In this document: in pieces, positions 1 through 32,000 of the stretch
Position numbering within the stretch: the first letter of the stretch is position 1
Layout: every line of letters starts with the position of its first letter
Assembly (NCBI RefSeq): GCF_900099895.1
Contig: NZ_FNDY01000009.1
Location: forward strand, 12,025-44,024
DNA length: 32,000 nt
Direction: 5' to 3'
Origin: Paenibacillus naphthalenovorans
Lineage (GTDB): Bacteria > Bacillota > Bacilli > Paenibacillales > NBRC-103111
The notes under the pieces: model-generated
What the model was told of the DNA's origin: nothing
Databases searched by the model: none
The model's input: the letters and a program-made list of their open reading frames with translations, nothing else
Position numbers and translations under genes: made by a program

Positions 1-463
1 GGAGCAAATGGCCGAGTGGGTGGGCAGAGATTGGAATATACGAACGGAAGAGGATTTGGATTACTACACATACTGCGTGGCCGGAGCGGTTGGGGAACTT
101 CTTTCCGACCTGTGGATGTGGTATGACGGTACCGAAACGGATCGCGCCAAATCGGTAGCCTTCGGCCGCGGCCTTCAGGCTGTAAATATTCTTCGCAACC
201 GTATTGAGGATTCCACCAGAGGCGTGAACTTTTTCCCCGATCATTGGGGCATGGATGAAATGTTCGTCTATACCAAGCGCAATCTGAAACTGGCCGATGA
301 GTATATCGCAGATATTCAGCCCGGCCCGATTCTCAATTTTTGCAGTATTCCGCTGGCACTAGCCCATGCTACCGTCCAGGCTCTGAGCGCCGGTGAAAGC
401 AAGCTGAACCGGGCCGCAGTATTGGAAATCGTAAGCAGGCTGACCGGAGGAGCAAAAGCCTAG
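1..463 (+). CDS. Squalene/phytoene synthase family protein, C-terminal part (5' end lies outside the window)
   Basis: The ORF is open to the left window edge. The translation ...DLDYYTYCVAGAVGELLSDLW...FGRGLQAVNILRNRIEDSTRGVNFFP is typical of the C-terminal half of head-to-head isoprenoid synthases (SQS_PSY family; HpnC/HpnD/CrtM-like). The subfamily cannot be assigned from this fragment. Confidence 0.7.
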   Translation, partial: EQMAEWVGRDWNIRTEEDLDYYTYCVAGAVGELLSDLWMWYDGTETDRAKSVAFGRGLQAVNILRNRIEDSTRGVNFFPDHWGMDEMFVYTKRNLKLADEYIADIQPGPILNFCSIPLALAHATVQALSAGESKLNRAAVLEIVSRLTGGAKA

Positions 464-1041
464 AGACTCATTCATATCGGAGAACGGAAGAGCGCGGGCC
501 CGATGCCCGCACCCGCCATATGATGCTCCGGATGATATTTCCCGGTCAATATTCCCCTTAGGAAATTAACAGATAGAAAGCCATAAGATGGGATGCGGAA
601 TCCGAGCTGACACGCGGGTCATCGGATTCCTGAATTTCCCCGGCAACGCTGCGTTCCGAATGTCGAACCGCACAGCCGCGGCCCATCTTTGGGAAACCGC
701 CACCTGTCTCTTTTCCCTCTTATAATAAACGAGCAAGCTATGCCGTAAGGCCCACACAGAACCTCCGGACAAGTTCCCCCGGGACGTCCGCCACCGACGG
801 ATTGCCTCCGCTAATTATTCAACCGCTGTACAAAAACTTGAACGATGACCTCTCCAGCTGTACACCTGCGTAAACACCAATAACTCCCATAAATTGTTGA
901 AGATGATGGCTTCACGATCAATTCCGCCCCTTGTCTCTTTAAATCTTTTTTATTTCAAGTTAACAATGTTATACATCTCCGTTAACAGCCTTCTGACAAA
1001 TGCTATTTATAATATATAAAAAAAGTGTGGGAGAGAGTCAG

Positions 1042-2097
1042 ATGAAAAAAGGATTCTTGATCATGAGTTTGGCGGCATTACTGATCTCCGGCGGCTGCGG
1101 CACAAGCGGACAGCCTTCCTCTGCGCAAGGAGCGCAAGCCACTCCGCAAACAGAGCCGGTTCCGGAAGCAACCAACCCGGTTTCCGGAAAGCTGTCGTTC
1201 TATACTTCCCAGCCGGAAGGCGATGTGACCAAGCTGATTGCCGAATTCAACAAGAAATACCCTGATGTTCAAGTCACAAGCTTCCGGTCCGGAACGGAAG
1301 AAGTGACCGCCAAAATTGCGGCGGAAAACCAAGCCGGAAAAGTGCAGGCGGACGTACTTTTGCTGGCCGATTCCGTAACCTTCGAAGGCTTAAAGAAGCA
1401 GGATCTGCTGTTATTCTACAAATCGCCGGAATTATCTAAAATTCCAAAGGATTTTACAGATCCGGATGGAATGTATTCCGGCACGAAGGTCATGGCCACC
1501 GTGCTTGCGATCAATACACAAAAGGCAGCAACCCCGCCGACCTCTTGGAAAGCGCTGGCTGCCGCCGAGACCAGGGATGCCGGCATCATGCCAAGTCCGC
1601 TCTATTCCGGCGCCGCCGCATATAATGTGGGCGTCTTTACCCGCACCGAAGGATTCGGATGGGATTATTTCAAAGGCTTGAAAGCAAACAACATTGCCGT
1701 TGTCAAAGGGAATGGAGCCGTTCTGAACGCCGTAGCGAGCGGTGAAAAATCGTACGGCATGGTCGTTGATTATCTTGTAGCCCGCGAGAAGGCCAAGGGT
1801 GCTCCCGTCGATTTGATCTACCCCGCGGAAGGTGTACCTGTGATTACCGAACCGATCGGAATTATGAAACAAACGGCAAACGAAAAGGCGGCCAAAGCTT
1901 TCGTCGATTTCGTTCTGTCCGAGGAAGGCCAAAAATTAGCCTCCGATATCGGATACACGCCGATTCGCGAAGGCATTCCGGCGCCGCAAGGATTAAAGAG
2001 CATCTCCGAACTTAAAGTCATCTCCTCGGATATTTCCCAATTGACCAACGACCGCGACTCGGATAAAAAACAGTTTACAGAATTGTTCGGACAATAA
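1042..2097 (+). CDS. ABC transporter substrate-binding lipoprotein (family-1 SBP, Fe(III)/thiamine-type)
   Basis: Track ORF 1000-2097. The preferred start is ATG 1042, after a GGGAGAGAG Shine-Dalgarno. The N-terminus MKKGFLIMSLAALLISGGCG is a lipoprotein signal with a lipobox Cys. The body resembles family-1 periplasmic binding proteins. Confidence 0.8.
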   Translation: MKKGFLIMSLAALLISGGCGTSGQPSSAQGAQATPQTEPVPEATNPVSGKLSFYTSQPEGDVTKLIAEFNKKYPDVQVTSFRSGTEEVTAKIAAENQAGKVQADVLLLADSVTFEGLKKQDLLLFYKSPELSKIPKDFTDPDGMYSGTKVMATVLAINTQKAATPPTSWKALAAAETRDAGIMPSPLYSGAAAYNVGVFTRTEGFGWDYFKGLKANNIAVVKGNGAVLNAVASGEKSYGMVVDYLVAREKAKGAPVDLIYPAEGVPVITEPIGIMKQTANEKAAKAFVDFVLSEEGQKLASDIGYTPIREGIPAPQGLKSISELKVISSDISQLTNDRDSDKKQFTELFGQ

Positions 2098-2116
2098 GAA
2101 GCGGAGATTATCCATC

Positions 2117-3868
2117 ATGATCGATTCGAAAAACGTTCAGCTGGCAAGGGAGGAAATCGGGGAACCCTCCCCCCTCCTCTCTTCCTTCCTTTCACTTACT
2201 AAACGAGCGGCTGTTCTGCTGGCCATTCTTTCTCTTCTCGTGTTCTTTATCGTGCCTATAGCAAAATTAATAGGGTTAAGCGCGCAGAGCAGCACCGGTT
2301 TTTCGCTGGAACATTATGCGGATATTTTACGGCAGGAACGGTTATGGAAGACGTTGAAGGATACGTTTATTATCGTAGCAGGTTCCTCTTCGGTATCTAT
2401 GCTGTTAGGCGTCCTAGCCGCATGGGTGATGGCTTACACCGACCTAAGACATAAAAAAGCACTGCATATGGCAATGATGCTTTCCTTTATACTTCCTTCC
2501 TACGTGTTGACGTTATCCTGGTCTTCCTTCATGGGCACCCAGGGGATCGCCGCACATGTACTGCAATGGTTTAACCCCAATGCCAAGCCATGGAGCATGT
2601 ACAGCTACGGCGGAATTATTTTCGTCATGGGCATTCATCATTTTCCCCTGGTTTATCTTTTGACCGTTGACGTGCTGAAGAAAATTCCCCGTGATTTGGA
2701 GTGGGCGACAAGGGCCGGCGGCGCGGGAAAGCTAAAGACATTTTGTCTGATCACGCTTCCCTTGGCCTTACCCGGATTGACGGCGGGAGGACTGCTTGTA
2801 TTCTTATCCTCTTTGGACAATTTCGGAATCCCGGCTTTTCTCGGCATTCCGAAAAACATATCCGTATTAAGCACGCTGATTTATGAGGAAATCGTCGGCT
2901 TTGGCCCCTCCGCCTTTGCAAGAGGAGCGGTATTATCCGTTATGCTGGGAATGATCGCCGTCATTGTCACCCTTCTGCAATGGCTTGCCGTCAGAAAAAT
3001 CAAAACGGCGGATACCGTTATGATCGATAACCATCCGCGCTACTCGCTTGGAAAGCACCGGACATGGATAACTGCCGCCGTTTGGGCTTTTCTCGCCATG
3101 ATAACGGTTGTCCCATTGGTTTCCATGGTCGCCACTTCCTTGAAAAAAGCATACGGGCTTCCTTTTCATCCGGCCAATTTGACGCTCTCCAACTACAGAT
3201 ACATTCTGTTTGAAAATCCAAAAGTATGGCAATCGATTCAAAACAGCCTGATGCTTTCCGTAACAACACTGGCCGTCTGCCTGGTGCTCGGCTCTCTGCT
3301 TGCTTATGCCCGGGTGCGCAAGCCTTCATGGATAACCAAATCGGCAGAGTTGGCGGTCGCCGTACCTTACACACTGCCCGGAATTGTATTTGGTTTAGCC
3401 ATGATTTTTGCCTGGATGGAGCCGATTCCCGGATGGAATCCCGGCATTTACGGCTCGATCCGCATTTTGTTTATCGCTTATGTGTGCCGTTTTCTCATTT
3501 TGCAGGTGAGGGCGGGGATCGCTTCCTTTATGCAAATCGATGTTTCGATGGAAGAAGCGGCCCGCATTTTTGGCGCCGGTTTCTGGAAAAAATGGACTTC
3601 CATCCTGCTGCCGCTTCTGCTTCCGGGACTGCTTAGCGGCGCGTTTCTTGTCTTTTTGACGGCTTTTACCGAGCTTACCGTGTCTGCATTGTTATGGTCG
3701 ACAGGCTCTCAAACCATCGGGGTGACCATATTCAGCTTTGAGCAGGCCGGCGATACGCTGTACTCAACCGCCCTGTCCAGCTTGATTGTCATCATGATCA
3801 TTGTGGGAATGGCGGTTCTGCACACGCTGAACAAGCGTCAATCCAAAAAAGGAGTTCAGCAGCCATGA
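2117..3868 (+). CDS. ABC transporter fused double permease (FbpB/ThiP-like)
   Basis: A 583-aa polytopic membrane protein with two tandem MetI-like halves. It starts 19 nt after the SBP gene, and its stop overlaps the next start (ATGA). Confidence 0.85.
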   Translation: MIDSKNVQLAREEIGEPSPLLSSFLSLTKRAAVLLAILSLLVFFIVPIAKLIGLSAQSSTGFSLEHYADILRQERLWKTLKDTFIIVAGSSSVSMLLGVLAAWVMAYTDLRHKKALHMAMMLSFILPSYVLTLSWSSFMGTQGIAAHVLQWFNPNAKPWSMYSYGGIIFVMGIHHFPLVYLLTVDVLKKIPRDLEWATRAGGAGKLKTFCLITLPLALPGLTAGGLLVFLSSLDNFGIPAFLGIPKNISVLSTLIYEEIVGFGPSAFARGAVLSVMLGMIAVIVTLLQWLAVRKIKTADTVMIDNHPRYSLGKHRTWITAAVWAFLAMITVVPLVSMVATSLKKAYGLPFHPANLTLSNYRYILFENPKVWQSIQNSLMLSVTTLAVCLVLGSLLAYARVRKPSWITKSAELAVAVPYTLPGIVFGLAMIFAWMEPIPGWNPGIYGSIRILFIAYVCRFLILQVRAGIASFMQIDVSMEEAARIFGAGFWKKWTSILLPLLLPGLLSGAFLVFLTAFTELTVSALLWSTGSQTIGVTIFSFEQAGDTLYSTALSSLIVIMIIVGMAVLHTLNKRQSKKGVQQP

Positions 3869-4941
3869 GCATTCAATTCATCGAAGTCAGCAAAGCGTTC
3901 GGCAGCTTTCAGGCCCTGAAATCTTTAAATTTAACGATAGACAAAGGCGAATTCCTCGCGATTCTGGGCCCTTCCGGCTGCGGGAAGACGACACTCCTGC
4001 GGCTGCTCGCAGGCTTTGAACAGCCTTCGACCGGAGAAATCTACATGAATCAGACACTCGTGGCAAAGCCGGGCTACAGCCTGCCACCGGAAAAAAGAAG
4101 AATCGGGATGGTTTTTCAAGCCTTTGCCCTGTGGCCGCACATGAACGTGGCGGAGCACGTCCGTTTTCCCATCCGTCATCACAAGGAGACACCATCCCAT
4201 ATCCGGAAAAATGAGCAGCACCGGATCGCCAGCGTCCTGCAAATGGTCGGCTTGCCGGAGCACGGTTCACGTATGCCGCATGAGCTGTCCGGAGGCCAAA
4301 AGCAGCGGGTCGCTATCGCAAGAGCCATTGCCGCAGAACCCTCGATTTTGTTGATGGACGAACCGCTCAGCAGTCTGGATGCGATGCTTCGCATGGATAT
4401 GCGCCGTGAAATCCAGTCCGTCCACAGACAAACCGGAACGGCTGTCGTGTATGTAACGCACGACCAAGGCGAGGCCTTGGCGATGGCGGACCGGATTGTC
4501 GTCATGAAGGACGGGAATATCGAACAAGTCGGGACGCCGCAAGATATTTATCTGCGGCCGCAAACGGAATTTGTCGCCAAATTCGTATCCAAAGCCAATC
4601 TCATCCGAGGCCGGTGGCATAACGATACGTTCGTACCGGCAGGCTCCGACGGTACCGTGCAATGGAGCGGCAGCCGTGTGGCAAGCTATTTTAAATCGCG
4701 CGGTCTATATCCGGCAAGACCGGATCAATTGCTGCTGGGCCCGCCCAATCAGACAAGTATTCAGGGCAAGGTGATGAACGTGCAGTTTCAGGGCAGGGAA
4801 TTTATTTATCATATTCGTTGCGAGGACGGACAATGGGAAATTTGCTCTCCGCTTCACTTTCAGTTGAACGACAAGGTGTCCATTCAATTAGCGGCCGGCG
4901 AACAGCATTTGAAATATAACCATATCGGGGTGTTTGCGTGA
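3865..4941 (+). CDS. ABC transporter ATP-binding protein (FbpC/PotA-like, with a C-terminal TOBE-like extension)
   Basis: Walker A GPSGCGKTT, ABC signature LSGGQKQR and Walker B ILLMDEPLS are present. An extension of about 110 aa follows at the C-terminus. Confidence 0.9.
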   Translation: MSIQFIEVSKAFGSFQALKSLNLTIDKGEFLAILGPSGCGKTTLLRLLAGFEQPSTGEIYMNQTLVAKPGYSLPPEKRRIGMVFQAFALWPHMNVAEHVRFPIRHHKETPSHIRKNEQHRIASVLQMVGLPEHGSRMPHELSGGQKQRVAIARAIAAEPSILLMDEPLSSLDAMLRMDMRREIQSVHRQTGTAVVYVTHDQGEALAMADRIVVMKDGNIEQVGTPQDIYLRPQTEFVAKFVSKANLIRGRWHNDTFVPAGSDGTVQWSGSRVASYFKSRGLYPARPDQLLLGPPNQTSIQGKVMNVQFQGREFIYHIRCEDGQWEICSPLHFQLNDKVSIQLAAGEQHLKYNHIGVFA

Positions 4942-5024
4942 CGAAAAGGCGAAGTTAATTTGTTCGCTGCAAGATGGGATGCCGTTAGTTCGTCCGGGCG
5001 ATTCAAAAAATACGTTCTGGTCTT

Positions 5025-5471
5025 CGCGAGAGGAAGGGGCGACTTGTGCCGGCGAAGAACTCGGCGCTTCGGCATACCCTTGCGGCTTCACCGCTGCTCT
5101 TTGCCGGAAGCTCTCTTGCGAGATCTTCGGCTGTCTGTGCTCTTCGCGCGAACGCATCGGTTTCCTCTCTCCTTTCCCGCGACTACCCAAGTCTACAGCG
5201 TCAGCCCTTGGCGGCTTTGGATTTTGCCTTGGTGTGGAGGCTCATCCGACTAACACTGCCTCAAATTGGGCTCGTGTACCTTGGCCCGTGCTTTTGCCTC
5301 CGGCATCCTTCAGATTCCGCCTCGCGGCGGACGCCCTTGCCCTTGGCTAACGGTAGGCGCTCGCCAGCCCCCGTTCGGGACTCTCACCCTAAAGATGACG
5401 CCCATGCCATGCTGGGCGTACACAGCAATAAACTGGAGGCCGATGTCCTCCGGTTTATCATCATGGCGCAC
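5025..5471 (-). mobile_element. Group II intron RNA fragment (5' end plus domain I-III-like sequence; no RT ORF and no recognisable domain V/VI)
   Basis: The minus strand begins GTGCGCC at 5471. It continues with blocks typical of bacterial group II intron domain I-III: GGGTGAGAGTCC, CCTACCGTTAGCCAAGGG, GAATCTGAAGGATGCCGGAGGCAAAAGC, GGATGAG, GCAAGGGTATGCCGAAG. These resemble blocks I recall from Ll.LtrB-like introns. The 3' boundary is approximate. Confidence 0.65.
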
Positions 5472-5748
5472 TATTTTCGACGACTTCCAAGTAAAAGCCA
5501 TCCACCTCTTGTTCCGCTTCTCTTAGAAGATCAAGCAATTGATCCGCGTATTCACCCAGATGACGTCTGCTGGCTTCTGGATCTATCCATCGGATCGTCA
5601 AGGGGAGCCGTACCCATCCCGTCAGGCAATCCCACAAAGCGTCCAGATTGCTGCCATAGGTGTCGGGCAGCTGCAGTTCTTTTTTTAGAAAGTCGTGTAA
5701 TTGCTGCCGTTCCTTTATGTGACTTCCTTCTAACTGTACCGTATGCAC
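5461..5748 (-). CDS. Barstar (barnase inhibitor / immunity protein)
   Basis: The 95-aa translation contains [25 protein letters not shown]. This is nearly identical to the Bacillus barstar core [25 protein letters not shown]. The gene lies directly downstream of the barnase gene. Confidence 0.85.
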   Translation of the reverse strand: [95 protein letters not shown]

Positions 5749-5764
5749 ATGCGTCCTCCCCTTG

Positions 5765-6199
5765 TTATTTTATCCGGGTAAACGTTCGATAATGATCTGT
5801 AGTCTTATAGATGAGCCCATCGTTGGAAAAGACGATCCGGTCGCTGCCGCGGGCTCCCTTTTTATAATTGATATCGGCCTCATACCATATTCTCCCGTTC
5901 TTCTTGGGAAGCAAGCCTTCGCGGTTTTGAAATACATCGCCGCCTATGCTTTTGCCGGGCGCGACTTCCGCCAGATTGCCCTTTTGCGGATCCCATCCTA
6001 ATTTTCTGGCTTCATTCTTGGTAATAAAATTATCCGGAAGCTTACCGTGCTTCGAGATGTATTCCGCAACCTCATCGAAACCGGTTAGTGCTGCAGTTTG
6101 CCCCGCCTGATCTTCACGGTCAACTGCAGGTGCACAGCCGCTCAAACCTATGAATAATGAAACGATGAGCACTGTGCAAAGCCATTTCCATAACTTCAT
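5765..6199 (-). CDS. Barnase-family secreted guanyl-specific ribonuclease, with a lipoprotein-type signal
   Basis: KLPDNFITKNEARKLGWDPQKGNLAEVAPGKSIGGDVFQNREGLLP...YEADINY...SDRIVFSNDGLIYKTTDHYRTFTRIK aligns by eye with B. amyloliquefaciens barnase. The preferred start is ATG 6199 (GGGGGAAAGCAGG Shine-Dalgarno), giving MKLWKWLCTVLIVSLFIGLSGC with a lipobox. Confidence 0.85.
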   Translation of the reverse strand: MKLWKWLCTVLIVSLFIGLSGCAPAVDREDQAGQTAALTGFDEVAEYISKHGKLPDNFITKNEARKLGWDPQKGNLAEVAPGKSIGGDVFQNREGLLPKKNGRIWYEADINYKKGARGSDRIVFSNDGLIYKTTDHYRTFTRIK

Positions 6200-6326
6200 C
6201 ACTTTCCTGCTTTCCCCCAAACTGATTTGATCTTCATTAATAATGTGGCATATTTTGATCATAAAAACAATTTGTGTTTCAAAGATGTCACATCATCATT
6301 AAGGATCGCAAAGTCAAAAATAATAT

Positions 6327-6354
6327 TTGACAAAATTGTGAACAGGCGTAGAAT
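6327..6354 (+). promoter_or_regulatory. Sigma-A type promoter (TTGACA-16 nt-TAGAAT)
   Basis: TTGACA at 6327-6332 and TAGAAT at 6349-6354. This sits about 22 nt upstream of the start of the small membrane-protein gene. Confidence 0.55.
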
Positions 6355-6375
6355 GGAAATAAAGGAGTGAAGATC

Positions 6376-6639
6376 ATGAACGAACCTCAACCGAAAGCGA
6401 TGAAATTCACCAACACCGTTTCGGCCGCATCCGCCATTTTAGGGCTTATCGTTATTATTATGAGCTTCTTTGTAAGCGGTATCCAAACGGAATATCTTTT
6501 ATTCAGCGGCATAGGCGTTATCGTCTCGTCTGTATTCGTGTATCTTTTCGGCTTAGTTCTGGGTCTGATGGAGAATGCGGCCCACGAAAGCAGCCGGAGC
6601 CTTTCCACCTCGAAAAAAAGGGCTACCCCAAGTCTTTAA
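6376..6639 (+). CDS. Small hypothetical membrane protein (2 predicted TM helices)
   Basis: ATG 6376 lies 8 nt after AAAGGAG. The translation has two hydrophobic stretches (ILGLIVIIMSFFV and IGVIVSSVFVYLFGLVLGL). I recognise no family. Confidence 0.5.
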   Translation: MNEPQPKAMKFTNTVSAASAILGLIVIIMSFFVSGIQTEYLLFSGIGVIVSSVFVYLFGLVLGLMENAAHESSRSLSTSKKRATPSL

Positions 6640-6660
6640 GACGGGGCGCCCTCTTTTCTT
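6638..6660 (+). terminator. Putative intrinsic terminator between convergent genes
   Basis: AAGA(C)GGG-GCG-CCCTCTT forms a hairpin with one bulge, followed by TTTTCTT. It lies between the stop at 6639 and the qoxD stop at 6662. Confidence 0.4.
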
Positions 6661-6661
6661 G

Positions 6662-6964
6662 TTAATGGATATGGTCTCCAAACGACATGACCCATATGGT
6701 CCCGAGTACAATGATAATGGCCATGAAAATACCATAAAAAATATTAATGAGCTGCGATTTTCGATCCTCACCCTCATTGACATGCATGAACATGAATAAT
6801 TGAAGTCCGGCTTGGATTACCGCCAAAGTGCCGATAATCCACATAATGGTATGAAACGGCAAGGATGTTTTTAAGGCCACGCCGGCTGCGGCAAAGGTGA
6901 GCACCAAGGATAATATAAATCCAAAGACATGCCCCAAGGGAAAGCCTTTCGCTTTGTTATCCAT
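6662..6964 (-). CDS. qoxD: Cytochrome aa3 quinol oxidase subunit IV
   Basis: A 100-aa protein with 3 TM helices, last in a four-gene oxidase operon. Its start abuts the qoxC stop. Confidence 0.85.
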   Translation of the reverse strand: MDNKAKGFPLGHVFGFILSLVLTFAAAGVALKTSLPFHTIMWIIGTLAVIQAGLQLFMFMHVNEGEDRKSQLINIFYGIFMAIIIVLGTIWVMSFGDHIH

Positions 6965-7570
6965 TTAAGCCACCATCCCTTTTAAATACACGAATGTAAA
7001 GATAAAGATCCAGACGACATCCAGAAAATGCCAGTACAAACCGATAATAAATGTTTTTCGAGCCGTTACCGGAGTCAAGCCTCTTTGCAGAAGCTGAATA
7101 ATGATCATGATCCCCCAGCCGATCCCCAAGGTCACGTGCGCACCGTGAGTTCCGAGCAGAACGAAAAAGCTGGACAGGAAGGCGCTCGTTTGCATGGTGG
7201 CGCCCAAATGAACGTAGTGGATGAATTCGTTCACTTCCATATAGAGAAACCCGATCCCCAGCAGGAAAGTAACTGCCAGCCAACCGATCAAGCCTTTGAG
7301 ATGATTTCGGCGCATTTCGAAGATAGCTAAACCGCAGGTAAAGCTGCTGGTCAACAGCAATAGGGTTTGAATCATGACTTCTTTGATCATAATAATGTCC
7401 TGATGGGTCGGACCCCCTGCATACCGTTCGTAAAGCACGCCGTACACACCGAAAAGCGTCGAGAACAAGACGATCTCAGCCCCGAGGAAAATCCAGAATC
7501 CGAGAACATTCATCCGGTTTTGTGCGGTTTGATATTCCAAAGGCTGCGTTGTGTTGACATTAGCCGACAT
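6965..7570 (-). CDS. qoxC: Cytochrome aa3 quinol oxidase subunit III
   Basis: A 201-aa heme-copper oxidase subunit III-like membrane protein. It overlaps the qoxB stop by 11 nt. Confidence 0.9.
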   Translation of the reverse strand: MSANVNTTQPLEYQTAQNRMNVLGFWIFLGAEIVLFSTLFGVYGVLYERYAGGPTHQDIIMIKEVMIQTLLLLTSSFTCGLAIFEMRRNHLKGLIGWLAVTFLLGIGFLYMEVNEFIHYVHLGATMQTSAFLSSFFVLLGTHGAHVTLGIGWGIMIIIQLLQRGLTPVTARKTFIIGLYWHFLDVVWIFIFTFVYLKGMVA

Positions 7571-9536
7571 ACCGGTTCACCTCTCCTTCCCTGTTTCTCC
7601 AAGCCTGCTCCGTCATTTCAATTTCTTCCTTATGCACGTGATAACCGTCGTCGTAGTCGAAAGAGCGGACGATCATTCCGACAATAATGCCTACAGCCGC
7701 AACTGCCGCCGCCATGTGCCATTCGAATACCAGAAAGAATCCGGTAATGCCGAACACCACGCACATGATAAACGGAAGTCCCGTATTGCTGGGCATATGA
7801 ATCTCTTCAATATCCTCTTTTTTAAGTGTCAGGCCTACGTTGTTCTTTTTCATATGCCAGAAGGCATCCTGTGTCGTTACTTCCGGAAGCTTGGTGAAAT
7901 TATAATGCTGAACCGGCGAAGCGGTAGCCCACTCCAGCGTTCTCGCATCCCACGGGTCACTGGATACGTTGCGGTCCGCATAGCGAATACTCCAGTAAAT
8001 GTTATAACAAAAGACGGCAAAACCTATCGCCAGGATCACGGAGCCGATCGCCGACACCAGGAACAGCGGAGCGAAGCCCGATTCCGCCGAGTAAGTGTAA
8101 GCCCGTCTTACCGCACCGTCCAAACCAAGGAAGAACATCGGAAAGAACGTAATATTGAAGCCGATGACAAACAGCCAGAAGTGCCATTTGCCGATTTTTT
8201 CATTCAGCATGTGACCGAACATTTTGGGCCACCAGTAGTATAGGCCGGCAAATACGGCAAATACTACACCTGGAATCAGAACGTAATGGAAATGCGCGAC
8301 CAGAAAAAGCGTATTATGATACTGATAGTCGGCCGCACCCATGCCCAGCATCACGCCTGTGACCCCGCCGATCACAAAGCAGGGCACAAAAGCCAGCGCC
8401 CACAGCATCGCGGTCGTCATTTTGATGCGGCCTTTGCGCATCGTAAACAACCAGTTAAACATTTTGACGCCTGTCGGAACGGCAATCAGCATCGTCGTAA
8501 TCGAGAAGAACGAGTTGACCAACGCTCCCGCGCCCATGGTGTAAAAGTGGTGCACCCACACGACCATACTGAGAATGGCAATCCCCAGAATGGAAAATAC
8601 CATCGATTTATAGCCATAAAGCGTTTTGCGGGAGAAGGTCGCAATGACTTCGGAGAAGATTCCGAACGCCGGGAGTATGACAATATATACTTCCGGGTGA
8701 GCCCAAAGCCAGAACAGGTTCGCCCACAGCATATCCAGACCGCCGCCGGATAAGGTAAAGAAATGGGTGCCGTACAACCGGTCGAACGTCATCAGGGCAA
8801 GCGCCACCGTAAAGATCGGAAAGGCAGCCACAATGATCACGGATGTGATTAATGTCGTCCAGGTGAACATCGGCATTTTCATTAAAGTCATGCCTTTGGT
8901 TCTCATTTTGAGAATGGTGACGATAAAATTGATCCCTGTCATCAGCGTGCCGATCCCTGCGATCTGCAGAGCAATGGCATAATAGTTGTTGCCTATGCCG
9001 GGACTGAATTCTTTACCCGCAAGGGGGAAGTAGGAAGTCCATCCCGCATCGGGAGATCCGCCGATTACAAACGAGATGTTAAACAGCATCGCACCGCTGA
9101 AGAACAGCCAGAAGCTCCAGGCGTTCAATTGCGGGAAAGCCACATCCCTCGCTCCGATTTGCAGAGGAATAATGACGTTCATCAATCCGATCAGGAACGG
9201 CATCGCCATGAACAGAATCATAATCACGCCGTGCGTCGTAAAAATTTCGTTGTAATGCTGAGCGTTCAAAAACTGCAATTCCGGCCTGGACGTTTGCGCC
9301 TTCATTAACAAGCCGTCCATGCCTCCGCGGAAAAACATCAGAACAGCGGAGATGATATACATAATTCCGATCCGTTTATGGTCGACGGTGGTCAGCCATT
9401 CCTTCCACAGCCATCTCCACCTTTTGAGATAAGTCAGTGTTGCGACAATCCCGATTATGGTCAAAAGAATGGCAATCTGAGAACCTAGAATTAACGGATC
9501 CCCCGTTATAAAAAACTCATCCCATTTAATGCCCAT
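7560..9536 (-). CDS. qoxB: Cytochrome aa3 quinol oxidase subunit I
   Basis: A heme-copper oxidase subunit I. KWDEFFITGDPLILG...DHKRIGIMY matches the B. subtilis QoxB N-terminus. The preferred start is ATG 9536, 6 nt after GGAGGTG. The track start at 9545 is a GTG inside that Shine-Dalgarno. Confidence 0.95.
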   Translation of the reverse strand: MGIKWDEFFITGDPLILGSQIAILLTIIGIVATLTYLKRWRWLWKEWLTTVDHKRIGIMYIISAVLMFFRGGMDGLLMKAQTSRPELQFLNAQHYNEIFTTHGVIMILFMAMPFLIGLMNVIIPLQIGARDVAFPQLNAWSFWLFFSGAMLFNISFVIGGSPDAGWTSYFPLAGKEFSPGIGNNYYAIALQIAGIGTLMTGINFIVTILKMRTKGMTLMKMPMFTWTTLITSVIIVAAFPIFTVALALMTFDRLYGTHFFTLSGGGLDMLWANLFWLWAHPEVYIVILPAFGIFSEVIATFSRKTLYGYKSMVFSILGIAILSMVVWVHHFYTMGAGALVNSFFSITTMLIAVPTGVKMFNWLFTMRKGRIKMTTAMLWALAFVPCFVIGGVTGVMLGMGAADYQYHNTLFLVAHFHYVLIPGVVFAVFAGLYYWWPKMFGHMLNEKIGKWHFWLFVIGFNITFFPMFFLGLDGAVRRAYTYSAESGFAPLFLVSAIGSVILAIGFAVFCYNIYWSIRYADRNVSSDPWDARTLEWATASPVQHYNFTKLPEVTTQDAFWHMKKNNVGLTLKKEDIEEIHMPSNTGLPFIMCVVFGITGFFLVFEWHMAAAVAAVGIIVGMIVRSFDYDDGYHVHKEEIEMTEQAWRNREGEVNRYVG

Positions 9537-10569
9537 GATGCCCACCTCCGTCGGTGTTACTCTGTTCTTTCTGCTCTACAGGACTGGTTTCTTTGTTCCC
9601 GGGATTACCTTTGTTCCCGGTGTTATCTATGTTCCCTGCGTTCCCTTTGCCTTTGTTCTGATAATTATCTTCTTCCTCAAACACTTTGCCCTGATAACCG
9701 TGATACCTGTACAGCTCAGGATGGGTGTACGTCAAGGAATCGGGCTCCGCATGGTTAACCCATTCCAGATGCGTATTGGAAAAAGTCAATCGTCCCAAAT
9801 GAGTCGGTCTCAACAGCTCTTCATATTTTTCTTCCGTCAGCTTCGGAGCGGTATTGGCGACATCCTTTACCCATTGGTCAAAATCCTCTTGGGTTTGAGC
9901 CAACACCTCAAATTCCATATCCGCATATCCCCGGCCGTTGAAGTTGGTGTTCCGGCCTAAATACGAACCGGGATGATCCGCGACAAGATACAATTGCGTC
10001 TGCATTTTGCCCATCGTATATTTTTGTCCGCCTAAAGCCGGAACCCAGAAAGACTGCATGGTGCTGGCCGACGTTAATTTAAACAAAATAGGCGTATCCT
10101 CCGGTATATTGACATAGTTGACGGTCTCGATCCCCTGCTCCGGATAGCTGAAGATCCATTTCCAATCCGCCGAAGTGACATGAATCGTAATCGGCTTTTT
10201 TTCCTCATAGCCCTTGGGGACTTCCTCCAAATCATACAGCGTTGTTACCGTAGGGATCGTCAAGGCGACAACGATGAGGATCGGAATCGCGGTCCAAATG
10301 ACCTCCAGCAGCGTACTGCCGTGCTCCTCCGGCGGCTCATAATCTTTATTTTCAGGCCTCTCGCGATATTTCCACACAATATAACCGAACAGCCCGAACA
10401 CGACAACAACGACAAGCAGCATCCAAATCAATGACCAGTTAATCAGCTCCATAATGCTTCTGGCCACAGGTCCCTGGGGTTGAAAAACAACCAGATTCGG
10501 TTCGCAGCCGCTTAGCAGCACAACCAAAATGATTGCCAGTGGAGAAAATAGCAGCTTGCGGTAATTCAT
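9526..10569 (-). CDS. qoxA: Cytochrome aa3 quinol oxidase subunit II (lipoprotein) with a low-complexity C-terminal tail
   Basis: The signal ends in the lipobox LLSGC, followed by two TM helices. The cupredoxin-like domain has no CuA Cys pair, which indicates a quinol oxidase rather than a cytochrome c oxidase. First gene of the qoxABCD order. Confidence 0.9.
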   Translation of the reverse strand: MNYRKLLFSPLAIILVVLLSGCEPNLVVFQPQGPVARSIMELINWSLIWMLLVVVVVFGLFGYIVWKYRERPENKDYEPPEEHGSTLLEVIWTAIPILIVVALTIPTVTTLYDLEEVPKGYEEKKPITIHVTSADWKWIFSYPEQGIETVNYVNIPEDTPILFKLTSASTMQSFWVPALGGQKYTMGKMQTQLYLVADHPGSYLGRNTNFNGRGYADMEFEVLAQTQEDFDQWVKDVANTAPKLTEEKYEELLRPTHLGRLTFSNTHLEWVNHAEPDSLTYTHPELYRYHGYQGKVFEEEDNYQNKGKGNAGNIDNTGNKGNPGNKETSPVEQKEQSNTDGGGHHGH

Positions 10570-10598
10570 GGTGGCTCATCTCCTTTCAGAAACAGAGA

Positions 10599-10647
10599 TT
10601 GCGAAAAATTTCACAATCTGTTCAAAATCTTTGTGATTCATTTCACT
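10599..10647 (-). promoter_or_regulatory. Two Rex/Crp-Fnr-type inverted repeats in the qox leader
   Basis: Plus strand 10599-10616 reads TTGCGAAAAATTTCACAA, a 17/18 match to TTGTGAA-N4-TTCACAA. Nt 10630-10647 read TTGTGATTCATTTCACTT, a weaker match that also fits TGTGA-N6-TCAC. A possible extended -10 element (TGCTATGAT on the minus strand, 10658-10666) lies just upstream. Confidence 0.4.
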
Positions 10648-10800
10648 TGATAACTAGATCATAGCACGGCTTTTTCAAGGAAAGTGTTACAGATCGGTTA
10701 AAACTGTGACAAATCCGGGAATTCACTTGTTTCATAAAAATTCTGAAGGGAGCCAAACCGATCGAGAAAATGCCGTGTTCATGCGGATCGCCAAAACGGC

Positions 10801-10824
10801 AAAAAGACATCCTCTCAGGGATGC
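10801..10824 (-). terminator. Intrinsic terminator downstream of the AI-2E transporter gene
   Basis: The minus-strand RNA reads GCAUCCCUGAGAGGAUGUC followed by UUUUU. It lies about 25 nt after the stop at 10846. Confidence 0.5.
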
Positions 10825-10845
10825 CTTTATTCTCAAATAGCCATA

Positions 10846-11985
10846 TTAATCTACAGGTGTATATAACCCGGATCGTTCCTTCATCCATTCGAACAAGTGA
10901 GAAACAATGACTTTCAATACGGCATAGCCGGGAACGGCCAAGATCACGCCAAGCACTCCGAATAAGTTGCCTGCCGTTAAAATAACAAAAATGATCGTAA
11001 TCGGATGAATCTGCAGCGTTTTGCCCATAATTTGCGGCGAGATGAATTTGCCTTCAATTAACTGAACAATGGTCCAGATCACGATCATTTTCAGCAGCAT
11101 GACCGGTGAAGTCACCGTGGCCACGATCAGAGCCGGTGTGATGGCAATCGCCGGACCCAAATAAGGTACGATACTCGTACAGGCCGCTACGATCGCCAGG
11201 ACAAGGGAATATTCCAAACCGATAATGCGGTAGCCCACGTATAATAAGAAGCCGATGCAGCAGCTGACGATGATCTGTCCCCGGATATAAGAACTGATCT
11301 GATTATTCATCTCGATCATCACCCGGTGCGTTTCATCGCGAAGCGCTGTAGGTATGAAGCCCAAAATATATTGTGGGAGCTTTCGTCCGTCCTTCAGCAG
11401 ATAAAACAATATAAACGGTACGATAATGACAGCCAGAATGGTTTCCGTTACAGCCCCCACAAAGCTTCCGATACTCGCTCCCGCACGATTCACAATTGCG
11501 GAAACTCTGGATGACAGGCCGTTCATCCAGTCGGTTGAGCTCGTACCCAGCGTTTGCTGAAGCTGATTGAAAATCGGACTGCCTATGAGCTGCCTGAACC
11601 TGGTTTCGAACTCTTTGCTGTATCTGGGGATGTTATCCATCAGCCCGAGTACTTGTTCGCGGATAAGCGGTACAACCGTCACCAGGAGCAGGGTAATCCC
11701 ACAAATAATGACCAGATACAGAAGGAAGATCGCATAAACCCGTTTGATCCTCTTTCTCTCCATCCAATTGACAATAGGATTGAGTAAATAAAAGGCGATT
11801 CCTGTGAGGAGAAGCGGAAGCAGCACGGTCTTGACCAGCACAACGAGAGGCGCGAATACGTAAGGGATTTTGTTTAGTACCAAAATGTTTAAGCCGATCA
11901 AAAGCAAGATCATTAAAAACAAGACGAATTTATTATTTAGAAAGAAACGTCTAAACGTATTCGTCCTATAACGCGGATCCCCCAT
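10846..11985 (-). CDS. AI-2E family transporter (PerM/YtvI-like permease)
   Basis: A 379-aa polytopic membrane protein with a typical AI-2E C-terminal region ([16 protein letters not shown]...). AGGAGGA lies 9 nt upstream of the ATG. Confidence 0.85.
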
Positions 11986-12123
11986 GCGGTTTAATCCTCC
12001 TGACTATTCGGCAATGGTTAACTGCGGCATTCACTTTCTACATAGAATAACTTTTATTTGAGGAAAGAACAAGCGACAATTCACAAGAGCCGGAAAGCAG
12101 CATGAAATGTGCATAACTTCCAT

Positions 12124-12206
12124 TGTGGATATGTTAGTATGTTTCAAAAAACGAACCACAGCCTCTATAGATAAGATGTTAATTTTGTGGATAAGCCTGT
12201 GGATAA
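12124..12206 (+). promoter_or_regulatory. DnaA-box cluster (two perfect boxes and one 8/9 box, all in the same orientation)
   Basis: TGTGGATAA, the complement of TTATCCACA, occurs at 12186-12194 and 12198-12206. TGTGGATAT occurs at 12124-12132. Confidence 0.5.
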
Positions 12207-12384
12207 TGCAGCTTAAAACCCGTTATTTCTCCATAAAACAAACAGACCGCCCCAAAAGGGACGGCCTCGACAGCTATCATTTTAGACCAATGGGTTTATA
12301 TGCTCACGACCGGGCCTGATCCGATGATTCCATCGGCTGCCGGATCAATCGAGCGGTTTGGTTGGGCATTTGGGCATCGCCTGA

Positions 12385-13629
12385 TTACCCCGACTTCCTC
12401 TCGATTTTCCATTTCCATTTATCGAGGGTCATCGCGGAACCCGACATGGAAGGAACCATATGAAAGCGAACGGCCAGCATAGTCCCGAACACAATCAAAA
12501 TCATGCCCGTCGCGACAAAAATCCAATGAATATTAACGAACATCCCCATGCCGCCTCCAAGCAGCGGTCCGATCATCGATCCCAATTGATTCGCGCTCTG
12601 GGTAAAACCGAACGACCTTCCACGAAAGTCCGGGTCCGTACTGCGAACAGCAAGAGTATTGACCGAAGGCACCACCGCAGCGATAAATAAGCCGAACAGG
12701 AACTGAATAACCGTAAAAAGCCATAACTGCTGGACGAAATATTGCAGGCAGACGACCCCGCCTCCGATAATCAAGCCCAGATGCAGCACCGTCCGGTAGC
12801 CGTATTTCTCTCCAACCTTCCCCCAATACGGTGAAGCGATAATACCTGCAATCCCAATAAGAGAAAAAATAATGCCGGAGGTCAGTACGGTGCCTTGCAA
12901 GTTGCCTTGAAGATCGGCAATATGAAGCGCCAGCATAGGCTGGATCATATTGATGCATAACTGAAAAACGACAAGCACGGACAACAATTGAAGAAATGTG
13001 CGGTTGCGCACAGCCATTCTGAAGCTGTCGGCCAGTTTGACACTTTCACCGGGAGCCGCTTTGCCTGTTTCCTTTATCCAGATGAGCACCGCTACCGTTG
13101 CGAGGAAGATGATGGAGGCGGAAACGACAAATGACATCCGCATTCCAAACCAGTTGGCAAGCAGCCCGCCGAACAAGGGACCGATAATCCCTCCCGTCAT
13201 CGTTCCCGCCTGCATCAAACCAAGAGAGAAGCCCATCTTGTTCTCCGGAACGCTTGAAGCTACGATAGCCATGGAAGCCGGGACGAACCCTCCCACAAAA
13301 CCGTGTAATAAACGGGCTCCCATAAGCTCCCATGGATTGGTTACGAGCGCGAACAGCGCATAAACGATTGCAAGAGAGAAGCCTGCCCGTATGACCATTC
13401 GCCGTTTTCCGTATTTATCCGCCATGGAGCCCCAGAACGGAGCCATGACCGCACCTACCAGGAACGATGATGAATAGATCACACCGGCCCACAAATGAAC
13501 ATTGCCCTGCTCCACACCCAAATCAAACAGAAACAAAGGCAGGAACGGCACCGCCATCGTATAGCTGGAACTGCAAAAAAGCACTCCTATCCACAAAATG
13601 ATTAACGTTCGTTTCCATGATTCCAACAT
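12385..13629 (-). CDS. MFS transporter (DHA1-like 12-TM efflux-type permease)
   Basis: A 414-aa protein of 12-TM type. It carries the MFS loop motif GSMADKYGKRRM between TM2 and TM3. Confidence 0.85.
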   Translation of the reverse strand: MLESWKRTLIILWIGVLFCSSSYTMAVPFLPLFLFDLGVEQGNVHLWAGVIYSSSFLVGAVMAPFWGSMADKYGKRRMVIRAGFSLAIVYALFALVTNPWELMGARLLHGFVGGFVPASMAIVASSVPENKMGFSLGLMQAGTMTGGIIGPLFGGLLANWFGMRMSFVVSASIIFLATVAVLIWIKETGKAAPGESVKLADSFRMAVRNRTFLQLLSVLVVFQLCINMIQPMLALHIADLQGNLQGTVLTSGIIFSLIGIAGIIASPYWGKVGEKYGYRTVLHLGLIIGGGVVCLQYFVQQLWLFTVIQFLFGLFIAAVVPSVNTLAVRSTDPDFRGRSFGFTQSANQLGSMIGPLLGGGMGMFVNIHWIFVATGMILIVFGTMLAVRFHMVPSMSGSAMTLDKWKWKIERKSG

Positions 13630-13852
13630 ACTTCACTTCCGATTTTATAAATTGATGGACTATAATGCAAAACCCAAACCAACAGATCCAGCGATGGTTT
13701 TTGGAACTGGATCAGTATATTCCCCTCTATATTTCTATATCTTTTCAAAAGAAATTGCGTTTCTATAGTTTATGCTAACTCGAACTGTAAAAAGAAGCCA
13801 TGGATATCCTTACTATGAATCATGGACAATATTACTTTTTGTAGGTAAATGC

Positions 13853-13899
13853 AAAAAAACCGAAAGAGACCACCTTTATCCAGGTGTTTCATCTTTCGG
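13853..13899 (-). terminator. Intrinsic terminator downstream of the YeeE-family gene
   Basis: The minus strand has a CCGAAAGA...TCTTTCGG stem (8 bp plus inner pairs) followed by TTTTTTT. Confidence 0.6.
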
Positions 13900-14040
13900 C
13901 TCATCAGAAATTCGTTGATGTATTTTTTTCAACCCCTTCGGAAAGTATAAAAACAGCACTTGAGGAATACGCCGCTTTTCGGGCATATTGCTAAAATAAG
14001 GTCAGGCCTGGTGAACGCTCCGTCAAATTACGCTCCAGCC

Positions 14041-15261
14041 TCACTCATTTTTGCCAAATGCGCAAACCGGACGCAGTTTCACGCCTATGACACTGCCGAG
14101 CATGGCGCCAATCATCCACTCCCAGCCATGCAGGCTGAAGGAAGCAATTCCTCCGAAATAGGCTCCAATATTGCAGCCGAACGCGATCCGCGCCCCATAC
14201 CCCATCATAATACCGCCGATCAATAAACCTGCAATCATTCGCGGAGGAATGTTTCGGAGAAACCGATTTGGTTTGCCGCTTAGACCCAGGGCAAGCAAAG
14301 CGCCCAGCATGAGTCCAATATCCATTACGGACGTCACATCTTTGAATATACTACTGTTCAATGCCGCAGCATTGGCCGGGGTCTGCCAGTAGCCCCAATC
14401 CGTAACCTGAATACCCAGCGCCTGCGATATTTTGGCTCCCCACAAAGCAAAAGCCGATGTCACACCCCAGGGCTTGCCGGAAATATACAGCACGACGGCG
14501 TTTCCGACCGCAAGCACAACGCTCCCGATAATCAAAGGCCAAGGCCCTCTATAGACCGTCTTCCATCCGCTTTTCCAATCCAGGCGAAGCGATTCTACAT
14601 TTCCATTCCGGCGTCTCTCAATATAGATCGTTGCCATAAATACAAACGCAAGCAGCGCTAAATTCAGTAAAAAGCCTCCAAGGGCGCCGAATGTTTCAAT
14701 GAAAGACACAGGACCGATATTCGGAGTAGCCATCCACCATGTGAAATGAGCACTGCCTATGACCGATCCGGCCACAAAGCCGATTAAGGTCAAAATACCG
14801 CGGGAGTCTCCTCCGCCTATGTGGTAGAGTGTGCCTGATGCACATCCATCCCCCATTTGCATCCCTATGCCAAAGATAAAAGCGCCGATCAAAACGGACA
14901 TGCCAACAGGAGATACATATCCCGCAACCGGATTGTCAGTCACCCCCAACAGCAGCGGCAGGAACAAAAGATTTGCAATGAAAAACAAAATCATCTGGGC
15001 CCGGATTCCAAGTCCGCGACCCGAGACAAGAAAAATGCGAAATGAGCTTGTAAAACCATAGTGGGCATGATACAAAGCCAATCCCAACACGCCTGCAATT
15101 AAATATAATGAAGCCTGCTTATAGGAAACCGTACTGCCAAGAAATACGAATCCAAGCGCGAACAGCATCAAGGCAATCATCGTGATCCGACGATTCACGC
15201 CTGGTTTTTCTATCTTGCCAGCTGGATTAAGGTTTATAATATTTGCTTCTGACGTACTCAT
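14041..15261 (-). CDS. YeeE/YedE family sulfur-compound (thiosulfate-type) transporter
   Basis: A 406-aa polytopic protein with duplicated halves. Each half carries the family's conserved Cys loop (MQMGDGCASGT and RIAFGCNIGA). Confidence 0.85.
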   Translation of the reverse strand: MSTSEANIINLNPAGKIEKPGVNRRITMIALMLFALGFVFLGSTVSYKQASLYLIAGVLGLALYHAHYGFTSSFRIFLVSGRGLGIRAQMILFFIANLLFLPLLLGVTDNPVAGYVSPVGMSVLIGAFIFGIGMQMGDGCASGTLYHIGGGDSRGILTLIGFVAGSVIGSAHFTWWMATPNIGPVSFIETFGALGGFLLNLALLAFVFMATIYIERRRNGNVESLRLDWKSGWKTVYRGPWPLIIGSVVLAVGNAVVLYISGKPWGVTSAFALWGAKISQALGIQVTDWGYWQTPANAAALNSSIFKDVTSVMDIGLMLGALLALGLSGKPNRFLRNIPPRMIAGLLIGGIMMGYGARIAFGCNIGAYFGGIASFSLHGWEWMIGAMLGSVIGVKLRPVCAFGKNE

Positions 15262-15266
15262 CTGTC

Positions 15267-15298
15267 ATTCCCTCCTGTAATGATTCCCTCCTGTAATG
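15267..15298 (-). repeat. Perfect tandem duplication (2 x 16 nt) that includes the yeeE-family Shine-Dalgarno
   Basis: ATTCCCTCCTGTAATG occurs at 15267-15282 and again at 15283-15298. On the minus strand this gives two copies of CATTACAGGAGGGAAT. Confidence 0.9.
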
Positions 15299-15307
15299 TA
15301 GTATTTT

Positions 15308-15337
15308 ATACTATCACTATCCGATCGGATTTGTAAA
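15308..15337 (-). promoter_or_regulatory. Candidate sigma-A promoter with a 12-bp perfect palindrome in the spacer
   Basis: On the minus strand, TTTACA (15337-15332) is followed by an 18-nt spacer and TAGTAT (15313-15308). The spacer contains ATCCGATCGGAT (15319-15330). Confidence 0.35.
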
Positions 15338-15379
15338 CTTTTTAAACGGCAATTCCATATTTTGATTAAACTCCAAATG

Positions 15380-15423
15380 AAAAAAGCTCAAGCTCCTCAT
15401 CCAAGAAGTGCTTAAGCTTTTTT
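15380..15423 (-). terminator. Bidirectional-looking intrinsic terminator ending the fmd/ami transcription unit
   Basis: AAAAAA-GCTCAAGC-16 nt loop-GCTTAAGC-TTTTTT. The 8-bp stem has one mismatch, with an A-tract on one side and a T-tract on the other. Confidence 0.65.
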
Positions 15424-15553
15424 ATGCTCGTCTTTTAAGAAAAACCCGGCTGCCTTCCCTTATCTAAACTGCATTGGGAGAGAGGGGCATGGGTTCCAGC
15501 CGCTAAGCCGCTTACAGATCACGACCCTCGGTTCGAGCCGCACACTGGCCACT

Positions 15554-15677
15554 GCGCTGAAAATCAACCTTACAAGTGGCCATTTTACTTTGCTGCTGGC
15601 TGTTACACTGAAATTCAACTTATCAGCCGACGATTTTACTTTTTCGCTCTCTGCTGCGCTGATTTTCAACTTTACAG
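15554..15677. repeat. Degenerate tandem repeat, 51-nt period, about 2.4 copies
   Basis: The cores are GCGCTGAAAATCAACCTTACAAG (15554), CACTGAAATTCAACTTATCAG (15606) and GCGCTGATTTTCAACTTTACAG (15656). The CTG positions are 15557, 15608 and 15659. A second shared block, ATTTTACTTT, occurs at about 15582 and 15633. Confidence 0.7.
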
Positions 15678-15681
15678 CACG

Positions 15682-15984
15682 TTAATGTCCCGCCATCCAG
15701 GGACGGTTTGCTGTGTGATGATGGCCTCCTTGGCGATGCGGGGAATGATTGTGGCTGTGTCCATGGTGATGAGCGGCCTGTTCCCGCCTGACCACCTTCG
15801 GTACTGCGCTTTGTTCCACACGGCGGCGCAGCGCATAAGGCGTCAGAATAACACCGGGCGGCGTATACATCCGATTGGCTGGATTGTCGCAGGTGACACA
15901 AGGAATACTTTCCTTGACGCTGCTCATGCTCATCCACTGTACGAACGGTCCACAGTTTTGACATACAAACTCATATTGCGGCAT
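15682..15984 (-). CDS. fmdB: FmdB-family zinc-ribbon protein with a His-rich C-terminal tail
   Basis: MPQYEFVCQNCGPF...IPCVTCDNP gives a CxxC...CxxC zinc ribbon typical of the FmdB family. The tail reads AAHHHGHSHNHSPHRQGGHHH. The gene lies downstream of the formamidase gene, as in fmdA-fmdB clusters. Confidence 0.75.
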   Translation of the reverse strand: MPQYEFVCQNCGPFVQWMSMSSVKESIPCVTCDNPANRMYTPPGVILTPYALRRRVEQSAVPKVVRREQAAHHHGHSHNHSPHRQGGHHHTANRPWMAGH

Positions 15985-16089
15985 ATCGTCATCTCCTCTT
16001 CAGCCTGTTCATCGGTGGAGCCAAGGGGCTACCCATCGGATGGTGCCCCGCGCATTCACGATTGGTTTTGCTTTCCTCCTACAACCTTA

Positions 16090-17271
16090 CTAACTGGGGA
16101 GAATATCCCTGTCAAAGATGGAGGTCGGTATCCAAAGGGTGCAGCAGGCATTCGGAACATCGACGATACCGCTGATCCGGCCTTCAACCGGGGCCGTACT
16201 GAGCAGCATGTAAGCTTGTTCGCCAGTTAAGCCCATTGTCGTTTTCAGATAGTCGATAGCGTTCAAGCACGCTCGGCGGTACGCGATGTGGGCGTCAAGG
16301 TAATGCTGCTCCCCCGTTGTCTCATGGACGGAAATGCCCTCAAATACGAGAAACTCCGAGTAATGAGGATCAACCGGCCCAGGCTTAAATACGGGATTTT
16401 CGATGATATTGTATTTGGCCATCCCTCCTTTGATGAGATCGACATGGAGATCCACCCAACCGGCCATTTCGATGCCGCCGCAGAAGGAGATCTCACCATC
16501 CCCTTGTGAAAAATGAAGATCGCCTAATGAAAGCTTGGCACCGTCAACGAAGACGGGGAAATAAATTCGCGTGCCCTTGGACAGATTTTTAATGTCACAG
16601 TTGCCGCCATGCTCCCGAGGCGGAACCGTACGCGCCGCTTCCCGGGCAATCCGGTTGAATTTCTGCCCCTTCAGCGAGCCGAGTACAGCGCTATCCGGTG
16701 AAGGCAGGTTAGCTAATCCGGGCACTCGGTCAGGATTCTTAGCAACAAGCTCCTTTTCCCGTTTGTTCCATTTATCCAGCAAGGCATGGGAAGGGGCGGT
16801 TCCGATTAATCCGGGATGTAAAATTCCGGCAAACTTAACGCCCGGTATATGGCGGGAGGTAGCGTAAATCCCGTGGAAATCCCATATCGATTTTGCCGCA
16901 TCAGGGTAATGATCCGTCAGAAACCCGCCGCCGTTTTGCTTGGCAAAAATGCCGTTAAATCCCCATTGCGACTCCGCAAAGGTACCTATATCCAGAATGT
17001 CCACAACAAGCAAATCTCCCGGCTCCGCACCGTTGACCCAGACCGGTCCGCTTAACACGTGTACGCGATGCAAATTCACATCCCGAATATCAGACGGATC
17101 GTCGTTGTTCTGAATTTGACCATCCGTCCAGTCTTTGCACTCCATACGAAATTCCGTTCCCGGATTGACTGACACGGTGGCCGGGATATCGGGATGCCAG
17201 CGGTTATGCCCGGGAGTCTCCTGCTCCTCCATCGGTTTGTTTAAATCTACACGAAACAATACATCAGCCAT
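16090..17271 (-). CDS. fmdA: Formamidase / acetamidase (FmdA_AmdA family)
   Basis: A 393-aa protein. The N-terminus ...PGHNRWHPDIPA...ECKDWTDGQI...VHVLSGPVWVNGAEPGDLLVVDILDIG is characteristic of the acetamidase/formamidase family. TAAGGAGGAG Shine-Dalgarno. Confidence 0.85.
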   Translation of the reverse strand: MADVLFRVDLNKPMEEQETPGHNRWHPDIPATVSVNPGTEFRMECKDWTDGQIQNNDDPSDIRDVNLHRVHVLSGPVWVNGAEPGDLLVVDILDIGTFAESQWGFNGIFAKQNGGGFLTDHYPDAAKSIWDFHGIYATSRHIPGVKFAGILHPGLIGTAPSHALLDKWNKREKELVAKNPDRVPGLANLPSPDSAVLGSLKGQKFNRIAREAARTVPPREHGGNCDIKNLSKGTRIYFPVFVDGAKLSLGDLHFSQGDGEISFCGGIEMAGWVDLHVDLIKGGMAKYNIIENPVFKPGPVDPHYSEFLVFEGISVHETTGEQHYLDAHIAYRRACLNAIDYLKTTMGLTGEQAYMLLSTAPVEGRISGIVDVPNACCTLWIPTSIFDRDILPS

Positions 17272-17324
17272 TCAAATCTCCTCCTTAACGAATGAAGTCA
17301 ATGAAAGGGAACGATACCATGATC

Positions 17325-17364
17325 AAAAAGGGGCAGGTCGAAATGAAAAGTTCGTCTGCCCCTT
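17325..17364 (-). terminator. Strong intrinsic terminator between amiE and fmdA
   Basis: The minus strand reads AAGGGGCAG-ACGAA-loop-TTCG-(AC)-CTGCCCCTT followed by TTTTTGA. The outer stem has 9 perfect bp, plus an inner 4-bp stem. Confidence 0.65.
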
Positions 17365-17445
17365 ATATCGATCAACTCATACAAGCCCCTCTTGCCTTTC
17401 CGACATTCTCGCCCCTCAAACTATATATAGAGAATGACGGAGATA

Positions 17446-18492
17446 TTATTTCTGTCCAATCAAATTTGTTTTTTCGTTAGGAAGTCCTTCGATTGGACAT
17501 TCTTCGGTTCCAATGGTTGATCTAGTGATCGCTTCTACTTGTTCACGGGCTTTTACAGGGTCGGATACCCATGTTTTATAGAATTCGAACGGGCATTCCG
17601 CAACCCCTTTGTCTCCTTCTCCGGAATGAATGATCCCTGTATATCCTCTGTGCAGAAGTTTAAAGAGATGGTTTTGAGATTGAGCCGTTTTCCTGAAATC
17701 CCGGATCTGGGACATCGAGATCTCTGCATATTGAATACCATTTTCTTCGGTACCGCACTCTCCCAGCGTACGGCCGTCAAAGCCAATGATCGATGAATGG
17801 CCAAAATAAGAATATACTCCATCAAATCCGGAAGCATTGGCTACGGCTACATAGGTGTTGTTAGCCCAAGCCATGGACTTGGCGATCAAAATTTGTTGTT
17901 CTTTGGCAGGATACATATATCCCTGGCATCTTACGATGAGTTCCGCTCCCTTTACGGCACAATCACGCCAAATTTCCGGATAATTTCCATCATCGCAAAC
18001 AATTAAACTGACCTTAAGCCCTTTAGGTCCCTCGCTTACATAGGTCTTATCTCCAGGGTACCAGCCCTCGATCGGAGTCCACGGTATAATTTTTCTATAC
18101 TTTTGGACAATCTCTCCCTTGTTGTTCATAAGAATAAGTGTATTGTACGGTCTTTTATTCGGATGCTCTTCGTGTCTTTCTCCTGTTAATGAGAACACTC
18201 CCCATACATTGGCTTTTCTGCAAGCTTCCGCAAAGATTGCCGTTTCTTCGCCGGGAATCATCGATGCCGTTTCATACATTTCTTTCTCGTCATACATAAT
18301 GCCATGCGTGCTGTATTCCGGAAAAATGACAAGATCCATACCGGGCAAGCCCTGCTTCATACCAACGATCATTTCTGCGATTTTCTTGCAATTCTCCAAT
18401 ACCTCAGATCGGGTATGCAAACGCGGCATTTTGTAATTCACAACCGCTACCCCTACTGTGTCATGACTGCTGGAAATATCCCCATGTCTCAT
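17446..18492 (-). CDS. amiE: Aliphatic amidase (nitrilase superfamily)
   Basis: A 348-aa protein. [24 protein letters not shown]..., FPEYS (Glu), KIIPW (Lys) and [14 protein letters not shown] (Cys) match AmiE of Pseudomonas, Helicobacter and Geobacillus. Confidence 0.9.
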
Positions 18493-18572
18493 ACTGAAAA
18501 ACCCCTCTCATCGTTTGAAATTTAATTGGGACCTGCTTTAAGGAACAGCTCATGCATGCAAAAACTTTTTTT

Positions 18573-20921
18573 TCATTTCAAAAGCTCTTCAAAGGAAAAG
18601 CTGTCCCGTTCAAGTTTTGTTCGGGTAAGAAGCTGAACGGCATTCCATGCTTCATCAAGCGACTGTACCCACACCACATGAATCGTCGGAGGAACCTCGA
18701 TATGCTTGTTGGCAAGCGGGGCAAGTATCGTGCGAATGCCTCCATGCTTGGCGGTCAGCATTTTCCGACCAAAAAAGGCGCATTCTCCGACCATTCCCGC
18801 GACATTCAAACTTCCGCATACCGCTATATCCTCGGGTATGAAAACCCCGTGTTTAGCCGACAACGCCGATAGGGCCATGGCCAGGGTAAAGTCCTCCGTC
18901 CTTTCGCCGGCTGCCGCACCCTCGGTTTCAAAATAATACCGGCCCGATAAGCAATAACGATTCAAGGCTGCTTCTATAGGCAGCACATTCCATTCCCCAG
19001 ACTCCATTTGAGGTACTCTGATTTCGACTTCTGCAGCGGGAACAACGGCAGTCCAGATCTGTATGATTTGACCGGCGGTTTCCTTATAATTCGACAGGAC
19101 TTTGATCTTGCCCGGGGATGGCTGACGAAGCAAAGGCTTTAATCCGTTTCGTTCACGCCATACCCTCTGTTCTTCAATAGAGCGGGAAAAATGTCCGGCT
19201 CTCTTCACATGTTCCGCAAGCACAAGCGCTGCTCCTGACTGTACGGCCAAATCCCCGGCCGAACGGATCCGCCCGCCCAATTCACGGAATCGGGTGGACA
19301 AACGGTCGGGACATTCCGCTATTCGCCTCGCACACTCGATCACGGCCTCGACGGCCTCCCGTGTAAAATGCGGAATTTTGCCATCCCTTCGAATTTCCTG
19401 GGCGACAAACAAAGCCAGCTTATACCGGTTCTCCTCCGTATCCGACATCGTCTCATTCATATAGACCTCGTACCCATAACCGCGGATTCTTGACCGCAAT
19501 GCGGGATGGATCTTGTCGACATCAGGCACATTTCCGGCAATCACCATCACAAAATCACTGGGAACGGGCTCCGTGCGAACCATGGTTCCGCTGGAACCGG
19601 GGGAACGCCCGGTAATGGCCAGCTTCTTTTCCTGAAACGCCGTAAGCAAAGCCTGCTGCGATTCTAACGAGAGCATCGCGACCTCATCGATGAACAGCAC
19701 ACCTTTATGGGCAAGATGAATGGCTCCAGGCTCAACCAAGTGATGGGGCTTGGATTCCAAGCCGCCGGATTGATACGGGTCATGGCGAACATCTCCAAGC
19801 AGCGCTCCTGCATGCAGTCCCGTTGCATCGATAAATGGCGCTTTAACCTTGCCGGAGTTATTCACCAGATAGTTGGGAATTTGCTCCGAAGGCTTAGCCT
19901 TCAGCGATTTTGCAAACCAAACGATCATGACCGTCAGAATCAGGCTGCCCATGATGTAGACGGGATTTTCCCTGGTATAAGCATAAAAGGCACCCACAAT
20001 CAACGTAACGGCCCCGGCAAAGCCTAATATCCAGCGCAGAGAAGAAACATTCGTCCGAAATTCCCGTTCCCGCTGCCTGACTACCGCTTCTCCATGTCCC
20101 GCCGACAAGACCTTTACCTTGGGCATGTTGTTCGCTTTTCCCCTTGCCTCCACGATGATGTCCTCTAAGTTGGAGGCCGGCAAAAGCTCAGCCATCGCCT
20201 GCCCCAGCATACTTTTACCCGTTCCGGGTTCGCCGATGAGCAAAACCGACCGTTTTTGCCGTGCCGCCAGCCGAATGATGGCTACGGCTTCATCCTGGCC
20301 AACCACTTGATCGATCAAACGGCTGGCAACGGGGAGATCGGCAGTTGTCTTGAAATCCATGGCGGGTACAGGGAACGGTTCCTCTTCGAGTAAATGAGGA
20401 GAGAGATAGCGTTCGAACAAGGCTTTTACTTTCGGCGAAGCATCCCTGCCCATGGGTTTGACCAACGGCAGCAGCCGCTTGCGCAAAACAGGATTTTGCA
20501 ACAAAGGGATTAACGTCATGGCGGCCGTCTGGCGGACTTCAGCCGAATCATCGTGAAAGGCGCTTTCCCAAAAACGCCACACCCGATCAAAATCTGCCTC
20601 CATAGCCGAGACCATTCCCTTTGCCGTTGCCTCTCTTACATAAAGGTGTTTATCCGCCGCAAGCCGCATCCAGATCCGGATCACTTCTTCCGCTTCATCA
20701 TCCAGAAAACGGCCGATTTCCCTCCCCACAACATAACGAAGCACCCAGCGCGGATCATTGGCAAAATGGCGCAGCGTTTGGTACAATTGGCCCCGTTTTT
20801 CCTGATAACGGATGAATGATGAAATGGTATGTTCCAGCTGCGCGACTTTTCGTGCTTTAGCAAATCGGTCCATGACAGCAGCAAACAGATGATTGACGAA
20901 ATCGCCCACGGGTAAAACCAC
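18573..20921 (-). CDS. LonB-architecture AAA+ protein with a HEAT-like N-terminal domain, a TM hairpin inserted in the ATPase, and a Lon-protease-like C-domain lacking an obvious catalytic Ser motif
   Basis: Walker A is LLIGEPGTGKS. Two hydrophobic helices follow (WILGFAGAVTLIVGAFYAY and IMGSLILTVMIVWFA), then Walker B VLFIDEV, as in archaeal-type LonB. The N-terminal ~190 aa have HEAT-like VRxxAA repeats. The C-domain aligns with the Lon S16 domain. The start is uncertain: GTG 20921, or GTG 20909 after AAGGTGG. Confidence 0.7.
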   Translation of the reverse strand: MVLPVGDFVNHLFAAVMDRFAKARKVAQLEHTISSFIRYQEKRGQLYQTLRHFANDPRWVLRYVVGREIGRFLDDEAEEVIRIWMRLAADKHLYVREATAKGMVSAMEADFDRVWRFWESAFHDDSAEVRQTAAMTLIPLLQNPVLRKRLLPLVKPMGRDASPKVKALFERYLSPHLLEEEPFPVPAMDFKTTADLPVASRLIDQVVGQDEAVAIIRLAARQKRSVLLIGEPGTGKSMLGQAMAELLPASNLEDIIVEARGKANNMPKVKVLSAGHGEAVVRQREREFRTNVSSLRWILGFAGAVTLIVGAFYAYTRENPVYIMGSLILTVMIVWFAKSLKAKPSEQIPNYLVNNSGKVKAPFIDATGLHAGALLGDVRHDPYQSGGLESKPHHLVEPGAIHLAHKGVLFIDEVAMLSLESQQALLTAFQEKKLAITGRSPGSSGTMVRTEPVPSDFVMVIAGNVPDVDKIHPALRSRIRGYGYEVYMNETMSDTEENRYKLALFVAQEIRRDGKIPHFTREAVEAVIECARRIAECPDRLSTRFRELGGRIRSAGDLAVQSGAALVLAEHVKRAGHFSRSIEEQRVWRERNGLKPLLRQPSPGKIKVLSNYKETAGQIIQIWTAVVPAAEVEIRVPQMESGEWNVLPIEAALNRYCLSGRYYFETEGAAAGERTEDFTLAMALSALSAKHGVFIPEDIAVCGSLNVAGMVGECAFFGRKMLTAKHGGIRTILAPLANKHIEVPPTIHVVWVQSLDEAWNAVQLLTRTKLERDSFSFEELLK

Positions 20922-20922
20922 C

Positions 20923-21114
20923 TTAATGGCAGGGAATAAACATTAACGCATGCCGCAATTCATGGAGCGCATCATGGACGGGAGCATATCCGGATAAGAG
21001 TGCGGTATAAAGCACCATCCCGGCCAAGAAGGCAACGGCGGTCAATTGTGCCGGAAGGGACAAAAATACCTTTTCGAAGGCATGCTTCTTTTCATGCGTG
21101 TAGCTCTGTGACAT
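20923..21114 (-). CDS. cbtB: CbtB-like small membrane protein (putative cobalt/metal transporter subunit)
   Basis: A 63-aa protein with a single TM helix. The C-terminus VHDALHELRHALMFIPCH matches the CbtB family ending (H..AHD.RH...FPCH) as I recall it. AAAGGAGGGG Shine-Dalgarno. Confidence 0.55.
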   Translation of the reverse strand: MSQSYTHEKKHAFEKVFLSLPAQLTAVAFLAGMVLYTALLSGYAPVHDALHELRHALMFIPCH

Positions 21115-21613
21115 GGGAATCCCCTCCTTTGGATAAACGTTGGGCTTTCCATATGGCGGATAAGCCTACACCCGCTGCCATCCCGATGGCAATCGTCGCC
21201 AGCAGAAAAATCATGGTTTTGATTTTGACCGACATCGGAGGATGAAACGCCTCCACTCCCACGGTTGTTTTCTTTTCAGCCAGCACGGAACCATTCGCCG
21301 GATGGATCGCCTGAACGGTTATTTCATGTTCGGTGCCGTCGAAAAATTGCATCCCGAATTTATAGCTGCCATCATTCGAGCGATTTTGGAGAGACAGGAT
21401 GTGCGCCCCATCTTCGAGTTTGACGGCCTGAAAACGAACTTCAACGGGGTCACTGCCGATATGATCAAAGGTGCCTTCCAAATAAAAGAGTTGACCGACC
21501 CGGGCATGATGCTCGCTCGCATGTGTCTCTTGGGATTCATGGGCGAGGACGGTTGCAGACATGAGCATCATCAATAAAACGGAACTCAAACCGAACCAAT
21601 GCCTACGCCGCAT
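21092..21613 (-). CDS. Signal-peptide protein with a His-rich N-terminal segment, a beta-rich domain and a C-terminal TM anchor
   Basis: The preferred start is ATG 21613, after GAAGGAGGGG. MRRRHWFGLSSVLLMMLMSATVLA is a signal peptide, followed by HESQETHASEHHA. The C-terminal anchor is MIFLLATIAIGMAAGVGLSAIW. The architecture matches the upstream neighbour. Confidence 0.5.
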   Translation of the reverse strand: MRRRHWFGLSSVLLMMLMSATVLAHESQETHASEHHARVGQLFYLEGTFDHIGSDPVEVRFQAVKLEDGAHILSLQNRSNDGSYKFGMQFFDGTEHEITVQAIHPANGSVLAEKKTTVGVEAFHPPMSVKIKTMIFLLATIAIGMAAGVGLSAIWKAQRLSKGGDSHVTELHA

Positions 21614-22118
21614 GGATACCCCTCCTTCTTCTCGATAGTCCAAAACCGGCGAGCAATCCGAAGAATGCTAACATCGCCATGAAGATCAAAGCATTTTGAA
21701 CCTCTTTGGGATTTTCCTCAATGGTGACGGCAAATTGACGACTGCCTTCAGGATGACCGTTCTCATCGAACCATTCGACCGATAAAGGATACTCCCCGCG
21801 AATCGGAAACATATATTGAAACGACGCCTTTCCATCCCGGATGGCCACCGTAGAATCGATTAATTCCGTCCCTTCCACCCAAGGAAAATCGGTTGAGACA
21901 AACTTCTTCTCCGGACTCCGCAGGCGAATATGCGCTGAACCGTCCCGAATGGCCGGTATGCTCAGTTCTACTGTGGCATTATCCAAATCCGGACGAACCG
22001 CTCCCGCCGGTCCATTTTTCACTTCTACATTGACTTCCTGCTCTGCAAATGCCGATGATAAGGAAATCATTCCAACCGCCAGCACCGCCAGGCATCCCAC
22101 GATTAAGCCTTTTTTCAT
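21603..22118 (-). CDS. Signal-peptide protein with a beta-rich extracytoplasmic domain and a C-terminal TM anchor
   Basis: MKKGLIVGCLAVLAVGMISLSSAFA is a signal peptide. The C-terminal anchor is ALIFMAMLAFFGLLAGFGLS followed by RRRR. I recognise no family. It is similar in layout to the 21092-21613 product. Confidence 0.5.
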   Translation of the reverse strand: MKKGLIVGCLAVLAVGMISLSSAFAEQEVNVEVKNGPAGAVRPDLDNATVELSIPAIRDGSAHIRLRSPEKKFVSTDFPWVEGTELIDSTVAIRDGKASFQYMFPIRGEYPLSVEWFDENGHPEGSRQFAVTIEENPKEVQNALIFMAMLAFFGLLAGFGLSRRRRGIHAA

Positions 22119-22232
22119 CCGCCTCAGCCCCTATAAGTCATGATTTGAGTGACATCATTAGAAAGAGAACTAGCCCATTACAGTGGCGGAACCGTTCAAC
22201 ATTTGCGCCTGATCCCCCGTTATGCAGCTTTC

Positions 22233-24338
22233 TCATTCAACACGCTCGCAAGCGATCTCCCGGAGTCTGGCTGCAGCTTGGTCGGCGCCCACAGGCTGCT
22301 CGCAGGCAAACCCCCGGCAAAGATAAACGGTCGTTCGCCCGTTTTGCAGCCGGTACTCCTTTAACCAGGGGATGGCCTCCGCCATGCGCTCGCCCTCCGC
22401 GTCCGCGGGCTTTGCAATCCACACGGCCCGGGGCAAAAACAGCGAACGCACCTCTGCCAGCAGCCTCTCTTGCTCCGGATCTTCCCGCTCGCCGACCACC
22501 ACGACCTCCTGGGATGGCCCGAGAGCGATATCCCAAGCCGATAAGAGAAAGGTGTGAGCTGCGGGGAACCGTTCCACCTCCCCGGCCAAGGCCTTCAATT
22601 GCGCATCCGCCCTCTCTTCCCACCGCGTATTCCCGGTCATCCGGGCGAGCCACAACATATCCATTGCAAAGACAGCGTTGCCGGACGGCATCATCCCGTC
22701 ATGACTTACCTTCGGCCGGGCCCAAAGAGACTCCGCGTCCGAACCGGTCAGAAAACAACCGCCGCTCTCGTCATCCCAGAAAAGCCCCCAGACATCTTCC
22801 GCCAGCTCCTCCGCCTTTACAACCCATTCCACCTCCCCGGACGCCTGATAAAGCTCAAGAAGCCCCCAGATATAAAAGGCATAGTCGTCCAAATAGCCGG
22901 GAATCCCTGCATCGCCGTCCCGATACCGGGCCAACAGTCGACCGTCGTTCCGACGCATCGCCTTCCACAGCCACGAGGCCGCACGGCAAGCCGCCGACAG
23001 ATACCGGGGATCGCCCAACACCCGGTACCCCCGCGAAAAGGCGGCGATCATCAATCCGTTCCAGGCCGTGAGGATTTTGTCGTCCTTGTGCGGGCGCTCC
23101 CGCCCCTCGCGTGCCTCCCACAGCTTCCGCCGCGCTTGTTCCATCCGCTCCTCCAGGACTTCCGGCGCCAGCCCGAATTCCCGCGCCACCGCCTCCGAAT
23201 CCGTGTCGATCGTGTGAAGCACCGAAGTGCCGCGCTCAAAATTCCCCTCCTCGGTCACGCCGTAATACCGGCAGGCCATCCGGCCCGCCTCCTCTCCCAG
23301 CACGCGGCAGATATCATCCGGCGTCCAAACATAAAACTGGCCCTCCTTGCCCTCTGTATCGGCATCCTCCGCCGAATAAAACCCTCCTTCCGGGCTCGTC
23401 ATGTCCCGCAGCACATAGCTGAAAATCTCCTGTGCTACCTGAGCCCAACGGGACGTTCCTGCCGCCTGATACCCTTCCAAATAGGCCAGCGCCAATAGGG
23501 CGTTATCATAGAGCATCTTCTCAAAATGCGGGATCAGCCACAGCTTGTCGGTGGCGTAACGGGAAAATCCGTAGCCCAGATGGTCATAAATGCCTCCCCG
23601 CCACATTCCCCGCAGATTGCCCTCCACCATGTTCAATGCATCCTCACGCCCGGTTCTGGCGTAAAACCGGAGCAGAAACATCAACTCGTGGGGACGCGGA
23701 AATTTCGGCGCCCCGCCGAACCCGCCGTAAGTCTCGTCATACCTAGAACGAACGTAATCGAAGGCCAAAGCCATCGCCCCGGTGTTTACCTCTCCGCGAG
23801 CCGCCGGATGCATCCCCGTGGTCAGCTTGCGCACAACGTCACGACCGGTCTGCCGCAGGCGATCCCGATCGGTCTTCCACAGGTCGGCCGTCCTCTGCAG
23901 CAGATCCATTAACCCATGCCGCCCGTGCCGGCTCTGTTTCGGAAAATAGGTCCCGCTGAAAAAAGGTTCCTTCTCCGGGGTCATGAACACGGTCAAAGGC
24001 CAGCCTCCCTGCCCGGTCATCCCCTGGCATACTCTCATATAGAGATGGTCCACGTCCGGCCGTTCCTCCCGGTCCACTTTGATCGACACGAAATGGCGGT
24101 TGAGCAGCTCCGCCACCTCCGGGTCTTCGAAGGACTCCCGCTCCATCACGTGACACCAGTGGCACGTACTGTACCCGATGCTGAGGAAAACGGGCCGATC
24201 CTCATCCTTCGCCTTCTCAAAGGCCTCTTCCCCCCATGGATACCAATCTACGGGGTTATGCGCATGCTGCAGCAGATACGGGCTTTTTTCACGAATCAAG
24301 GGGTTCGTGTACCGGTGTTTGCGGCTGTCTTGAGCCAT
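22233..24338 (-). CDS. YyaL/SPATA20-type thioredoxin-domain protein (COG1331, DUF255 plus a six-hairpin domain)
   Basis: [58 protein letters not shown] is the hallmark N-terminus of this family. GGGAGGTGG Shine-Dalgarno. Confidence 0.85.
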
Positions 24339-24451
24339 CTTGGTCTGCCACCTCCCTGAACGCTTTTCTTATATTCCGGCACCCGCTTGCCAAAAGAGCC
24401 ATGTCTTCCACCAAAGCGAAGACGGAGCTTATCGATCCGGACAGCGGTCCT

Positions 24452-25456
24452 TCATTCGCTGGACACAACGCATTGGGCAAAGCCCTGCATAAACTTATCC
24501 CGGTCCAGATTGCGCCCGATGACCACGTACTCGCTATGCCGGGGTTCTTCCGGCTCCCGGTTCTCTTCCCGGCGCAGAGACGTCAGCATACGCACACTCT
24601 GGAAGACCAGCCGCTCCGAATATCCCCGGGCCCGGAAGATGCCTTTTGTACGATAGACATCCTCGCCGTGTTCCAGAAGAACCCCGTTGAACCATTCCAT
24701 GAACCGGTTCATATCGACGGGACGGTCCGTCCGCAGAACAAAAGACGCCACTTCATCGTCGTGCTCGTGTTCCACATCGTCCAAAAACGCGGGATCGACC
24801 TCCAGCTTGGCGGCCAACTCGAAGGCGCTGACCCCGAGAATCTTGTCGAGTTCGATATTCGCGAATTGAGTGTGATACAGTCTGGCCATCGGATTAAGGG
24901 CTCGGATCCGCTGTTCCACGCGCTCTAATTGGGGTTTCGGCACCAGATCGGTCTTGTTCAGCAGGATGATGTCGGCGAAGGCCGACTGTTCCCGGGCCTC
25001 GACGCTGTCTTCCAAATTGCGCTCCAGGTTGACTGCGTCGGCTACCGTAATAAACGAGTCCAGTTGAAACCGGGACTTGATCTCATCGACAATAAAGAAC
25101 GCAGAAGCGACCGGGGCGGGGTCCGCCAGACCCGTCGTTTCGATCAACACGGCATCGAGTTCGGAGCGCCGGGCCAGATCCGTCAGGGTCCGGACCAGGT
25201 CCTCCCGAACGGTACAACACAGACAACCGTTATTAAATTCCACCAGCTCCTCGTTATCCTCGGTGACCACCAGCTGTCCATCTATGCTGATCTCACCGAA
25301 CTCATTGACGATAACCGCCACTTTGTACCCGTGCCGACCATGCAGGATATGATTGAGAAGGGTTGTTTTTCCCGACCCCAGGAATCCCGTCACTACGGTA
25401 ACCGGAATCCGCTCCGGTGAATATAGCTGTTGTACCATTATCGCCACCGCCTCCAT
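24452..25456 (-). CDS. CobW/COG0523 (G3E family) GTPase metallochaperone
   Basis: The P-loop is VVTGFLGSGKTTLLNHIL. The metal-binding motif is NGCLCCTVREDL. An acidic/His stretch reads VEHEHDDEV. An alternative start is ATG 25438. Confidence 0.85.
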   Translation of the reverse strand: MEAVAIMVQQLYSPERIPVTVVTGFLGSGKTTLLNHILHGRHGYKVAVIVNEFGEISIDGQLVVTEDNEELVEFNNGCLCCTVREDLVRTLTDLARRSELDAVLIETTGLADPAPVASAFFIVDEIKSRFQLDSFITVADAVNLERNLEDSVEAREQSAFADIILLNKTDLVPKPQLERVEQRIRALNPMARLYHTQFANIELDKILGVSAFELAAKLEVDPAFLDDVEHEHDDEVASFVLRTDRPVDMNRFMEWFNGVLLEHGEDVYRTKGIFRARGYSERLVFQSVRMLTSLRREENREPEEPRHSEYVVIGRNLDRDKFMQGFAQCVVSSE

Positions 25457-25590
25457 TAGCTCATTAACTTGCCTCTATCCGCCGCCACGACGCTTCCCCA
25501 AGCGGAATGGAGGATAAGCGCCGGACACGCGGGCGGCATAGGTTAGCCGCCTGCGTATCCAGCCGTTTCGGTTTACATCTCCCTGTGGGG

Positions 25591-27240
25591 CTAAGGGGTA
25601 GGAACCACCGTCTTGGCCATGGCCGCAATGCCCTGCTGCAGAATCTCCCTGCGGGTTGCCGGCGGAAGGACGTCGCCCTGCAATTGATCGTAAGGCACGG
25701 CAACCCAACTGTCGTCGCCCCACAGGCGCTCCCCCGCCATATCTTTCATCTGGCTGGATCGCTCCGACAGCAGAACGCCCAAGTCCAGCAGCCACGAGTG
25801 ATTAAGCAGCTTTTCCTCCCTTGCCGCATTGGCGTACCGCTTGCGGGACTCCCAGAACAGACGCAGGTCTGTCTTCGCAAGACCTGGCAGAAGGATGTCA
25901 AGATAGCTGGTCAAGTGATCGAAAAATTCATGATGAAAAGTCCGCAATGTGGCTTCATCCGAGTCGAGGAGGTGCTTGTTCATCGTATCCGCCAGCTTTC
26001 GGTCCACGGACTCATTCCATACGTATCGCGGCGCGTGAATATGGACCTCGGCGTAATCCGTCTTGAACCCTTCCACTAGCCCCGACCATTCTTCCGTATG
26101 GTCAAGCCAGTCGGATAAGATCTGACGCCACTTGTTAAGCGGCTCACCCGGCAGTACCTGCACCCCGGGATGGGTCAGCTTGGCTAGATTGTAAAGCGTA
26201 AAATTCCGGGCCTTCGAACTGACGGTTTCGTGCGGCGCCCCCGTGAATCCGCACGGACGCAGAGCCCTGAATAAAGTCCGCCCCGAGTCGTGAGCGGCAA
26301 AGCGTACGAAGGAGTCGGCCAGAAACTTGTTGGTCACCTGCAGCCGCAGCCCTTGCCGCACCGCCGGCACGCCCAAGTCTGTATACCGGCTGATTCGCTG
26401 CCAGACGTGCTCCATATTGGCTACGAAGAAGCCTCCGGTGAAAGGGTTGGCGTACAAGTCTCCCCACACTTGCGTGACGCCTTTATTCTTGTCATCGTCA
26501 ATCATGCAGTCGAGCTCGTTAAGGGTGGCGAATAGGCTCGCACCCCGGTACTTCTCGTCGTCGGCGCTGCACGGCATCACGCCAACGCCAATGACAGGCA
26601 CACGCCGGCCGAAGTGAACCGTAGAGAGGTGCCGTGCCAAATCTACAGCGATTCCGCTGCCGGTGCCGCCTCCCATGGAAAAGCAGACCAGCACCATCGA
26701 CGGCAACCGCGTCTGGTCCACACTCTGGACGAAGTCCTTCAGCTCCCGCTTAAGAAGCTGCGGACCATCATAGTAGTTTTTACCGTAAATGGCTTTGGCC
26801 AATGCCCTCGGAAAATGCTCGCCGGGCTTAGGAATCTCGATGTTATCCGGAAGCCAGGGTTCGTAGTCGGGATTCCAATCATACCGGAGAAATTCGCGCT
26901 TGAGAAATTCAGGATAGCGCGCCAGCGAGCCGAATAATTCCTCTTTGCTTGGTACCTCGAGCGAAACCGTGCGGATACGGGCGCGATCCCGCGGAATGTT
27001 GCGCTCCTCCAGGCGTTCCAGAAAGCCTTGGGCATAGTCCCGGGCCCGAACCATGTCCTGCTCGCCGATATCGATGGCCAGCGCCGAAAAACGGGCGCGG
27101 GGATCCTCCAGAAGATCCTCGACCTCCCCCTCGCGCAGCATCGCGTCCACAAAACCTACCCCCGTTCGACCGATTCCCACGACGTGTATGCTGTGAGGGG
27201 ACTGCATACCGGAAGCACTGTGATACATTGAAAAACTCAT
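25591..27240 (-). CDS. Tubulin/FtsZ-signature protein, paralog B (549 aa)
   Basis: An exact GGGTGSG signature is encoded at 26653-26673. An N-terminal glycine loop HVVGIGRTGVGFV precedes it. KPGEHFPRALAKAIYG is T3-like. VIGVGVMPCSADDEKYRGASLFATLNELDCM parallels FtsZ VGVVT.PF.FEG..R. The protein aligns with the 27687-29192 product. The functional call is an inference. Confidence 0.6.
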   Translation of the reverse strand: MSFSMYHSASGMQSPHSIHVVGIGRTGVGFVDAMLREGEVEDLLEDPRARFSALAIDIGEQDMVRARDYAQGFLERLEERNIPRDRARIRTVSLEVPSKEELFGSLARYPEFLKREFLRYDWNPDYEPWLPDNIEIPKPGEHFPRALAKAIYGKNYYDGPQLLKRELKDFVQSVDQTRLPSMVLVCFSMGGGTGSGIAVDLARHLSTVHFGRRVPVIGVGVMPCSADDEKYRGASLFATLNELDCMIDDDKNKGVTQVWGDLYANPFTGGFFVANMEHVWQRISRYTDLGVPAVRQGLRLQVTNKFLADSFVRFAAHDSGRTLFRALRPCGFTGAPHETVSSKARNFTLYNLAKLTHPGVQVLPGEPLNKWRQILSDWLDHTEEWSGLVEGFKTDYAEVHIHAPRYVWNESVDRKLADTMNKHLLDSDEATLRTFHHEFFDHLTSYLDILLPGLAKTDLRLFWESRKRYANAAREEKLLNHSWLLDLGVLLSERSSQMKDMAGERLWGDDSWVAVPYDQLQGDVLPPATRREILQQGIAAMAKTVVPTP

Positions 27241-27243
27241 CGT

Positions 27244-27288
27244 TTAACCTCTCCTTTCGTTCCTGTGGTACAGCGTTGAGAAACTCAT
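27244..27288 (-). CDS. Candidate 14-codon upstream ORF that duplicates the 5' end of the following gene
   Basis: ATGAGTTTCTCAACGCTGTACCACAGG... encodes MSFSTLYHRNERRG, with AGGAG 10 nt upstream. The stop TAA lies 3 nt before the main ATG. The main gene begins ATGAGTTTTTCAATGTATCACAG (MSFSMYH). Confidence 0.3.
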   Translation of the reverse strand: MSFSTLYHRNERRG

Positions 27289-27337
27289 GATTTCGCATCT
27301 CCTGTCCATTGGCGAACGGGCGGCAGCTTTCGTTGTC

Positions 27338-27673
27338 TCAGCACCACGCGCTCCTGGAGGTAAAGCCCGTATCCTCATCGAGAAACCCGAGGTCGTGAAG
27401 GATATGGGCAGCGGAGGTCGCACGGTCATCCACGATGTACACCCGGTAATCCTCAACAAACAGGCCCGGATCTCTTGAAATGACGCCTTCCTCGATTAAC
27501 CTCACGCCTTCCTCCAGGTGGCTGCGCTTCACAGCGGATGTCCACAGGGGGGTTCGAATGTAAATTTGTTCATCGTCCACGCCCGTCACCTGCAGCGTCT
27601 TCCTCCCCGCGACGGTGGGAACCTGGGCTCCCTTGCCGTACTTTTGCTTCACCAACGACCAGTTTAGCGGCAT
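27338..27673 (-). CDS. 111-aa orphan protein between the two tubulin-like genes
   Basis: The track ORF 27338-27892 overlaps the upstream gene. The real start is probably ATG 27673, 8 nt after TAAGGAGG, whose TAA is the upstream stop. The translation is MPLNWSLVKQKYGKGAQVPTVAGRKTLQVTGVDDEQIYIRT... I recognise no family. Confidence 0.6.
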   Translation of the reverse strand: MPLNWSLVKQKYGKGAQVPTVAGRKTLQVTGVDDEQIYIRTPLWTSAVKRSHLEEGVRLIEEGVISRDPGLFVEDYRVYIVDDRATSAAHILHDLGFLDEDTGFTSRSAWC

Positions 27674-27686
27674 GGCAGATACCTCC

Positions 27687-29192
27687 TTACAAGATGGCCT
27701 GGGGCAATTCTTCTCCCCGAATGGCTTCGTAGGGCACGACAATCCAGCAGGCGCAGCCCCAAAGACACTCACCGGCCATGCCTTCAAACCGCAGCGCCGG
27801 CTCGCACAGGAGCACCCCCAGGTCCAATAGCCAGGAATGAACCATGAGCTTATCTGTCCATGACAGCTGATCGTAGTCTTTCCGGGCGGCATGGAAGACC
27901 TGCAGATCCGTTTTCCTGACCCTCGGAAGCACGTACTGAACGAACGTGCCGCCCTTGCTCTTCGACCGCACCATTTCCGGCGGGTTCACAGGCGCGAAGA
28001 CTTCGTTTAGCTTTCCGGCGACAGCGGCCAGTTCACTATCCAGATTCGCACCCTCCGGGGCAGCCACCCGCATTTCCAGAAAATCCGCCTTGTAACTATC
28101 CTTCAAGCCCAGTTGAGAGGCCGATACCCCTTTTTCCGGATCTCCATATCCAAGCACGTGTATCCAGCGCTCGCCATATTGCGTGCGTGCTGCCGCGTGT
28201 TGGGTTGGCGGCGCCCCGATCCAGTTGAGCAGACGGAGCGTTTCCCAGAGGTCGGTACCCTTATTCCGGGTAAGGAAACTGGCGATTTCCCGGTCTACCC
28301 GCTGGTGGGTTGCCTGAAGATTCCCGGTGCTTTCCCAAGCCGGCTGCTGCGGCACCATAATAAACCCGGCGGTAAAGGGGTTTCGATACAGGTCGCCCCA
28401 AACCTGAATAACCCCTTCGTTCTTATCCTGATCCAGCATGCAATCCAGCTCATTGAGCGCCGGAAAGAGCTGGCTGCCGCGAACTTCTTCGGGATCGCCT
28501 TCGCACGGCGCAATGCCTACACCCAGCACAAGGCTGCGGCGTCCGAACCGGACGTTGGACAAATGGCGGGCAAGATCCACTACGATACCGCTGCCTGTAC
28601 CGCCGCCCAGTCCAAATACAACGCACACGACAGATTTACTGTCGGCGGCCTCCACGCTCTGCGCAAAGAGGTTGAGTTCTTCCAGCAGGGGCCGTGACTC
28701 ATTGTAATAGCCATGTCCATAAATAGCCTTGGCCAATGCCCGCGGAACGTGCTCTCCGGGCTTGGGCATCTCGATGTCCGCCGGAAGCCAGGGTTCATAG
28801 TTGGGATTCCAGTAATACCGTGGATATTCCAGCTTCAGATACTCCCGATAGCGGCGCAGCATGGCAAAAAGTTCGTCCCGGGAGGGAACCTGCAGGGCGC
28901 ATGTCCGCACCTGCACCTGGTCTTGCGGCAGCTTGCCGGCCAGTTCCCGGATGGGCGCCAGGTTCTCGTCACTTGTGTCGACAGCCAGAGCCGTAAAGCG
29001 TACACGACTGTCTTCAAGCAAGTCGTCGACGCCATCATGGAGCATCTCCCCGATGACGTCGGCGCCGGCCTTACCCAGGCCGATGACATGTACGGCTACG
29101 GGAGTAGAGTCCTCCTTGGCAATCCGGTGAAAGCCGCGCTTGAGCGCATCGAATCGCCGCTTCTCTACTTGAGAGATTTGTCGTTTTTCCAT
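27687..29192 (-). CDS. Tubulin/FtsZ-signature protein, paralog A (501 aa)
   Basis: An exact GGGTGSG signature is encoded at 28587-28607. An N-terminal glycine loop HVIGLGKAGADVIGEML precedes it. KPGEHVPRALAKAIYG is T3-like. VLGVGIAPCEGDPEEVRGSQLFPALNELDCM parallels the FtsZ S5/T5/H5 region. AGGAGGAG Shine-Dalgarno. First gene after the sigma-54 promoter. Confidence 0.6.
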   Translation of the reverse strand: MEKRQISQVEKRRFDALKRGFHRIAKEDSTPVAVHVIGLGKAGADVIGEMLHDGVDDLLEDSRVRFTALAVDTSDENLAPIRELAGKLPQDQVQVRTCALQVPSRDELFAMLRRYREYLKLEYPRYYWNPNYEPWLPADIEMPKPGEHVPRALAKAIYGHGYYNESRPLLEELNLFAQSVEAADSKSVVCVVFGLGGGTGSGIVVDLARHLSNVRFGRRSLVLGVGIAPCEGDPEEVRGSQLFPALNELDCMLDQDKNEGVIQVWGDLYRNPFTAGFIMVPQQPAWESTGNLQATHQRVDREIASFLTRNKGTDLWETLRLLNWIGAPPTQHAAARTQYGERWIHVLGYGDPEKGVSASQLGLKDSYKADFLEMRVAAPEGANLDSELAAVAGKLNEVFAPVNPPEMVRSKSKGGTFVQYVLPRVRKTDLQVFHAARKDYDQLSWTDKLMVHSWLLDLGVLLCEPALRFEGMAGECLWGCACWIVVPYEAIRGEELPQAIL

Positions 29193-29388
29193 GGTATCTC
29201 CTCCTGAATCTTTCGTTTAAAATTTGAGTTCATCCGATCGAATAAACACCAGCCCCCGCAACCTCCATGCATCACCCCTTTTCAAGTTCGTGTTCGGGTT
29301 CTGCCGCGTCTACTGGATCATAGTATGGTCCCCCTCCTCCGGCATCGACAATGAAAGGCCGGTATTTAGGCTTTCAGTATATTTATAT

Positions 29389-29404
29389 AGCAATTTTCAT
29401 GCCA
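29389..29404 (-). promoter_or_regulatory. Sigma-54 (-24/-12) promoter
   Basis: The minus strand reads TGGCATGAAAATTGCT. This has the GG and GC elements at the canonical spacing (consensus TGGCAC-N5-TTGCW). It lies about 197 nt upstream of ATG 29192 and faces away from a sigma-54 activator gene. Confidence 0.7.
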
Positions 29405-29497
29405 AACTTTTTGGAATCCCTTGTTTTCAAATCTTTTTTTGAAAAAAACAAAAAAAGAAATCTTAAAATACGCCAATTTTGAGATAATTTTTATAAC

Positions 29498-29511
29498 ATA
29501 TAACGTTATAT
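29498..29511. promoter_or_regulatory. 14-bp perfect palindrome, candidate upstream activator site
   Basis: ATATAACGTTATAT lies about 95-110 bp upstream of the -24 element. The T7-G-A7 / A-tract segment at 29434-29458 lies between the two. Confidence 0.4.
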
Positions 29512-29574
29512 ATTTATTATTTTTTCTTTTTTACATCCTATAAAAAACAAAAACCTATGTATTGGACAATTTTA

Positions 29575-29583
29575 TGTTATAAT
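29575..29583 (+). promoter_or_regulatory. Candidate extended -10 promoter for the activator gene
   Basis: TGTTATAAT fits TGnTATAAT. There is no good -35 element at 17 nt. Confidence 0.3.
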
Positions 29584-29706
29584 AACTGACAAAGTGTTCC
29601 GTTGTTGTTCTAAATGATGATACACAGTTAATACAATGAATGGACACTTCCGACTATATCTGCACACTTTAAACCACTTTATATTTTTAAAGGAGCGTGA
29701 ATAGAT

Positions 29707-32000
29707 ATGGACACAAAGGGTAAGGAACTAAAGGTTGGCATTCTATTCTCCCTCACAGGGCCTACGAGCATAACAGAGCGGGGCCAATGCCAGGCCAGTT
29801 TGCTGGCGATCAGACAAATCAATGAACAAGGCGGTATTCATGGCAAGCGGCTGGTCCCTATCGTTGAAGATATTGCGTCCGATCCTTACCTTGCAGCGCA
29901 AAAAGCGGAAAAATTAATCTTGTCGGACCAAGTCATCGCCATTATCGGATTATATACCTCTGCTTGCCGTAAAATGGTCATTCCCGTTTTGGAAAAATAT
30001 GATAGACTGCTTTTTTATCCAACCCTATACGAAGGAGCGGAACAACACCGGAACATCTTCTACTGCGGTCCACTTCCCAATCAACAGCTGCTTCACTTCA
30101 TCCCCTGGATTATCACCCACTTGGGCAAAACGTTTTATTTAATCGGTTCGGATTATATATACCCAAGGGAAACCAACCGGTATATCAGAAACTTGGTCCA
30201 AAGCTATGGAGGCACCATATTGGATGAAAAATATGTCGGCTTGGGCGATCAAAAATTCAGTCCGCATATGCAGCAAATCCGCCGGATCAATCCGGATGTC
30301 ATCTTTTCGACTCTCGTTGGAAACAGTGCAGGCGCTTTTTATCAACAGCACCATCAATACGCTTTAAAACAGCACATTGCCAGCTCCATTACGGCCGAAA
30401 CCGAAATTACCGCCATCCAGCCTTCCTATACGGTCGGTCTTTTTTCAAGCTTCCCTTACTTTAATACGGTTGAAAACCCGGTCAATCAACAGTTTGTCGC
30501 GGAATATCGCCGCACTTACGGTACAGATACGATAAGCTCCGTTATGGAAAACGCCTATAACTCTGTTTTTTTGCTGGCAAAAGCACTACGCAGCACCCGG
30601 ACGGTTTCCACCGACGCGATCCGTCGTTCATTATCCGGTCTCGCTCTCGAAGCGCCGCAAGGCCAAATTATAGTCGATGAGAAAAATCAGCATTTATGGT
30701 TGAACTCGCGAATAGGCCGGGTCGATGAAAAATGCCGGTTTCAAATTGTGTGGGAATCCGATTCCCCCCTGCCCCCCGTTCCGTTTTTTGAAATAGAGGA
30801 AAAGAAAACGAAAACCGTTCCGAACGAGCTGCCCAAGGACATGCTGGAGAAACGGCTAACCCGGAATGAATTTCTTTTGAAAGAGTTAAAAAAGGCTACC
30901 CATTTCTATCCTTTTACTTTTGCTTTTTTTGATTCCGAAGGCGTTCTGTTGGATGTATTCCAAAACGGAGCGTCAAAGCATTCGGCAGCCGTTCCGCAGC
31001 TGAAAATCGGCAGCAGCAATTGGATACGCCATCCGCTTAACAAATCAGGCATTGGCCTCGCCCTGACTGGACATACGCTGTCTTATGCATGCTCGGATGA
31101 GCACGAAATACAGGAACTTCAAGATTGGATTACCACAGGGCTGCCCGTGAAAAGTAAATCAGATTCCAGCCGCATGGGGGTACTCGGTGTCTTTATACAT
31201 AAAAACAAGGAAAATGCCATCCCTTTCCTGCTTGAGAGCATGTCCCGTTTAGCGGCCTATTGCGCCGAGCTTACCCATAAACACAACGATTACCTTTCCT
31301 TATCCACGATTCTGCAGGACATATCCGGTCAGCTTTCCAAAAGCTTGTTCGTACTCAAACAGGGGAAAATCCTGTTCCATAATGCATCGGCACAGGATTT
31401 GCTTGCAAGAAAAGGGGATCTTGTGCACATGTCGCTGGCGGAAATCTCATCGGACAACCGGGAAGAGGCCAACTATATCATGAGGACGGAAGACTCCGAC
31501 AGCTTATTCGAAATCGAAATCACCAAAAGCCTCGATTGTCACTATGTTTATTTTAAGCAGCTGGCCCACCGCACTTCCGCCGGTCGAAAGGATAAAACCA
31601 AAATGACGACAAAGGATCTTATCGGTTCCAATGAACATTTTCTTCGAACCGTATCATTGGCCAAATCCGCTTCCAAAACCAACGCGAACGTACTGCTTCT
31701 CGGAGAAAGCGGAACCGGCAAAGAGTTGTTTGCACGCGCCATTCATAATGAAAGTTCAAGAAAGGAAAAGCCCTTTGTGGCTATTAACTGCGCCGCCATT
31801 CCAAAAGAGCTTATCAACGCCGAGCTATTCGGATATATGGAGGGGGCTTTTACCGGGGCGAAAAAAGGGGGAAATCCCGGCAAATTTGAAGCCGCGAACG
31901 GAGGAACTCTATTTCTTGATGAAATAGGAGACATGCCTTTTGAACTTCAGGCTACTCTGCTGCGTGTTCTTCAAGAGAAAGAGGTGATCCGGGTAGGAGG
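29707..32000 (+). CDS. AmiC-like amide-sensor domain fused to a sigma-54-dependent transcriptional activator (3' end outside the window)
   Basis: I translated this by hand from ATG 29707 to nt 32000 and found no stop. It is absent from the supplied ORF track. The N-terminal ~360 aa ([36 protein letters not shown]...[12 protein letters not shown]...[12 protein letters not shown]) align with P. aeruginosa AmiC. The C-terminal part has the bEBP AAA+ motifs [25 protein letters not shown] and [10 protein letters not shown]. Confidence 0.85.

Follow-up and report, generated by a model that had tools for sequence, protein, structure and literature searches.

A probable nitrile/amide catabolic operon of Paenibacillus naphthalenovorans headed by tubulin-like homologues of the Rhodococcus acetonitrile hydratase

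The anh cluster encoding the acetonitrile hydratase (ANHase) of Rhodococcus jostii RHA1 was reportedly described by Okamoto and Eltis in 2007 and by Okamoto et al. in 2010. Its genes are presumably carried on plasmid pRHL2, and we take the enzyme to be without similarity to known nitrile hydratases. RHA1 ANHase is of the Co type and acts on small aliphatic nitriles; its gene arrangement, with AnhE encoded between alpha and beta, is unique, and AnhE serves as its cobalt metallochaperone (PMC3511329; PMC7193024). Its metal content is 1 Co, 2 Cu and 1 Zn (PMC3766881). The nitriles used by RHA1 include acetonitrile, acrylonitrile, propionitrile and butyronitrile (PMC6941271), and the strain has a single plasmid-borne amidase (PMC6941271, Table 2), fitting the pRHL2 locus considered here.

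We analysed a 32,000-nt window of contig NZ_FNDY01000009.1 (GCF_900099895.1) of Paenibacillus naphthalenovorans, in which an earlier note had recognised a string of twelve same-strand ORFs led by an unexplained tubulin-like GTPase pair flanking a 111-aa orphan. All twelve were confirmed on the minus strand, between a sigma-54 promoter at 29389..29404 and a hairpin at ~15380..15423. A tblastn search of plasmids returned an RHA1 pRHL2 locus that matches the tubulin-like/small/tubulin-like genes and has the order aliphatic amidase, 514-aa “tubulin-like” protein, 99-aa hypothetical protein, 568-aa protein, HTH and NiCoT transporter. The first large protein of the string (AnhA-like, 27687..29192; 501 aa, 56.0 kDa) is 50% identical to the 514-aa protein (E 5e-169), the 111-aa protein (AnhE-like, 27338..27673) is 39% identical to the 99-aa ORF between the two large genes (E 3e-29), and the second large protein (AnhB-like, 25591..27240; 549 aa, 62.3 kDa) is 52% identical to the 568-aa protein. 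Public databases label these pRHL2 proteins (ABH00363-65) only “tubulin-like” or “hypothetical”; we equate their genes (pRHL2 163335-166915) with anhA/anhE/anhB from the order and sizes of the genes, the organism and the secondary literature. The 99-aa ORF has a computed mass of 11.09 kDa, which agrees with the 11.1 kDa reportedly given in the abstract of Okamoto et al. in 2010. The family of relatives also includes Natronocella acetinitrilica, which we take to be an acetonitrile degrader. The pair and its orphan are therefore homologues of AnhA, AnhB and AnhE, and by this homology they would catalyse the first step of the catabolic pathway rather than serve as an accessory. The earlier note's suggestions that the pair is an unexplained GTPase set, that no described system has such a composition, and that the string might be an organisation machine rather than a catabolic one are not supported: in RHA1 the homologues make up the catalytic subunits of ANHase and its cobalt chaperone.

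Like the RHA1 cluster, the Paenibacillus string places a ~100-aa protein between two large subunits and has an adjacent aliphatic amidase and AmiC-like gene and a dedicated Co/Ni transporter. It differs in adding COG0523, YyaL, a probably protease-dead HEAT-LonB AAA+ protein and FmdA/FmdB, in having CbtB and two transmembrane (TM) proteins where RHA1 has NiCoT, and in being sigma-54-driven with a fusion of AmiC to an enhancer-binding protein. RHA1 AnhA carries an N-terminal His-rich extension that the Paenibacillus AnhA-like protein lacks, and actinobacterial loci, unlike the window, generally lack COG0523.

The two large proteins are paralogues (~36% identity) that score at or near the gathering scores of Pfam Tubulin and Tubulin_2 (AnhB-like against Tubulin, 35.4 bits). 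An AF2 model of the AnhA-like protein (pLDDT 91, pTM 0.93) matched CetZ, FtsZ and tubulins in Foldseek (E 5e-13, TM 0.44-0.62). We confidently assign ANHase-type subunits to the tubulin/FtsZ fold with the GGGTGSG signature, which is matched in both paralogues; we found no paper stating this fold for ANHase subunits. With the tubulin/FtsZ superfamily (CetZ, FtsZ, tubulins, BtubA/B) they have in common the two-domain fold, the signature, a GxGxxG T1 loop and a paralogous A/B pair, the T4 loop also being largely conserved, and their nearest sequence outgroup consists of ~880-aa Tubulin_2 proteins. They depart from it in large T1-T4 inserts and a C-terminal Cys-cluster extension, and ANHase has been reported as a catalyst, not for polymer dynamics. 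FtsZl1 occurs with vWA, kinases and OmpA and FtsZl2 has no conserved context, whereas ANHase-type genes lie in a catabolic operon.

The C terminus of the AnhA-like protein bears a Cys motif conserved in the family (GMAGEC476-LWG-C480-A-C482-W). This C-x3-C-x-C pattern is >90% conserved among A subunits and absent from B subunits, and it recalls the C-x2-C-x-C cobalt claw found in classical alpha subunits; we infer that C476, C480 and C482 are metal ligands. The AnhB-like protein instead has a conserved N-terminal S-x-YHSA-x-G-x-Q-x-PH-x-x-H motif. Homologues of the AnhE-like protein are almost all 108 aa long and belong to no Pfam family. Its AF2 model (pLDDT 86.6) is a small beta-barrel with three helices, for which a PDB fold search gave no match, and it is presumed to be the cobalt metallochaperone of ANHase.

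Classical Co-/Fe-type nitrile hydratase clusters, which carry a CxLCSC claw, P14K/NhlE or COG0523 P47K/Nha3 activators, the cobalt transporter NhlF, an amidase and the AmiC-like NhlC/NhhC, resemble the string in their amidase, Co transporter, COG0523 GTPase and amide-responsive AmiC-type regulation. They also have a Cys-rich motif in just one of two subunits and follow the same pathway logic. However, their subunits have no sequence or fold kinship with the ANHase type, the alpha and beta subunits being ~23 kDa compared with the 56 and 62 kDa tubulin-fold proteins here.

Family assignments made in the earlier note for the remaining genes of the string are borne out by Pfam and NCBIfam, the FmdB-type zinc ribbon falling short of its cutoff. 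A COG0523 (CobW-family) G3E GTPase (24452..25456; Pfam cobW, 200 bits, and CobW_C) is presumed to be a metal-insertion chaperone, and the note's remark that such genes accompany nitrile hydratase/amidase clusters was a correct lead. Next is a YyaL/DUF255 thioredoxin-domain protein (22233..24338; Pfam Thioredox_DsbH, 265 bits). Two signal-peptide/C-terminal-TM proteins, recognised from sequence (21603..22118 and the His-rich 21092..21613), and CbtB (20923..21114; Pfam CbtB, 33 bits; TIGR02459) are encoded by overlapping genes (20923..22118) and form a putative cobalt-uptake module. These proteins, with COG0523 and YyaL, would provide cobalt supply and insertion and thiol redox upkeep.

A HEAT-repeat and archaeal-type LonB-like AAA+ protein (18573..20921) scores 522 bits against lon_rel TIGR00764 (cutoff 517). 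Like archaeal-type membrane LonB, it has a LonB LID domain, a Lon_C-like C-terminus, a highly similar AAA+ module (E 3e-132 against Thermococcus LonB 3k1j) and an ATPase domain interrupted by a hydrophobic insertion, which here comprises two probably membrane-spanning stretches. It differs in its N-terminal HEAT-repeat extension and in a degenerate protease domain, which reads EDFTLA in place of GD(S)ASI. The catalytic Ser position is occupied by Phe, and the protein is therefore probably not a protease; as a membrane-anchored, protease-dead AAA+ it may act as an accessory remodelling ATPase.

Downstream are AmiE, an aliphatic amidase of the nitrilase superfamily (17446..18492; NF009802, 721 bits), the formamidase/acetamidase FmdA (16090..17271; Pfam FmdA_AmdA, 619 bits) and an FmdB-type zinc ribbon with a His-rich tail (15682..15984; Zn_ribbon_8, 31.9 bits, below the cutoff of 34.4). 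The P. aeruginosa amiEBCRS operon likewise combines AmiE and an AmiC-type sensor with an AAA+ ATPase, which in that operon is AmiB. It has no hydratase or cobalt genes, its AAA+ protein is CbbQ-like rather than LonB-like, and it uses an AmiC/AmiR antiterminator, whereas the window encodes a sigma-54 enhancer-binding fusion.

The window has a single exact -24/-12 match, TGGCATgaaaaTTGCT (29389..29404, minus strand), which lies ~197 nt 5' of the start codon of the anhA-like gene. A search of the leader of this gene gave no riboswitch, and neither a sigma-70-like nor a second sigma-54 site was found in the gaps between the string genes. Four junctions are overlapping or tight, as had been reported (overlaps of 11 and 23 nt; spacings of 1 and 13 nt). 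A good Shine-Dalgarno sequence, claimed for every ORF, is strong in ten of the twelve; cobW and the lonB-like gene have a weak one or none at their first possible starts. The two terminators of the earlier note can be read by eye as hairpins followed by T-runs, one between amiE and fmdA (~17325..17370; GGGGCAG...CTGCCCC then TTTTTG) and one 3' of fmdB at the end of the string; a simple terminator scan listed neither. Because of the hairpin 3' of amiE, fmdA-fmdB may form a separate transcript. GC content is mosaic (anhA to yyaL, 56-61%; TM, cbtB and lonB genes, 49-53%; amiE, 44%).

Divergently encoded on the plus strand (29707..>32000, running off the window) is a protein whose translation comprises a periplasmic-binding-protein-type AmiC-like domain fused to an enhancer-binding AAA+ module with a GESGTGKE Walker A and GAFTGA loop, which fits the -24/-12 promoter of the string. 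Its full-length homologue in the related locus L003 (920 aa; Peripla_BP_5/6, Sigma54_activat and HTH_8) adjoins the same genes, and L058 also has a homologue. We predict that this regulator drives the string from the sigma-54 promoter and that the amide product is its probable signal, as it is where nitrile hydratase clusters are amide-induced. The amide-linked sigma-54/AmiC-type catabolic module with a dedicated metal-handling set envisaged in the earlier note is supported.

Relatives are present in 212 species genomes, of which we surveyed 80 fetched loci, 48 of them with full flanks. The A-small-B triplet occurs in essentially all 80. Among the 48 full-flank loci, 38 encode an amidase, which may be AmiE, FmdA or of the amidase-signature type (three unrelated classes), the other 10 having none within 10 kb; 38 have a Co/Ni transporter (CbtAB, CbiMN, NicO or similar), 37 some thiol/redox protein, 34 a COG0523 gene, positioned 3' of anhB (median identity 64.5%), and 27 an AmiC-type sensor. 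Classical nitrile hydratase clusters have this same accessory set of amidase, Co/Ni transporter, COG0523 and AmiC sensor. AmiE homologues (median identity 79%) are found in 45 of the 80 loci, and FmdA in 12, adjoining an FmdB-like ORF in at least six of these (L022, L026, L044, L063, L070, L071). YyaL occurs in 15 of the 80 loci. HEAT-LonB homologues adjoin anh genes in just two loci, L047 and L060, and in other loci CbbQ and VWA occupy the LonB-like slot. The CbtB and TM-protein combination recurs in L039, L047, L048 and L060 and is replaced by CbtAB, CbiMN, NicO or HupE in other loci. Pseudomonas corrugata (L089) has the order anhA-anhE-cbtBA-anhB-cobW-amiE-cbbQ-VWA-amiC-amiR. Four of the 80 loci also encode the alpha subunit of a classical Co-type nitrile hydratase, so neither enzyme is a simple substitute for the other.

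The A/small/B/COG0523 set could instead be a Co- or Ni-dependent enzyme with other amide-related chemistry, such as an alternative amidohydrolase, a urease-like enzyme or a cyanide or isonitrile hydratase, the acetonitrile activity of RHA1 being unrepresentative. Sensors and transporters of the related loci are of amide/urea type and would also fit a purely amide-directed role: AmiC/AmiR sensors, urea/amide-type ABC transporters and MIP channels indicate that amides, not nitriles, are what is sensed or taken up. The FmdA partners would suit conversion of HCN or isonitrile to formamide, and the RHA1 enzyme is no more than 45-50% identical. We nevertheless consider this unlikely, as classical nitrile hydratase clusters are likewise amide-induced via AmiC-like regulators (nhhC/nhlC in R. 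rhodochrous J1), the catalytic-subunit motifs are common to RHA1, Paenibacillus and cyanobacterial members, and nitrile hydration is the one activity documented biochemically in the family.

That the pair forms a cytoskeletal or scaffolding GTPase polymer that organises, assembles or matures the amidases, itself being no catabolic enzyme, would be in keeping with the tubulin/FtsZ fold and its retained loops, with an A/B heterodimer recalling alpha/beta-tubulin and BtubA/B, and with AAA+ partners in 19 of the 48 full-flank loci. It is very improbable given that both RHA1 homologues have been described as the subunits of a nitrile hydratase that has been purified (PMC3511329; PMC7193024; PMC3766881) and that Co/Ni uptake genes and the Cys cluster in A suit a metalloenzyme. 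The partner amidases come from three unrelated protein classes, which favours a substrate-product link over protein-specific assembly, and any polymerisation would come on top of catalysis. Fortuitous adjacency, whereby the anh block, cobalt/Lon block, amiE and fmdAB are independent units joined only in this strain, has in its favour the mosaic GC content, the hairpin 3' of amiE and a gene order unlike that of the closest relatives L003 and L058 (amiE 5' of anhA), but is scarcely credible when the same functional classes surround the triplet in at least five phyla, junctions are tight or overlapping with no further promoter-like site in the gaps, and L047 and L060 repeat the linkage of CbtB, TM protein and HEAT-LonB to anh genes.

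From the match of the core triplet to AnhA-AnhE-AnhB, alongside the observed fold, gene order and conserved neighbourhood, we conclude that the string is probably a nitrile/amide catabolic operon, leading from nitrile via amide to acid, headed by an ANHase-type cobalt nitrile hydratase with its own cobalt-supply genes. Nitrile hydratase activity, cobalt content and the role of AnhE would carry over from the literature on the RHA1 enzyme; we infer the substrate range of the Paenibacillus enzyme, which 50% identity does not fix. The tubulin-fold paralogues would be the structural subunits of a non-classical cobalt nitrile hydratase, with the 111-aa protein as cobalt chaperone, converting small aliphatic nitriles to amides that AmiE, and FmdA with FmdB, would turn into acid and ammonia. 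The enzyme itself is already described from RHA1; the present analysis adds the assignment of its subunits to the tubulin/FtsZ fold.

In this window of Paenibacillus naphthalenovorans DNA, the three genes at the head of the minus-strand gene string encode tubulin-like A (501 aa; 29192-27687), a small protein of 111 aa (27673-27338) and, after it, tubulin-like B (549 aa; 27240-25591), all three exactly matching existing NCBI entries (ALS20542-44). By BLASTP they align over nearly their full length with proteins of Rhodococcus jostii RHA1 (ABH00363-65), at 50% identity for A (E 5e-169), 39% for the small protein (E 3e-29) and 52% for B (E 0). The gene order on the RHA1 plasmid pRHL2 is an AmiC-like gene, an aliphatic amidase, a 514-aa “tubulin-like” protein, a 99-aa hypothetical protein, a 568-aa protein, a helix-turn-helix (HTH) gene and a NiCoT transporter, and the three central ORFs have computed masses of 55.8, 11.09 and 63.0 kDa. 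According to the abstracts of Okamoto and Eltis from 2007 and of Okamoto and colleagues from 2010, the anh genes for the cobalt acetonitrile hydratase (ANHase) of this strain reportedly lie on pRHL2, no characterised nitrile hydratase is said to share significant identity with the enzyme, and its AnhE component has a predicted mass of 11.1 kDa, with which the value computed for the 99-aa ORF agrees. A single plasmid-borne amidase has been reported for RHA1, which fits the amidase beside the 514-aa gene.

ANHase is a Co-type enzyme acting on small aliphatic nitriles, in which AnhE serves as a cobalt metallochaperone and the gene order alpha, AnhE, beta is unique to the enzyme (PMC3511329; PMC7193024). 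It contains one Co, two Cu and one Zn (PMC3766881), and RHA1 uses acetonitrile, acrylonitrile, propionitrile and butyronitrile (PMC6941271). The same alpha, small AnhE, beta order is found in the window and in nearly all 80 related loci that we compared. In public databases the RHA1 genes go without anh names; their probable assignment as anhA, anhE and anhB draws on the species, on the order of the genes, on a middle ORF of 11.09 kDa, on the amidase and NiCoT genes next to them and on the single plasmid amidase. Taken together, the homology to RHA1 and the literature on ANHase make it probable that the window genes are anhA-like, anhE-like and anhB-like. The RHA1 AnhA-like protein (9920-11464 of the RHA1 locus, L090) has a His-rich N-terminal start, MPDHGHDHGHNHD, which its Paenibacillus counterpart lacks.

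No window protein matches a nitrile hydratase family of Pfam or NCBIfam, and the alpha-subunit claw C-(S/T)-L-C-S-C is absent from them, A carrying EC-LWG-C-A-C. Classical nitrile hydratase clusters possess the same accessory set as that surrounding the A/small/B triplet, and this set, with the amidase link, by itself suggests that the triplet fills the nitrile hydratase slot. Separate classical Co-type alpha genes (VCTLCSCYPW) lie no more than 10 kb from ANHase-type genes in four of the 80 loci (L050:7803-8513, minus strand; L061:19714-20364, plus; L065:11663-12268, minus; L067:16820-17434, minus), three of which also have an amidase-signature amidase.

Homologues of A are numerous (>1000 matches from cyanobacteria and proteobacteria, sharing 52-64% identity), none of them carrying a name. 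When one genome was scanned for each species, 212 species proved to hold a relative; the 80 loci fetched span Cyanobacteria, alpha-, beta- and gammaproteobacteria (sponge and lichen symbionts among them), Actinomycetota and Alicyclobacillaceae. The order A, a protein of ~108 aa, B is essentially universal among them. Neighbouring genes were counted in the 48 loci with full flanks, labelled homology-first with identities assigned by Pfam; high-GC loci are prone to shadow ORFs under longest-ORF calling, and “small111” labels in some actinobacterial loci, which are probably spurious, were left out of use. An amidase is present near the triplet in 38/48 loci (AmiE in 30, FmdA in 9, amidase-signature in 7), a Co/Ni transporter (CbtAB, CbiMN, NicO or similar) in 38/48, a thiol/redox protein (redoxin, YyaL, DUF1636 or 2Fe-2S thioredoxin-like) in 37/48, COG0523 in 34/48, an AmiC-type sensor in 27/48 and an AAA+ protein (CbbQ with VWA, or HEAT-LonB) in 19/48. 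Because the partner amidase may come from any of three unrelated classes, the link is to amide chemistry and not to one amidase protein.

The frequency of Co/Ni transporters and amidases in these neighbourhoods supports, from context, a predicted cobalt-dependent hydration of small aliphatic nitriles by the window proteins. A urease-like nickel enzyme was kept as part of one rival reading only and has a low probability. A CobN-like chelatase, which the combination of CobW, CbtAB, DUF1636 and CbbQ/VWA had suggested, was rejected given the dominance of the amidase/AmiC link and the RHA1 homologue being a hydratase. Membership of FtsZl2 was dismissed, that family being proteobacterial only and lacking a conserved context.

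A third AnhB-like (tubulin-fold) gene is found in six gammaproteobacterial loci (L031, L032, L034, L037, L040 and L041), which thus encode three paralogues; it lies downstream of cobW/cbtB/redoxin, after a gene for a 2Fe-2S thioredoxin-like ferredoxin. Searches of plasmids by tblastn gave matches on 12 Rhodococcus plasmids; plasmids of Brucella anthropi and Agrobacterium gave two more that were full-length, and on two Shinella plasmids the matches were partial. The ANHase-type cluster is plasmid-borne in Rhodococcus, Brucella and Agrobacterium (plasmid matches H1-H14), and in Natronocella acetinitrilica (L087, 1-2809) it directly adjoins transposase genes. Transposase adjacency and plasmid location both fit horizontal spread of the cluster.

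The AF2 model of A (pLDDT 91, pTM 0.93) predicts a two-domain tubulin/FtsZ fold, and the best 50 Foldseek matches of this model in the PDB are all CetZ, FtsZ or tubulin (best E 5.5e-13, probability 1.00; ~400-500 aligned columns). Both large proteins reach or approach the Pfam gathering scores of Tubulin and Tubulin_2, with Tubulin scoring 34.8 and 35.4 bits where the cutoff is 33. The two proteins are paralogues sharing ~36% identity; A has the T4 signature [SAG]-G-G-T-G-[SA]-G as GGGTGSG at 196-202 and a T1 loop, GLGKAG, at 38-43, and B has GGGTGSG and the T1 loop GIGRTG. These loops and the blocks PCEGD, NELDCM and WGDLYxNPFT are conserved among 75-78 homologues, with T4 departing from the signature in a few cyanobacterial A sequences; the sequences gave no confident assignment of the T7 catalytic residue. 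A C-terminal GMAGEC-LWG-C-A-C-W motif is near-invariant in A, and in A only, and in B a motif containing His is conserved at the N-terminus. We propose the Cys triad of A as a candidate cobalt site. PDB sequence searches with A, B and the small protein returned no informative relatives, and the model of the small protein, a predicted beta-barrel with three helices, has no PDB match. The family as a whole is small, with 171 clusters at 50% identity out of 1.84 billion representatives, and Tubulin_2 proteins of ~880 aa form the outgroup closest to it.

Each family label that the earlier note gave is backed by Pfam and NCBIfam, including YyaL/DUF255 and CbtB. AmiE scores 721 bits to the aliphatic amidase equivalog and FmdA 619 bits, and the last gene encodes a zinc ribbon of the FmdB type. 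The COG0523 protein (24452-25456, minus strand) has Pfam cobW (200 bits) and CobW_C (78 bits) domains and a CxCC motif in the form GCLCC, and reaches no NCBIfam equivalog cutoff (YjiA-type 225/361, ZigA 217/600, CobW 200/332). Its homologues in related loci share ~64% identity with it, and it appears to form a subfamily of its own that serves the ANHase-type enzyme. In the LonB-like protein (18573-20921, minus strand) an N-terminal HEAT extension precedes an AAA+ module of archaeal type that is intact (E 3e-132 to 3k1j), and the match to TIGR00764 is marginal (522 bits vs a cutoff of 517). Its Lon_C domain lacks the Ser-Lys dyad, having Phe (EDFTLA) at the position of the catalytic Ser (GD-S/A-ASI in 3k1j). 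Two hydrophobic stretches lie within the AAA+ domain. The first possible start of the gene is a GTG 1 nt past the cbtB stop without a Shine-Dalgarno sequence, and the gene may be translationally coupled or have its true start further downstream.

L047 and L060 place the LonB-like gene beside genes for CbtB and a TM protein; in most other lineages CbbQ with VWA takes its place. COG0523 is missing from RHA1 and most actinobacterial loci, and with the AAA+ type also varying, the putative maturation set differs by lineage. In most actinobacterial loci anhB is followed, in place of COG0523, by a small gene of HTH type (“unk166”); a few, L046 and L065, have both.

The twelve minus-strand ORFs described in the earlier note were all recovered, from 29192 to 15682, and four junctions overlap or have spacing of ≤13 nt. 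Strong Shine-Dalgarno sequences precede ten of the twelve starts and not the other two, short of the full set it had claimed. Its -24/-12 promoter, TGGCATgaaaaTTGCT at 29389-29404, is the sole exact match within the window. A consensus -24 GG/-12 GC promoter is accompanied by a nearby enhancer-binding protein (EBP), the product of the divergent gene from 29707 (plus strand), which joins an AmiC-like sensor domain to a sigma-54 activator carrying a GAFTGA loop; together they predict a sigma-54 operon. The terminator proposed to end the string corresponds to a hairpin and T-run after fmdB that a simple terminator scan does not list, and the same is true of a second hairpin and T-run after amiE. 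No riboswitch was found in a search of the 197-nt leader.

GC content within the operon (15682-29192) is mosaic, at 56-61% from anhA to yyaL, 49-53% in the TM, cbtB and lonB genes, 44% in amiE and 52-55% in fmdAB, and unlike the window, the closest relatives (L003 and L058) have amiE upstream of anhA. The operon looks assembled from parts of differing histories. The genes directly downstream of the terminator, for a YeeE/Sulf_transp membrane protein (14041-15261, minus strand) and an MFS transporter (12385-13629, minus strand), were found in no related locus, and we therefore place both outside the system. Elsewhere in the window, 5163-5331 (minus strand) matches group II intron domains D1-D4 in Rfam (RF02001, 95 bits, E 2e-18), in a region without a convincing long protein ORF.

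A joint reading, tentative and on balance doubtful as a whole, is that with ANHase-type hydratases the tubulin/FtsZ superfamily has its first members that are catalysts, binding GTP and served by an undescribed maturation pathway. Under this joint reading, the conserved nucleotide pockets may still bind GTP, which may control how heterodimers or oligomers, possibly filaments, assemble, or may gate the insertion of cobalt. A pathway that matures or reactivates a Cys-ligated cobalt centre may likewise be formed by COG0523, proteins resembling thioredoxin (YyaL, redoxin, 2Fe-2S thioredoxin-like) and an AAA+ remodeller, the protease-dead LonB here and CbbQ/VWA elsewhere.

The suggestion in the earlier note that no described system has this composition fails because the core enzyme is already known as ANHase. 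What is new is the Paenibacillus cluster variant, with sigma-54/AmiC-EBP control, COG0523, YyaL, a CbtB and TM module and a protease-dead LonB, and the explicit tie of ANHase to the tubulin/FtsZ fold. Since databases already say “tubulin-like”, the fold itself is no discovery, and its pairing with a known catalysis is the point of interest. A full-text search for “nitrile hydratase” with “tubulin-like” found no paper, nor did a literature search combining tubulin-like with amidase, CobW, cobalt or nitrile hydratase, and the tubulin superfamily censuses and surveys checked neither describe the A/B family nor mention a link to ANHase.

Two literatures without mutual citation are thereby joined, that of a biochemically characterised cobalt nitrile hydratase and that of a paralogous tubulin/FtsZ-fold pair with its signature loops intact. 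This raises the questions of whether GTP is bound or used, whether the proteins polymerise and where the cobalt site lies. For biocatalysis this offers a second nitrile hydratase scaffold, unrelated to the first, and a defined set of genes that may serve its maturation (AnhE, COG0523, YyaL/redoxin and AAA+). “Tubulin-like” and “hypothetical” labels in ~200 species, among them cyanobacteria, sponge and lichen symbionts, actinomycetes, Rhodococcus with its megaplasmids and Paenibacillus, can be replaced by a concrete predicted enzymatic role, implying that nitrile catabolism is wider than classical nitrile hydratase genes show.

Follow-up and report, generated by a model that had tools for sequence, protein, structure and literature searches.

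A tubulin/FtsZ-superfamily gene pair and its small third gene in a sigma-54 amide operon, with a possible role in cobalt-dependent nitrile or amide metabolism

Within a 32,000-nucleotide stretch of Paenibacillus naphthalenovorans DNA (the window), we describe two co-encoded proteins, TubA and TubB, that on sequence and predicted structure are members of the tubulin/FtsZ superfamily. Together with a small protein encoded between them, they form the most conserved and sole invariant part of their gene cluster. We think it likelier that this module is a novel enzyme complex dependent on metal than that it builds a cytoskeleton. Our foremost reading, held tentatively, is that TubA, the small protein and TubB constitute a cobalt-dependent heterotrimeric enzyme of short-chain nitrile or amide metabolism. 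The three genes are:

27687..29192, minus strand: TubA, 501 aa, tubulin superfamily (Pfam, AF2, Foldseek)
27338..27673, minus strand: small subunit, 111 aa, between TubA and TubB, with GGAGG preceding the ORF
25591..27240, minus strand: TubB, 549 aa, paralog of TubA (pairwise alignment, Pfam)

TubA and TubB align with 40% identity across their entire length (E 2e-119) and, judged from their sequences, are an old paralogous pair. The initial annotation had correctly recognised their shared tail (HSWLLDLGVLL...MAGE.LWG..W..VPY) but had stopped the alignment at ~280 residues. Translation places the signature GGGTGSG where it had been reported, at residues 196–202 of TubA (nt 28587–28607) and 190–196 of TubB (nt 26653–26673); the T1 loop of TubA is G38xG40xxG43. 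Both proteins pass the Pfam Tubulin model (PF00091; TubB 35.4 bits, TubA 34.8 bits, cut-off 33 bits). Tubulin_2 (PF13809), also proposed for checking, is passed by TubA (34.7 bits), whereas TubB falls slightly under the cut-off of 27 with 26.1; Pfam gave no Tubulin_C match in either protein. The AF2 model of TubA (pLDDT 88.1, pTM 0.92) has the full two-domain tubulin/FtsZ fold, including a complete tubulin C-terminal domain. Foldseek returned CetZ, FtsZ and tubulins as top matches to this model (E 1.9e-12 to 1e-8), with alignments spanning more than 400 columns, in support of the superfamily assignment first suggested from the motifs.

The pair was also proposed to be distinct from the known families, and indeed TubA and TubB lie outside FtsZ, TubZ, CetZ, BtubAB, FtsZl1 and FtsZl2. 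A family profile retrieved only 215 matches among 1.84 billion representatives and did not reach CetZ, FtsZ or tubulin at the sequence level. The closest sequence relatives beyond the family are Tubulin_2 proteins of ~880–916 aa, and a literature search found no paper on the TubA-small-TubB module. The best structural match to the TubA model is CetZ, a group of archaeal cell-shape proteins (PDB 4b45, 4b46, 3zid; E 1.9e-12 across >430 columns, target-normalised TM 0.55–0.61). CetZ is also the sole PDB sequence match (E 1e-3), which covers GGGTGSG and helix H4 (LAKHL versus LARHL), with an overall identity to TubA of 14%. However, CetZ is archaeal and encoded by a single gene, unlike the bacterial co-encoded pair, and has neither a small partner nor a cobalt/amide context. 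Nor does it have the WNPxYEPW insertion or C-terminal Cys motif seen in the TubA/TubB family.

As paralogs co-encoded with a small third gene, TubA and TubB resemble α/β-tubulin and BtubA/BtubB(+BtubC). Their H3 region (AKAIYGKAYYD) is similar to AKGYYS of tubulin/AtubB, and the difference between the paralogs in the loop following helix H7 is a further likeness to both pairs. However, α/β-tubulin and BtubAB share only 10–13% identity with TubA, and TubA and TubB have no Tubulin_C match and, as a family, no invariant signature loop. Unlike BtubC, the third gene here lies between the paralogs and encodes no TPR protein. FtsZl1 proteins are ~1000 aa long, with a long coiled coil, a helical C-domain and no recognisable T6-H7 elements, and their operons include a VWA protein and a GTPase (Makarova & Koonin 2010, PMC2875224). 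Passage of PF13809 by TubA and the VWA and GTPase genes in both contexts are points of likeness. Against this, TubA and TubB are proteins of 500–550 aa with a complete tubulin C-terminal domain, the FtsZl1-operon GTPase is not COG0523, unlike CobW here, and the OmpA, kinase and membrane-remodelling genes of the FtsZl1 context are absent at TubA/TubB. FtsZl2 proteins (PFL_1302 family, ~722–735 aa) come from single genes whose neighbours are not conserved (PMC2875224). They share the GGGTG(S/T)G motif, bacterial origin and a mixed α/β C-terminal region with our pair, whereas their N-terminal sequence FPSVCLIGLGRCGSNIALDVA...KPVFLVEPLVMLGDLDKD differs.

The most conserved element of the family is the C-terminal motif G-M-A-G-E-C-x-W-G-C-A-C-W-V-V-V-P, which resembles nothing in the PDB or Pfam. 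Its C-x3-C-x-C triad (C476-x3-C480-x-C482 in TubA) and a surround of ~40 aa are near-identical between TubA and TubB across phyla. Among 69 pairs, the triad is present in both paralogs in 56, in one paralog in 13 and in neither in none; the TubB of the window genome has a degenerate triad (RLWGDDSW). Such a pattern is typical of a pseudo-symmetric heteromer with active and degenerate sites. Throughout the family, the T1 loop GxGxxG is invariant. GGGTGSG, initially regarded as the hallmark of the pair, is retained by most members but replaced in others by GDGTGSG, GDSVGNG, GESTGSG or AGGVGSG, and some cyanobacteria have an acidic residue (G-to-D/E) in the signature of both paralogs. Given this variation, canonical GTP binding does not seem to be the constrained core of these proteins. 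The loop following helix H7 is highly conserved, yet modelled with low confidence in TubA, and keeps an acidic residue in TubB (APHE) and not in TubA.

The small subunit, first described as an orphan, is not one: it has 174 homologs at 58–86% identity, almost all of 108 aa. Its AF2 model (pLDDT 84) shows a β-barrel, then three helices and a tail whose last residue is Cys. A search against PDB folds gave no match (best E 0.55), including no TubR-like HTH and no BtubC-like TPR fold. The Cys-ending tail is found in 50/50 loci with CobW and in 0/17 without it. Because this correlation and the triad pattern both track clades, each represents few independent events.

In the window, the module is accompanied by the following features:

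29707..32000, plus strand: divergent regulator with AmiC-type amide-binding and sigma-54 AAA+ domains (Peripla_BP_5 1e-115, Sigma54_activat 3e-52)
29389..29404, minus strand: sigma-54 (−24/−12) promoter-like site TGGCATGAAAATTGCT, ~190 nt upstream of TubA
24452..25456, minus strand: CobW/COG0523 G3E metallochaperone GTPase (Pfam cobW 2e-59, CobW_C 6e-22)
22233..24338, minus strand: DUF255 (Thioredox_DsbH) thioredoxin-like protein with CxxC (PF03190 2.8e-79)
21603..22118, minus strand: 171-aa protein with signal peptide and C-terminal membrane anchor (ORF)
21092..21643, minus strand: His-rich protein of 173–183 aa with signal peptide and C-terminal membrane anchor (ORF)
20923..21114, minus strand: CbtB, predicted cobalt transporter subunit, 63 aa (translation)
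18573..20921, minus strand: LonB-like AAA+ protein, HEAT repeats at the N-terminus, ChlI-type ATPase domain (TIGR00764, Pfam)
17446..18492, minus strand: aliphatic amidase AmiE, nitrilase superfamily (NF009802 721 bits, cut-off 427)
16090..17271, minus strand: FmdA/AmdA-family formamidase/acetamidase (PF03069 3.6e-186)

The site TGGCATGAAAATTGCT is the sole match to TGGCAYN5TTGCW in the window (chance expectation 0.08). Its position upstream of TubA and the divergent AmiC-type sigma-54 activator bear out the earlier placement of the module at the head of a sigma-54 operon. The regulator extends past the window edge; in a near-identical genome (locus L087) it measures 963 aa at full length and carries HTH_8. 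The LonB-like protein scores 522 bits against TIGR00764 (cut-off 516.6), with further Pfam matches to Mg_chelatase, LonB_AAA-LID and HEAT. Of the neighbours, CobW/G3E, the LonB-like AAA+ protein, AmiE and FmdA had been identified correctly, but CbtB had been overlooked; an identical gene in L087–L090 carries PF09489 (CbtB).

Of 83 loci spread over six phyla (Cyanobacteria, Alpha-, Beta- and Gammaproteobacteria, Actinomycetota, Thermoleophilia, Bacillota), nearly all keep the order TubA-small-TubB; between phyla, identities are 55–64% for TubA and 58–86% for the small protein. The co-encoded trio noted in the window is thus a fixed arrangement, conserved well beyond the Bacillales in which a check had been suggested. 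Gene associations were counted in 51 non-redundant loci for which each flank covered at least 8 kb. CobW follows TubB in 38/51, a predicted cobalt transporter (CbtA/CbtB or CbiM/CbiN) is present in 24/51, and 41/51 have one or both; CbtAB is a cobalt transporter by prediction only, a point that we counted against the cobalt-enzyme reading. A CbbQ-type AAA+ gene occurs in 18/51 loci, its VWA partner in 15/51, DUF255 in 12/51 and a thioredoxin-like [2Fe-2S] ferredoxin in 21/51, the last missing from Bacillota, Cyanobacteria and Actinomycetota loci. At least one amidase, mostly AmiE or FmdA, is encoded in 41/51 (AmiE 33, FmdA 9, signature amidase 7), and AmiE has a median identity of 79% (46/83 loci with an AmiE match). 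As these amidases represent three unrelated folds, the tie is one of chemistry rather than of any single partner. Of the 51 loci, 29 encode AmiC-type binding proteins or sensors and 11 encode AmiR; urea/amide-type ABC transporters and a MIP channel are encoded in individual loci. Within 10 kb of the module, 4/90 loci carry a canonical Co-type nitrile hydratase. At loci with listed genes, no division, partition, phage or membrane-remodelling genes adjoin the module.

In classical nitrile hydratase clusters, such as those of Rhodococcus and Bacillus RAPc8, an AmiC-like regulator and a cobalt transporter occur together with an activator, either small or of COG0523, and an amidase that varies. The TubA/TubB operons follow the same logic around a two-subunit core, with the amidase family varying downstream, and in both systems a motif of three Cys ends in C-x-C. 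The analogy with Co- and Fe-type nitrile hydratases is functional only: the proteins are unrelated in sequence and fold, NHase_alpha and NHase_beta have no Pfam match in TubA/TubB, and the Cys spacing is C-x3-C-x-C as opposed to the C-(S/T)-L-C-S-C claw. We infer that TubA, the small subunit and TubB would form an obligate hetero-oligomer, probably with a head-to-tail, tubulin-like A:B dimer that the small subunit caps or bridges. Cobalt could be imported by CbtB (elsewhere CbtAB or CbiMN) and delivered by CobW with GTP, with loading aided by an AAA+ remodeller, here LonB-like and elsewhere CbbQ with the VWA protein. The putative metal site would be built on the C-terminal Cys motif, and in the CobW-bearing clade it may also include the small subunit through its Cys-ending tail. 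We propose that the complex may turn a small nitrile-type or related compound into an amide, the module thus taking the operon slot of nitrile hydratase alpha/beta and its activator. AmiE and/or FmdA would hydrolyse this amide to acid and ammonia, and the amide-sensing sigma-54 activator would turn on the whole operon.

Several points weigh against a cobalt-dependent enzyme. We know of no tubulin-fold metalloenzyme, and PDB and Pfam comparisons found no nitrile hydratase resemblance in TubA/TubB or their C-terminal motif. Amide/urea-type uptake in many loci suggests that amides are imported, so that an upstream hydratase would be unneeded. At the four loci with genuine Co-type nitrile hydratase genes, the cobalt genes could serve that enzyme instead. 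Moreover, the invariant T1, the mostly kept GGGTGSG and the conserved post-H7 loop fit a nucleotide-dependent, tubulin-style longitudinal contact. A rival reading is a cytomotive or scaffolding filament: GTP would drive polymerisation of an α/β-tubulin-like heterodimer, with the small protein as an accessory in the manner of BtubC or TubR, and the polymer, once induced, would organise membranes or the enzymes of amide catabolism. The full two-domain fold of TubA, whose best matches (CetZ, FtsZ, tubulin) are filament formers, the heteropair with its invariant T1, the strong conservation yet low model confidence of the post-H7 loop, as expected of an inter-subunit T7-like loop, and the TubB-specific APHE residue, which recalls the α/β-tubulin asymmetry, are in line with such a polymer. 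We nevertheless regard it as improbable. The strongest constraint falls on a Cys-rich motif absent from all known cytomotive tubulins, the signature loop of both paralogs becomes acidic in some lineages while the remaining protein is conserved, and the small protein matches neither accessory fold. Nor do division, partition, phage or membrane-remodelling genes adjoin the module at loci with listed genes; the cytomotive pair that the initial annotation offered finds no backing in a context of CobW, predicted cobalt transporters, AAA+/VWA metallocentre chaperones and amidases, and a cytoskeleton would give no reason for the tight link to CobW and cobalt transport. The second alternative of that annotation, subunits of an unknown enzyme or maturation machine, fits the data best.

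The maturation variant, unlikely in our view, makes the trio a nucleotide-driven machine for maturation or metal trafficking. As a platform for GTP-dependent assembly, it would work with CobW and the AAA+/VWA proteins to load or store the cobalt of a different enzyme, for instance a nitrile hydratase encoded at another locus, or would activate the amidase. Chaperone-type genes do surround the module (CobW, CbbQ with VWA, the LonB-like AAA+, DUF255 thioredoxin), and AAA+, VWA, CobW and CbtAB together are the accessory genes of the aerobic cobaltochelatase CobNST. The family retains T1 and most T4 motifs, and a canonical Co-type nitrile hydratase adjoins the module in four loci. However, ~86/90 loci encode no cobalt-requiring client, AmiE is a metal-free Cys-Glu-Lys enzyme, and an amidase partner that changes between unrelated folds argues against a protein-specific chaperone. 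Being the most conserved and sole invariant part of the cluster is, furthermore, the usual sign of a client or enzyme and not of a helper. Least probable of all, to our judgement, is an NTP-dependent enzyme acting on the amide itself, with GTP hydrolysis in the tubulin pocket driving Cys-ligated metal or Fe-S chemistry, for example an energy-coupled lyase, carboxylase, reductase or transferase acting on formamide, acetamide or urea-like compounds. The accompanying uptake and sensing genes imply that amide is available as a substrate, the ferredoxin hints at redox chemistry and the nucleotide motifs are mostly kept; yet some lineages have a degenerate T4 loop, the ferredoxin is confined to part of the phyla, and such an enzyme is without precedent, with no neighbouring gene supporting any candidate reaction.

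Returning to the gene neighbourhood, the His-rich protein corresponds to a gene of 173 aa in the annotation of locus L087. The 171-aa protein, which has no Pfam match, has homologs at a few further loci and is possibly part of a metal uptake unit. In locus L059, an FmdA/AmdA-family gene lies immediately upstream of TubA, and in Pseudomonas corrugata cbtB-cbtA sit within the module itself, at the junction of the small gene and TubB.

The genes for two tubulin-like paralogs, which we term TubA and TubB, flank a small gene, and this trio lies next to a sigma-54 promoter match and a divergently encoded regulator. The relevant features of the window are:

27687..29192, minus: TubA, open reading frame of 501 aa with GGGTGSG
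27338..27673, minus: small gene, 111 aa, between TubA and TubB
25591..27240, minus: TubB, open reading frame of 549 aa with GGGTGSG
29389-29404, minus: sigma-54 -24/-12 match TGGCATGAAAATTGCT, ~190 nt upstream of TubA
from 29707, divergent from TubA: AmiC-type ligand-binding domain fused to a sigma-54 AAA+ activator
20923-21114, minus: CbtB, 63 aa, predicted cobalt transporter subunit with the C-terminal end ...HELRHALMFIPCH

TubA and TubB align end to end with 40% identity (E 2e-119). The initial annotation had rightly described them as a homologous pair, with GGGTGSG at exactly the nucleotide positions found here, but had seen their resemblance in the first ~280 residues and a C-terminal tail, with divergent middles; the alignment extends it to the full length. 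The small gene starts 13 nt past the TubA stop codon, and GGAGG precedes its start. The proposed sigma-54 operon is supported by the single match to the -24/-12 consensus in the window, against 0.08 expected by chance, and by the divergent AmiC-type activator. The other members of the set in the window are CobW, DUF255, two anchored exported proteins, CbtB, a LonB-like AAA+ protein with HEAT repeats, AmiE and FmdA. The CbtB gene, absent from the initial annotation, has the two genes for anchored exported proteins on one side and the LonB-like gene on the other. Paenibacillus naphthalenovorans CP013652.1 shares 99.86% identity with the window, and NCBI labels TubA and TubB "tubulin-like doman-containing protein" and the small protein "hypothetical".

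At the fold and superfamily level, TubA and TubB are tubulin-family proteins, as had been proposed from the signature. Both narrowly clear the Pfam Tubulin threshold (PF00091; TubB 35.4 bits, TubA 34.8 bits, cut-off 33), with marginal scores resting on the T3-T5 region, and TubA alone of the two paralogs clears that of Tubulin_2. An AlphaFold2 model of TubA from 74 homologs (pLDDT 88.1, pTM 0.92) was compared with the PDB using Foldseek and matched tubulin-superfamily members exclusively, in the order CetZ2, CetZ, FtsZ, then gamma-/beta-tubulin (E 1.9e-12 to 1e-8, probability 1.00). Because these matches span 400-500 aligned columns, the modelled TubA is complete in both domains of the fold, with a GTPase-type, Rossmann-like N-domain, core helix H7 and a C-terminal alpha/beta domain. 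TubB, at 40% identity, is predicted to share this fold. Sequence searches of the PDB with both proteins and the family profile recovered the signature region around GGGTGSG only (CetZ, E 1e-3; Asgard tubulin, E 0.03), and a profile-profile alignment with a canonical Tubulin-Pfam protein aligned the T4 region alone. Since these alignments reach T4 only, motifs T5-T7 were mapped solely from the secondary structure of the model. Judged by its profile, the family is isolated in sequence space: it gathers 215 clusters (50% identity) among 1.84 billion representatives, with FtsZ and tubulin out of reach.

The nearest outsiders are Tubulin_2 proteins of ~880-916 aa in a different gene context. In a separate Tubulin_2 group, P0268 and ~12 similar proteins of ~875-916 aa, the N-terminal domain is much nearer the TubA/TubB family (E down to 1e-60) than generic Tubulin_2. 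The sole locus seen for this group (L091 2628-5261) is possibly archaeal, given its gene content: another Tubulin-Pfam gene, a gene for an fn3 protein and a weak match to SlaA.

The nucleotide-binding motifs are conserved to different degrees. All of 77 TubA sequences share G38, G40 and G43 of T1 (GxGxxG), and the equivalent G22, G24 and G27 are likewise invariant in TubB. The T4 signature is exact in both paralogs of the window; across the family GDGTGSG, GDSVGNG, GESTGSG, AGGVGSG and NGGTGSG also occur, and the last Gly alone is invariant. Some cyanobacteria have Asp or Glu in T4 of both paralogs (e.g. GDSVGNG with GESTGSG). The canonical T7 loop contributes a catalytic acidic residue (NxDxxD/E). 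The post-H7 loop is strongly conserved in TubA (LNWVGAPPTQHAAAR) and TubB (LRPxGFTGAPHE); L322-N323-W324, H332 and R336 are invariant in TubA, where a conserved acidic residue is absent, and TubB has a conserved APHE. In the TubA model this loop is the one internal region where pLDDT drops below 50, as would be expected of a loop ordered on partner contact.

Two further features concern TubB. Its orthologs carry, within the first 16 residues and before strand S1, a strictly conserved peptide, S-(M/L)-Y-H-S-A-(S/T)-G-x-Q-(S/A)-P-H-C, of which TubA has no equivalent. Moreover, some gammaproteobacterial MAGs encode a third, TubB-derived paralog of 418-463 aa a few kb downstream of the module (L028 16312-17580; L029 16202-17557; L031 18536-19927; also L034, L037 and L038). 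It ends before or within the C-terminal Cys block, has partly lost the WNPxYEPW insertion and has lost the conserved D-C of LNELDCM.

The family does not fit the definition of any named tubulin-superfamily branch tested, FtsZl1 and FtsZl2 being compared by description, and for these branches the separation suggested in the initial annotation stands. The pair scored 15.2 and 16.6 bits against the FtsZ model TIGR00065 (cut-off 295.2), with no FtsZ_C match. Eukaryote-type tubulins and BtubAB were rejected on the absence of a Tubulin_C match and on 10-13% identity in structural alignments. TubZ/TubR does not fit either: the small protein is a beta-barrel with three helices and no fold match, whereas TubR is a winged-HTH protein, and the loci are chromosomal metabolic clusters. 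FtsZl1 proteins of the Tubulin_2 group have ~1000 aa and a coiled coil, and T6-H7 elements cannot be recognised in them (PMC2875224); TubA and TubB, at 501 and 549 aa, are without a coiled coil and lie in another context. FtsZl2 proteins are described as products of single genes, ~725 aa long and without conserved neighbours (PMC2875224), and the window pair differs from them in length, gene neighbourhood and N-terminal alignment block.

TubA has more than 1000 homologs, with 55-64% identity in other phyla; they are unnamed or called "hypothetical protein" or "Tubulin like". Restricted to a single genome for each species, a scan yielded 172 loci, of which 80 were retrieved for study. The hosts are Cyanobacteria; Alpha-, Beta- and Gammaproteobacteria, among them symbionts of sponges and lichens; Actinomycetota (Pseudonocardia, Actinomycetospora); Thermoleophilia; and Alicyclobacillaceae. 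The two paralogs are conserved as neighbours, and the order TubA-small-TubB is constant in essentially every locus examined. The sole variation seen is in Pseudomonas corrugata (L086 10536-11475), where cbtB-cbtA lie between the small gene and TubB; CobW, AmiE, CbbQ, VWA, AmiC and AmiR follow this region. Identity between A and B paralogs (40-47%) is below that among TubA proteins (50-64%), and the A/B duplication is thus older than the spread of the module.

For gene context, counts were made over 51 non-redundant loci flanked on each side by at least 8 kb.

Genes accompanying the module (loci of 51)
CobW (COG0523): 38/51
CbtA/CbtB or CbiM/CbiN transporter: 24/51
CobW or transporter: 41/51
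AmiE: 33/51
FmdA/AmdA: 9/51
signature-family amidase: 7/51
any amidase: 41/51
CbbQ-type AAA+: 18/51
VWA partner: 15/51
LonB-like AAA+: 2/51
thioredoxin-like [2Fe-2S] ferredoxin: 21/51
DUF255 thioredoxin: 12/51
AmiC-type binding protein or sensor: 29/51
AmiR: 11/51
MIP channel: 9/51

The amidase partners belong to up to three unrelated folds, which ties the module to amide chemistry and not to one protein. A role of the trio as an AmiE-specific chaperone is unlikely, because FmdA and signature amidases share the same loci and replace AmiE in some. At L059, for instance, FmdA lies directly upstream of TubA and AmiE was not detected. In 4 of 90 loci (L047 6773-8513, minus; L058 19714-20364, plus; L053; L063), a canonical Co-type nitrile hydratase (VCTLCSCYPWP) lies no more than 10 kb from the module; it was found neither in the others nor in the window. 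L047 has genes for nitrile hydratase alpha and beta, a P14K-like small activator and a signature amidase.

The small gene had been regarded as an orphan, a view that its 174 homologs at 58-86% identity, nearly all of exactly 108 aa, overturn. Its modelled product comprises a short helix, a four-strand barrel and three helices (pLDDT 84), and no structural match to this model was found. In most lineages the protein ends in a tail of ~9 residues terminating in Cys, present in 50/50 loci with CobW and 0/17 loci without. As this split follows clades, it may reflect a single evolutionary event. Between one and three extra small-protein paralogs, all without the Cys tail, occur near the module in Actinomycetota, Thermoleophilia and one Burkholderiales locus, at loci without CobW (L059 14058-14357 and 14848-15207; L057 14088-14414; L043 12691-13436; L045 6111-7176).

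The most striking conserved element of TubA and TubB is a C-terminal block of ~40 aa, HSWLLDLGV.LSEPAIRF.GMAGEC.WGCACWVVVPY..IRG, which is near-identical between the paralogs and across phyla. Among 69 pairs, 56 carry the C-x3-C-x-C triad of this block in both paralogs and 13 in one only; none is without it altogether. With few losses and ~0.35 double losses expected by chance, retention in at least one paralog is statistically not strong. The window is a one-paralog case: TubA keeps the triad (C476, C480, C482) and TubB has RLWGDDSW. Triad loss is accompanied by decay of the surrounding block. A proposed link between triad and CobW was rejected, since the actinobacterial clade without CobW keeps the triad and some CobW-bearing proteobacteria are without it in TubA. 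Nitrile hydratase was likewise rejected as a homolog: Pfam matches to NHase_alpha and NHase_beta are absent, and the motif differs from the claw C-(S/T)-L-C-S-C. The C-terminal 73-aa motif matched nothing in the PDB or Pfam, so sequence support for a nitrile hydratase-like claw is missing, and any likeness would be one of working principle, suggested by gene context.

Across loci, the trio is the invariant unit, and its neighbours serve either to supply and insert metal (CbtAB or CbiMN, CobW, AAA+/VWA, redox helpers) or to take up, sense and hydrolyse amides. Because AmiE is an enzyme without a metal, the cobalt machinery most plausibly has the trio as its client; the Cys-rich C-terminal block is the most plausible putative metal site. 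One intact and one degenerate site, as in some lineages, would resemble the pattern of pseudo-symmetric heteromeric enzymes. The overall logic of the module operons has five components: an AmiC-type regulator that responds to amides, a transporter for cobalt, an accessory protein (COG0523 or small), a core of two subunits, and an amidase whose family varies. Classical nitrile hydratase clusters follow this logic as well. Given this operon logic and the trio as likely cobalt client, we tentatively prefer a complex on a tubulin scaffold that would act as a cobalt-dependent enzyme in nitrile/amide metabolism. Nitrile-type hydration would be the leading candidate reaction, and a tubulin-style A-B contact, possibly with nucleotide binding, may be kept for assembly or regulation. 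More doubtful is the specific proposal of a first catalytic, non-cytoskeletal tubulin branch, in which a heterotrimeric cobalt metalloenzyme with a C-x3-C-x-C claw appended to the fold would replace nitrile hydratase non-homologously, or form or convert amides otherwise, in cyanobacteria, sponge/lichen symbionts, actinomycetes and bacilli.

Several points count against a cobalt enzyme. We know of no tubulin-fold enzyme; true nitrile hydratases accompany the module in a few loci; the T1 motif and the majority of T4 motifs are retained; and the amide importers suggest that the cell may have no need to produce the amide. The alternatives are less likely. A nucleotide-driven machine for metal trafficking or maturation is unlikely, a true cytomotive or scaffolding filament somewhat less likely again, and an NTP-coupled enzyme acting on the amide itself the most improbable of the three.

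Full-text searches of the searchable library found no literature on the TubA/TubB family, its partner gene or its context, and a survey of COG0523 does not mention the family (PMC2770081). The tubulin likeness is already in database annotation; new are the family, the partner and the metabolic, cobalt-linked context. To our knowledge, every member of the tubulin/FtsZ superfamily investigated to date is a GTPase that forms filaments, whereas this conserved, cross-phylum but small family (215 clusters) is linked to cobalt delivery and amide catabolism. The cobalt-enzyme reading, if true, would widen the range of uses for the tubulin fold. It could identify the client of a CobW/COG0523 subfamily and may expose an enzyme so far missing from the scavenging of nitrile/amide nitrogen by cyanobacteria and by sponge and lichen symbionts. 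As the module is compact, inducible through an amide-sensing sigma-54 or AmiC/AmiR switch, and present in cultivable Paenibacillus and Pseudomonas strains, the question is directly testable.

In the window, GC content is 57-61% across the DUF255-to-TubA block (22000-29000), above both the regulator/promoter flank (42-47%) and the amidase/Lon flank (46-53%), which suggests that the tubulin-like/CobW block was horizontally acquired and inserted into an amidase operon. The closest relative is an Alicyclobacillaceae MAG with ~80% DNA identity. Haem-copper oxidase genes (COX2, COX1, COX3) and a barnase-type ribonuclease gene, apparently unrelated, lie at 6965-10569 (minus) and 5765-6262 (minus).
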